Shown: in pieces, positions 1-64,000 of the stretch
Position numbering within the stretch: the stretch's first letter is position 1
Layout: every line of letters starts with the position of its first letter
NCBI GenBank assembly: GCA_010405405.1
Contig: MU004233.1
Span: forward strand, 1,800,566 to 1,864,565
Length of the DNA: 64,000 bases
Source: Microthyrium microscopicum
Taxonomy: Eukaryota
Direction of reading: 5' to 3'
The notes under the pieces: generated by a model
What the model saw: the letters and a program-made list of their open reading frames with translations, nothing else
Told to the model about the DNA's origin: nothing
Database searches by the model: none
Position numbers and translations under genes: made by a program

Positions 1-3000
1 AAAGATATTCTAATAAATACAACTTTTATATAGTACTAAATAGCGTAATTAGGTTCATTATAATTATACTAGTAGTATAATAAGAGCTAAATAAGACATT
101 ATTAGTAAAGGTTTTCTTTTAAAAGCTAGTACGTTATTAGAATTAATTAATAGTAATAATAAGAATCTATAAAAATTTTAATATTAGGACGATAGTAATT
201 ACGACGCTCTTCTACGTCTTCATATTAGGTAGGAGGATAAGTTTAGAGAAAGCTAGAGGGTTATCTTACTACTTAGTATAGAAATACTCTAGTAGTCTTT
301 AGCCTATTATTAATTTAAGTAGGAGTAAAGCTAAATAACCTTTTTCTAGTAATATTATTAAGTAAAGCATTTTAGGTACTTAATCTTAGGCTACAAGTTA
401 GTTTATTTTATATATAGTAGTAGCCTTCTCTAGTTTTATTAGTATATCTTAGTCTAGGCAAGAGCCTTAAGTTAAGTTATCTTAACTTTTTATATCTCTA
501 TCTAAGGGTTTTCGCTAGTTAGCACTATAATCTTACTACTCTTAGCCTAGATACTTACGATACTACTCCTTAACCTTACCTAACAATATACATACCTTCC
601 TTTCCTTTAATTATATAAATCCTAGCAAAGTATCTACTACCTAATACATTATAGCAAAGTATTTATTTCCTTATCTTAAGACATTATAGCCTTAACTTTT
701 AGCTATAAACTAAAGCCTAGCGGACCTATAGTAACATTATGATACTACTTCTTAACCTTACCTAATACTATATACTTTTCCTTTTTCTTAAGTATATAAA
801 GGATAAAGTAGTATATACTACTTCTAAAAGGTTTATATTTTACTATTTGCTAAATACAAACTACTTAGCCTAGAAATATATTTACTAGCTTTAGTACTAA
901 ATATTCTACTAGTTTGCATACTATATCTTAATAATATTTTAAATTATATTTAGGGTTATAATATATATTAATATATAATTGTATTTAAGAGTCTTAGGTT
1001 AGAGTAGTAATAAAGGAGTAGAAGTTAATAACTCTATCTATTAATATATTAATGCGTATAGAAGTAAACTTAAGATACTTTATCTTCTTATTTAGAGTAC
1101 GTAAATATATCTCTAGTTTATTATATTTATATTCTAGGTTAGGTAGGTTGTAGTAATATAATATTTAGTACTAGCGCGCTATAATATTCTTATTATATAA
1201 GGCTTTTATATAGATACTATTAATATCTAATTTAGGTCCTAGCTAACTTTTTACTAAGTCTAAATTACAAAATAGATTATTCTACTAGATAGAGACTTAA
1301 ATATACTATATTAGGTATTAGTTAGGCATAATCTTATAATATTGCTAGATTATACCTTTAATATAGTCTAGTTATTATTAAGCAAAAAGTAGAAAAGTTA
1401 TATTTTATAAGCTCTAAAACCTAGGAGTAGTAAAAAGTATATTAAATATGCTATTAGTATCGTATTTAGGATAGATATAAGATAGTATTATATATATAGT
1501 CTTACTACGAACCTTAATAGTAGAGTCCCTATAGATATCTTAAGTAATAGCGCGTCCTACTTTAGCTATAGTAGTTGTACGTTTAGTAGTTATAAGTTTA
1601 GTAATTATACGTCTAGTAATAGTAACTGCATTACTTCTAAAAAGGTAGTTATTAGTAATAATAATAGGAATAATTCATACAATAGTCTCTCTAAACTTAT
1701 ATCGTATCTAATAGTTAACTACCTTTATAGATAGACTCTTATTAACCTCTTCTAGGTTTAGCTAACTAGTTTAGGAATTAGAAAATTAAAAATCCTATAG
1801 AATCTAATTAAAATATATCTATTAATTAGTTATAGGTTAGAAATATACTTTTATAAAGATAGCTAGTTTATATTTGCCCTATATAATATATTAGTATATT
1901 ATGTCTTAGATTTTATAAGAATATTCTAATAAATATAACTTTTGTATAGTACTAAATAGTACAATTAGATTTGTTATAATTATACTAGTAGTATAATAAG
2001 AGCTAAATAAGACGTTATTAGTAAAGGTTTTCTTTTAAAAGCTAGTACGTTATTAGAATTAATTAATAGTAATAATAAGAATCTATAAAGGTTTTAATAT
2101 TAGGAGGGTAGTAATTACGATTTTTCTATACGCTTTTAAGTCTTCATATTAGGGAGGAGGATAAGTTTAGAGGAAGATATAGCGTTATTATACTAGTATA
2201 GAAATACTCTAGTAGTCTTTAGCCTATTATTAATTTAGGTAGAAGTAAAGCTAAATAACCTATTTTTATTAATATTATTAAATAAAGTATTTTAGGTACC
2301 TAATCTTAGGCTATAAGTTAGTTTATTCTATAAGTAGTAGTAGCCTTCTCTAGTTTTATTAGCATATCTTAGTCTAGGTAAGAGCCTTAGCTTAATTTAT
2401 CTTAACTTTTTATATTTCTATCTAAGAGTTTTTACTAGTTAGTACTATAATCTTACTACTCTTAGCCTAGTTAGAAACAGGATAGACTATAATAGATCTA
2501 ATTATTTAGAGAGATTATAGAAAAAGGTAGAATTATAATAGGTTGCTATTCCTAGTCGTATATTAATAGAGTATTAAAAAGTAGGTACGTTAATATATTT
2601 AGGTAGTTATATTTATATTATTTAAGTTAGTCTAAGTACTCTACCTTAGCTTGTACCCTTTTTTGCTAAGTATTATATTTCTAAATAATATAACGCCTAG
2701 GCTTATAGACTAAGCTTTACTATTTCTATATTACTATAATAATTATTCTTTTACTTAAGTTTTACTTATTCCATTCTAAGCTAATTCTAAGGTTGTTGTA
2801 TTTATATAAGGCCTATAGTACCTAAGTATGCGCAACTTCGCCGCGCGGTTATCAGCTCCTCTTGCTAGCGGACACAGCTTTTATCATTAGCTACTTTCCA
2901 ACTTCCTATTACAACTTCCAGCTATAGACTATAATTAGAAGTCAAAATATAAACATACTTACAACACTACTTCTTAATTCGTAATCTAGCGAAATATATA

Positions 3001-4850
3001 CTACCTAAGAAGCCTTAACTTCTAGCTATAGACAAAAGGTTAGACCTATAGTAATATTACAATACTACTCCTTAACCTTATCTAATAATATACACTTTTC
3101 CTTTTCCTTAATTATACAAAGGGTAAAGTAATATATATAAAGGGTAGAGTAGTATATACTACTTCTAAAAGCTTTATATTCTACTATTTGCTAAACGTAA
3201 ATTGCCTAGCCTAGGAATATATTTACTAGCTTTAGTACTAGACGTTCTATAAGTTTGCGTACTACATCTTAGTAATATGTTAGAGTATATTTAGAGTAAT
3301 AATATATATATAATAGTATTAGAGTTAGAATAAGACTAAAGTTATAGACAGTACTCCAAACTTTACCTCTATCTACTAATACGTTAATACGTATAGAAGT
3401 AAACTTAAGATACTTTATCTTCTCGTTTAGAGTACGTAAGTACGTCTCTAGTCTATTATATTTATATTCTAGGTTAGGTAGCTCGCAAGAATACAGCATT
3501 TAGTACCAGCGCGCTAGGATATCCTTATCGTATATAGCTTTTATATAGACGCCGTTAATACCTAATTTAGGTCCTAGCTAGCCCTTTACGTAGTCTATAT
3601 CTAAATTTCAAAATAAATCTTCCTACTAAATATAGACTTAAATATACTACACTAGGTATCTATTAGGCAAAATCTTATAGTATTGCTAGATTATACCTTT
3701 AATACAATCTAGTTATTATTAAGTAATAAGCTAAAAGGTTATATTCTATAAATTCTAAAACATAGGAGTAGTAGAGAGCGCATTAAATATGCTATTAGTA
3801 TCGTATTTAGGATAGATATAAGATAGTATTATATATATAGTCTTACTACAAACCTTAATAGTAGAGTTTTTATAGATATCTTAAGCAATAGCGCGTCCTA
3901 CTTTAGCTATAGTAGTTACACGTTTAGTAGTTACAAGTTTAGTAGCTACAAGTTTAGTAGTTATAAGTTTAGCAAGACTAATCTCATTACTTCACTAAAG
4001 GTACTTCTTAGTAATAATAATAGGAATAATTCGTACAATAGTCTCTCTAAACTTATATTATGTCTAATAGTTAATAGCCTTTATAGATAGTAGACTCTTA
4101 TTAACCTCTTCTAGATTTAGCTAGCCAATTTAGGGATTAGGAAATAGAGAATCTTATAGAATCTAATTAAAATATATCTATTAATCGTTTATAGGTTAGA
4201 AATATACTTCTACAAAGATAGCTAGTTTATATTCGCTCTATATAATATATTAGTATATTATATCTTAGATTTTATAAAGACATACTAATAAATACAACTT
4301 TTATATAGTACTAAATAGCGTAATTAGGTTCGTTATAATTATGCTAGTAGTATAATAAGAGCTAAACAAGACGTTATTAGTAAAGGTTTTCTTTTAAAAG
4401 CTAGTACGTTATTAGAATTAATTAATAGTAACAATAAGAATCTATAAAGGTTTTAATATTAAGAGGGTAGTAATTACGATTTTTCTATACGCTTTTAAGT
4501 CTTCGTATTAAAGAGAAGGATAGGATTAGAGGAAGATATAGTATTATTATATTAGTATAGAAATACTCTAGTAGTCTTTAGCCTATTATTAATTTAGGTA
4601 GAGTAAAGCTAGTAACCTATTTTTATTAACATTATTAGATAAAGCATTTTAGGTACCTAATCTTAGGCTACAAGTTAGTTTATTCTATATATAGTAGTAG
4701 CCTTCTCTAGTTTTACTAGTATATCTTAGTCTAGGTAAGAGCCTTAGCTTAATTTATCTTAACTTTTTATATCTCTATCTAAGGGTTTTCGCCAATTGGC
4801 ACTATAATCTCACTACTCTCAGCCTAGTTAGAAACAGAATAGGCTAAGTA
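1..4850 (-). repeat. Tandem three-copy ~1.9-2.4 kb RIP-degraded unit carrying a relic gene of unknown family
   Basis: The same sequence (…taataagagctaaa[t/c]aagac[a/g]ttattagtaaaggttttcttttaaaagctagtacgttattagaatt…) occurs in copies beginning near 1, ~1,917 and ~4,276. The copies end in agcctag near 550, 2,470 and 4,827. In copy 3 a minus-strand frame from ~4,180 to ~3,000 includes ORF 3269-3499 and is broken by RIP-type stops. Confidence 0.85.
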
Positions 4851-4889
4851 AGTACTTACATACTAGACCCTAGAGTAGAAAGTGCAGTC

Positions 4890-5792
4890 ATGTAGACTTT
4901 GCGCCGTATTAGACATACACAACTTAATAAGAGCCTAAGAGGACTCTATAAGTATTTCGTAATCCGCGATACATATCCAGGATAAGTTAGGCCTAGCAAG
5001 CTCGCCGTCGTTTTCATTTCCTGACTAAAAGGCCAACATCTAGTCCCTAATGACCTAGATTACCTGCAGGTGTAGTTTATATAAGAAAAGGGGCAGAGAA
5101 TAAGAAGTCGCCCTCACCACAATAACCTACTTCTCATTAAAACTAGGTATTATGTATACGTCGACGCTCTTAACCCAATGTATACTTATAAAGTCCTATA
5201 TACATTTAAATCTAATATACTAATTCGCTATATTAACTAGGCAGCCCTAATTATAAGACAATGCGCCATGTTTCTAACTACACAGTTAAACGCCTATATA
5301 GAGCCTAACACGTTCTCTAAGATCGCCCTAGCGTTGAACGTATTCTATAAACTCCTAAGCGTAGTCATAAGCAAACATACAGTTAGAATAGAATTCTACA
5401 AGCAATAGGATATAGATAGATTTAGCCTTACTCAAATCGGCCGTAGTAAAGGTAAAACAGGGCTAATCCAATACGTCAACATTAGTATCTATATATAAGC
5501 TAATAAACTCGTTTGCTATAAAGAGAAAGTTCTATGCTTCGTGTCTAGCTTACTAACAGACGTAGAGTAGATTAAATATATCAATTTACAAGCAGGTAAG
5601 GATTCAAGTACCAAACCATTAAGGAAACCAAGAGGGATTATCGTATAATAGCAAGTAGTAAGCAGATACGCGTCAACTAATTAAAAAGTATCCTAGCTAT
5701 TCAATTCAGTCAATAAGTATTAAGCCGCCAAGATAAGAAAAGCACTCTATATATATCATGTTTCATATCTCGCCAGGCAGTCTAAAAAATAG
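4890..5792 (+). pseudogene. RIP-inactivated intronless gene relic, unknown product (~300 codons)
   Basis: One + frame from ATG at 4,890 reads as protein-like text (…RSRPHHNNLLLIKTRYYVYVDALNPMY…IALALNVFYKLLSVV…) with scattered TAG/TAA/TGA stops compatible with C->T or G->A changes. Family not recognised. Confidence 0.5.
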
Positions 5793-8413
5793 TAATGCGC
5801 TAGGTTTAATTATAATAAAGGGTTCTAGCTTTAGAACCATGTCGTTCCTAGCTCAATTAGTAGAATTAACAGTAATATTGTTTAGGTAATGAGTAGACGC
5901 CAGCGCAAACATATAAATCAGCATAGTTTCAGCTATAGATAAATTCATAAAAGCCTCAATGTAGGTACTTTAAGTTATAGGGTATAGTAAAAGAACTCAG
6001 AATAAGTTAGAGTCTAGTATAGTATAAAAGTAATACCTAAGGTATTATAGTATACAGCGTTCGCTATAAAGGGTTAGTCACTAAGATATTTAATTTACCT
6101 AGTTAAGCAAATAAGTAATTAGCTTACATAAAAAGAATACGAACGAATATGCCGCTACTAAGCACAAAGAAAATAATAAATAAAGAAGGCAAAGAAGAGA
6201 AAGGAAAGTATGTATTTTCATAAAGCGCAAAGAATAATAGTATTACAAGGAGGTATAGCCTAATAGGCATTAATTAGTCCGTTACCATAAGGCTTATATC
6301 CACACATCTAATTAGATAGTAAAATAGGCGCCTAGTACATAGCTTACCTAGCATTACGAAATTAGCATAGACTAGTACAGAACAAGCGTAGCCCATAATA
6401 GGCATATCTTCATTTCGCAAAAAAGAACGGCTAAACACCATTCGCTTAGCTTTTTATACAAGTACCTAGTATAGCGATTTTTAAAGAAAGAGATCAGAAA
6501 ACAGAGCCACACGCGTGTTCACTAAGCCAACGGTTTTATATTTTAAATAATAATACTTAATATATATAGGCTATATTTAGACCCATCCATCATCGTCATC
6601 TTATAGGTTTTCAAAGTCTGCGTCTATAATAAGCAAAGACTAGTAGTTAACGAAGGTCAAGGATAGTATACTATCCAAAGTATAGAACCTAGCATAAAAA
6701 CGACAGTCTTCCACCTTAGTAGTTATATCGTTAATATACACAATTACGTAACTAGTAACTATTGCTCCAGACCATCTACAGTCTATAATACATTCCCAAG
6801 AGCAAGGCATATATAGTATAGAAGTAGTAGTTACTTATACAGTTACTAGAACGCTAGTAACTCCGCGGCGAATTAATCAAATCAGGTCCAACAGAGGTTA
6901 ATATGCTCTAAAGGATAGTAGACGAAAGAATATTACGCAGACTAGGTATAAATTCAACGTATATCATATTGAATACAAAAGGGGTAAGTGTACACTTTCA
7001 AGCAAGGCGCGACTAGATAATGTTCCACATACTAAGAACGACCTATATATTAATGCAATCCAATAGTCATCCAAATATAACGCAATATATATATAGGTAG
7101 ACGCAATTGCAGACATATCATTTAACAAAACTATAAAGTTAGTAAATTCTATAACTTCATCTAGCAGTAAACAACCTTAGATTCGTAGTTTCAAACCAAA
7201 TTCTCAGTAATAACCAGTTATAGTAATACCCAAATAAGCCTAAACATTATTTCCCACACCATAGCCTTACGAAAGTCAGTCTCACAGAATATTAAAATTG
7301 TACTAGGCCAGAAGGCTAATAGCACCCCACAGGCTACAATTGCGGTCGCCCCAAATTACATTAGAAATAAGTAGGTGGAGACCTTTAGACCTACCAATAT
7401 TAATAGCATCAAGCAAAAGTCGACTCAGCTAGCTTGCTACATTACTATCGATGGGGTTGTTATTAATAATAATAGCAAATTAGCTTTCTTCCAGCAAATA
7501 TTTCCACGCCTCACAACAAGTTTGCTTACTAACTTAAAGTATAGAGTTAATTTTTGTAGTTATAGAGTGTAAGCTAAACCATTGTAAAAGCCACGGAACA
7601 TTAAAATCTTCCAAGGGCGTAGTACAGAGAAAGAAAGTATTTACTTTAGTTATTATTTAGATCAATAGCGTAGTATCAATAAAACAATACTTATAGATAA
7701 GATTTCATATTTCGCCAGGAATTCGGTCAAAATGAACCACAAATACTACAGAATTTATACAAGTCATAGTGTTCATAGCTATTAACGTACGTCAAACATG
7801 TAAATGTATATCCATCACAATTATAATAAATTCTCCAAAATTGACAGCCTAATTACTAAAATACAGGACTAAACTCTATTTGCCTAGGTCGTATTTTTAT
7901 AGTAAGCAAAACAGCACAACAACGAATATAGGGAATAGGTATATAAAGTAATAGAGAGAAGATTACTAAAATTATAAAAGAGGGAAAGGAAGTTAAGGAT
8001 TACGTTGCTATCTAATATTTATACTACCGTCAGAATCGGCACAACATAGAGTTTAGTTATAATTTAGCGTTATGTACAGTATAGGCCTTAATTGGTCCAT
8101 TATTATAGGCAGCCAAGCCAATCAGGCCATGAAAATAGCACTAGCATTACTTAGTCTAATACGAAACAAGCTTAGCGCAAAATATACCTATCGCTGCCTT
8201 ACTTTATATCAAGCCACTTAGACGTTCATTAACCCACCAATGCTATTATGTAATTCTTCAAGATTTCTTTTAGCTATATCATGTTCATTTAAGGCACTAA
8301 CTTAGCAAAAGTCTAGCTAAACATCTTTTACAGTAACGCGTAAATAGTATTTGGTATATACTATTCCAGAGAACATATCAGATAAATAATAAAACTCTAG
8401 CTCGCCGTATATT

Positions 8414-10014
8414 ATATATCAAACGATTTATAAAAACAAGACTACAGGGCAGGCTAACAAGCATATTAGCATAGCTCCTTTGAGGGAAAGTATCCCTTCA
8501 AGCAAAATACAAAAAACACTCAATAATTATATTACAGTTCTAGGCACGCGTAATACTACTCCCCTCAACGCCCATATACTATTCAGTTTTGAGACAGATA
8601 TATCTCAATTTACCTATCACACTATAGTTATAAAGTTGTCCAAAGCTTCCAAGATATTAAATAACCGCTTAGAAATATACATAAAGATAATGCAGGCTTA
8701 TCATAACATTAATAATGCCAATATAGGAAATCCAATATTACAGAGTCAGTATTGTATTATAACAGTTAGTCAAATAGCCACAAATAGTATTAACGGCAAA
8801 ATTAACGCCTCTTCATTATTCCTAAAAACTTCAAGGCTCATTAGGGGAGGACGTCAAGTACGTCTCAATCTTAATAAACTCACTAATTACTACTTATTTC
8901 CAAGCAAGATTGTCACGCTTCGTAATAAGAATGCGTCAAAAAATTACTTTTCAGTAACGAAGATTCTAAATCCGCCGCAACAGCCATTAGTCCAGTCTAC
9001 CATACTTAATCTCGATAGCATCAATAACTTAACTAGCCATAGGACAAGTACCAGCTCCCAACCTATTATAACTCTTATCGCATTCAGGCTATATTTAATA
9101 GACGCAGACCTAGACTTTACGCCCTTAGTTACTCTATTAAAGGCTACTAAGGATATCAACGCCAATTTCATTATACTAACAAGACCCTTTATCAACAGTA
9201 ACCACCCTCTAGTGCGTACCAGCGACTTTAACCTCCCTATTAGATATCTACACAACCCTAGTACTATAAGTCTCAAGGACCTTTTTCGCGCCTACATAAC
9301 TACACCGCTTCAAGAACTAGTCAACATAATACTAAATATCCAGATCATTATATATCCCTCTATACGCGATACAATTACCACGGACGTAGTTTAGCTTCAG
9401 GATCGGTTTACGGATCCTTATATTATACTTAGATTACTAAGGCAAGTCCAAGTAGGGTCAAATCCTATTATAGTCAACATAAATGAAGTACTAGTCAGTA
9501 TATCATCACAAGACGCCTTACAGCAAATACGCATGTCTAAAGTAGCAGGTAGATTACTACACAAGATGCAACCAGTTAAACGGGCATATCAAGAAATTAT
9601 TAAACAACGTACATTCTTTCCAGTATTTCCACCCTTAGAATGCAAACTTTTGCAAACCACATCTAGGGAACTACCATTTACTTAATCAGGTCCAAATTTA
9701 GATATTACACATCTAGCACTAGGAGACTTCATCCCCACTAAACCCAATATCCTTATAATACTATTATTATTACTATCACTTGCTAAAGTATTATACATTA
9801 CCTTATTATAATACTAATACAAGCTAACACCGCTTAAGTTATAGACGACGTTTTATATATTAATTCAAGATTTGTCTACAACAACCACAGCATAGGAACA
9901 TACGCGCGCATAGTTCTCAATCTACTAGTAATATTAGACATAGATCCAAGGGCGGATATAAAACATAGACATATTATTAGCAAAAGGTACAGAGTAGATA
10001 TCATTAGACTATAA
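8414..10014 (+). pseudogene. POL12: RIP-degraded DNA polymerase alpha-primase B subunit (Pol12), N-terminally shortened copy
   Basis: ORF 8480-9394 resembles fungal Pol12 motifs after G->A drift: IKLSKASKILNNRL (cf. MKLSEASEVLDDRI), SQIATNSINGKINASSLFLKTSR (cf. GRIASDSLEGKLNAASLVLETSR), LFPSKIVTLR (cf. FFPGQIVALR), IILTRPFINSNHP (cf. LILTGPFLDxEHP). The stop at 9,392 sits at the Trp of the WPQ motif. The frame continues (SNP…NEVLVSISSQD…RTFFPVFPP), has a relic intron ~9,788-9,837 (gta…gctaac…), and ends GTYARIV…RVDIIRL* at 10,014. The start at 8,414 assumes ATG->ATA. Confidence 0.9.
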
Positions 10015-10414
10015 GTTAAGCAAGAAAAAACACTAATTCCAACAAGCTATACATAACAGTTAATCAATAAAAGCAATTGCGCTAAGTATTATATATAAAC
10101 AATAGATAACATAACAAGACCAAAGTTACTAAATTCAAAGGTATAGAAATTTTAAAACAAGAAATCAAACCCTATGCTTATAGGCAAGCCTACCAAGCCC
10201 TAAGCGTAAGAAAGGACTAAGCATACCTAAATATAAGCTCTCAGCCCAGTATGTTTGTAAAAAGTCATAATTTACAGACTACGAGTTTTTAAAACTAAGA
10301 GGCATACTCTATACTCCTTTTTGCGTAGTAAAATAACTATTCCAATAGTTTGTACCATAAAGGTATATATACATCTATTACGCACATGAACCAATCATTA
10401 ACCAAAAACTCAAT

Positions 10415-11720
10415 AAGGTAAGTAGGTAGTTATTACTAGCTTCCACGTCTAAAAAACACTAATGTTCCTCCTACCAAAATAGCCCTCCAACCAATCCGCT
10501 TTGTTTATAGAGACTTCTCTAGCTAAAAGCTTAATAGTAGTCTCATATTAATAATAACGAGACATATTATTAACGTACATAATAATATACGCCTCTACAT
10601 CATACATCATACTATCCTTATCAAGCATTTTGCTACAATCTACCACGCACTCCCAGAAAACTTTAGAGTCAAAGATATCAAACCACTTTTCCAACATCTC
10701 ATCCTTTGTAGCTTACGTTTTACTTTCAGCCTTCTCCAAGACCTCACAGCCCAGCTCTTCCATTTTCATTTTCCAAATGTAGTATATAGCTACAATATAT
10801 AGTGTAAAAGTCTACTCCAAAACCAATAGGTACTCATATAAGACTTAAGCAAAATAAAAAATAGGCGCATGCTAGGTCATATCCACTCATACAGCGATAG
10901 ATAGGGTGAACGCTTCCCTACCTTTAAGGCAGCGTTCAAACGTAAAACGATCTTGCATGCCTAGCATACATAAAAAATCTTCTTGCCAAAGACATCCAAA
11001 TTGTCCCAGAGAACTACTAAGAACATTTTATAGAGTCATGCCAGGGTAATATTCCATTAAGCCGCATATACTACAACCCATAATAATGCAATTTATCACC
11101 ATAAAATCGGAACAACCTTATATCATGGCTTCAACCTGCTCCATAACGGGTTTAGGCTTTAGACTAGGATACTATATTCTAGTAGCAAAGAGCCTAGTTC
11201 CCACACTCTTATAGCATCCAAAAAACAGTTTTCCCACCCAAGCAAAGTCCAACGTTTAGACTCTAGTACTCGCTATCCAAGGTACCACTCTACCAAACTC
11301 AAGATCACTATCGCTAGTAATAAGCATATAATCATTCTTAGTAAACAAAGCATGTTTTAAGTCCGCGCGCGTTTCTCTACAAACCTACAATATGCTTAAG
11401 ATTCAATACTACTACGTCCAATTTTGTACGATCCAGTTAGTCTTTAACATATATAGAAGACTATCACATATTATATACATATTAGCTCCATCTAGTGGAT
11501 TTATAGTGTCTTAAATAAGTAATAGAAGTAAGTCATCACTCCTTTTAACCATCAATTCGTATATACACATTTTTAATTCCGCAGGCAGAACGCTCAAGAA
11601 AGAGCTTTTTTGTACAACTTCGCGATATATTTTCCGCGATAAATAACGGACATAATATAATTAATAAATGCAATATAACTAATATTTAAATCTATATCTT
11701 CAATTTATAGCGGGCAGCAT
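10415..11720 (-). pseudogene. RIP-inactivated F-box-like protein gene (~430 codons)
   Basis: The minus frame from ATG at 11,720 contains SSFLSVLPAELKMCIYELMV (fungal F-box-like L-P-x-E-L-x-x-x-I-Y motif, ~11,545-11,606) and later ILSIL*VCRETRADL (LLxxCR-type motif). Internal stops are TAA/TAG/TGA while TGG codons survive. Confidence 0.7.
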
Positions 11721-12239
11721 ATTTTCTGCCAATTCCCTAAGGCTTGCAAGCAAATTAATTAATTCCAAGGGGTTAATAGAGGCAGGTCGCGAAGACGAAT
11801 TACGTATATAGTTAACTATAATTGCTATAGATTGCTACATCAAAGTATAGAATTCAGGAAGTAGTATAGACCGAAGATTCTACTTCCTAGGCCATCAAAT
11901 ACTATTATCTTAAGTAAGGAAAAGGAGTTAAAAGTTAAAGTAGAAGAAGAAGTTATTATTAAAAAGAAGTAGTCCTTAAACCCAACGAAGGGAAGAACAG
12001 AATTAATTTAAATATGCGCTAATACATAGATGGCGTAGGTATCATTATTAACTTATTAACTTATTAACTTATTAACTCATGTAACCAAATAATAATATAG
12101 AATTAGACAAGTAAAAAGTTAAGAGCAAAGTTGAGGAGAAGAAGAATCTCAATATTGGAATTAAAATAGATACAGAAACTCTTAAAGACATTATCTACTT
12201 ATATAGAGTAGACCTACGCAATTAGAAATAAGGTATCTA

Positions 12240-13400
12240 AGACGTTTAGGCATGTAGATTTAACTCTTTGCCTCGTCCACTTTCTTATATCTACTTCTCT
12301 TTAATTAGAGTCTAAATATATTCTAATACCACATTATTACATTAACCTTCACCGTATCGCATAACGTTAAAGTTCCTATACCCACTTATATTATACTAGT
12401 GCAGGAAGTAGTTTATTAACACAAGTTCAATTTCAACTACATTAGGCCATACAAGGCAGAACATGATACACTAATAATAAGCAGCAGGCATATAATCGGA
12501 TTACCTATCTAAATCTACATGCCTCTTCACGCTCACTAGGTCCCTAATTAAATATGCTTATAACTCTTACTTAATCTTTAACTATACCCTACCATCGCCC
12601 TCAACCTTAATAGCATAATCTTATACAATTTTAGTATCAACTTCATCGCTAGAAGCATATAAAAACTAAATATCTTCATATACTACAACTAACAATTATT
12701 AGTCCTATTTCGTAAAGCATCCCACCATTTTACGTGCAAACTCTCATATTTAATACAAGATTCTCGCAGTACGTAGTATCATACACTACTATGCAGGTCA
12801 GCCTAGCACAATATTAAACTATAGAAGGAAGTCCCAACCTTACCCTATCTAAAGAACACTTAAGAGCAAAGTAGAGCAGTCATCCAAGTCAAAGCCATAG
12901 AGCATATCCTATTAATAAACAAAAAAGACCAGAATTATAGTACCCCTAACTACGTAGCCATTACAGAAGTTAAAAAATAGAATAAAGTACTTAAGATATA
13001 GTAATAGTATACTTTCAGTGCTAGCAAACGACTATCCTTTTCACATAAGCTAGTTTTCAATAACTCTATAATATATCGTATTAGCCCATATTACTACGCT
13101 TAGATTCAGCAAGTAGCAAAATATAGGAGAGTATTACCTATAACTCAAAAGGTTCTTAACTACTACTATAATACGCTTATTCCAAGATACTCTAGGCTCT
13201 TAGTCCGTCAGAGTCCAATAAAAGTACATACTAGTCAGATCTAGGTAACATATACATACGACCAGCAGATTATCCTTATTGCTTTACGTCTAAGTCAGAG
13301 TTTAGGGTTTAAAATCTAAACGAATAAAACTAATAATTTCCGTTACAACCTAGCCAAATCCAGCTAAGTCTACAAGGCAGTCCTACAGCAAGGCTCCTTA
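12240..13400 (-). pseudogene. RIP-inactivated gene relic, unknown product
   Basis: Minus-strand frame reads protein-like (…VEGDGRV*LKIK*EL*AYLIRDLVSVKRHVDLDR*SDYMPAAYY*CIMFCLVWPNVVEIEL…) with C->T-type stops. Only the 3' part was translated; the upstream boundary is approximate. Confidence 0.4.
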
Positions 13401-13969
13401 ATCTAGACAACACTCTATCAACATAGGGAACATTAAATATTAGAATAATAATTAATGATATTACAAATAAGAATAACTTAATAAATCATAAGAGTATACA
13501 TACCACAAAAGACAGAAGCCAAATAGAGTAGTAAAATAGACAAGGAATAGTCCAAGTAAAAGATTATAACATAAAGTTAGAGAAAAGAACCAGTATATAT
13601 AAAGACTATTATTTAAATAAGTATGCCTTAAGGTAGGGTTCCTTAACTTGTCTAGTATAGTTTTTAGAACACAACATTCAATATTTATTATACGGCAAAT
13701 AATAGCACAATTATAAATAGTACTATAGCATCAGTTCATAATAACATCAAGAGAGCAACAGTAAAGAAGTATTCCACGAAATAATTAGTACTTTTCATTT
13801 AGTACATTTCTAACACATTCATCTTAATTACTTTATTCATTAACCTAGGACGCCCAAGACTCAGGTTAACAATAACAGCCAATCAAGTTAGCTCCTTAGA
13901 CCACGCCTTATCTAGTACACGCAGAACCATTATTCTAACTCCGTCCTTAGTGTATAGTCAAAACTAACA

Positions 13970-14640
13970 CATTACTACCTAGCTAGTAAGGCAATAAGTA
14001 CAACTAACAATATACATATTTTAACATTACACAAGTCAACAATCGCCTATGCACTATTCATGTATTAGCTATAGTCAATAGAGTTATTCGCATTAAGTTC
14101 AAAACAATTCACAAAAGACGCACTTCTTAATACAACCTACTAAGGTATAGATCCCAACTACACGTAGGTCGGTGCTTCATTTAGTCCACTTAGAACCATA
14201 GTCTTATAATTTTAAGGCCAAACGCCTGCAAGAAATGCGACATTCCAAAGCTCCAGCAGACTAATTCCCGTACAGTAGTCTTCTCTAAAAAGTTAGGTCC
14301 ATCGTCCATCGTTATTCAGACACTCAAAGTCAAGCTACGTATTGTCGAGAAGACTACCATTAAGCCATTCAGCAAGGTTATAGATTACAGTAAATAGTTC
14401 CCTATATTCCTTACTATTGCTATAGTATTTTAGGTATCGCTTCTTCAGATCTCAAGCAATACTCATTCAAATAGCCTTTAGCTTATTTTATAGCGTTTTC
14501 AGATTCAACTCTGCTCGCAACAACTTAGCATTATTATTTAACTCTTTAGAGTTTTTAAGTCCGCTAACAGTCCATTCTTAGCGTAGAGCAGCTTCGTCAT
14601 ATTTGCTAGACTCAAAATAATAGAAGGTTAAACTAGTCAT
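13970..14640 (-). pseudogene. RIP-inactivated gene relic, unknown product
   Basis: Continuous minus frame (…AKLLRAELNLK…IYNLAEWLNGSLLDNT*LDFECLNNDGRWT*LFREDYCTGISLLELWNVAFLAGVWP…) with C->T-type stops. Confidence 0.45.
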
Positions 14641-15223
14641 ATTTAGATAAACCGCGTTTATATAGGAGTAAGATTTTTATTAGCTTTTATTCGCGTATTA
14701 GATTATTATAGCGTTTAAGAACGATAGTAAACTTAGGCGAGTAGAGTATAATTAACTTATTCATAGTAGTATTAAATATACTTACAAGTAATGCAATAGT
14801 AGTTATTTTGCAGCAAGAATAATAAACAATTATAAGTAAACTAAGTAAGGAACGCGACGATAGAACTATACGCTAATACTAGTTTAAGGTTAACGCTAAG
14901 TTTCCTAGAGCATTCCTTATAGAACGTCAATTCACTAACTTTAACTCATTACATTATAGCAAGTAGCGCCATTATAATAAAAGAAAGCGTATATAACTAT
15001 ATTACTATATATACTCCCAGGTAAGTAGTTAACAAGAAAACAAGGATAAGAAAGCAATATTTTATATTCATTAGACTCAAGGTTATAAAAGTAAACTACT
15101 ACGTATGCAAATCATTCAATTACTTTTACTATTTTACATACTAATAAGGTATCCATTAATGATTAAAACCTGTCGCAACTAAACTAGACATTAGATATAT
15201 CTACCCTTAGTTCAATTATCGTC

Positions 15224-15913
15224 CTACTCTTCCTCCTCATCTATACTTAACAGTTCTTCGTATTGCATAGCCTCATCATCATCCAATTCCTCTTGCTTAG
15301 TCTCAGTATCGTTCTCGTAGGGATAGCCATCTGTTTCCTCCCTATCTTCTACCTTAAGATCAATAGCATCTTCGCTTTCATAGTCGTCCAAGTCTTCTCC
15401 TTCTTCGCTGTCATCCTTACTCTCATTATCCCCATCAGCCAGTATTAGTACATATGTAGCTTCGACAGTAGCATAGCCAAACCCAGTACTGTACCCAGCA
15501 CTCAACAACTTTGCCCATCATGCCTCGTTGTTATTACAAAAGAAAGTCAGCTAAGCAGTAAGAGATAGTCTACCCATCTACGTTTTAGCATAGTTATAAA
15601 TCGCAATAAAAAGTTCTTCAAACTCCTTCTTATTAGCATATTATAACCCTATAAAATATCTATCAATATCTCAACCAATACTAGCTCGAATTGCAATTAA
15701 GTAGTCTTATTAGTATTTAAGATCCAACAGTACAATTCAAAGTTTGTTATAGTTCGTTTTTCTAAAAAATCTAAGGTCAACAATTTACTTTTCAAGTAAC
15801 ATAGCTTCTTTATCATAATTGCTAGATCTATAGTATTAAAAGGAAGACTAGGTTCAGAGGGTAATTATAACCCGTAGGCTAGTAGTAGTAACAAGATACA
15901 TTAAACGTAGCAT
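15224..15913 (-). pseudogene. RIP-inactivated gene relic with acidic C-terminal tail
   Basis: ORF 15224-15508 (D/E-rich tail) extends in frame upstream to an ATG at ~15,913 through TAA/TAG/TGA stops (…ANKKEFEELFIAIYNYAKT…). Confidence 0.5.
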
Positions 15914-16929
15914 TTTTATAGTTAAGGGAGTACTATATATATAATACTACTAATGCTTCGTAGTAAGGGAATTCAAGCTTTCAAGAAGAGAGTTAGTAGA
16001 AATATTAAGATAGAGGAAGAGTTTGAATAGGTAAAAGAGCTTAAGGCAGATTATTAAGTATTAGAACATAAAGCAATAGGTTACAAAACTAGTTTAGTAT
16101 TAGTTATAGTTACCTATACCGTTTTTACCTACTAATTCGCTACACGCTAGCACGCTTTTTTTTACTAGTAGCGCTTTCAACTTAGGCAGTAACTCGCTAT
16201 TACCTAATAATAATCTTAGTCTAAAAACCCACGCTACTATATTACATATTAGCAGGTAAAAACGATAAGCATACCTATAGGATAGCTAACATTAAACCGT
16301 CCTTTCTACATTAGTTAGCTAAGGATACTATCATTCTATATATATATATAAGATATAACTTAATTACTATTTACGTAATACGCGAGCATAAAATATAGCG
16401 TAGTATCATTACAGTCAATAAATAAGTACTTCCCTATAGCTACGCATAGTGTTTGCTAGAGTATATATATTACACTAAGGTTATAGAAACAAGCTATCTA
16501 CTAACTTTATTTTATCTTAAAAGCGCGTTTAATTTCGCTACTAATATAAATTACTAAACAATATATAGAGACTTAACTTTCTATGCCAACTCTTATATTA
16601 TATAGTATTTAGGCTACAATCTATATTAGTTCAAGTTTCGTATGGGGAATATCTTAAATTCTTATAACTTAGTTAAGTTATTATTATCAAGATCGCTATT
16701 CTATTAATACCTAGATAGCAAATATACACTAGAGTACAGGCTATAAAAATACAAAGTTTCCAAACTCAGCTTACAGTATAGTAATATTTATCAAGTAGAT
16801 AATCCTTACTTAAACTTCACTATCGTCGCTAGCTACTATTAATCATCACCTTTACTATCGTCACCCAAGTTAGTTCTACGCACCTTGCCTACAATTTGCT
16901 CTTTAATATATGCGTCAACCACATACTAT

Positions 16930-17800
16930 TTAGACTACGATTAGCAAGTACTATTATAATAGAGCAGTAGTATAACCTACATAAGCTAGATTCTTGCCCC
17001 AATTACCTTTAACCTAAAGTACTAGAGCGGAATGTATTACAATACTATTACCTACCTCAGTTTCATAATTATTACCACTCTTATAAGTAAGCATTCTAAC
17101 GAGACGCGATTTATTAGCCTTAGATGTCTATTTTAACGAAGCAGTATCCTAATCCAGTTCAATACTTATCAAACTAGCAGTCATTATATTTAAAGCCAAA
17201 CTAGCCTCCTCATTGCTATTAGTCTCAGACAGCATTACGCTCTAAAAACTATAAGGACCAAAGTGTTAGTAGTTAGTCGTCAAATCCAACTCGTATTGCG
17301 GTAGAGATACAACGCTCAAGCTATTATTAATTCCAGTACTACTATCTACAGATAGATCATCTTAAAATCTCTAGGTTTCCGCCTTTAATACACCCCTACG
17401 AGCGTCGCGCTCCCATTTATGCTCTTAAATCTATTTACATAGTTTACAAATCTAATCCTCATTAGTAGGCTAGAGGTCATCAAGATAAAATTAAACTTAC
17501 TACATTATCAAGGTCTTTTTTAGCGCTTTTAGAGAACTCATCTTTATATTTAGTTATCTCACATTGCACGCATTCTAGGAAACGGTTTACCTAATTCTTA
17601 GCTATAGTGCATTCAAGACATCAAATATAGCCAGTATATCTACGTAGAAGAGCCCCTTAGGCTCAAGTTAATTAGCCATCGCTAAATGCGCTTAGGGGCC
17701 TATAATAGCGGCATTCCTAGCAAAGAAAACTAGTTTATATTTAGCAAGTTAATTTCTAGTTCCATACAGCACAACTAAACTTACCCTTACGATTAAAGTG
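16930..17800 (-). pseudogene. RIP-inactivated gene relic, unknown product
   Basis: Long single minus frame (…KLVFFARNAAIIGP*AHLAMAN*LEPKGLFYVDILAIFDVL…EHKWERDARRGVLKAE…) interrupted by TAA/TAG at probable Gln codons. Confidence 0.45.
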
Positions 17801-18499
17801 CTAGATCGTAAGGCATCTTATATTAGACTAGTTTATTACAGTAAACGTAAAGATTAAGAAATACAAATCATTAATATAAACAGAGGTCAATAACAGAATA
17901 GGAGAAGTTGTCGTAACAGAAGTAGACTATAGTGAAACTTTAAAGTTAAAAAGACAATCAACCAATTATTAACCCTAACAAGTCCAATAAATAATATAGT
18001 AATAGTAATAGAAGAAGGAGAGGTAGAGTAGCTACAGATAGAAGCTTATATATATATAGAAAACCTTAGCGGCAGCAGGGTACTCTATAATAATAGCAGA
18101 CAACAACACTATTACTACTTACTAGGTATACAGACCGCAAAGCTATATTAACCTACATAACTTAATTTTGCAAGTCAATTAAGAGGTTACTATATTCATT
18201 AGAGGGGTAGTATTATATATATATTAAAAGAGTATATACAGTCTACTATCCATAATAGGCAAACTTTAAAGCACGCCAATTAGAGAGTTACCTAGAACTA
18301 TATATTATAACTTCAATCCAATCTTTTAAAGAATATAAACTAACGCGAGGACCCTAGTATACAAGTCTAGTGCGACAAAAAGTCTACACTTAATATTTTA
18401 CAATGTTCGCAGTTTTTAGAAATGTTGCTAATTCCTAAGTCTAGATATCTACAGCTATGCCTAAGTAATAGATAAAGTATATAGATAGGTATTTTATAG

Positions 18500-18592
18500 C
18501 GTATGCTACCTCTATTAGTTTTGCGCTACCCTCTATTAGTTTTACGTTACCCTCCATTAGTTTTACGCCACCCCCTATTAGTTTTGCGCTAT
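18500..18592. repeat. 21-bp tandem repeat (~4-5 copies)
   Basis: Unit ~ttttgcgctaccctctattag repeated head-to-tail; it explains the LLVLRYP repeat in ORF 18503-18730. Confidence 0.85.
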
Positions 18593-20049
18593 ATTTTGCA
18601 CCAAAACTATAGTACGCTCACTTTACTTTACAGCATTAGCTACACGCTTAAAGTTGATATTATTACTTATTACGAATACAATTTAAATTCATGTTTATTA
18701 AGTTACCTTATCGTCTCAATTCATTATTAGCCTACCAAATAGCCTAGGTACTACATAGGCCTACCCTAACTACACGGACGCCCTTCAGCAATGTCAATTT
18801 CAAGACTAGACATCTATAGACCAATATATTTTTATTTACTAAACTACATTATACTTTCCAACTAGTCCAAAGTTCTACAAAATCCTATAACTAGTTAGCT
18901 AAATAAACTATAAATTCAGCAAGCGCATAGAGTATTCTTATACCTTAACCGTAACTAAATAAGACATTAATTCATTCAATTCTTAAATTATTTAAAGAAT
19001 GCTAGTAAACAATATTTCAGGTCTAGGAATAAAATTAAATACTATTATAACAGTTAGATATATACTTAGATTGCATTAAGTTAACTTCGAAATGCTTACT
19101 GTTCTATAGTATAACCTATCTTATATTACTCAGTAATAAGAACAGCCTAGCAACCATAGTTCCAGTCATAGGCAAATAGCTTTAATAGAGTAGGACGACC
19201 CGCAAGAGTGCTACGTAGACTATAGGCATTACAGTATACAGCAACAAACAACTTATTAAACTCCTTAGTGCCACGACGTAGGCTAATAAACCAGGATTTA
19301 AGTTAGTCAGATATAGCTTGACAGACACTAGTAATAATCTTTTAGAGACGAGTAAGATCTACTTATAGAATCAACAAGCTACAAGCCACGGAAAAATTAT
19401 TAACTTTACGCATATTTACGATAAATTCCTTATGCTAGACAACGCAAGACTTATATACACATTACTTATCAATATAATTAAAGCTAGACTAAGGGAAGGT
19501 TATATTATATACGCGCAATATAATAGTCTAAGAAACGCTCATCATTAACGTATACGTACGCGCGAAAATAAAAACGAGAATATAACGACGCTAGGACCTA
19601 TATCATAATAAGCGTACAAATTACAATAAGAATTACAACTTTAAGTATTATCATCGCGCATTTCAAGCGAAGGTAAAATATTTAGAGAAATAAGAGAAGA
19701 TTATACTTACTTTTAATAAACTATAAGAATAACTTATAAAAGTCACAATATAAAAAAGTAAGGAGAGTAGTTTTTAAAAGATTTAGAGATTAAACCTTCA
19801 AGAAGAACTAAAGACTACTAAATATATTAGCACGCTAAGTTAGTACAAACTTACGTGCTTCAGAAAGACAAGAAAGAAAATATAATAACTTACTAAGATT
19901 AGATTAGAGTATACGTCATTACGCTAGAGATAAGATAGGAAGAGTTTTCTAGTATCTTTTAAACATATATAAGACGAAAACAATTATAGAGACTAGTAGT
20001 TTTCGGCTGCTACAGAAGAGGCTTAAGTAGTCTAGTACCTTTTAAATAG

Positions 20050-21462
20050 TAGAACATTACACTACTAGAGACTTCTAGAATATATATAATAGTAGTTACT
20101 AGTACATTTAGTATATTAACTTCCTAGTAGCTTATTACGTAAAATATTATAGTAGAAACTTCTATAGTATGCATAATAGTAGTTACTAATACATTTAGTA
20201 TATTTCTATCCTAGTAGCATATTACGTAAAACATTATAGTAGAGACTTCTAGAGTATGTATAATAGTAGTTACTAATACATTTAGTATATTCCTATTATA
20301 GTAGCATATAGCGTTAAACGTTATAGTAGAGACTTCTATAGTATACATAATAGTAGTTACTAATATATTTAGTATATTCTTATCCTAGTAGTATATTACG
20401 TAAAACGTTATAGTAGAGACTTCTAGAGTATATATAATAGTAGTTACTAATACATTTAGTATATTCCTATTATAGTAGCATATAGCATTAAACGTTATAG
20501 TAGAGACTTCTATAGTATATATAATAGTAGTTACTAATATATTTAGTATATTCCTATTATAGTAGCGTATAGCGTTAAACGTTATAGTAGAGACTTCTAT
20601 AGTATGCATACTAGTAGTTACTAATATATTTAGTATATTCTCATCCTAGTAGCGTATAGCGTTAAACGTTATAGTAAAGACTTCTATAGTATACATACTA
20701 GTAGTAACTAGCATATTTAGTAGCTTAACCTCCTAGTACCGTATTATATAAAACGTTACGTTAGGGACTTCTAGAGTATACATACTAGTAGTTACTAGAA
20801 TATTTAGTATCTTTACGTTCTAGTAGCGTATTGCGTAAAACGTTATAGTAGAGACTTCTAAAGTATGCATACTAGTAGTAACTAGTATATTTAGTAGCTT
20901 AACCTCCTAGTAGCGTATTATATAAAACGTTATATTAGGAACTTCTAGAGTATATATACTAGTAGTTACTAGAACATTTAGTATCTTTACGTCCTAGTAG
21001 CATATTATATAAAACGTCGTATTAGAGACTTCTAGAGTATGCATACTAGTAGTTACTAGAACATTTAGTTCCTTTACGTCCTAGTAGCGTATTACGTAAA
21101 ACGTTATAGTAGAGACTTCTAGAGTATACATACTAGTAATTACTAACATATTTAGTATATTTCTATCCTAGTAGCGTATAGCGTAAAATAGTATAGTAGA
21201 GACTTCTAGAGTATATATACTAGTAGTAACTAGTATATTTAGTAGCTTAACCTTCTAGTAGCGTATTATATAAAACGTTACGTTAGGGACTTCTAGAGTA
21301 TACATACTAGTAGTTACTAGCATATTTAGTAGCTTAACCTCCTAGTAGCGTATTATATAAAACGTCGTATTAGGGACTTCTAGAGTATACATACTAGTAG
21401 TTACTAGAATATTTAGTATCTTTACATCCTAGTAGCGTATTACGTAAAACGTTATAGTAGAG
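20050..21462. repeat. 87-bp tandem array (~16 copies, runs into assembly gap)
   Basis: Motif agtaga[g/a]acttct recurs at 20,151, 20,238, 20,325…, a period of 87 bp (29 codons). Copies differ mostly by transitions. Confidence 0.92.
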
Positions 21463-22307
21463 NNNNNNNNNNNNNNNNNNNNNNNNNNNNNNNNNNNNNN
21501 NNNNNNNNNNNNNNNNNNNNNNNNNNNNNNNNNNNNNNNNNNNNNNNNNNNNNNNNNNNNNNNNNNNNNNNNNNNNNNNNNNNNNNNNNNNNNNNNNNNN
21601 NNNNNNNNNNNNNNNNNNNNNNNNNNNNNNNNNNNNNNNNNNNNNNNNNNNNNNNNNNNNNNNNNNNNNNNNNNNNNNNNNNNNNNNNNNNNNNNNNNNN
21701 NNNNNNNNNNNNNNNNNNNNNNNNNNNNNNNNNNNNNNNNNNNNNNNNNNNNNNNNNNNNNNNNNNNNNNNNNNNNNNNNNNNNNNNNNNNNNNNNNNNN
21801 NNNNNNNNNNNNNNNNNNNNNNNNNNNNNNNNNNNNNNNNNNNNNNNNNNNNNNNNNNNNNNNNNNNNNNNNNNNNNNNNNNNNNNNNNNNNNNNNNNNN
21901 NNNNNNNNNNNNNNNNNNNNNNNNNNNNNNNNNNNNNNNNNNNNNNNNNNNNNNNNNNNNNNNNNNNNNNNNNNNNNNNNNNNNNNNNNNNNNNNNNNNN
22001 NNNNNNNNNNNNNNNNNNNNNNNNNNNNNNNNNNNNNNNNNNNNNNNNNNNNNNNNNNNNNNNNNNNNNNNNNNNNNNNNNNNNNNNNNNNNNNNNNNNN
22101 NNNNNNNNNNNNNNNNNNNNNNNNNNNNNNNNNNNNNNNNNNNNNNNNNNNNNNNNNNNNNNNNNNNNNNNNNNNNNNNNNNNNNNNNNNNNNNNNNNNN
22201 NNNNNNNNNNNNNNNNNNNNNNNNNNNNNNNNNNNNNNNNNNNNNNNNNNNNNNNNNNNNNNNNNNNNNNNNNNNNNNNNNNNNNNNNNNNNNNNNNNNN
22301 NNNNNNN
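21463..22307. other. Assembly gap (N run)
   Basis: Run of n. Further gaps lie at 30,675-31,424 and 32,511-32,520. Confidence 1.
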
Positions 22308-24120
22308 TAATATTATTATATAAATTATAAGTTTTTAATATTAGTAGTAATAACTCCTTTATATAGTATAATAAAGGTATAAAACGCTTTAAATAGTAAA
22401 TAATTAGTAGACTTAAGTTTTAATTAAAGATACTTTATTTAACTAAGTATCTTTTACTATACTATATTTATATTATATATTAGTAAACTAGATATTTATA
22501 TCCTTATCTATATTAACTATTATAAACTTAATAAAAATACGCTAAGTAACTAAAATATACTCTTACTTTTAATAGAAACTTTAATAAAAAGTTATAAAAT
22601 AAATTTCTTTTTATAAGTTAACGTTCTTAACGCTATATTTAATAATATTTTAATTTATAGAGAAGATAAATATAAGACTACGTTTTTAATACGCTATAAA
22701 TCTTTTAAAACTTTAGTAAAACTATTTAATATAATAGAATTACTAAGAAGCTTTTAATTATAAATTAATAGATATATATATAAATATCTTAAGAACTTTA
22801 TTATAGTTTACCTCTATAACGTTATTATTTAAAGTAAGATAAAGTAAGACTAAAAATAGACTTTATTTTAATATATTTAAATCTAAGTTTATAATCTAAG
22901 TAGTTAAAAACTTTAGTATTATTATTATATCTAATCTAATTCTTTATTATTTTAACTTTAATATTAAGACCTAGATTAAAATTAACGCCTTTAACTAAAT
23001 AGTAGTAACTATTCTTTTATAAAAAGGCGTAGATAGTAAGCTTTATTTAATAACTTTTCCTTTTAAAAAGGTACTACTACTAAAATATAATTATAATATT
23101 TATAATAAAGAGGCTACTTATAATTATATAAACATTTAAAAAATTAAAAGTAAAATTAGTTTTAATTATTTACCTTTTATAAGTTTTTATTAACTACTTA
23201 AACTATAACTAAGAAGCTATCTTACTATTAAGCTTAATAGATAGAATTCTACTTCTAATTATAGTTTAAGAATAAATATTATAATAGGCTTTCTAATATA
23301 AAAGTAGAAATACTAAATTAGAGATTATAATATTTTCTAAAATCTAATAATAACTTATAAATTACGTAGTAAATATTACTGTTTTTTTCCTTTTATAAGT
23401 TTAATACTTATTATACTATTAATATTATTATTTTTCTTATTAATAGTAAATAAGTATTCTTATATTTCTTTTAACTTTATAGTTACCTTATAGTTACTTT
23501 ACTATATTATATCTACTTTAGAACTACTATTATTATAATATAGTTACTATAAATAAACTTATATATATCTAATAGTTTATATTTCTTTCTAATTAGAGTA
23601 TATAGATAATACTTTTTATATTTCTTAACTAAATATAAAAGTCTACTAAATAGTTTAACTTAACCTTTTTTAGTTATAGTTTATAATATATATTTATATT
23701 TTAGTAATACTTTTATAAGCGTATTAGTATTATTATTTATATAATTACGAATTAATATCTATAGAGTAATAGTATTATATAAATATTAGTTAAATTGCTA
23801 AAAGCTAACTTTAAATACTACTTTAATTTTTATACTTATAATTAATACTACTAAGATTTATTTATAATTTAGTATTACTACTACTTTAACTACTATAATA
23901 TTATTTCTTTCTTTTAAAGAAGTAAGAAAGATAAATTAAGTCTAAGAATAAAGTATAATTAAAGCTAAAACGTATAAAGAAACTATAAATCTTTTTTTTA
24001 AAGTTATTAAATATAAAAATACTAAAAATAAAATTAAAATAAAGTAAAATAATATAAAGAATTACTATAAAATAATATAAAAAGAATAAGTATATTTAAA
24101 GAACTATTTTAAATATAAAA
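22308..24120 (+). mobile_element. Heavily degraded, internally deleted Ty3/Gypsy pol relic (RT and RNase H), apparently a different family from the neighbouring element
   Basis: ~22,620-22,840 reads REDKYKTTFLIRYKSFKTLV…KNFIIVYLYNVII (cf. EDEWKTAFxTRYGxFExLVMPFG…FVxVYLDDILI). ~23,000-23,120 reads …KYNYNIYNKE (cf. ECNYEIYDKELLA, RNase H). Confidence 0.75.
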
Positions 24121-24339
24121 TATAATAATTCTTTATAGTACTAAGTATTAAGAAAGATTTTAGTATTATAAAATTATACGCTAGACTTAGAAGGGTTAGC
24201 GCGTCTAATGTTCTATTAAGTAAACTTATTTCCCTTATAAATCTATAATAGTTCTAAATCTTCTTTTTCTATTCTTTATATATAGATTTTTAAATACTAG
24301 CTAATTATCTACTTACTCTAAGTTCTACTACTCGTTATA
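24121..24339 (+). repeat. 5' LTR of Gypsy element
   Basis: tataataattctttatagtactaagtattaagaaagat…ctaagttctactactcgttata; homologous to 31,759-31,974 and 36,867-37,085. Confidence 0.9.
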
Positions 24340-27300
24340 TAATTTATATACCTTAAAACTGTTACATACTTATACTACGTATTAAAAAAGCTTTAAATTA
24401 TTTAGTATAATTAATATCCTATTACTTTCTATATAGGTAATATCCTATTATACTAAATACGTAAGACTTTAAAATTTTAAGCCCTACTTTAAAATCTAAA
24501 AATACTATAGCTAATTAGTATATTAGAATTTCCTAATACTAACTGCCCTAATTAATATTAGACTAATAAAAAGGTCTACGTTTTAATTATTCTTTAATTA
24601 CTTACGTATAGAAATACTAAATTTATCTCTTTTACTATAATCTCTTTAAATACTACTTCTAAACTAAAATCATTCTTAACTCTAATTTTTTTTATAATAC
24701 TTATTAATTAAAGACTCTAAAAAAGCTAGTAAGAAACTATTGCTATTATAAGTAATTAAAAATCCTTTACTATCCTAGAGTAGATATAAAATAGATAGTT
24801 ATTTATACTAATTCCTATTACCTTAGTATAAAGCTAACTAGCTTAATTGTTATTAATCTCTATTTTCTTTATATTACTTATTAATTTTAGGTTACCCTTC
24901 TATTACGCTAGATATTAGCTAGTTAGATACTTAGAATACTATATAAATATTATAATCTATAGAAAAGCTACCTATACGTAACTAAGAACTATAGAAACTA
25001 TTAGTAAACTTTAATAAAGATAATAATAATTAGCTACTTAGGTTATTATAAAAAGAAAGTAAGAAGAAAGCCTTAATTTATAACGATAAAAGACTAGAAC
25101 CCTTAAAAAAGTATATTAAAAACACTACTTATAAAGTAGATAAGGAATCTAGAAGTAAAAAGGAAGGTAATATTACTAAAATATATAGAATCTTTAAGAA
25201 TAACATAAGTTTACTATAAGTAATTATTAAATAATTAGTAACTATATAAAGAACCTAGAATTAGTATATATCCCTCTAATATTTAAGAGCTACTATATAG
25301 TTATAGTAAACTTAAACTATATTATTAATTTTCTAGTAGATTACAAACTATTATAATTATAAGCTATAACGTACTAAGCAGCGCCTAGTAAAGAATATTA
25401 GAAGTTAGAGCTAGCCTTACTAATAGCGCAAAAGACTCTAAATAATTTAGAATTACTATATTATAACTACTTTATTGTCTAATTTAGCTAAAGCCTTACC
25501 CGTACTCTAAAAGGTAGCTTAGACCTAAATAAATTTATTATAATACTATTTAACTACTACTTAAAGATATAGGCTATATCCTACCTTTATAATATAGAAT
25601 AAGATATAAATATATTCTAAGCTAAGTATTTAAGTAAAGAGAAAGCCTATAGCGCCTAGTTAAAAAAAGACGTAAAATAAAACTAGAACTTAGTAGACGT
25701 TATTATAAAAGTAAATAAAGATTATTAAGTAGAAATCCTATAGCTAAATAGTAAAATCTATAATAGTAACGTCTCTCTTAATAAGTAAGTTGCTACTTAT
25801 AAAACTATAAACAATCTTTAATATAATAACGCCTTTCTAAAAGATACTATTACGTTCTAATTTTTAAAGCTAGATTAGTTCTAAACTATACTTTAGTAGA
25901 AAGTTAATAAAGTTACTATACTTTAAGTATAAGTTAAAGCCCTTTAGAAGTTAAAGGTACCTAAAAAGATAACTAACCCTTATACTAATTTTAATAAGAA
26001 TGCTAATAATAACTTACTATACTATTTATTAGTAGATTATAATTAGATAAACTTAAACTACTAGTCCCTATATAGAAGTACTATACCTTATTAATTTACT
26101 TCTAATTTCTTAACCTATACTATAAGTAAAAGTTTTAAAAAATAAGGAGAAAAGCCTACTAAGTTTAATAAAAAGAATAAGAAAAAGTACTACGTTTAGA
26201 AAGCTAAAGCGCTTAATTATCTTAATAAGAACGTACTTATATACGATAAAGAACTATTTAAGATTCATTTAATTTAAGAATAAACAGATAAGTAAGTCTT
26301 TACTATAATTAAGAAGTAAAGCAAGTAAAATTCTTATAACCTCTACCTTTATTCTAAAAAGGTATAAGTAAACCTAGACTATAAATATACTACTAAGATC
26401 TAAAAAGGTATAAGTAAACCTAGACTATAAATATACTACTAAGAATAAGTTTATAAAGGCTAAAGCCTAGCTTAAAATACTAGAAGCTTAATTAAAGGTA
26501 TTAAAAAAGATAAAAAAGAATACCTTACTTACTTATTCTCTAATTCTTACGAAGTAAGATTATTAAATAAAGAAAAGATTATTAAACTATACAACTTATT
26601 ACTAAAGCGTTTTACTAATTAACTACTATTTATTAAACTAGACTCTTACTTTAAGTTTATTAATAAACTCTATAAGATATCTTACTAAATAAAATACTAA
26701 CCTTTTACTAAAACTAATAATAATAGCTATACTAACTCTAATAGCTCTTATAAGAGATATAGAAATAAAAGTTAAGTAAATTTTAATAGTAGTAATAGTA
26801 GCTATAATAATACGACTAATAATAATAGTAAAATTATACGTTTATAAGAAGTCTTCTACGCTATATAAAAAAATAATCGCTATATCTAATATAAAGAGTA
26901 AGGGTATAGCTATTAGAAAGTAAATATACTATATATAAGTAAAAATCCTCTTTTTAATACTAAAATATACGCTAAAGTTATTTATATAGCTACTGCCTTT
27001 ATTATAGTATTTATATAACTTAACTCTAATTTTTCTTATACTAATAATAGCTTAGCAAACTAAAAGCTTCTCTATATAAATACGTAAAGGAGCTAAATAA
27101 GTAAAAAGTATATAACTATTAAAAAAAGAAGAAATACTAAGTCTACGTATTAGATTTAGAAGATAAGCTAGAAACTATCTTTACTACTAATAAAATATTA
27201 AAATACTAAGCTTATATATTTAACCCTAACTTAGATAATAAGGAAAGGGATAAAAACGTACTTAATTATAACTTTAACTTTAACCTAGAGCTAAATATAA

Positions 27301-30300
27301 AGCTTAAAGAAAAGACTTAGTCTAAGGATTTAACTATAAAAGAGTAAGTATTTAATAAAGAACCTATTCTTACTAAAGAATAAATCTAAGGTATAGTCTA
27401 AGATATAATTAAGCGCCTATAAAAGCCTATAGAGCTAGAGCTTATAGTAATCTAAATCTCTTTAGTATCTATTATTAATAGCTTCTATTTAAGAGATGTT
27501 TTAAAGATACTTATAGTTAGTAATTAGTAGACTACTAAAAGTATAGCTTATTTACTAAAAGTAAAATATTATATATAAATTAACGTATTAATTAATATAG
27601 AAAGTAGATTATTAAGTATTATATATTTAAATTTTATTAAATAATATAATATTCTTATAATAAGTCTATCTACTCCTTAAGTAATATAACTTGCTAATAG
27701 TAAAGCTATTACTAAGATAGATAAAACTATTATAGTAAATATTTGCCTTAGTAAGTATATTAAGTAAATCTACTATTTTATTATAGACGTTACTAGTTAT
27801 AATATTATCCTTAGAAAATTATAAGTAAATCTTTATAAAGTTACTCTAAAAGAAGGTTAAAAAGAAATTTACTTTAATTCCGCTTATTACTTAGTAAATT
27901 ACCTACTTTATAGTTACTTAATATTAGTAAATTATAAAGGCTATTTCTATAACCTTACTAACCTTTTAATTAGATAGAAAAGACGTTACTATAGTTAGTA
28001 TAATAGCTTTTATAAAAATACTAGAATAAGAATAGGAATTTAGTAAAGTATAAGTAGACGATTTAGATAAAAATAAAGATAAAGCGCCTCTAAATCCCTC
28101 TATATTAAAGATACTAAAAGAAAATATTGCGATTAACCTTTTTAAAATATCTCTAAAAAAATATAAAAAGTAGCGTAAAAAGTATAATTAGCCTCTATTA
28201 AGTCGTAAGAAGATCTTAAAGAAACTACTAAAAGAATTCTATTGCTATATTAATATTTTTAACCTAAAGCTAAGTAATAATTTAGTACTATACTATAGTT
28301 AATAGAACTACTCTATTAATATTATTCCTAACGCTATTATCTCTAAATAAAGATATAATACCTTTTTATATTAAGAATTACTACTTATTAAATAGTATAT
28401 TATTTAAATACTTAGTTGTAATTAAGTTTAAGTTAGTAAATCCTACTTTACTACCCTAATATTATATATATATAAATCTAAAGGTAGTATTTATGTCTAT
28501 ATTAATTACTAAGGCCTAAATAAAACTACCTAGAAGAATTATAATCTTTCTTTATAATTACTAGAAACCTTAGCTAGAATATACTATATAAAATAATTTT
28601 TAAAGTTTAATATTATTACTACTTTTACTTATATTTAAATTAAACTAAGAGATAAATATTAGACTACGTTCCTTACTTATTATAGTCTTTATAAATTTAA
28701 AGTTATACTATTTAGCCTTACTAAAGCTCTAGGTACCTTTTTAAGTATATCTAAATTATATTCTTATAGAATACTTTAATAACTTCGTTATAAGCTATAT
28801 AGATAACCTACTAGTCTTTACTAAAAGCTAAGATTAGTATACTATATATATTTATCTTCTCTTAAAAGCTATAGGTAAAGCTAGCCTCTACCTTAATATT
28901 AATAAGTATAATTTCTTTATTAAATAAATTAAGTATCTTAGCTTTATTATTACTATAATTAGTATTAAAATATATCTAAATAAGGTTAAAAGCGTTACTA
29001 AATAAACTTAACCTTTATTAATTAAAGATATATAAGTGTTCTTAGGCTTTGCTAATTTCTACTACTATTTTATACGTAGTTACTCTTAAATAGCTACTCC
29101 TCTTACTACTCTTACTAAAAAAGACGTAATAGCTATCTTTCTATAAAACCTAAACAGACTAGAGAAACGTACCTTTAAGAAGCTTAAGAAAGATTTTACT
29201 ATTACGCTAATTCTTTACTACTTAAACTATACTAAAGAGACGTAGCTAGAAATAGATATCTTTAATTAAGTATATATCACAATACTCTCCTAAAAGGATA
29301 AAGAAGGTAAATTATAGCTTATTACGTTTCTATTTAAAAAGATAAGCCTTACTAAGTATAACTACGATATTTATAATAAAGAGCTTTTAGTAATTATCTA
29401 CGCCTTTAAGGAAGAAGAGCTAGAGCTATTTTTTATAATTTATATAATTAAAGTATTCTTAGACTACTAGAACCTATAAACCTTTATAATAACTAAAAAA
29501 CTAGCCTACTAATAGGTAAAATAGGCTAAGTTCCTATTTTAATTCTATTTCTAAGTTTTGTATCGCCCTAGCCTATATAATAGTAAAGCTAACGTACTTA
29601 TTTACTAAGTATAAAATCTACCTTAGAACGATAATAACCTATAATTTTCTTAATAAGTTTAACTATTATTATTTTCTTACTAATTTAATACCCTATACGT
29701 TATTAAATTAGCTCTATTATTAATTAAACTAGTTTTACTATTAATTATATATTTAGTAACTTTTGCTTAAAATAAGTTAGATATATTAACCTTTATAAAG
29801 GAGTTAATAGATCCTACGAAGAACTTAACTAGTAACGGAAGACTATCTAGAGAAAAGTTAATAGAACCTTTAGAAGATAATAAATTCCTAGATTTTAATA
29901 GTAATTAGTTTATATAAAATATAATTTAAGAGTCTACTAGTAATAAAGCTATAGAAACTATCTAATAAACTAAAGTAAACTACTAAACGTATCTACTCTT
30001 TAATATATCTAAATAAAAAAGTATTAAGTTAGGTAACTACGTAGTTACTATAAACTATATAATTCTATATTATAACTATATCTTTATTTCTCGTAATAAA
30101 CTCTATTAATAGGCTCTATTCTTTACTTACAATTATAAAGTTATAAGCTACGAAAGAGTAGCTATAATCTATTATTATCTATAAGAAACCTATTAGTAGT
30201 ATAAAATATTATAAGATATAAAAATATATATAAAGAGCTATAAATACGTTTTTATTAAACTAGTATAATTAAAGAAGTAAAGATTCTTAAGAAATTTCTT

Positions 30301-31758
30301 TTTACTAGAAAATGCTTAGTTAAATTTCTTTATTAACTTTACCGTTTTGTTACTATACTACTACTACTAAGAAGTAATCTATTACTACGTTATAGTTATT
30401 ATAGATTATTATATAAGAATATACTACTTTATTTCTTTACTAAATCTCTTTATAGAATCTATAGTTTTAGTATTTATTAACTATATCTAGAAATTAGTAG
30501 GTTAGCCTAAAAGTATTCTTTTAAATCGTAATAGGTAATTTACTTTAGCTTTTTAGAAGCGTTTATATAAACTAGTTAGTACTATTCTTTACCTTAGTAT
30601 AGCCTTTTATTTAGAAATAGATAATATTATAGAAATCTCTATTGCTACTTTAAAGTAGTATTTATAAGCTTTTANNNNNNNNNNNNNNNNNNNNNNNNNN
30701 NNNNNNNNNNNNNNNNNNNNNNNNNNNNNNNNNNNNNNNNNNNNNNNNNNNNNNNNNNNNNNNNNNNNNNNNNNNNNNNNNNNNNNNNNNNNNNNNNNNN
30801 NNNNNNNNNNNNNNNNNNNNNNNNNNNNNNNNNNNNNNNNNNNNNNNNNNNNNNNNNNNNNNNNNNNNNNNNNNNNNNNNNNNNNNNNNNNNNNNNNNNN
30901 NNNNNNNNNNNNNNNNNNNNNNNNNNNNNNNNNNNNNNNNNNNNNNNNNNNNNNNNNNNNNNNNNNNNNNNNNNNNNNNNNNNNNNNNNNNNNNNNNNNN
31001 NNNNNNNNNNNNNNNNNNNNNNNNNNNNNNNNNNNNNNNNNNNNNNNNNNNNNNNNNNNNNNNNNNNNNNNNNNNNNNNNNNNNNNNNNNNNNNNNNNNN
31101 NNNNNNNNNNNNNNNNNNNNNNNNNNNNNNNNNNNNNNNNNNNNNNNNNNNNNNNNNNNNNNNNNNNNNNNNNNNNNNNNNNNNNNNNNNNNNNNNNNNN
31201 NNNNNNNNNNNNNNNNNNNNNNNNNNNNNNNNNNNNNNNNNNNNNNNNNNNNNNNNNNNNNNNNNNNNNNNNNNNNNNNNNNNNNNNNNNNNNNNNNNNN
31301 NNNNNNNNNNNNNNNNNNNNNNNNNNNNNNNNNNNNNNNNNNNNNNNNNNNNNNNNNNNNNNNNNNNNNNNNNNNNNNNNNNNNNNNNNNNNNNNNNNNN
31401 NNNNNNNNNNNNNNNNNNNNNNNNCTATAGAAGACAATAATATTATATACAACTCTAATAGTATCCCTACTAACTAGTACTAAAAGGTTTACTCTCTTTA
31501 TATTATTAATACTCTTATTTAGTATAGATACGTTAGCCTTTAGACTACTAGGGCTTAAGAACTAGAGTATTCTAGAAATATATTAAGGTTTATTAATACC
31601 TATTAATAGTTACTTTAGTAAGCTAAAAATTAAAATACTTTAAACGTCTAATTATTAGTATTATATTATAGAAAGATTTATTAGACTAGACTAGAATAGA
31701 CTAGAAGAGTAATAATAAGCTAAGATAGCCTAGGAAGCTATTTTAAAAAGAGGAGTTC

Positions 31759-31974
31759 TATAATAATTCCTTATAGTACTAAGTATTAAGAAAGATCTTA
31801 TTATAATATTACGCGCTAGACCTAGAAAGGTTAATACGTCCAAGATTCTACTAAGTAAACTTACTTTCTTTATAAATCTATAATAATTCTAGATCTTCTT
31901 CCTCTTTTCCTTATATATAGATTCTTAAATACTAGCTAATTATTTACTCGCTCTAAGCCCTACTACTTATTATA
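31759..31974 (+). repeat. 3' LTR of Gypsy element
   Basis: Direct repeat of 24,121-24,339, preceded by a polypurine tract and followed by the TSD taaaa. Confidence 0.9.
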
Positions 31975-32952
31975 TAAAATTACTATTATTAAAGTTTATT
32001 TAATTTACTTGTTTTATAGGCTTTATTTATAGTAAAAGCTTTACTATTTTATACTTTTTCTAAACCTTATTTTTACTTAGTAGACTAATATTAATAGTTC
32101 TATAATATAAGGATTATAGAAGGCACGAGAGCCTATAGAGTATAATAGTATTAATAATACTAAAGCAAAAAATCTAAAACTAGAATAAGTAAGCAAAATA
32201 TTATATTAAAAAGATCCGCGCACAGGCCATACTATATAACTATAACGTTATTACTAGGAAGGCTAGCTAAGGTCTAGAAGCAAGCCTATAAGGATTCCTT
32301 ATATATAATAATATTCTATTTAGATATTAAAGTCTAAAACGCTATATTATTTTAATATTAAGTAGTAATAGTATTAGTATTTATTAAAATTAGCTTTTAG
32401 TTAATAGTAGAGATTTAGTTTAAATTTTAAATTATAAATTTTTATAGGTAGTATAAAGAGTAGTAAATACTATATTTTTAACTTTAAGATATCCTAGTTA
32501 TAAAAAAGGTNNNNNNNNNNCTAAATTATAAATAGTTTTATACCTATAAATAGTTAAGTATATATACTATAGCTATTATAAAATACTAGGTATAGCTAAT
32601 TTAAAAATAGCTTTATATTTATAAATATTAAAGTATATATAATATAGCTATAAAGAGATACTAGAGCTAAATTATAAATAGTTTTATACTTAGATATAGT
32701 AGAGTATATATACTATAGTAAGAGTAATATATATTTAGGAGTAAGTAAGCTTAAAGTATAACTTAATTTTATACGCTATAAGGCTATATATATAGCTAGT
32801 ATGTTAGTATCTAATAAATTATTTAATTAGTTAAAAATAAAGTTAATCTAAAATCTATTTAATTTATTATAAAGTATATAAGGTTTAAAGTTAGTCTATA
32901 TAAGTTATATACTAAGTTAAATGTTTTTATAATAGAATAATAATAAGTTAGT

Positions 32953-35900
32953 TGTTAGTAAATTATAAAAGCTATTCCTATAACCTTACTAATTCTTTAC
33001 TAAATAAGAAAAACGTTACTATAGTTAGTATAGTAGCTTTTATAAAAATACTAGAATAAAGATAAGAATTTAGTAAAATATAGCTAAATAATTTAAATAA
33101 AGATAAAAATAAAACGCTACTAAATCTCTCTATACTAGAGATACTAAAAAAGAATATTATAATTAATTTTTTTAAAATATCTTTAAAAAATTATAAAAAG
33201 TAGTATAAAAAGTATAATTAGCCTTTATTAAGTTATAAAAAGATTTTAAAGAAACTACTAAAGAAATTTTATTACTATTTTAATATCTTTAATTTAAAGC
33301 TAAGTAATAATTTAGTAGTATACTATAATAAATAGAACTACTCTATTAATATTATTCTTAATACTATTATTTCTAAATAAAAATATAATACTCTCTTTAA
33401 ATATTAAGAATTACTAGTTATTAAGTAGTATATTAATTAAATACTTAGCTATAATTAAGTTTAGACTAGTAAATCCTATTTTACTATTTTAATATTATAT
33501 ATATATAAACTTAAAAATAGTATTTATATCTATATTAATTACTAAAGTCTAAATAAAATTACTTAAAAGAGCTATAATATCTCTCTATAATTACTAGAAA
33601 CTTTAGCTAGAATATACTATATAAAATTCTTCTTAAAATTTAATATTATTACTATTTTTACTTATATTTAAATTAAATTAAAAAATAAATATAAGACTAT
33701 ATTCTTTACTTATTATAGTCTCTATAAATTTAAAGTTATACTATTTAGTCTTACTAGAGTTCTAGGTACCTTTTAAGTGTACTTAAATTATATTTTTATA
33801 GAATACTTTAATAACTTTATTACTAGCTATATAGATAACTTTCTAGTTTTTAATAAGTTAAGATTAGTATACTATATATATTTACTTTATTCTAAAAGTT
33901 ATAAGTAAAGTAGATCTTTACTTTAATATTAATAAGTATAATTTCTTTACTAAATAAATTAAATACCTTAAACTTATTATTACTACTATTAGTATTAAAA
34001 TAAATCTAGATAAAGTTAAAAGTATTACTAAATACGTTTAATTTTTATTAATTAAGAATATATAAGCGTTTCTAGGCTTTACTAATTTCTATTACTATTT
34101 TATTTATAGCTACTTCTAAACTATTACTTTTCTTACTACTTTTACTAAAAAAAAATATAATAGTAATCTTTTTATAGAATCTAAATAGACTTAAGAACTA
34201 TATATTTAAAAAGCTAAAAAAGAACTTTATTACTATATTTATTCTTTACTACTTTAACTATATTAAAAAAATATAACTAGAATAAATATTTCTAATTAAA
34301 TATATACTATAATACTTTTCTAAAAAAATAAAGAAAGTAAGTTATAGCCTATTATATTTCTATTAAAAAAGATAAGTCTTACTAAGTATAATTATAATAT
34401 TTATAATAAAGAGTTATTAGTAATTATTTATATTTTTAAAGAATAAAAACTAGAGTTATTATCTATAGTAGATATAGTTAAAGTATTCTTAAACTATTAG
34501 AATCTATAAACCTTTATAATAACTAAAAAGTTATTTTACTAATAAGTAAAATAGACTAAATTTTTATTTTAATTCTACTTCTAAGTTTAGTATTACTCTA
34601 GTTTATTTTATAGTAAAGCTAATATACTTACTTACTAATTATAAAATCTACTTTAGGATAAGAATAACTTATAAGTCTTTTAATAAGTCTAACTACTATT
34701 ATTTCTTTACTAATTTAATACTTTTTATACTATTAAGTTAGCTTTACTATAAGTTAAACTAATAATACTATTAATTATATACTTAGCTACTATTATTTAA
34801 AATAAGTTAAATATTTTAATCTCTATAAAGAAGTTAATAGATCCTATAAAGAAATTAGCTAGTAATAAAAAACTACTTAAAAGGAAGTTAATAAAACTTC
34901 TAAGAAATAATAAATTTTTAGATTTTAATAGTAATTAGTTTATATAGAATATAGTTTAAGAGTTTACTAGTAATAAAACTATAAAAGTAATCTAATAAAC
35001 TAAAGTAAACTACTAAATATATTTACTTTTTAATATACTTAAGTAAAAAAGTATTAAATTAGATAACTATATAGTTAGTATAAATAATATAATTCTATAT
35101 TATAACTATATTTTTATTTTCTATAATAAACTATATTACTAAGCTCTATTCTTTACTTATAGCTATAAAGTTATAAGCTATAAAGAAGTAGCTATAACTT
35201 ATTATTACTTATAAGAAACCTATTAGTAGTCTAGAATATTATAAAATATAAAGATATATATAAAGAGTTATAAATATATTTTTACTAAACTAGTATAATA
35301 AAAGAAGTAAAATTTTTTAAAAAGCTTCTTTTTACTAAAATATACTTAGTTAAATATTTCTATTAACTTTACTATTTTATTACTATATTACTACTACTAG
35401 AAAGTAATCTACTACTACGTTATAGTTATTATAAATTATTATATAAGAATATATTACTTTATTCTACTACTAAACTTTTTTATAGAATTTATAATTTTAG
35501 TATTTATTAATTATATTTAGAAATTAGTAAATTAGTCTAAAAGTATTCTTTTAAATTATAATAGTTAATTTACCTTAGCCTTTTAGAAACGTTTATATAA
35601 GTAAATAAGTACTATTCTCTACTTTAGTATAGTTTTCTACTTAGAAATAAATAGTATTACTAAGATTTTTATAGCTACTTTAAAGTAGTATTTATAAGCC
35701 TTTATTAATTAGAATTAAGATAACTAAGTAGTTTTACTACCTTTTATAGAATTTATAGTTAACTTAGTAGTTAATATAATAACTAGAATTATACTCTTTT
35801 AAGCTTAGAATAGCTTTAACTTCTAATTAGGCTTTAAAGCTACTTATACTATTCTCTACTTATTTTACGCTTTAGCTACTACTAATAAAGAAGAAGCTAA

Positions 35901-37085
35901 TACTAATACTATATAGTAAGGCTATATAGATATATATAAATACTTTATAAAGTAACTTACTTAGACTTAAGTATAGTAAGCTAAGTATACTAACTATTAC
36001 TATTAAGTTATACTAGATTTATAGCTAAGTAATTAGGTATAATTAAATATCTATAATTACTTTACTTTTTACTTTTTTAAAATACTTAATAGTAAGAGCT
36101 TAAGCTTTTTCTATATTATTAAAAAGATTAATATTATTATATATAAGCTAAATCTACTTTTTTTAATAAAAATATATAATATCTTCTATATTTAAGTTCT
36201 TTACTATATTATAAATAATACTAAACTTTTAAAATATTTAAATTCTTTTTTTATAATTACTAGTAAAATTAAAGAAACTATAGAATAGTAAATAAATATA
36301 ATTATTAATAGCTATTATAAGCTCTAGACTAAAAAGAAGACATTATAGTATATAATTAAATTTAAAAGCTATAATATAATAAAATAGTATAATTAGTATA
36401 ATACTAAAAATACTTTGAATCTAATTATAGAGTTCTATACTTATTATTCTAATAAACTAGGCTCTTACTTTTTCTAGATCTTACTATAGCTAGAGCTTAC
36501 TAAAGATAATAATATTATATATAATTCTAATAGTATTCCTACTAATTAGTACTAAAAAGTTTACTTTCTTTATATTACTAATACTTCTATTTAGTATAGA
36601 TATACTAGCCTTTAGACTACTAGGACTTAAGAACTAGAGTATTCTAAAGATATTTTAAGGTTTATTAATACTTCTTAATAGTTACTTTAGTAACCTAAAG
36701 ATTAAAATACTCTAAATATTTAATTATTAGTATTATATTATAAAAAGAATTTATTAAACTAAACTAGATTAGACTAGACTAGACTAGACTAGACTAGACT
36801 AAAATAGACTAGAAGAGTAATAGTAAGCTAAGATAGCCTAAAGAGCTATCTTAAAAGAAAAAGTTATATAATAATTCTTTATAGTACTAAGTATTAAGAA
36901 AGATTTTTATATTATAAAATTACGTACTAGACTTAGAAGAGTTAGTACGTTTAAGGTTATACTAAGTAGACTTACTTTCTTTATAGATTTATAATAGTTC
37001 TAAATCTTCTTTCTCTCTTTTTTATATATAGATTCTTAAATACTAGCTAATTATTTATTTACTCTAAGTTCTACTACTTATTATA
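32953..37085 (+). mobile_element. Second, 5'-truncated copy of the same Gypsy family (RT-RH-INT-chromodomain-3' LTR)
   Basis: Collinear with ~27,922-31,974 from ttagtaaattataaa onward. Chromodomain relic ~36,280-36,400 (E**INIIINSY…L*YIIKFKSY, cf. EWEVExIxDxR…xxYLVKWxGY). (agact)n run at ~36,770-36,810. 3' LTR at 36,867-37,085. Confidence 0.9.
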
Positions 37086-37639
37086 GTACTATTTTATACT
37101 AATTTAAAAGTACTATACTTACTAAGCTATAGTGTTCTAGATACTATAATTTATTACTATATTATTTAGTTTAATCTTTATCTTAACTAATTATAGCTAG
37201 ATTTTAAGCTTACTAAACTAAAACTAATTATTTAATTTAATTACTAAGAACTATAAAAGAATTAGCTTTAGTATACTAAGTTTACTATACTTTAGTAATA
37301 TTATAGCTTTATTTATATATAGCTTTATATACTATATAGCTAGTTTTTAATTATATAATTTTTAATATTAGTTTATTATTATTAGTAAGACTTTAATAAG
37401 AATAATTTTATAACTATATATAGTAGTTATATAATATAAAAATTTATACTTTTTATAATATATTAAAAAGAGCTATAGTTTATCCTTTATATCTACTAAA
37501 AAGAAAAGAATAACTTTCTTTAAAAAGAAGTAAATATAACTTTAAAAGTAAGTAATAATTACTTTTTTAGAGTAGTAAAAAAGATAAGAATTAAACTTAT
37601 ACTTTATAGATTCTTAAATAAGTAGAGCCTACTATAAGA

Positions 37640-38470
37640 TTATAAGTACTACTACTATACTACTTTTCTAATTTAGTAATTCTTAATATATAGTTATAAG
37701 TATTTTACTTTTAAATTATTTTACTTAAATATAATATTAAATAGTATCTAGTATATATAATTTAGTAATTCTTAATATATAGTTTTAAGTATTTTACTTT
37801 AAAATTATTCTACTTAAATAATTTATAAATAATTAAGTAGCTACTATATATACTTTAGTAATTCTTACTATATAGTCTTAAGTATTTTATTTAAATATAG
37901 TATTAAATAGTATTTAGTATATATAATTTAGTAATTCTTAATATATAGTTATAAATATTTTACTTCTAAATTATTTTATTTAAATATAATATTAAATATT
38001 ATTTAGTATATATATTTTAATAATTCTTAATATATAGTTCTAAGTATTTTACTTTAAAATTATTCTACTTAAATAATTTATAAATAATTAAGTAGCTAGT
38101 ATATATACTTTAGTAATTCTTACTATATAGTAATAAGTATTTTATATAAAATATATTCTACTTAAATATAATATTAAATAGTATTTAGTATATATATTCT
38201 AGTAATCTTTAATATATAGTTCTAAGTATATTATTTTAAAACTAATCTACTTAAATATAATATTAAATAGTATTTAGTATATATATTCTAATAATTCTTA
38301 ATATATAGTAATAGAAATTTTATTTTAAAATTATTTTATTTAAATAAGTTATAAAGAATTAAGTAGCTAGTATATATACTTTAGTAATTTCTACTAAGTA
38401 TTTTATCTAGATATTCTTTTATTTAAATATAGTATTAAATAGTATTTAGTATATATAATTTAGTTATTTA
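37640..38470. repeat. ~90-bp degenerate tandem array (~9 copies)
   Basis: Motif tagtaattctta[a/c]tatatagt recurs at ~37,675, 37,764, 37,856, 37,930, 38,020, 38,111, 38,200, 38,290 and 38,381. Confidence 0.85.
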
Positions 38471-39101
38471 TTTATTTTATAAAATAATTATAATAAGTAT
38501 TTTAATAATTAATAATTTATTTTAAAAATACTTTATTTTTACTTTATATAATTTTATAGTTATAAAAATACTAATTTCTTATAGTTTTAATATTATAGTA
38601 AGTATCTTTATAGTAAAAGGATTTACTAGCTTTAGTATACTAAATATATATATTATTAAAGTTTAATTTAAAAAAAAACTATACTTTTATTTAATATAAT
38701 ATTTATAAATTTAACTATAATTATAAATAGTATTAAAAGCTTTCTACTAAGTAGAATAAATAATACTAATAGAAAAAAGATTAGAAATATAAAAAATATT
38801 AAATTAGTTTATTTTAGTTAGTTTTTAGTTAAGTAATTATAAAAGAATAGTAGTTATAATAGTAATAGTAATAGTTAAAAAAGTAAAGTTAGAAGTATAG
38901 CTTAGTAGTAATTTATATTTTATTTTTTAAAATATTACTAGATTAGGTTAGACTAAGGCTACTTAAAGTTAGATTAATATAGTAATAGTAAATAATCTAT
39001 TAGGTAACAGCAGCTAAGGCTACCTAAGATCTCGCTGGGGCCACTTTAGGATTAGCTAAGGCTACTTAACAACACCCTTGCGCAAGTTCCTTGCGACTTA
39101 G

Positions 39102-39719
39102 ATGCCGTTCCTTCAAAAGCTCCAAGGCGAGCTCCAAGCCTAGATCAAACTGAACAGCGAGCAGCAAGAGATCATTACCGCGTTAGTGTTCCGAGATCTG
39201 ATCGAACATCTACCCCCCAATCTACAAGAAAAAGACAAGCGCCACGGGTAGATGGCTGGCGTTCTGGGAAGATGCCGTGAGAAACGGTATGAAAATCCGA
39301 CAGATCATCCTCTCATGGACCTCGTGAACGAGAAAGTCTTCCCTAAACTCTAGGCACCATTGCGAGATGCCACTACGGGACTATTCGTCACTAGGGGTGC
39401 CGATGCACTGCCTTTCACCAGAGATTCCAGAGATTCCAGAGGGGCAATGGATGAGACTAGAGAAAAAGCACAGATGTACAGATGGGGCAAAGAACTGTTT
39501 GGCGTCCTGAGCAAGAACATACACGCATTCGAAGCAAAGGGCATGAAGGGATACCAGGTCGGAAGTGATCACTGGGGCAAAGGGTTCAGAGACATTCTCA
39601 AGCGCCTCAAACCGGTCGAGTATAAGGTCAATGGCGACACCAGTGTTGTGAACTGGGCGCGAGAGCGAGCGCGATATGTATCCTCGGCGGACTTGGGTGA
39701 CTGCGTCTTCTTGCGCTAG
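39102..39719 (+). pseudogene. Pseudogene of a hypothetical protein at the AT/GC border
   Basis: ATG at 39,102 is in frame with ORF 39360-39719: MPFLQKLQGELQA*IKLNSEQQEIITALVFRDLIEHLP…YENPTDHPLMDLVNEKVFPKL*APLRDATTG…. The TAG stops are compatible with CAG->TAG. A short shifted segment (SATGRWLAFWEDAV) suggests compensating frameshifts. Confidence 0.6.
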
Positions 39720-40244
39720 CCTTATTCGTCCTTAGCGTCTCGAGAATGACCCCTTTTCCCAACTTCCCAAGAGTGCATTACCTACTTTGTTTGACAACGT
39801 CTAAGTTACCAGAGCTGTTGTTACAAGTAAATGCCTTTTTACACTTTGGCAAAACTGCCAAGTACTGAAACATATCAAGCATTGGAGAGGCCTCTCAATG
39901 CATGTGCTTGAATCTCCGATTGGTTTGTAGGGTAGAACTACCTGAAGCGATTGACCGGTCAGTCTCTTGCACAGCCTTGCACGAATTTCACCAAGCTTAT
40001 ACAAGTGTTGGTGTGAAGCCAAGCCAATCATATATCAGGTTTGCTAGCCGGTCAAATATCTTTGCACAAAGAAGTGGGGCAAGACTGCATTCATCAGGCT
40101 GGAGCTCGGTCAAGATGTCTGTCACTCAAATATGCTAGTTCAATTTCCCTTCAAGAGTGAGGGTTTGAGCGGCTTCATGAGCTGTCGCGAAGTATTTTAG
40201 TCCCTAACATCGAGATTTTTCCAATATACCTAGGTACAAACACA

Positions 40245-41879
40245 ATGGACTCGTTACTGGCACTTCGAGGACCTCCCCAGCCAAGGGATTCAGATAGGAC
40301 AAAACATCGCTCAAGTCGGAATTCCAGACATAAAGAGGGCCATGCTCGTAGGCGACAGAGATCCCCCTCATCCTCATCGCCGCCAATACGCAGACAACAC
40401 AGTCGGTCGCCTTCACCAATTCGTCCCCGTAAGCATATAAGATCTACCACCAACCATAGGGATGGCCACAAAAGACATCGCCGACGCGGGCGTAGTAGTC
40501 ATGATGCGCGCGGAGTTCGAGAGGCCGATATTGAAGAGGAGCAAGATGTTGGAAAACGGAGACATCGCCGAGGCAGAAGTATCAGTCCCATCAGGTCAAC
40601 CAGAATTGCTCATCCCTCACTTTCGGGCTTTCCTTGGAACCACGATGCTGCATCGAGACATCAACTGCCGCGTCGAACAAGAAAAGGTCTGGCCACAACG
40701 GCATTGGTCGCAGGGGTCTTTCTATTTTGTCTTTTATCTTCACGACGCTCTCGGAGATCTCGACCTGAAACAAGAACTCCAATATATCCTACGTTCCCAG
40801 TGCGCCCAAGGGCGCCAATGGTCGCCGAGGCGGGGAGCAGAATGGGGTTTGAGGAAGAAGAGCCCTTGTCTGATACTGACAGCGAGGATGAAGATGATGA
40901 ACCCGGAACAGATACAGATTCAACGGAAAGATCACATCCAATGTGGCTAATTAGGTCGCAACCCCGTGGAGGTTCATCACAGCCTGCGATAATGCCAATA
41001 ATCCCATCAAACTTCACTTTCCATGAAAGTGACGAAAGTGAAGATGAAGATGTGGATTTTCAGCCGGCCAGGGGTGAAGGAAGTGATGGCCCTAGCAAAG
41101 AGTGCGTTGTTTGCAGCACCGAAAAGGATGCTGAGGAGTTTCTCCAAGGAATCACTGCAGAATGTGATCACGAAGTCACAACTTGTCGAGAATGTTTAGG
41201 TCATTGGATTCGCACGAGCTTAGAAAGTCGTACTTGGTATGATGTAAGGTGTGCTGAATGCCCACAAAACATTTCATACGAAGACATGATGCGAATTGCT
41301 CCTTATGATATCCTTGACACGTGAGTAAGCCACTGGGCTAACAGCATTCATTAAAAAAGCTGACTCTTCTAGGATCATCACTCAGTCATTTCGTACTGCG
41401 ATTAGTAACATGCCGGATTTTCATTGGTGTATCTCCTCGTCTTGTAAATCTGGACAAATCCACGAAGTCTCACTTGACGGCCCAGTCTTTAGATGCCATG
41501 CCTGTGGACTTCGCTCTTGTGTTGCACATAATGTTCCTTGGCACTCAGGGGAAAGTTGTGAAGAGTACACGTATCGAACTAGACCAAAGCATCAGCGAAA
41601 GGAGGATAGAGCAAGCGAAAAACTGGTTGGTCGAATAGCCAAAATCTGCCCAGGCCCAAACTGTGGAGTCAAAATTCAGAAGACGGCCGGATGTGATCAT
41701 ATGACTTGTAAGTTCTCGGCTTCAGCGTTGACGAAAAGTAGTATTAATGATTTGCAGGTCGACAATGTACACACGAGTTTTGTTGGATATGTTTGGCGTC
41801 TTATACTGATATCAGAAGGAATGGTAATGGTGCACATCAACCTTCATGCCGATATCATTCCGTAGATTTTGAGGTTTAA
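40245..41879 (+). CDS. RBR (RING-IBR-RING, Ariadne-like) E3 ubiquitin ligase with Arg/Ser-rich N-terminus; 3 exons
   Basis: Exons 40,245-41,320, 41,373-41,707 and 41,758-41,879 join in frame via GT-AG introns. RING1 CVVC…CDHEVTTCRECL…CAEC. IBR WCISSSC…CHAC…CVAHNVPWHSGESC. RING2 CPGPNC…IQKTAGCDHMTC-RQCTHEFCWIC. Confidence 0.9.
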
Positions 41880-42423
41880 TCTGTGGACTTGCAAAGCAGG
41901 CTCAATGGTTGAAAAGTCACCTGCCATTCTGTTATCGACTTTACAATCTGCCATTCACTAGCTCTGATTAGTGAGCACTTTGTTGGCTACAGAATACTTG
42001 CGTTTCAATGGTCTATTGAAAAGCTACGAGGCGGATAATACCCTCTTTTGCCCTCCATGCGCTACTGCTTGTGCCTACTTGTGTACTGGTACTAAGGTAT
42101 CAGTCGTGTGTCACGGAAATCGTAGGAAAGGCACGTTATTGCAAATCCAAACTTGAATTCAAGCAGCTTTTATCAAGAATAAATAAATGTCCGTGTTAAA
42201 CTAACGGGATGCTATTGACCAGCCAAAGGTGGCAGTAACAACCAAAGAATTGAAGATAGAAGTAATCTCAAGCGAGATCTAATAGTATCGACACCGTGCC
42301 TCTAGTTACAGAAGCCTGGCTTGTTGTTACCCTGGATGTGTTGACATTCCTTGCGAGTATCATGTCTATTAGCGAATTAGCGCATTGTTGGAACAAAATT
42401 ACAAACCACCCCAGATTTGTGAC

Positions 42424-42952
42424 TTACCGGTACTCCTTTTTGTCGTTACGGAGTTCCTGGCGCGCAGCTTGAAGCTGGCTGCGGTCCTTGTTAACACGCC
42501 AGTCGCTGGCACCTTTGTGATGCCCGTGGTTAGCGGGAAATTTTGAAAGAATTATCTGAAGTCTTACCGTTGTTTCGGTCTCTGTTGAGACGATCACGGC
42601 TATCCTGGATCTGGTTGCGATCCTGGTCGATGTAAGCATGTTTTGTTTCTTACCCAAGTCGTTCAGTGCGACTAGAATGCTACTTTACCTGGCGAATTTC
42701 TTGTCTGTCTTGTTTTCGCTCGTGGCGGTATTGCTCGCATCGACTAGGAAAGGTCAGTTAATGGACTCTCTAGACTCTAGTTGCTACTGGAGTCTATGCT
42801 GCGGTCACTTACGAGCGCTCATGGCCGTTGTTGCCAGCCTGGCAAGCGTCGTAGCTCTCATAGATATCAGCTGAGTTGTTCTCAACTGGAGCGGCGAATG
42901 CCATGGCGCTGAAGCCAACAATGGCGAGGATAACAGATTTAGTGAAAAGCAT
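42424..42952 (-). CDS. Small secreted protein, 112 aa, 4 exons, Asp/Arg/Gln-rich C-terminus
   Basis: Exons 42,952-42,813, 42,743-42,689, 42,622-42,568 and 42,512-42,424 (339 nt) join by three GT-AG introns with branch-like sites into MLFTKSVILAIVGFSAMAFA-APVENNSADIYESYDACQAGNNGHERSRCEQYRHERKQDRQEIRQDRNQIQDSRDRLNRDRNNGASDWRVNKDRSQLQAARQELRNDKKEYR*. caaaATG start context; upstream TATA. Confidence 0.85.
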
Positions 42953-43054
42953 TTTGAATTGAGTTCAAGAATAGAAGACTTGCTTAATGAGTGAATGAAT
43001 GAATGAGTGAATGATTGCTGAGCTGATGGTGGTTTTGGTCGGGGGATTGATGGG

Positions 43055-43062
43055 TTTATATA
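43055..43062 (-). promoter_or_regulatory. Putative TATA box of the small secreted protein gene
   Basis: TATATAAA on the minus strand ~105 bp upstream of the ATG at 42,952, followed by a (tcat)n-rich leader. Confidence 0.55.
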
Positions 43063-45791
43063 CACCAGATTCCACTACGAACTGCCTTCGCTTTGAGTCC
43101 AACGTCCTATCTTGATGATACTGTGGGCAGTGCCAATACCAGTTGAGGCTTGGCTGCCCCCAATTTCGTTACATCAAGTCAATATCCATTGCTAGGCGAG
43201 CAAAGAGTTGACGATTTGATAATTTTCCATGAAGCAATATCTACAGGTACTGTTGCTGATAGGGCGGACAAATTCATCTTCCTAGGGTATGATACACACG
43301 AAGAGTTCTGATAGACATTATCACCCAAGACAAGTGAAGTCTGGACCTTGCCAAGAAATATCTTCCCGAGATATCGTTCAGTGTTGACCAGGAGCCCGGT
43401 ATTGGGACTGAAATTAGATATCACACCAAATCCATGCTCTTGAAGACTCGAAGACTCACCTTGGTATGGATGCTTCAAGAGCTAGGCGCCACGAGGACAA
43501 CGAGCTTGTTATTCTTGTACATATATCATGATAATGAGACAATGCTTAATTGAGCTTGCTTCTTGGGAAACTTGTAATGCTCTACAACTAACACAAACAG
43601 TCAAAACTGTACCATGCTAGAAGCTCATGGCCAAAACCATACTGGCCCCACTGCCTTCGTGGTCATTACTTTCTCTAGCGCTACTGTTGTTTCTGTTCGA
43701 AGTTATGATCTGATTACTATCAAATGAACCGAATCTAATCTCGAAAGTCAAGTCATGAGCATATTATCTTGGCGGGCCGCAATAGTTTATTTGCCTGTAT
43801 GGCAACACAGTGACCTGAGCGCCAAGTTATCCAGGTACTCGGTAACGGTGTTATTATGTTCCTCCATTAGGGTCTAGTTTTACAATTCCCATGGTACGCA
43901 TCACGCATGGACTTTGCAGTTCTGGTACATTATTTCAGGGAACAAACCGCCAGAAGCTCTCGAATCTTGTTTCTACTGTTTGATCGCTTCCAGCCATCAC
44001 TTATACGGCATCATGTTGACTGAAATTCGAAGATTGAGTTAATACCTATACCATTATGTCGCGACTTGAATGATCGTCAAGTTACGCCGTCTTGGCTATG
44101 AGAACTATTTCGATCACACACAGCTAAGAAAATCAAGTCGATGATCTAGACCTTGGTTGCTTGGCGGATCAGATACCAAGACGGCCATGAAATAATCCAA
44201 ATTGCGGATATCAAGTCTTGGACGAACTATTTTGGGCAACATAATTTATCCCAGCCACGAGGTTAATTGCCCTGTGCTTGGCTACATGATAGCTCCGAAC
44301 GGCAACTTCCATGAATCTGGGCTACTACACCCGACTCTTGAACTGCGTGGTAACATGTCAAGCGATTTACTCCATGGATACTGACGCGATATGAACCAGA
44401 ACAAGTAATGCTTCCAAGGCCATTTTATGGTAGTGATCGCAATTGGTGGGTTTTTCTTTTCCATAGTATACATGAACCAGGAAACTACAGAATCTTACCT
44501 ATCGTGAACCGAATTCAAGGTCTTCCATATTCGGGATTAACCTGGGACGGTGCATCTAGGCTCTCCACTCATGAAGACTTCCCGTAACTAGATACTGACG
44601 TGCGGGAAGACTAGCTCCTACACTGTTTGTTTTGTGCTGAAGATTACACCTCAACACTCCAGCAGTCTAGAAAAGAGATGCAGTGTTGAAGCTTCTCGTA
44701 GTAAGGATTGTAAAACACTCCGTTACCACCTTGTTAACTTACAATCTTTCCCAGCTTCTGCAAAGATCAATCTGTAGTTTAGCCACACAAGCACATGTGC
44801 TGAAGCTTGAAGCCGAGGGAATAGCAATGGGAATTGAAAATGCGAAATGTGCTTAGGAACAAGCTTTGGCACACCTCAAGGTCTAGAATGCATGATTGTC
44901 GGGTCTATTATCAAATATCATATCTTGGTGATCTGGGATCCGAACGAAGTCTTCTCCATTTCAAAATCTTGGGCGCACAGACGGCATACTCGCTGAGTCT
45001 GTATCACATCTTGTGGCTGCCTTGTGGCGAAGCTGTAGTCTACCTCCTAGGTAGGTACACCCAGATGTAGAATGTGCTTGCGTTTTTGATACCCTAGCTA
45101 TATGTTTCTTAGTACTTTGAATAGCGAATTAACCAATCATAAAAGAATAGCATCTAATTTTGTACGGTAGAGCTCTGTCTTGGGTCCCAACTTTTCAGAT
45201 ATCTACGCTTAACGAGCTATGATTGGTCGATATATGTGAATTCAGTATATGAGGGGGTGTCAAAAACGCAAGCACATTCTACATCTGGGTGTACGACGGG
45301 ACTCTACCGTACGCAACACATCTCATAAGTTCATGGTTTGGACTGTGCGAATCAAAGCAAAAGGTAACCTACCAGAATTATCATGCGCTAACTTATAGAT
45401 TACGTTGGTAAAAGTGTTGATAAATACCTAGCCTTGTAAATGAATATGATGGTTGGATGTAAGATTTTAGCTGATGCATCATCTTACAGTACCTGGCATT
45501 AATGATTAACAATTGAATTCCATTGCTGCAACAATATCTCATTTATCGCGAAAATGCATGGTTGCATCAGCGCCAAGTTACTCAACGCTGCAATTTTCGC
45601 TTCGTGTGGCTGGGACTCCTCTCCCCGCCCATGTTTATGGAATCATGACTGATGATAATGTCAGATTGTAACCGACTTTTGCTACGAAAATTCAAATACA
45701 AAACATCAAACTTGAAAGACCCACAGCCTGTGCAGTCATTGCTACATTCAATCACAACTCGAGTCTCGAGAGTGTTTTCCAATCTCTCAAA

Positions 45792-47454
45792 ATGTCGGAC
45801 ATGATCTGTCCTAACAACAGCAGCAGCTGTCAGCATCATTTCCATGCCGAAGATCACAAATACTTTGACAACAAAAGCACAACTCACCTTCGGGATGAAA
45901 ATGAGGCAGATCAGACGTCAAATCCTGTTGTGGGCGATGGAATTTTGCAGGGTGTACAGGATGTGCAAGATGTTCAGCATTTGAGCAACACGATGGATCA
46001 TGGATACCGAAGAATTATTCGAAATTTCACACCCTCGTATGTTAGAGTCACAGATTTTGTAATTACCGGAATTCGATCTGACTAACTTTTTCCTCTAGCT
46101 GGTTCATCATTACAATGAGCACCGGAGTGATTGCGATCCTATTGCATCAAGTGCCTTATCACGCTTATTGGCTCGACATCATCTCGTACATCTTCTTTGT
46201 CCTCAATATCGTTCTATTTCTACTCTTTACTGTTGTGTCATGCACACGATACATACTATACCCTCGATTATTTCTGTCTGTACTTCGTCATCCGCACCAG
46301 AGCCTGTTCCTCGCAACTTATCCGGTCGGTCTCGCAACTCTCATCAATATGATTGTACTGGTCTGCGTGCCTGCTTGGGGCCAAGGTATGGCTATTTTCG
46401 CATGGGTATTATGGTGGATTACTAGTGTGCTAGCCTTGACCACCTGTTTCCATTTGACTTGGGTAATGTAAGATCCCCTCAATCCATTTGAAGCAATCTG
46501 TATTAGAGTTGGTTAACTCACATGAAAAACAGCATGTCGAATCGGCGAAGTGAGCTTGCGGAAATGACGGCTTTGTACCTCATACCTATTGTCGCAGTAG
46601 TCATTGCCGCAACATCTGGGGGACTTGTTGCAAGTGTCCTGTCAAACCAAGAGCATCGATTGTGGACGGTCATAATAAGTTACATCTTCTGGGGAATTGG
46701 CACACCTTTGTCTTGGATCATCTTGACCGTTTATTTTTTGCGAATGACAGTACACAAACCGCTAGAACGCGAAGTAATTGTTTCGCTGTTACTTCCGATC
46801 GGACCTCTCAGCCTATCAGGGTTTTCGTATGTCGACCTTGCTGCTCTTGAATGCCACACTGGCGCGCATGCTGACTTTCTGCAGATTGAATGTGCTCGGA
46901 AAGGTCGCAAGACACAGCTTACTGACGACCAGTGCACTTACGAACACTATCCATGTTGGAGACATTTTCTATCTTGTTGGATTACTGGCGAGCATCATCT
47001 TATGGGGCTTCTCGATAGTCTGGTTCGTTGTCGCTATCATCATGATAAGCACTGCTGCCTCTTTTCCCTTCAACATGGGATGGTGGGGATTCATTTTCCC
47101 TGTCGGTAAGTTCAAAATCTCCACTTGAGTGGCTTTCACGTTTTTAAAATGATAATAGGGGTATTTACGTTGTTGACAATCTCTATTGGCGAAGAACTTG
47201 AACTGAAATTCTTCAAAGTCCTCTCATGTGTAAGTTGTGTCTCTGTGAGATATAATTGTATTGGAAGGGCTCCTAATGATTTGAAGGTTTTCACAGGAAT
47301 ATGCATCGTGATGTGGCTTGTTGTTGCAATGAGAACAGTGAAGCGTGCGGCTACCGGTAAGATGTTTTTCGCACCTTGTTTGGGAACAGATTTGTTCTTA
47401 AAAAAAGGCTCAAGTAAAAATTCCAAGGCTGGAGAGGGGATAAAATCAGTTTGA
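45792..47454 (+). CDS. SSU1: TDT/SLAC1-family transporter (sulfite efflux pump SSU1 / malic acid transporter-like), multi-exon
   Basis: Spliced ORFs give GYRRIIRNFTPS|WFIITMSTGVIAILLHQVPY…HPHQSLFLATYPVGLATLINM…LYLIPIVAVVIAATSGG…SLLLPIGPL…FPFNMGWWGFIFP|GVFT…GKMFFAPCL, typical of fungal SSU1/Mae1 proteins. GT-AG introns lie between the segments. Substrate cannot be fixed from sequence. Confidence 0.88.
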
Positions 47455-48570
47455 TACATACAGACCTCGAGCTACCTAGATTTATAAGGACAGGTATCTA
47501 GCAGTTTCATTAGAAGCGGTAATTTCGTATGACTTTCATTTCCACAATCAAGAGGGATTTCACTATCTTAGTGGTATTGTGCGAATGCGTCGCGATGCGC
47601 GCTCGGCGTTACGGCGGTGGGTGTTGTCCACGGATACCACTCGACAGCGATTCTCTCTTCTGAACCTGCCACGAGATATGATACAAGATTGCTGCTCCGC
47701 TCTGATGCCAAACTTACGATCAAGTTTGTGAGCCATCCCCCCACTTCAGGTCATCAAGTTTATCGGGGATCCCATGCTAACGCCGCTCTATGGTGCAACG
47801 TACAACGGTCGAATTACTGACAACCTGTTCAATAACTACCAGATCAAGAATGGGATATGTAATTCTGCTACGTCGATGTCCGTCTTTTGATTTCTTCTCG
47901 TCTGGTACTAAAAAAAAGTTCTCTGGCGCATTCATGTGGCTCTCCCTGACCACATGCATTTGCTATGATAGAGAGCCCCTTCTTGTGATGGCCGTAAAGC
48001 AGCTTTCGTCGTAAGAGCTTGCGGGCAGGGGAACTCCATTTCTATACAATCCTTCGGAACTCGTTCCTGTCAAGTGTTTAGGCAGAGCAATGTATTAAGT
48101 TGTACACAGCCATACCTTAGCAGGGGTCAATCGGGGACTTTGGTGCAATTGATAGGATAAGAATTGCATCCCTACCAAGTGGTTCTCTTCCGAGCACGCA
48201 CCACAGACTTGGCTAATCGTTTACAGGTATTTGCGAATAGCGCTTCAAAAGCTGTTTTCATTTTCATTGGACGATTCATTATCAAACTCCGAACTCTTAT
48301 GCTGTGACTTGAGCCAAGGAGTGATGAGCCGGATGATTCAGCAGGAACTTCAAACCATAGAGCCCGATCCGCTCCCAAACAACAATGAAGCTGACCCATA
48401 TGCCAATTGGGCTTGTCAAGCGGCATATTGGCTCTCGTTCTTTTTCGAATCTGAGCGTTTTCTTATACCAATCCTGCTAGGTTGCATGGCAGTAATGCCG
48501 ACATGCCACACCCGAATTATCTCTCTCCCATCATCAGATTCACAACGTTACAAATTCGAGTGCCAGAGCT

Positions 48571-50142
48571 ATGCTGGTATTCTCCTCTACCTTCTTGATA
48601 TTCTTTGCTCCCGTCTGGGGTCAAGGTCACGGTCTTATAGCATCGCTGCAGCAATTCTCTGATCTTAGCATATTCAATGGCTATGTGCGGAACTCATCAA
48701 AACTGACCAGCTTTTTTACATCTGCGAACAACATTACACTCTTTGTTCCATCAGACTCTGCCTTCAAAGAATGGAATTTGTTACAAGATATTGCATTATC
48801 AAGCCATAACTCTTCAATCAGCGACCAGATCGAAGCGTTATTGACTTATCATATTGTCAATGGCACTTTCTCCACTAAAGGATTCTCTGATCGACCTCGT
48901 TTTGCAAGCACCTTAATATCAAATAGTATATTCACCAACGTTACTGGCGGTCAGAGAGTTGAGCTTGTAATGAACGGTGCAAATCCAGTCATTGGCTCTT
49001 ATAACAGGACTACGAGTGGTATTTCGACGTCGGTAAGACTTCTCCACTGAGAGGCATATAGGAATTCACTATTGACCGAATGACAGGATGCAATCTTTGC
49101 AGGTGGACTCATCCACATTATCGATAAAGTGCTCACACTACCTGGCGATGCCGTTCAATTGATTGCACAGCAAGCTTTCGGGTAGGCACTTTCTTTACCC
49201 TGAAAGCTTTCCCCCATCTCTGGGACTGGCATAGCTCGTGAAAATGGCTATGATGGTTTCAGGTCAACCCCGAACAATCACATAAAGCGTATATCAAGTC
49301 TCCACTACAACGAGTTCTGACCACCTAAAAGTTACTTTGTGTCGATATTGACCGCGGGCAATTATATCAGCCAAGAATTTGTCGCCGACGTCAGGAATGC
49401 CATCTTCACGCCGAACACCACTATCTTCGCACCGAATACGCAACAAGCACTTGACGACTTCAAAACCTTATCGTCGGGAAGTTCTCATGAACAGCTAGCC
49501 GCCATTCTCAATTACCACATTATTCCCGGTTCTACCATATACAGTCCTGAGTTCAAGCATTCCATGACGCTGCATACAGCACAAGGCATGAATGCTACCA
49601 TGACATTTCAGGGCAATACAACGTATATCAACGGCGCAAAGATTATTGGTTTAGACTATCTAACCGCGAATGGAGTTCTTCATATGATAGATGAGTAAAG
49701 CTGCATTTCCTGTCAATTGCCCTTAGTAAGATACTTATAACTTCGCAGTGTGCTCAACCCCTTCAACATCACGGGCCCACCAGCCTTTGCGAGTCCCAAT
49801 TCGACTTCCCCCACGGGGGCTACTACACCGTATGCAGTGCCAAAGTCTGGCTGGAGTAAAGATCTGAACCTTGGCGTTGTTATAGGCGCTCCCATAGGTG
49901 CCGTTATTCTGGTTGGTGTCATATATTGCTTGTTTAAGAAGAAGATAAAAAACATAGTTCAACCCACGCCTTCTCAATCTAAGCAGAGATCACTTAACGT
50001 ACCTATGATGCGTTCCCACGAACTGGAGGCTCAAAAGATACAGGAAATGGATGCGCGGCAACGTGTGGTATATCATGAGATGAGCGGAAACGATACTTGG
50101 TATAAAAGGCTCGCTGGGAACGTAGAAGACCAGCATCTTTGA
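48571..50142 (+). CDS. Fasciclin (FAS1) domain protein with signal peptide, two FAS1 domains and a C-terminal TM helix; ~4 exons
   Basis: Hydrophobic N-terminus. NITLFVPSDSAF…ALLTYHIVNG…GGLIHIIDKVLTLP and TIFAPNTQ…AILNYHIIPG…NGVLHMID.VLNP are FAS1 H1/YH/H2 motifs. TM segment LGVVIGAPIGAVILVGVIYCLF is followed by KKK. Confidence 0.88.
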
Positions 50143-50581
50143 TTTTAAGGAACGAACCAGGCTTTAAGTTTTCTATGCTATGCTATGGTACATGACATTA
50201 ATCAGTCCATTATTCATACACACATGATTAAGATACCTTGCCTATTTGGGTTTGACTGCTATAATACCGCTTGTCCTCCCCAGGCGACACTTATGAAGCA
50301 TTTCCACAAGCGCTCCTTAAGGATGCAAAGCCATCAACTTTCTACCCACAACACAAATTTAGAAAAGTGTCTGCAGTGCACAAATGCTTTGTTTATGTTC
50401 TTCCAGCTCAAAAGAAAAACATTTAAGTCGTTTCAGCTTGTAGTGGATAAATCCATGACGTCACCATACCATCTCTCGTGGTCATCGAAGAATGTCTACT
50501 AAAGTGTTTATTCAGTCGCTCTACAAGTAACCTAAACAAACCATTCGTTATCACCTACAAAGTCATCAAAAACAAGCGATT

Positions 50582-51452
50582 ATGCAACCATGGCTACTAG
50601 TTTCACCGGCGTCGAAGGGTATAGGATTCTGTATGGCGAGGCACTTGCTCAAGACCACGAATGCTCCCGTAGTCGTCACAGCACGCAATGACCTTGATGG
50701 AACAAAACGGAAAATCATGGATGGTTTATCGGAGGTGGACGATAAGAGATTGAAGGCGCTTCACCTTGACTTCCTTGGTATGATTTGTGAGAGACAAAAT
50801 GATGCTGAAGTGATTCATCAGCTAACATGTCCTAGACGAGAAATCCATCATGGAAGCATCAAAAGAATGTAAATCGACATTTCCGATCGAGGACAATCTA
50901 CTTCATCTAGCATATGTAATTCCCGGGATACTATTCCCCGAAAAATCACCCGAGAAGGTCGACTACGAAAAAGCGCTTCTCACATTCCAAACCAACACTC
51001 TGGGACCACTGATGTTCACCAAGCATTTCTTTCAATTTTTGCCGCAAAAAAGCATCAAGATGGACGCTTCCTCTGAGGCCTGGAAGGGACTGGATTCAAA
51101 ACTAGCCCGTTGGATCTTCATGTCCGCTCGAGTAGGCAGTGTGACAGACAACAAAAAGGGCGGATGGTACTCATACCGCTCTTCCAAGTCTGCAATCAAC
51201 CAGATCACCAAGTCGTTCGATCTCCACGTCAAAACTAAATCGGGTGATAATGCCATGGCTATTGCCATGCATCCTGGAACTGTCAAGACGGGACTAAGTA
51301 AAGAGTTTTGGGACAGTGTGCCAAAAGATAGGCTGCTTGAGCCGGAAGATTCTGCGGAGAGACTTATTGGCCTTTGTACAAAATCTGATGGGGTTGGACT
51401 TGATGGAAGAGGCCGAATTTGGGATTGGCAAGGGAAAGAGATTGAACCATAG
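50582..51452 (+). CDS. Short-chain dehydrogenase/reductase (C-factor/CsgA-like), 2 exons
   Basis: LVSPASKGIG Rossmann-like start; intron ~50,778-50,836; MSARVGSVTDNKKGGWYSYRSSK (YxxxK); HPGTVKTGLS; GRIWDWQG. Confidence 0.9.
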
Positions 51453-52764
51453 GTTGGTATGGTTGATGTTGCAATGTATGCTGAAGATCGGCTCCGCAAT
51501 AGTCTATACGATCCGGTTTCGGTAGAAATAACGTGTCTATAAAATGTAGGAAAGTTCAATGTTGGGATAAGGCTGAAAGTATAGAAATACGCCATTCATG
51601 CAGCTTATTAACAAGAACATGATAATCCTGTCTAGCATTATGGAGCATGTTGTAGGAATTCCGTTCGTCTGTGAAGTTCTAGTGCTCCTCGGCACTTTTT
51701 AAACGTAGAATTCTTACTGAGTCTTACAGAGAGTATGATATCAGATATGAATCTACTCCAAAATCGAAGAGTTCTCAATGTGCTCATATCTGAGAAAGGG
51801 AAAGTCATATGGAGGTGGCGAGTGCACTGCTGCGCCACAGCTACAGCCGTGATCAACGTTACGCTACGGAGTACACTCCAGCCCGATCGACGACCAAATT
51901 TGGATTCATTTGTTGGTTTGTTGGTTGCATGAAACGGTCGATAATCATGCCATCCGGTAGTACGTTCCCCGCAAAAATATGGACACAAAAAAGGTCGGTC
52001 CATTATTCATAACCCGAGTACTCTACTAGTAGGTATTTGGTACAACACCTGAGTCAATTACAGGACATAGGTCATCAATGAAAAGATATCTAATCTCGTT
52101 CCCGTCATTGTATCGACATTGACATAATTACAAGTCAAATATCGCACCATAAACTGAGCCTGAAGTTTCCGCGACTTGACTAGGATACAAACAGGATCAC
52201 TTCAAGTCAAATGCCAAAAGCGTCAGCATGCTGTAGGGTTCCTGTTCCAACCTACTAGATTAGGAGAAAACCAGCCTCCGATCTTTGACTTGGTGAACCA
52301 TTTTTCGACTTCATAGTTCGTCATACCAAGCGGTCAATATTCGTCTCATGATGAGCAGCCACGAGGGCAAGCGAGTAGCGGTCCAATTACATGGCTGGCC
52401 TCGTGGTTGCAAGCATGAACGGAGGCAGGGTCTTGCATTGTGGCTCAGCACCGCATGGCTTCCATGTGGGGAAAGGCCAATCAGAGATTGCCTATGACGT
52501 ATATACAGCCTTCTGAACGTCATGTTCCGTATCAGATTGTACTGCCAACTCCCAAGAACTACTCAGTAATAGCCTTAGACAAGCATAGACAGCCTCAAGC
52601 CTATATAACAGGCCACAGCCGGACCTTGAAATTATCCCGTCCATCAAATCACATAACAACACCAAAGTCCAATAACCAACAATCAACAACTACCACTCAT
52701 ATCAACCTTCATACAATAACTTAACCATTATCACACAAATCTTCCAAGCAATCTCACATTCAAT

Positions 52765-52974
52765 ATGGGTTCAGGAATGTCAAGACACTCTCGCCGCTCT
52801 TATGGCACCACAACAGCACCAGTTGCTCACCGCAAGCCATACTTCTACATTGGTCCAAGCAGACGCACTCATCACACACATCATACACACCACACAACAC
52901 ATACCACCGCTGTACGACCAGCTCGCCGTCGCAGAGGATTCCACTTTGGCCGAACACGACGCAACTACTATTGA
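52765..52974 (+). CDS. Small (69 aa) Arg/His/Thr-rich basic protein with MGxxxS N-terminus
   Basis: ttcaatATGG start context. TATATAA at ~52,602 and a C/A-rich leader typical of well-expressed fungal genes. Sequence MGSGMSRHSRRSYG…THHTHHTHHTTH…RRRRGFHFGRTRRNYY. Confidence 0.65.
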   Translation: MGSGMSRHSRRSYGTTTAPVAHRKPYFYIGPSRRTHHTHHTHHTTHTTAVRPARRRRGFHFGRTRRNYY

Positions 52975-53334
52975 TTCAACCGCCGTGGGCGTGAGGGATT
53001 AGTTGCGAAAGGAGGACTCGCTTGTTATCATTATACCACTGTACCAATATTTTACCATAGCATCCATGTTATAACATGATCATGAATGAAACTTAATGAC
53101 GAATTTCCAAAACCTCTTGTTTCTTCGTTCGATATGACTTCTTGGTGAATCAACAATTTGTAAAGTGGTGCTCTTGTTCACTTCGGGAAATCATATACTG
53201 ATTGATATAGAATTCTACTTCTTTGCGATTCTAGGGAGTTCAAATGAAATGCTTTGCAATGATCTATGTGACCATGACATAGTATAGAGTAGCAGCAATA
53301 CCAGATTTTGGATGCTGCCAATTATCCCCCTTTT

Positions 53335-56300
53335 CTATATCAAATGGATCAAACCAGGCAACCTACCAGCTCGTTCAGCTTCCAGCTTAACCCCACAGAC
53401 ATAGCATTCACCCAGGACCCGAAACCTGTGACTAGAAGATTCGCCATTATCCTCACCCTCACTTTCTCTTCTCAGTACAAACGGCACAAGCGCACCCTCT
53501 ATAATCGCAATTACATCACCCTCCTTCATAGCCTCTGGCCCCAGCCCAAGCATTTTCCGATCCTGTGTCAGAAATAACCGCCGTCCATGAGCGACATTCC
53601 GCACCGACTGCGTGAAGCGTTGCCACGAAGCACTTTCCAGATCACCTGCGTGTTCCATCCCTTGCGTACCGAAGATTGCTGTTGCAAACTTGCTATAGTC
53701 GGCGCTTAGGCTAGCTTGATCTGCAGAAAGATTGATACCTAGCTGTTTCATGAACGCGTAGAAGTCGGATAGGTGTCTTAGACTTGAGGTATCGTCGATT
53801 GGCAGGCCATACCAGGATTTGCCGGCCGTTAATGTCCATGCAAGCCGCAGTCTATCGACTGGATTATCTAGCCAGATACGGATCAGAGGCATGGCGAAGA
53901 TGCTATTTAATTTTGAAGAGTCTCGTTCTAAGGACGTAGAAATGTTTATTTCGTCTCCCACTGTTGCGACGAGGATTGCAAATACTTCGAGCGTCGGATT
54001 AGTAGCGATCGGTTGCTTAGGAGATAGAATAACTCGTCTGGGGCCCGACTTTTTGGAGACATCCGTGGGCAGTAGTAGTGGAATGCCTTCTGCTGGAGCG
54101 AGCATTTGGGTGTATACATTCTCCCATTGTGGTACCCAGGATGGCCATGTCTTGTCTAAAACTAGCTCGGTCTGGACAGAGGAGAGGAGAGAGCCCCATG
54201 AATCGTCGAGCGCTGCTTTTGAAGCTACGTCCGTGTAGACTTGTAGGGTATCTTTATTATAATCCGGGGCAACGTATAGTTGACCGCTTTCCGCGTCTGC
54301 GTCGGTCGTTGGTAGGCCAAGCAAGCCATACACACGATCTCGAGGATCAGTAGCTTCGAATTGGCGGGTCAATGCCAGGAGTCTGGGGAAATTGAAACGG
54401 AGTGGCTCAAGATCTCCTGTGGTGAGCTGCGAAGCAGAAATGCGGTACATGAAGTAAGCGTTGAAGACTCCAGGCATCGGGTTTTTGTCAAGAACATCGA
54501 GGTAGCTCGTGCGAAGACGGGCAGCTGCAATACCCAGATAGCGCCAGGATATTGTACAGGAGCCCCAAATCGCTATTGCGTCTTTTGCCAGAGCAACCTA
54601 TTCGAAGTATTAGAATCTAATCACGAACAACTGAAAAATATGAACATACCTCCTGAATACACCAAACTCGCCAAAACCAACTCTGTCCAAATAGATCTTG
54701 AACTGGTTTCCATAGCCTACTGTTCATTGCTTCGGGAGGCCCATGTTTACCTGGGAAGTCGAGGATGTCCGCCGAGCTAACATCATTGCCATGAAAGTAC
54801 GCATTTTCTAACGGCTTGCCGTTTAATTCTCCTCCAGAAGCCACACTACAAACAACCGAGAATGCCAATCTTGCCGTATTTTGCGTATCAGGGCCTAGCC
54901 ATAGCACTACTCTTGATGCGGACATATAGATCTTTCGCATCAATGTGACTTGATGACTGCGTTCGTTCACATCTCCCTGGTTTATCGAAGCTGCATCCGC
55001 CCATATGCGTCGTTCTTTATCGGAATGGCGCAAATGACGCAACGCTGTACAGAGGTTTTGCGTGACTTTGATGGATCCTGTTGGAAAGTGCAGATATTCT
55101 GTCTCGCCTGGATTTCCCCAGACATATGAGAGGCCCTCGTAGTCTACAGAAAGACAAGATAGGCGCGTTTCTACCAGGTCGCAATGTATGTCAGGGCCAG
55201 TTCCCGGTTTAATGCTAAGTATTCTGATGGAGTCCTCGTGCTCCAAAGTTTTGTATGGATTGCCATGATTTCGTGAAGCATCAAAAGTTTTAGGCTTGGT
55301 TGATGTTGGGAAGTTCGCGACTATGTACTCCCAGAATCTGGCTTCCATTTCATTTTTAGCTGTGGAAGAATCAGTTGGCTCAATTTGAGATCTGAAATCG
55401 AGCGCGCTTCGTGGTCTTTTGAACGGTGGCTCTCCGGTGGGAGAAGGGACAGAGCTGGACAAATGTTTGTGAGCTTCATCGGAAACATCGAGAATATCAA
55501 AGGACCTTTTCTCTAGATGGCTTGACCTTTCTACTGATGCATATTTCATAGCATGTAGGCCACCAGTAGCTCTCAGCATTTCTGGCGACACGGAGAACTC
55601 CATCCGCGCGAAATTCGCGGTGACTGTTTGTAGAGGCCTCGTCTGAGGAAGAAGTTGAGCCAAATCCAAACTTTCTCCCTGGATTTGCAACGATTCAAAC
55701 TCTGCTTGATTATCCTTTATTGCCAATCCACTTTCCATTGATCTTGGTTTCGTGGGTTGTCTATAGGCAAAAGATCGACGAGCAGCTTCTTTATTTGTCA
55801 ACTCCAGTTGCCTTAGCTGTCTTTGATATGGAAGTAGTGTAGCCTTCTCGGAATCTATACTCAAATTGGACAGCTCCGTTACAGGGGCTGGCACATGAAC
55901 ATGCTGAGCAGGAGCAGTTTGTGACAGATATTCGGCAATCTTCTCAGGCTCTGAAAACGACCATGTATCACGCTGCAATTGTGTCGCAAGTACAGGCGCC
56001 ACCCTTGAGACATCTGGTTTCAATGCCCGTGGTATTGAGGACTGTAGCCGGTTGGGTTTTCGCACAAGTTCAAGCTCCATCGGCCGTGGTTGCTCTGCTC
56101 GTTTTGTCTCAAAATAGTTTTGAGCCGCTACTGAATTCTGTGTCAGCCTGAGCTGGGTGGCTCGTGTTTGTTGCTGGTCTGGGGTAAGCAGGTTAGATTC
56201 TGCTACTAAGTCCGCTGAATCCTCCTCTATTGGCGCTTTGACGGCTGGGTTTCGATCAATTACGTCCGACGAGACGGATGGCTTGAAAGGCGCCTTTGGT

Positions 56301-58453
56301 CCCGAGAAACGGAATTGTTGTTCTCCATAGCATAGTCTGAACTCAGCGACTCGCCGCTGTTCCTGATCTGAGAGTCTTGGATCTGATGCCATGGACCATG
56401 ACTCCAATGATGGTGTCTCAAAGATAGGGCATCGATCAGCTTCGCTCGGTTGTACCAGTGGCATGTCCATTGTCCGTGGTACTGAGAATTGAGGTTGTTG
56501 TTGTATTTGGGCAAATCCAGGTTGCATGGGTTTCCGTTGTGGCGTCCCTTCAGGATAAGAAGGTTGTTGGCCTGAATTGGCGGCGAGACTCTCCGTCTTG
56601 GTGAAAGGCTCTGGCAGATCGTCCTCAGAAAATAGTCGTTGCGTGCGATCAACATCAAATGAGACCAGATTGTTGATATTGATTAGCGATGCATCCATAG
56701 GTCGTGGCGTCTTGCCAGTTGCACCAAATTCATTAGCATCGGGCCACTTGACTTCATCAATGACTTTATCAATGGCTGTATCAAAACCAGAGGAATTGGT
56801 ATCCAAATCCAGTGATGCTCCTATGTGCCGCCTTGGTCCTTTAGCCAGCGAAAAAGCTCCTGGTAGCCCACCATACGTAATTTCGCTGGCTCTAAGCCTG
56901 TGCTCTGGACTTTTGGATCTGAAAACGGTAACGGACTCGGACTGTTCTTCTGGACTCGGTGCCGCAGACTCAATTGATTGCTGTTTGTACGCCATATAGC
57001 TATCCGCTGGTCTTTGGTCTGGATTCTTAGAGACATCTTTTGACGAAGGAGAATTCAGTCCCATTTCCTCCAGGGTGTGTGCGGCAAAACCAGTCTCTTG
57101 CTTATGACTTGCATATGAGTGTTCCATTGGTCTACGCCCTGGATTCTCAGTGGTATCCGCCTTAGAAGGAGAATCTTTACCCATAGCGACGAGCCTTGAT
57201 GCTTTGAAACGGGCCGCTTGCTGTTGAAGTGCAAGCGCTTGTACCATCTTCCTGCGTTCTGGACTCGGCTCTGGACTCGAGCTGCGCTCTGAGAAATCTG
57301 CGGAAGCAGAAAAAGTATTCGTCATCGCGCTTTGCATCCTCCGTTGAGCTTTCCAGTTCTGCAGTTGTTGTTGCTGCATTGCTAAGGGCGCCTGTATAGG
57401 TCTTCGATCCTGTTCCAAATCATCCTCCACAAAGTCTTGCAGCGCAGACCAAATACTTGTCGTTGCAGGAGGCATTTGACGTGGAGGTTGCCAGCTTGCT
57501 TGTTGTGGTTGCATTGCTATCGTATCCTCCCTCGACCGCTGTTCCCGTTCTTCATTCTGAGTAGAGAAATCTGCTAAAGCAGAGAACGTATTCGTCATGG
57601 CGCCCTGCATCCTCCGTGGATGCTGCCAGCTCTCCGTCTGTGCCTGCGTTGCTATCGCTGCCTCTCTTAGCCTTCGATCCCGCTCCTCGATCTGTAGAGA
57701 GAAATCATGTATACCAGGGGCTATATTGGTCATGGGCGTTTGCATAGATCTATGTTGCTGAGTCTGCTCAATCCTCTCCAAATTGGCCCGCCAGCCAAGC
57801 GGTGCTTGTATAGGTTTTCGTTCCTCTTCCGGGCGGCGACTTGTGGAGAAATCCGAGATAGCCGGGGCTGAATTCCATACGGGCATCTGCATAGGCCTCT
57901 GCTGCTGAGATTGGTGCTCAGTCTGTGTCGCCGTCTTCAACTCAAACTGCGAGCTTGACGGTGTCTCCATGGGCCTCACGTTCTTGTCTAGGTTTTCAAC
58001 AGTAGGGGGTCGGCCTCGTGGATTATTTTCAACTTTTGGGGCACACTGTACATGCCGGGGAGTGGCAGCGACTGAGCTTTCCTTATATCGACGAATCAAG
58101 TTTCGAGTCAGGCGTGGTGTTCCTTTACGCCATTTTCTCTCCTGTTTCTGACCTACAACAGCAGTTTCCATAATTCGACGAGTAGTGTTGTTGATTTGTA
58201 TAGCCTCAAAGGACGATTCAGTCTCCTGCAACGGCACGAATACCTGACTCCAAGCATTCAACTGCATGCCACTACCAGTTGCGACATTCATATGTCGACG
58301 AGTGATGTCTTCTCCAGCCTCAGGAGTAGCTTCCCAGTCCATTTCATCCATTTCGCTGCCATGGTCGCCTCCCTGCTCTTCAGCCTCGCCCCTGGAAGCG
58401 CTCGGGTTGGTACCTTTTGATGGAAAACCCTTCATGTTGGTGACGATTTGCAT
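53335..58453 (-). CDS. HET-domain (het-6-like heterokaryon incompatibility) protein with ~1,050-aa repeat-rich N-terminal extension; 2 exons
   Basis: HET motifs IRILSIKPG…YEGLSYVWG…VTQNLCTALRHLR…IWADAASINQGDVNERSHQVTLMRKIY…VVLWLG…WFWRVWCIQEV. Intron ~54,649-54,598 (gtatgt…tag). C-terminus EATDPRDRVYGLLGL…PSWVPQW…GRRLFLT…LGLGP…GDVIAII.G..VPFVLR…VLGECYVCG is typical of HET-6-like proteins. Confidence 0.9.
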
Positions 58454-59003
58454 ATTCTTAAGTTACAAGTCTATCGAACCTCCATTCTTAGTGCGGAAGG
58501 GTGTGGTTAGTTAAGTGAGTAGTAGTTAGAATAAAAGCCAAGCGGAGGGGTAGTAGTTTGAGTTGCATGATTTTTGAAAATAAGCAAGACATGCAACCTT
58601 GTTGTACGCGAGTGTTTTTGTGGCGGAGCACTTCCTCTCGCCACGTTGGGAGTTTAGCTTCGTATTTGGGGTTTCGGTGTTTGATTGGCCACAATATGAG
58701 ATACGCTGTAGAGGTGAGTACTGGAAGTGTCTTTTAAAAGTTCGGTATCATCATATAATATGGGTCAAAGAATTCAATCAATGGGCGACGTGGACGTAAA
58801 ATAAAAGATTATGATAGTTAACAATATGTATATTCTTCTGCACAATATGTACAGGCTGCTCATTGTCTAAAAATCAAACCAACTCCATGCTTATTTTGCA
58901 TCAACGGGGTAATAGTATGCAATGATTCATGCCGCGTTGAATAACGTACAAAGACAATAATGAAAAGAATTAGTACAAGGTCATTGGCCGATGATCATAA
59001 TTT

Positions 59004-59962
59004 TTACACAATCGGTCTGGTGGATTCGCCGGTTCTGTGCCATCCAGGCTGGCCGGCGGAAGATCCTGATGGATAATACCCCGAGTTGGTACCATTAGTC
59101 GGGTTATGGTGGCCATACACTTCGCTGTGGGCCATTGCTTGCTCTTCCATGGTCTCTTGGCCGGACTGGTGGTGTTTTGTTTTAGTGGCAGGAAGGAAGT
59201 CGATGGCGAAGCTTAGGACGTAGAAGGAGTAGACGAGGGCAATAACCCATTCTACAATTGCGGCGTTGTTCCATTTTTGGCGAACATTTAGAACACCAAA
59301 TGCTAAATTGGCCGTTAGTAAATTATAAAAAGTGTTGGTATGGATGGGAACTTACCGATCGCGAGACCAAGCTCGATGAAAATGAAGAAGAGCTTGACCC
59401 AGAAAGAAATTCGTAGAATGCGGAATTGTCTAAAATGAATTCCGAGGCGTTGGTATTCGGCACATACGAAGATAGCTGAAATGACATAGCCACCAATAAA
59501 CACCACTAGGAAAGTATCATGCAGAGTATGATGGTTTTTGGTGTCGAAAATGCTCAACAGGATCAATCCGGCAGCACCAATGATTGCAAAGATGATGGAC
59601 ATAACAGCAAGGAACTTCTGGACGCGCGAAGTATTGTGGACCAGGCGGCCAGCGTGTCGTAGCCATCTCTCGGCGCAAAAGGCTAAATCAAATGTGACGA
59701 CGGACACAGTGCCCATGGCAATGAAGAGCGGTTTGAAATCACTGGCGCCGACATCTGAAATGTAGGCAATCGTTTGGTCCGCGGCCATGTATGAATAATG
59801 TGGTTTTCCTGAATGCGATAGTTAGTATCTAATTGACATGGGTGTGTGAAGTGCTTATTCACCTTGAGTAAGCCAATGGATCAACATTGCTAGAAGCATT
59901 GCTAGCCATACTACCGCTGAGAAGAGCGGTAGCATCCAGTATGAAATGACCCCTTTCAACAT
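59004..59962 (-). CDS. SFK1: Frag1/DRAM/Sfk1-family membrane protein; 3 exons
   Basis: MLKGVISYWMLPLFSAVVWLAMLLAML…G|KPHYSYM…QTIAYISDVGA…KPLFI…ERWLRHAGRL…LSIFDT..H..LHD.FL…LRISFWVKL…|AFGV…NAAIVEWVIA…IDFLPA. GT-AG introns near 59,860-59,810 and 59,355-59,304. Confidence 0.88.
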
Positions 59963-61487
59963 ACTTGCGAATAGAGAGAAGCGTAAAGCGTGATGATAGG
60001 CAATGAACAGTCGAAACTGGTGTTTTGAAGATGGTCGCGCCGGACCGATTGATGGCAATGGCAATGGGTGATGAATGGGATAGATGGAAGGAGAGGTTGA
60101 AGGGAATTTGCGACAGGTCAATGACTTAAAGTGTTTCTAAGTTGCCGGACTGAGCCGCTTGGGGCATCTGCATCATAGGTAGGACGGCACAGACGGGAAG
60201 TTTGCACAAGTAGTGGATCGAAATCTGGATATCAACAGCGCAAAAATGCCCCTATGACGTCAATCTCGATCTGCGCAAGGCTTTGCTCAAGACTGTGGGT
60301 CCGTGGTTTGTAACCAACCAAAGCATGCAGAGGTTACGTCGCGAGACTTAGGTGATTAATCGGGGAATTTACGGTGCTAGCAGGGCAAAATGTACAGTTC
60401 GTATATCTAGATTTGACGATGGACGAGATGTTGGAGGAAGTCAGTACCCGGCTTCCGCAGGCCACGAGAGGCAGGAACGATGAATGCCAGCAACGTGGGA
60501 CGCACGCGATGGCCCAAACCGGCCACATGCGACGACGGCTCCAAACTCAAATACCAAATCTCGCGTCATGTTGTTTCAACTTCCTTTGCTTAAACATTTT
60601 ACACTTCGTACATTATCTACGCTGCCAACTTACAGGCAAAATCAATGGCTTACCTCTATCAAGTATAATGTCTACCATCTGCCTTGCTTTAACTCCGAGT
60701 GCTGTATTTCTCGTCGACTCTAAAAGCCTCGACTTTGGTTTTAGCGAGTGCGCTGGGAGTTACAGAATGCGATGAGAGATACCGTATTTGATGGGAGGTC
60801 AATCAATGTCGACCAGCTCGGGGCCCTTGTCGAACTGCAGCGACAGCATTGAAATATCACAACCACAAACATTGTGCCTTCATGAGGCAATGTTTACTAG
60901 TATCGTAGACTCGCTCATTACTAATGACCCAAAACCGTGACATTTCATGATTAAGCATATCATTTAAATTGCTGTTTGGTCCCAAAGGCATGGAAAACAA
61001 GCTACGGCAACTCTCAATTTGGAATAAAGGCTCAATCATCTCCGAACCCATGTCTGTCTTTTCCTTGATTTTGAGCCTCTCCAATTTTCAATGTGAAAAT
61101 TCGCTTAGTTTTAAGACTACAATATTACCTTATCCGGCAAGCAAATATGGAACGAGACTTGAAAATATCCAACTATTTGATATGTGTACGCAATTCCAAA
61201 TGCGATCCAAGTCAAGTCCATCGGTTTTGACTCGGAGACGTGGGACATCAAGCTTACTGAGCATAACTTAATAATCTCGTAGCTTTATCATGCCTGCAAT
61301 TGGTCACAGCCTTGGAGCTCTCGCATATGCCGAGCATTAGTTCAATTCATACGATATCTATAAAGAGGGGTGTATATCAGCAGTGAATAGGATAGAACTC
61401 TCAAACAATACGGCATCATTTATTGAAATCAATAGTCCGGTCCCTGACATACTGACATTCTCCATTTCATAAGGAAACCCTTCAACC

Positions 61488-62469
61488 ATGCCTCTCCCAT
61501 CAGACGAGAAGCTTGTTGCGAATGCCACTGAACTCCTAGGCCTATTCAAAGGCGCCTTTGGCACTCCAGCCGGCTACCGTCCAGCTCACGCGAAAGGCCA
61601 ACTACTCTCTGGAACATTCACACCTTCAGCAGAAGGCAAAGCGCTCTCCAAAGCACCACACTTTCAAGCTCCCTCTACTCCAGTCCTCGTCCGCTTCTCC
61701 GATTCCACCGGTATTCCCAAGATCCCCGATACAGACGGTAACTCCAAAGTATGCTCCCATCCAATCCCTTTCCATCTCCAGACCTAACGGCTCTTTCTAG
61801 CCCCATGGAATTGCAATCCGTTTCAATCTACCCGACGAGAACGGCAAGCGCAAACACACCGACATAGTCGCTCACTCCACACCACACTTCCCCGTGCAGA
61901 CCGGCGAAGACTTCATCGCCTTCCTCAAAGCCCTCGGTGGTGGAACCATCGGCGAATTTCTCGGCACCCATCCCGCTGCCGCACGCTTTGTGGGCGCTCC
62001 AAAGCCATTCCCAGTGAGTTTCGGTACGGAGAGGTACTTCGGCCTCAACGCTTTCAAGCTTATCAGCCCCGACGGCAAAGAGACATGGACCCGCTACCAC
62101 ATCCTTCCCACTGCCGGCTATCAAACTATCGAGGATGCTGAAGCGGAGAAGAAAGGTGAGAATTATCTCTTCGACGAAGTCAAGGAGCGCGTAAAGAGTG
62201 GTCCAATTGGATTCAAGATCATGGCCCAAATTGCAGAGGAAGGTGATGTTACCGACGATATCACCAATGAGTGGCCGGATAGTCGAAAACAGGTGGAGTT
62301 GGGGACTTTTGAGATAAAAGACGTAGTGGAGGATAGTGAGAGTGTGCAGAAGAATGCGATCTTTGATCCCATTCCGAGAGTCGAGGGGATTGAACCTTCT
62401 GCGGATCCCATTTTGGAGTTCAGGGCAGCGTTGTATTTGATTAGTGGACGAGAACGTCGTGCGGCTTGA
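61488..62469 (+). CDS. Catalase-related (SrpA-like, small heme catalase domain) protein; 2 exons
   Basis: GYRPAHAKG…GTFTPS…LSKAPHF…PVLVRFSDSTG; intron 61,749-61,800; PHGIAIRF…HTDIVAHSTPHFPV…YFGLNAFKL…QIAEEGDVTDDITNEWPDSR…IFDPIPRVEGIEPSADPILEFRAALYLIS. Confidence 0.9.
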
Positions 62470-64000
62470 TTTGATATGATGTAGTCGAGGCTGTAGGTTG
62501 CTCACAGTCCGTTGTAGCTCCTGGGATAGTAATGTCTATGGTTATAATCTGATATACTTGCATATATGCCTTGGCGCTACAGTACCTTTCGTGGTGAGTT
62601 TGACCCATTACATTGATCTAGATGATTGCGACCTTGCTCTTGAGAATTGTACAGTGTTTCAAGCTACAAGGAGGTCACAGAACCACCAGGTAGAAGGCAA
62701 GGTGAATACCAAGTTCTGCTGATACTGGATGAAATACATGTTTATACAGAGTCTGGGATTACTGGAACAGTTGGATCTTATAAAACCTTTTGAGATTCTT
62801 GTAGAATAGGGTGTATGATGAAGACAAGTGAGTCAGCACCATATCATGATCAATTGCGGCAACGGCGACATCGTGCAGGTGTGCCTTTGGCTCTCGCAAA
62901 GGCCCTTCGAGCTCATCAGAGTTGATTTTCTGAACAAAACAGTATTTCCATGAAACGGTAATGTAGGGAGATATATTGGAGAGGTTGTCCCATTTCTTAG
63001 AGTTGCGAGGGCAAGCATAGGCACTCGACATGCAAAGAGTACCCTGGGGTCTACATACCTCCTAGGTAAGGTAGTGGAATGGAGTAAGACATTGCAGTGG
63101 GTTTGATCCACGCATCAAGGATTGCTTGAGACTTGAATAGCAAGAACGATAAACGACAGCAAGGGAAAAACCTGGAGTTGACAAGGTTAGCTTTACAATT
63201 GACAGGGAAAGAATCGAGGATCAATTTCAAGGGACGGGAGGCTGGAGAGATCGACGAGGCTGGAAATGTCCAAGCTCTCCAGCTTTGATGCAAAAGTTCC
63301 TGGCCCAAACGCTTGACCGTGGCGTCCATTTCTTAATCGGTTCTGTTTCAACTTCAAGCATAATGGGTCTTGCTCAAGAAATGTCTTTGACTCGCCTATG
63401 AGCCGAATGAGGAAGGAGATTGGATTCACCCACAAACAGTGAGGGGAAACCAACAGTATATGGAGTATAGTAGAATCCTTCTAAAGTCAAAAAGATAAAC
63501 ACGCGGCACACTAAGAAAGCATGAATATCAAGTGTGCAGTAGTCTTGTATGGCCAGGCTCAAGATCACGGGAACTTGGAAGACATTTGTGGAGAAATCTC
63601 CCTTCGGAGTTTTGATTATTACGATTTAGCTTGGGTGGACCGTGACGGTGAGTGTGGCTTTAATATTGTAATTTGATGTTGATATCGGATTTGAAATTCC
63701 CGGATCTGGAGTATTTGTTGTAACTACTAGCGGCATGAAGATAGGAGAATATTAAATCTACTCGAGCTTGACAACGCGCTATCTTTATGAAAGGATTACT
63801 ATCGAGTGCGATACCTAGATGCCAAAACACTTCTTCAAAAGAGACTGCTTTAACATTCATTGAGTGCGTTATTCAGATGTTACGAAATTATCCAACGCGA
63901 TGGCGTCTTCAACTTCTGATGTACCCAATTGTCTAGAATCAAAGTTCTGAATTGGGGGAGAAAACTTTCTGGTGATACAACTGAGTTATCAAGCTCCATA

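Follow-up and report, generated by a model that had tools for sequence, protein, structure and literature searches.

RIP-degraded gene islands of AT-rich isochores are well known, and a block of this kind is as such ordinary. The question raised by the locus described here is whether its genes were themselves a target of RIP or were damaged from the repeats that surround them. It lies in a 64,000-nt stretch of contig MU004233.1 of Microthyrium microscopicum (hereafter the window), in which a first-pass annotation had proposed that positions 4850–21462 hold seven or more gene relics of a formerly multi-copy segment, possibly the cargo of a Starship-like giant mobile element.

A single-copy island with RIP-type damage

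DNA counts as RIP-affected when TpA/ApT exceeds 0.89, (CpA+TpG)/(ApC+GpT) is below 1.03 and the composite index is positive. All 2-kb bins from 4001 to 20000 lie beyond these thresholds: TpA/ApT was 1.28–1.56, (CpA+TpG)/(ApC+GpT) was 0.53–0.90 (0.00–0.25 in the flanks and 1.24–1.49 in the gene-rich part beyond 40 kb), and the composite index was 0.38–1.03 (versus -0.41 to -0.92 in that gene-rich part). CpA/TpG loss is accompanied by TpA gain, and the damage is RIP-type, as had been proposed. GC content is about 30–36%, with values of 0.31–0.35 in these bins, and RIP is milder than in both flanks. The affected single-copy DNA, set within an AT-rich repeat region, extends from 4850 to about 20030 (~15 kb; Table 1). 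The end at 21462 given earlier was set by a run of Ns (21463–22307), and the DNA just before it is a tandem array, not gene relics.

Table 1. Features of the locus, with the evidence for each
Feature	Position	Strand	Evidence
Left flank: repeated-element copies, RIP-saturated on both strands	1..4846		self-blastn, dinucleotides
Single-copy island, RIP biased to minus-strand CpA (plus-strand TpG to TpA)	4850..20030		dinucleotide counts, source contig
Pol12 (DNA polymerase alpha subunit B) pseudogene	8321..10011	+	Pfam, PDB, tblastn, profile
Pol12 relic, parts	exon part 8321-9787; intron-like gap 9788-9837; last exon 9838-10011	+	gap opens with GT, contains CTAAC
Pol12 relic, in-frame stops	9392-9394, 9683-9685; two adjacent at 8387-8392	+	first two in tblastn-aligned part, adjacent pair in profile match
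97-codon ORF with acidic tail, in coding-like stretch about 15152-15997	15227..15517	-	ORF lists, codon phase
Stc1-domain gene relic, riddled with stops	17504..17722	-	Pfam PF12898
87-bp tandem array, 16.1 copies, both-strand RIP, truncated by N run 21463-22307	20066..21462		TRF, self-blastn ladder
Internal control: sharp border of RIP-saturated repeats and unmutated unique DNA	38801..39200		200-bp bins

The flanks are truly repetitive. On the left, 688–2489 matches 3011–4846 at 85% and 1–553 matches both 1921–2473 and 4276–4830 at 88–89%; CpA is reduced to 7–25 and TpG to 4–10 per kb, contigs of the source run split into variants, and none of the six frames of 1–4850 yielded a Pfam family. 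On the right, the tandem array scored 1667 in TRF with 85% matches, and no Pfam family was found in 22308–26509.

The island itself is unrepeated within the window, as the first-pass annotation had stated: 0 of 40 self-blastn pairs touch 4850–19800. When the source run was assembled independently, one exact 15,582-bp contig spanned 4763–20344, and no second copy of the block at 80% likeness or more was present among the high-depth contigs, which speaks against a multi-copy state at present; at this limit an independently RIPed partner at about 75–80% could be missed, and identical copies would collapse into one contig. Contig depth was flat over the block (333.8–338.5) and, being uncalibrated against single-copy DNA, is not a measure of copy number. 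The only other sequencing run with block sequence was X5 (0.12 share, 8 exact pieces listed, depth 2–4), whose pieces are probably carry-over and do not point to a second host. No RNA run was listed as containing the block; the RNA-labelled run X6 covered only 45 bp of the window, at 16157–16201, and run X4 showed a library-specific break and loose end at 8871–9138.

The damage is one-stranded and even

From 5001 to 20000, we counted 1036 CpA and 193 TpG (binomial p 9e-140). Relative to the window's reference part, CpA is as in unmutated DNA (69.1 versus 71.6 per kb), TpG is down 83% (12.9 versus 74.0) and TpA stands at 148.3 versus 53.5. G is down by 92 per kb and C by 37 per kb. The plus strand was also touched, with C 16% below the reference, and CpG to CpA products may mask part of the CpA loss. 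The minus strand carries about 3–5 times as much RIP damage as the plus strand, and this damage is even along the whole island: every 200-bp bin from 4801 to 20000 holds only 0–8 TpG, without decay from either edge, and the damage halts sharply at the flanking repeats. Strongly one-stranded damage that is uniform across 15 kb is what is new here. Plus-strand CpA dips near the right edge and at a few interior spots.

One-stranded RIP as such has a precedent in parent–offspring sequencing of Neurospora crassa, where 91.9% of RIP clusters carried only C>T or only G>A changes, reported as a single round on one strand (PMC7296669). The clusters described there arose in a single generation within duplicates, whereas the island is 15 kb long and near saturation; such a tract needs a very heavy RIP round or several on the same strand.

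RIP could instead have spread inwards from the repeat arrays on either side to an island of dispensable genes that had never been duplicated, for example by a heterochromatin-linked route of the DIM-5/DIM-2 type, an explanation that we regard as somewhat unlikely. The island is single-copy in the source contigs and is flanked by RIP-saturated repeats, a position in which spreading is expected and which counts against a former target; the plus-strand CpA dips also fit. As described for N. crassa, heterochromatin-related RIP through DIM-5/DIM-2 mutates single-copy DNA between or beside repeats with a strong CpA preference, even stronger for DIM-2-mediated RIP (bioRxiv 10.1101/115501), and the island, with its very strong CpA preference, resembles this; the effect reported there concerns linkers of hundreds of bp and array-adjoining regions, whereas the island is strand-biased over 15 kb. 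Likewise, in the AvrLm1–LmCys2 region of the Dothideomycete Leptosphaeria maculans, single-copy genes between RIP-degenerated transposons gain RIP mutations and stops. According to that account the single-copy islands are small and the degree of RIP declines away from the repeat, with a figure of at least 930 bp cited for N. crassa (PMC2973834), whereas the island shows no decay over 15 kb and is strongly one-stranded. Repeated leakage across many cycles should moreover strike both strands, and the bias here is about 5:1. Finally, the same window offers an internal control at 39.0 kb, where GC 0.17, no CA and no TG in one 200-bp bin (38801–39000) give way to GC 0.49, 14 CA and 7 TG in the next (39001–39200), so that leakage did not reach beyond about 200 bp, although selection on living genes there may contribute. 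A catalase-like exon, with a 56% match to Venturia effusa, was also noted.

A relic of Pol12

Pol12 is an essential, normally single-copy replication gene, whose product (POLA2) has an OB domain followed by a calcineurin-like phosphoesterase domain (DNA_pol_E_B). Judged by its sequence, the "replication factor" that had been noticed at 8.4–10.0 kb is certainly a Pol12 relic. Pfam identified DPOA2_OB (7.8e-25) and DNA_pol_E_B (4.5e-15), and PDB matches were 8b9a_B (8.6e-28) and 3flo_A. With the Pol12 protein P0001 as query, tblastn gave 45% identity over residues 176–659, and the relic matched positions 126–671 of 672 in a profile built from 117 Pol12s, the N-terminal 125 positions finding no match in it. 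Domain order is that of Pol12. The alignment to orthologues is collinear, shows 3 gap positions and needs no frameshift; the relic's reading frame, interrupted by stops (Table 1), is not intact.

The substitutions carry the mark of RIP. Conserved Pol12 sites show numerous changes of the types D>N, G>S/N, E>K and V>I. In the 485-residue alignment 218 residues are identical, G>A explains a further 95 and C>T another 28; G>A thereby accounts for 95 of the 267 non-identical residues, versus only 5–19 for each of four control changes. Because the damage is mostly on the minus strand and even along the island, the plus-strand Pol12 still has a long open frame, in which G-to-A missense changes abound, whereas stops have shredded the Stc1-domain relic of the minus strand described below.

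When RIP changes were allowed for, the best identity to P0001 rose to 0.645 (G>A) or 0.709 (G>A plus C>T); the other 119 Pol12s reached at most 0.575 with G>A allowed. For comparison, congeneric pairs share 83–91%, and Tothia and Venturia 0.63. A search with the relic of a protein collection that includes this genome's annotated proteins (1 of 4 window ORFs found exactly) returned only P0001. Since the relic tops out at about 65–71% to known Pol12s, it is unlikely to be a recent duplicate of the resident gene, a conclusion that depends on database coverage, the resident Pol12 not having been observed directly. The distance from every known Pol12 suggests that the segment would be either foreign, by way of a mobile element or of introgression, or else an ancient paralogous region. 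Leakage would require that a second functional Pol12 already existed, which counts against it.

Other claimed gene relics

Six-frame Pfam scans of 1–26509 detected only two families, Pol12 and Stc1. The latter lies in the relic claimed at 16.9–17.8 kb: PF12898 scored 27.1 bits (E 6.5e-6) in the long frame and 31.8 bits (E 2.1e-7) in a 173-codon cut-out with 21 X, above the Pfam gathering score of 24.8, with profile positions 2–76 of 84 aligned. At 15.2–15.9 kb, the claimed acidic-tail ORF showed codon periodicity: C content differed by codon phase with p 6e-4 (15001–15600) and 2e-5 (15301–15900), the sole windows flagged among 51. This test is too insensitive, since Pol12 itself went unflagged. 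The ORF had no HMMER match among 1.84 billion representatives and no Pfam family, and it is only coding-like.

The remaining claimed relics (4.9–5.8, 7.2–7.6, 10.4–11.7, 12.2–13.4, 14.0–14.6 and 19.1–19.6 kb) had no Pfam or PDB match. Their stop-poor runs, 116–137 codons, fall within the range of 100 first-order Markov simulations, in which the 95th percentile was 168 codons on the plus and 144 on the minus strand. No Pfam family was found in 4501–8702 or 11701–15902, and phmmer against PDB gave no match in five of six frames. Sub-threshold Pfam matches to EF_HAND_1_PLCG, DUF5367 and Pua-like (E 0.07–0.16) were treated as noise, and the F-box reading of 10.4–11.7 kb found no F-box match. The seven or more relics accordingly shrink to Pol12, the Stc1-domain gene and the coding-like acidic ORF, the rest being within chance; the same three are what is left of the "unusual gene set", its F-box-like and other members lacking support.

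That most claimed relics are indistinguishable from chance fits a reading with no RIPed gene block at all, in which the island would be old AT-rich non-coding DNA, the product of another mutation bias or an assembly artefact, and the break in run X4 could be taken in the same sense. The full-length Pol12 relic with its excess of G>A, the Stc1 domain above its cutoff, the RIP-type dinucleotide signature and the exact 15.6-kb contig have already largely refuted this reading, which we consider extremely improbable.

A possible giant mobile element: no captain or terminus found

A Starship is recognised by a DUF3435 tyrosine recombinase (captain) at one end, by termini with short target-site direct repeats and sometimes inverted repeats, and by an empty site in relatives. 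No match to DUF3435 or another recombinase was obtained in the scans, whose scope was 1–26509 without the N runs and where heavy RIP lowers sensitivity and could hide one. A check run for short direct repeats at the block edges yielded a longest of 9 bp, no longer than chance, and the best inverted repeat was 8 bp; 29% and 84% of 200 shuffles, respectively, reached these lengths. At the island's edges lie a transposon copy and a tandem array, and the true termini may therefore be lost. No captain or terminus of the Starship-like element proposed earlier was found, and Starship cargo is neither demonstrated nor refuted.

We also compared 7228 ORFs from 79 metagenome fungal Pol12 loci with the window by tblastn. 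This gave 101 matches at E<=1e-3, 97 of them in 8000–10000, 4 in 53–55 kb and none elsewhere in the block; at E<=0.05 there were only scattered matches of 20–28 bits. Because these loci are only 43–68% identical to the query, the comparison says little.

Cargo of a Starship or other giant element, brought to two copies by a cross or transposition and RIPed whole, would be a special case of the explanation favoured below, and we judge it decidedly improbable. A parallel exists in Paecilomyces variotii, where the duplicated Starship Hephaestus was RIPed full-length in the crosses reported, often strand-specifically (mostly C>T or mostly G>A), and its cargo genes were killed (bioRxiv 10.1101/2022.08.04.502770); the island is likewise multigene DNA mutated over its whole length. 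A Pol12 at family-level distance from its nearest named relative (0.65–0.71) fits a foreign source, as does the lack of any gene shared between the block and the flanks of the 79 fungal loci. Unlike Hephaestus, however, for which two copies, captain and target sites are described, the island is one copy with no captain or terminus found, and a core replisome gene is odd cargo.

Origin of the island

The explanation that we favour, with an about even chance of being right, is that the island is the remnant of a multigene segment of at least 15 kb that was itself the RIP target while it existed as two copies, over one or a few sexual cycles. Its Pol12 would have been an extra, dispensable copy, intact until RIP. 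After a RIP burst the copy would have been too diverged for renewed recognition, and its one-stranded pattern would have been fixed from then on, whereas RIP would have continued in the truly repetitive flanks until both strands were saturated. The partner copy may have been lost, segregated away or mutated below 80% identity. The earlier proposal of a former multi-copy state fits the target pattern in this respect (even over 15 kb, sharp edges, about 5:1 one-stranded, a 39.0-kb border without leakage), and lacks a second copy today. The strict mark of a RIP target, a second copy in the same genome, was absent from the window and from source contigs at 80% likeness or more, which counts against a former duplicate, and that only 2–3 gene relics are supported counts against a multigene segment.

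More speculatively, and in our view unlikely, the island could be what remains of DNA gained by horizontal transfer (part of a giant mobile element, or a segment introgressed from a fungus of another family) that brought in a foreign second Pol12 and, not long after it arrived, was silenced in what was essentially a single strand-coordinated sweep of RIP. If so, the one-stranded 15-kb tract would be a natural record of the reach and processivity of a single RIP episode along one strand.

Near-saturated on one strand while the CpA count of the other is seemingly untouched, the 15-kb tract preserves, in unusually clean form, a natural trace of strand-coordinated RIP, and its strand pattern offers a way to separate DNA that was itself a target from DNA reached by leakage using a single genome. 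The dead, strongly divergent extra Pol12 is a hint that foreign or long-separated DNA of considerable length once came into this genome and was put out of action by RIP. Discovery of the partner copy or of a donor lineage would let the block give the date and extent of a single RIP episode, and likewise of a single transfer or duplication.

One-stranded RIP across a gene island

The main new result of the analysis is that RIP in the island is one-stranded. Across 5001–20000 we counted 1036 CpA and 193 TpG (binomial p 9e-140); per kb, CA, TG and TA stand at 69.1, 12.9 and 148.3, against 71.6, 74.0 and 53.5 in the unmutated right part of the window, and the base composition differs from that reference by -92 G, +104 A, -37 C and +25 T per kb. 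The pattern is present in all 200-bp bins from 4801 to 20000 (TG 0–8, CA mostly 10–24), does not weaken inwards from the edges and stops at ~4750–4850 on the left and ~19750–20030 on the right; in the flanks CA and TG are both near zero. When the relic of Pol12, the DNA polymerase alpha subunit B, was aligned to P0001, its closest reference protein, 218 of 485 residues were identical; undoing G>A restored 95 further residues, undoing C>T 28, and four control changes 5–19. RIP on the minus strand was roughly 3–5 times that on the plus strand. The plus strand did not escape entirely, as some CpA loss may be masked by CpA arising from CpG. A corollary of minus-strand-heavy RIP, which fits the data, is that the plus-strand Pol12 relic kept a long frame (2 stops in 485 aligned codons) and the minus-strand Stc1 relic is rich in stops (21 in 173 codons).

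The island lies within bases 1–39000, which are AT-rich (GC 0.11–0.36) with RIP indices far to the RIP side; its own GC is 0.30–0.36 and its indices are positive, less severe than those of the flanks. The first-pass annotation had drawn a block of gene relics at 4850–21462. Such a block exists, at less than that length, its last part being a tandem array, and it is indeed unrepeated within the window: none of 40 self-blastn repeat pairs touches 4850–19800. In the same comparison the left flank resolved into copies of one element, with 688–2489 matching 3011–4846 at 85% and 1–553 pairing with both 1921–2473 and 4276–4830. Bases 39000–64000 are ordinary fungal gene space (GC 0.42–0.52; composite RIP index -0.41 to -0.92 from 40 kb), with Pfam families, including IBR, SLAC1, fasciclin, HET, Frag1 and catalase, in 7 of 10 long frames. 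The first annotated-looking ORF right of the border begins at 40245. One open frame with a C-terminal HET domain (3e-27), ~15 kb off the AT-rich region, is absent as an exact sequence from the protein collection, so its public gene model probably differs. On the other side of the border, RIP-saturated DNA contains the only Rfam match, a borderline one to tRNA (32.5 bits against a gathering threshold of 29), adjoining a tandem array; ARAGORN reported no tRNA, at this site included, and the match may represent a tRNA hit by RIP or what is left of a SINE-like element.

Features of the window discussed in the text
Feature	Position	Strand	Remarks
Left-flank repeated element	1–4846		several copies
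Gene-bearing island	~4850–20030		one-stranded RIP
Pol12 relic	8321–10011	+	pseudogene
Acidic-tail ORF	15227–15517	-	codon-phase periodicity is significant in just 2 of 51 windows, those holding this ORF
Possible small repeated element	16096–16360		plus-strand CpA low around it (7–8 per 200 bp)
Frame of 76 codons	18500–18727	+	repeated 'PLLVLRY'-like motif, a short internal tandem repeat
Tandem array	20066–21462		87-bp unit, 16.1 copies, truncated by N run
N run	21463–22307		845 bases, AT-rich region; hides rightward continuation of the 87-bp array
N run	30675–31424		750 bases, AT-rich region
N run	32511–32520
tRNA-like match	37576–37669	-	borderline
Tandem array	37669–38469		89/255-bp
Right border of AT-rich region	38801–39200		RIP-saturated side: GC 0.07–0.17, CpA and TpG absent
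HET-domain open frame	54617–58453	-	1278 codons

Gene relics in the island

A Pfam scan of six-frame translations, with X at stops (1–4850, 4501–8702, 7801–12002, 11701–15902, 15601–19802 and 22308–26509), detected a family in only 2 of 36 translations: frame 7802+ gave DPOA2_OB (7.8e-25) and DNA_pol_E_B (4.5e-15), and one minus frame gave Stc1 (E 6.5e-6; for a 173-codon cut-out, 31.8 bits and E 2.1e-7, cutoff 24.8). When the six frames of 4850–19851 were run with phmmer against all PDB chains, hits came from a single frame, to nine chains that all belong to DNA polymerase alpha subunit B; the other five frames matched none. The acidic-tail ORF is without a relative among 1.84 billion representatives. 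When up to two stops are allowed, the remaining candidates reach 116–137 codons at most (472 for Pol12), inside the chance range of 100 Markov simulations (95th percentile 168 on the plus and 144 on the minus strand). Thus, where seven or more gene relics had been proposed, Pol12 is certain, Stc1 is supported and the acidic-tail ORF is coding-like; the others are within Markov chance and unverified. Near the 76-codon plus-strand frame TpG is slightly raised (8 in bin 18401–18600).

The 333-codon ORF of the Pol12 relic has P0001, annotated as DNA polymerase alpha subunit B of Microthyrium microscopicum, as its sole match in a 5.8-billion-protein index. By tblastn, P0001 residues 176–603 align to 8507–9793 and residues 602–659 to 9838–10011 at 45% identity. 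The alignment has three gap positions and no frameshift; two in-frame stops replace one tryptophan and one proline. A profile built from the 117 of 120 Pol12s with at least 600 residues matched at 8321–10008 over positions 126–671 of 672; its first 125 positions, poorly conserved, were not found in the relic. The gap at 9788–9837 begins with GT, contains a CTAAC motif and ends in AA at the expected position of the AG acceptor, and we take it for a retained intron. In yeast, Pol12 is an essential, single-copy gene; the relic cannot serve as the functional copy.

Among the best 120 of 1641 Pol12s, P0001 was nearest to the relic (identity 0.449; 0.645 when G>A-compatible and 0.709 when C>T-compatible residues are also counted), followed by three metagenome fragments (0.55–0.575, G>A-compatible), with the rest at or below 0.534. 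On the Pol12 scale, congeneric pairs share 83–91%, Tothia and Venturia 63%, and Microthyrium and Tothia 57%. One of four window ORFs had an exact match in the protein collection, indicating that it includes the annotated proteins of this genome; for a catalase-like exon from the window the nearest protein was from Venturia effusa (56%). An annotated resident parent is missing from the relic's search matches, which disfavours a young RIPed duplicate, since shared words would be expected. Its freedom from frameshifts speaks for a gene that stayed intact up to RIP. We infer that the copy probably has a history of selection elsewhere, whether in a different lineage or as an old paralogue, followed by recent inactivation. 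For 79 fungal Pol12 loci in metagenomes, the flanking DNA had nothing detectable in common with the block, a weak test given how distant these loci are.

Present copy number

Contigs from four runs of one sample, each covering the stretch fully, were aligned at a likeness of at least 80%; the assembly may derive from this sample. Run X1 spans 4763–20344 in one 15,582-bp contig, and summed contig depth is flat (333.8–338.5) in every block bin, leaving no second high-depth contig on the block at that likeness; the depths, having no single-copy calibration, are not readable as copy number. For the left flank the same runs gave many variant contigs. Base composition puts a progenitor without RIP at ~87% identity to the block, so it ought to have appeared. 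An independently RIPed partner near 75–80% identity could have been overlooked, and identical copies would merge into one contig. Run X5, which carries a different organism label, held only eight exact pieces at a listed depth of 2–4, taken as carry-over. At 8871–9138, run X4 alone splits the block into contigs 4763–8871 and 8963–20249, depth is higher in that bin, and a loose end of 236 letters precedes 9138. X1, from the same sample, crosses the site within one contig; either a library artefact or a minor variant may account for the split. At 16157–16201, contigs of the source run and of another run, labelled as RNA and with the same species name, have only 45 bp in common, beyond which they continue into GC-rich unlike sequence, with reads apparently cut at 16333–16359; a small repeated element may lie inside the island here.

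Former target of RIP or leakage from the flanks

RIP could have spread into the island from its repetitive flanks. According to parts of the literature, DIM-2-type RIP extends into single-copy DNA adjoining repeats, with strong CpA preference (excerpts of bioRxiv 10.1101/115501), and the portion of PMC2973834 on L. maculans describes leakage that declines away from the repeat, citing a distance of at least 930 bp for N. crassa. At the 39.0-kb border, GC 0.17 with CA 0 and TG 0 gives way to GC 0.49 with CA 14 and TG 7 inside one 200-bp bin, and no leakage is visible more than ~200 bp past it. So abrupt a border implies short leakage in this window, which selection on the adjoining genes may help to maintain. 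We regard spread from the flanks as rather unlikely. The best fit to a 15-kb tract that is even, sharply bounded and one-stranded is a former target of RIP. Of the RIP clusters in N. crassa, 91.9% hold changes of one type, C>T or G>A, which a passage of PMC7296669 takes as a single round on a single strand. We put at about an even chance that the island was formerly a two-copy segment killed in few rounds. It would have been recognised as a repeat during one or a few cycles and then have dropped under the recognition threshold, freezing the pattern, with the flanks meanwhile RIPed on to saturation.

Starship cargo specifically would be a special case of the two-copy segment. In Paecilomyces progeny with two Starship copies the entire element was RIPed, often strand-specifically, according to the relevant section of bioRxiv 10.1101/2022.08.04.502770. 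Over the first 26.5 kb of the window, N run aside, our Pfam scans turned up neither DUF3435 nor any other recombinase match, a result weakened by heavy RIP, and the two block edges, where the first pass had suggested looking for short direct repeats, have no repeat in common beyond chance. We consider this origin improbable. The object is a RIP-inactivated gene island of an ordinary kind in an AT-rich isochore, noteworthy for its clean 15-kb tract of strand-coordinated RIP and for its dead, divergent copy of Pol12.
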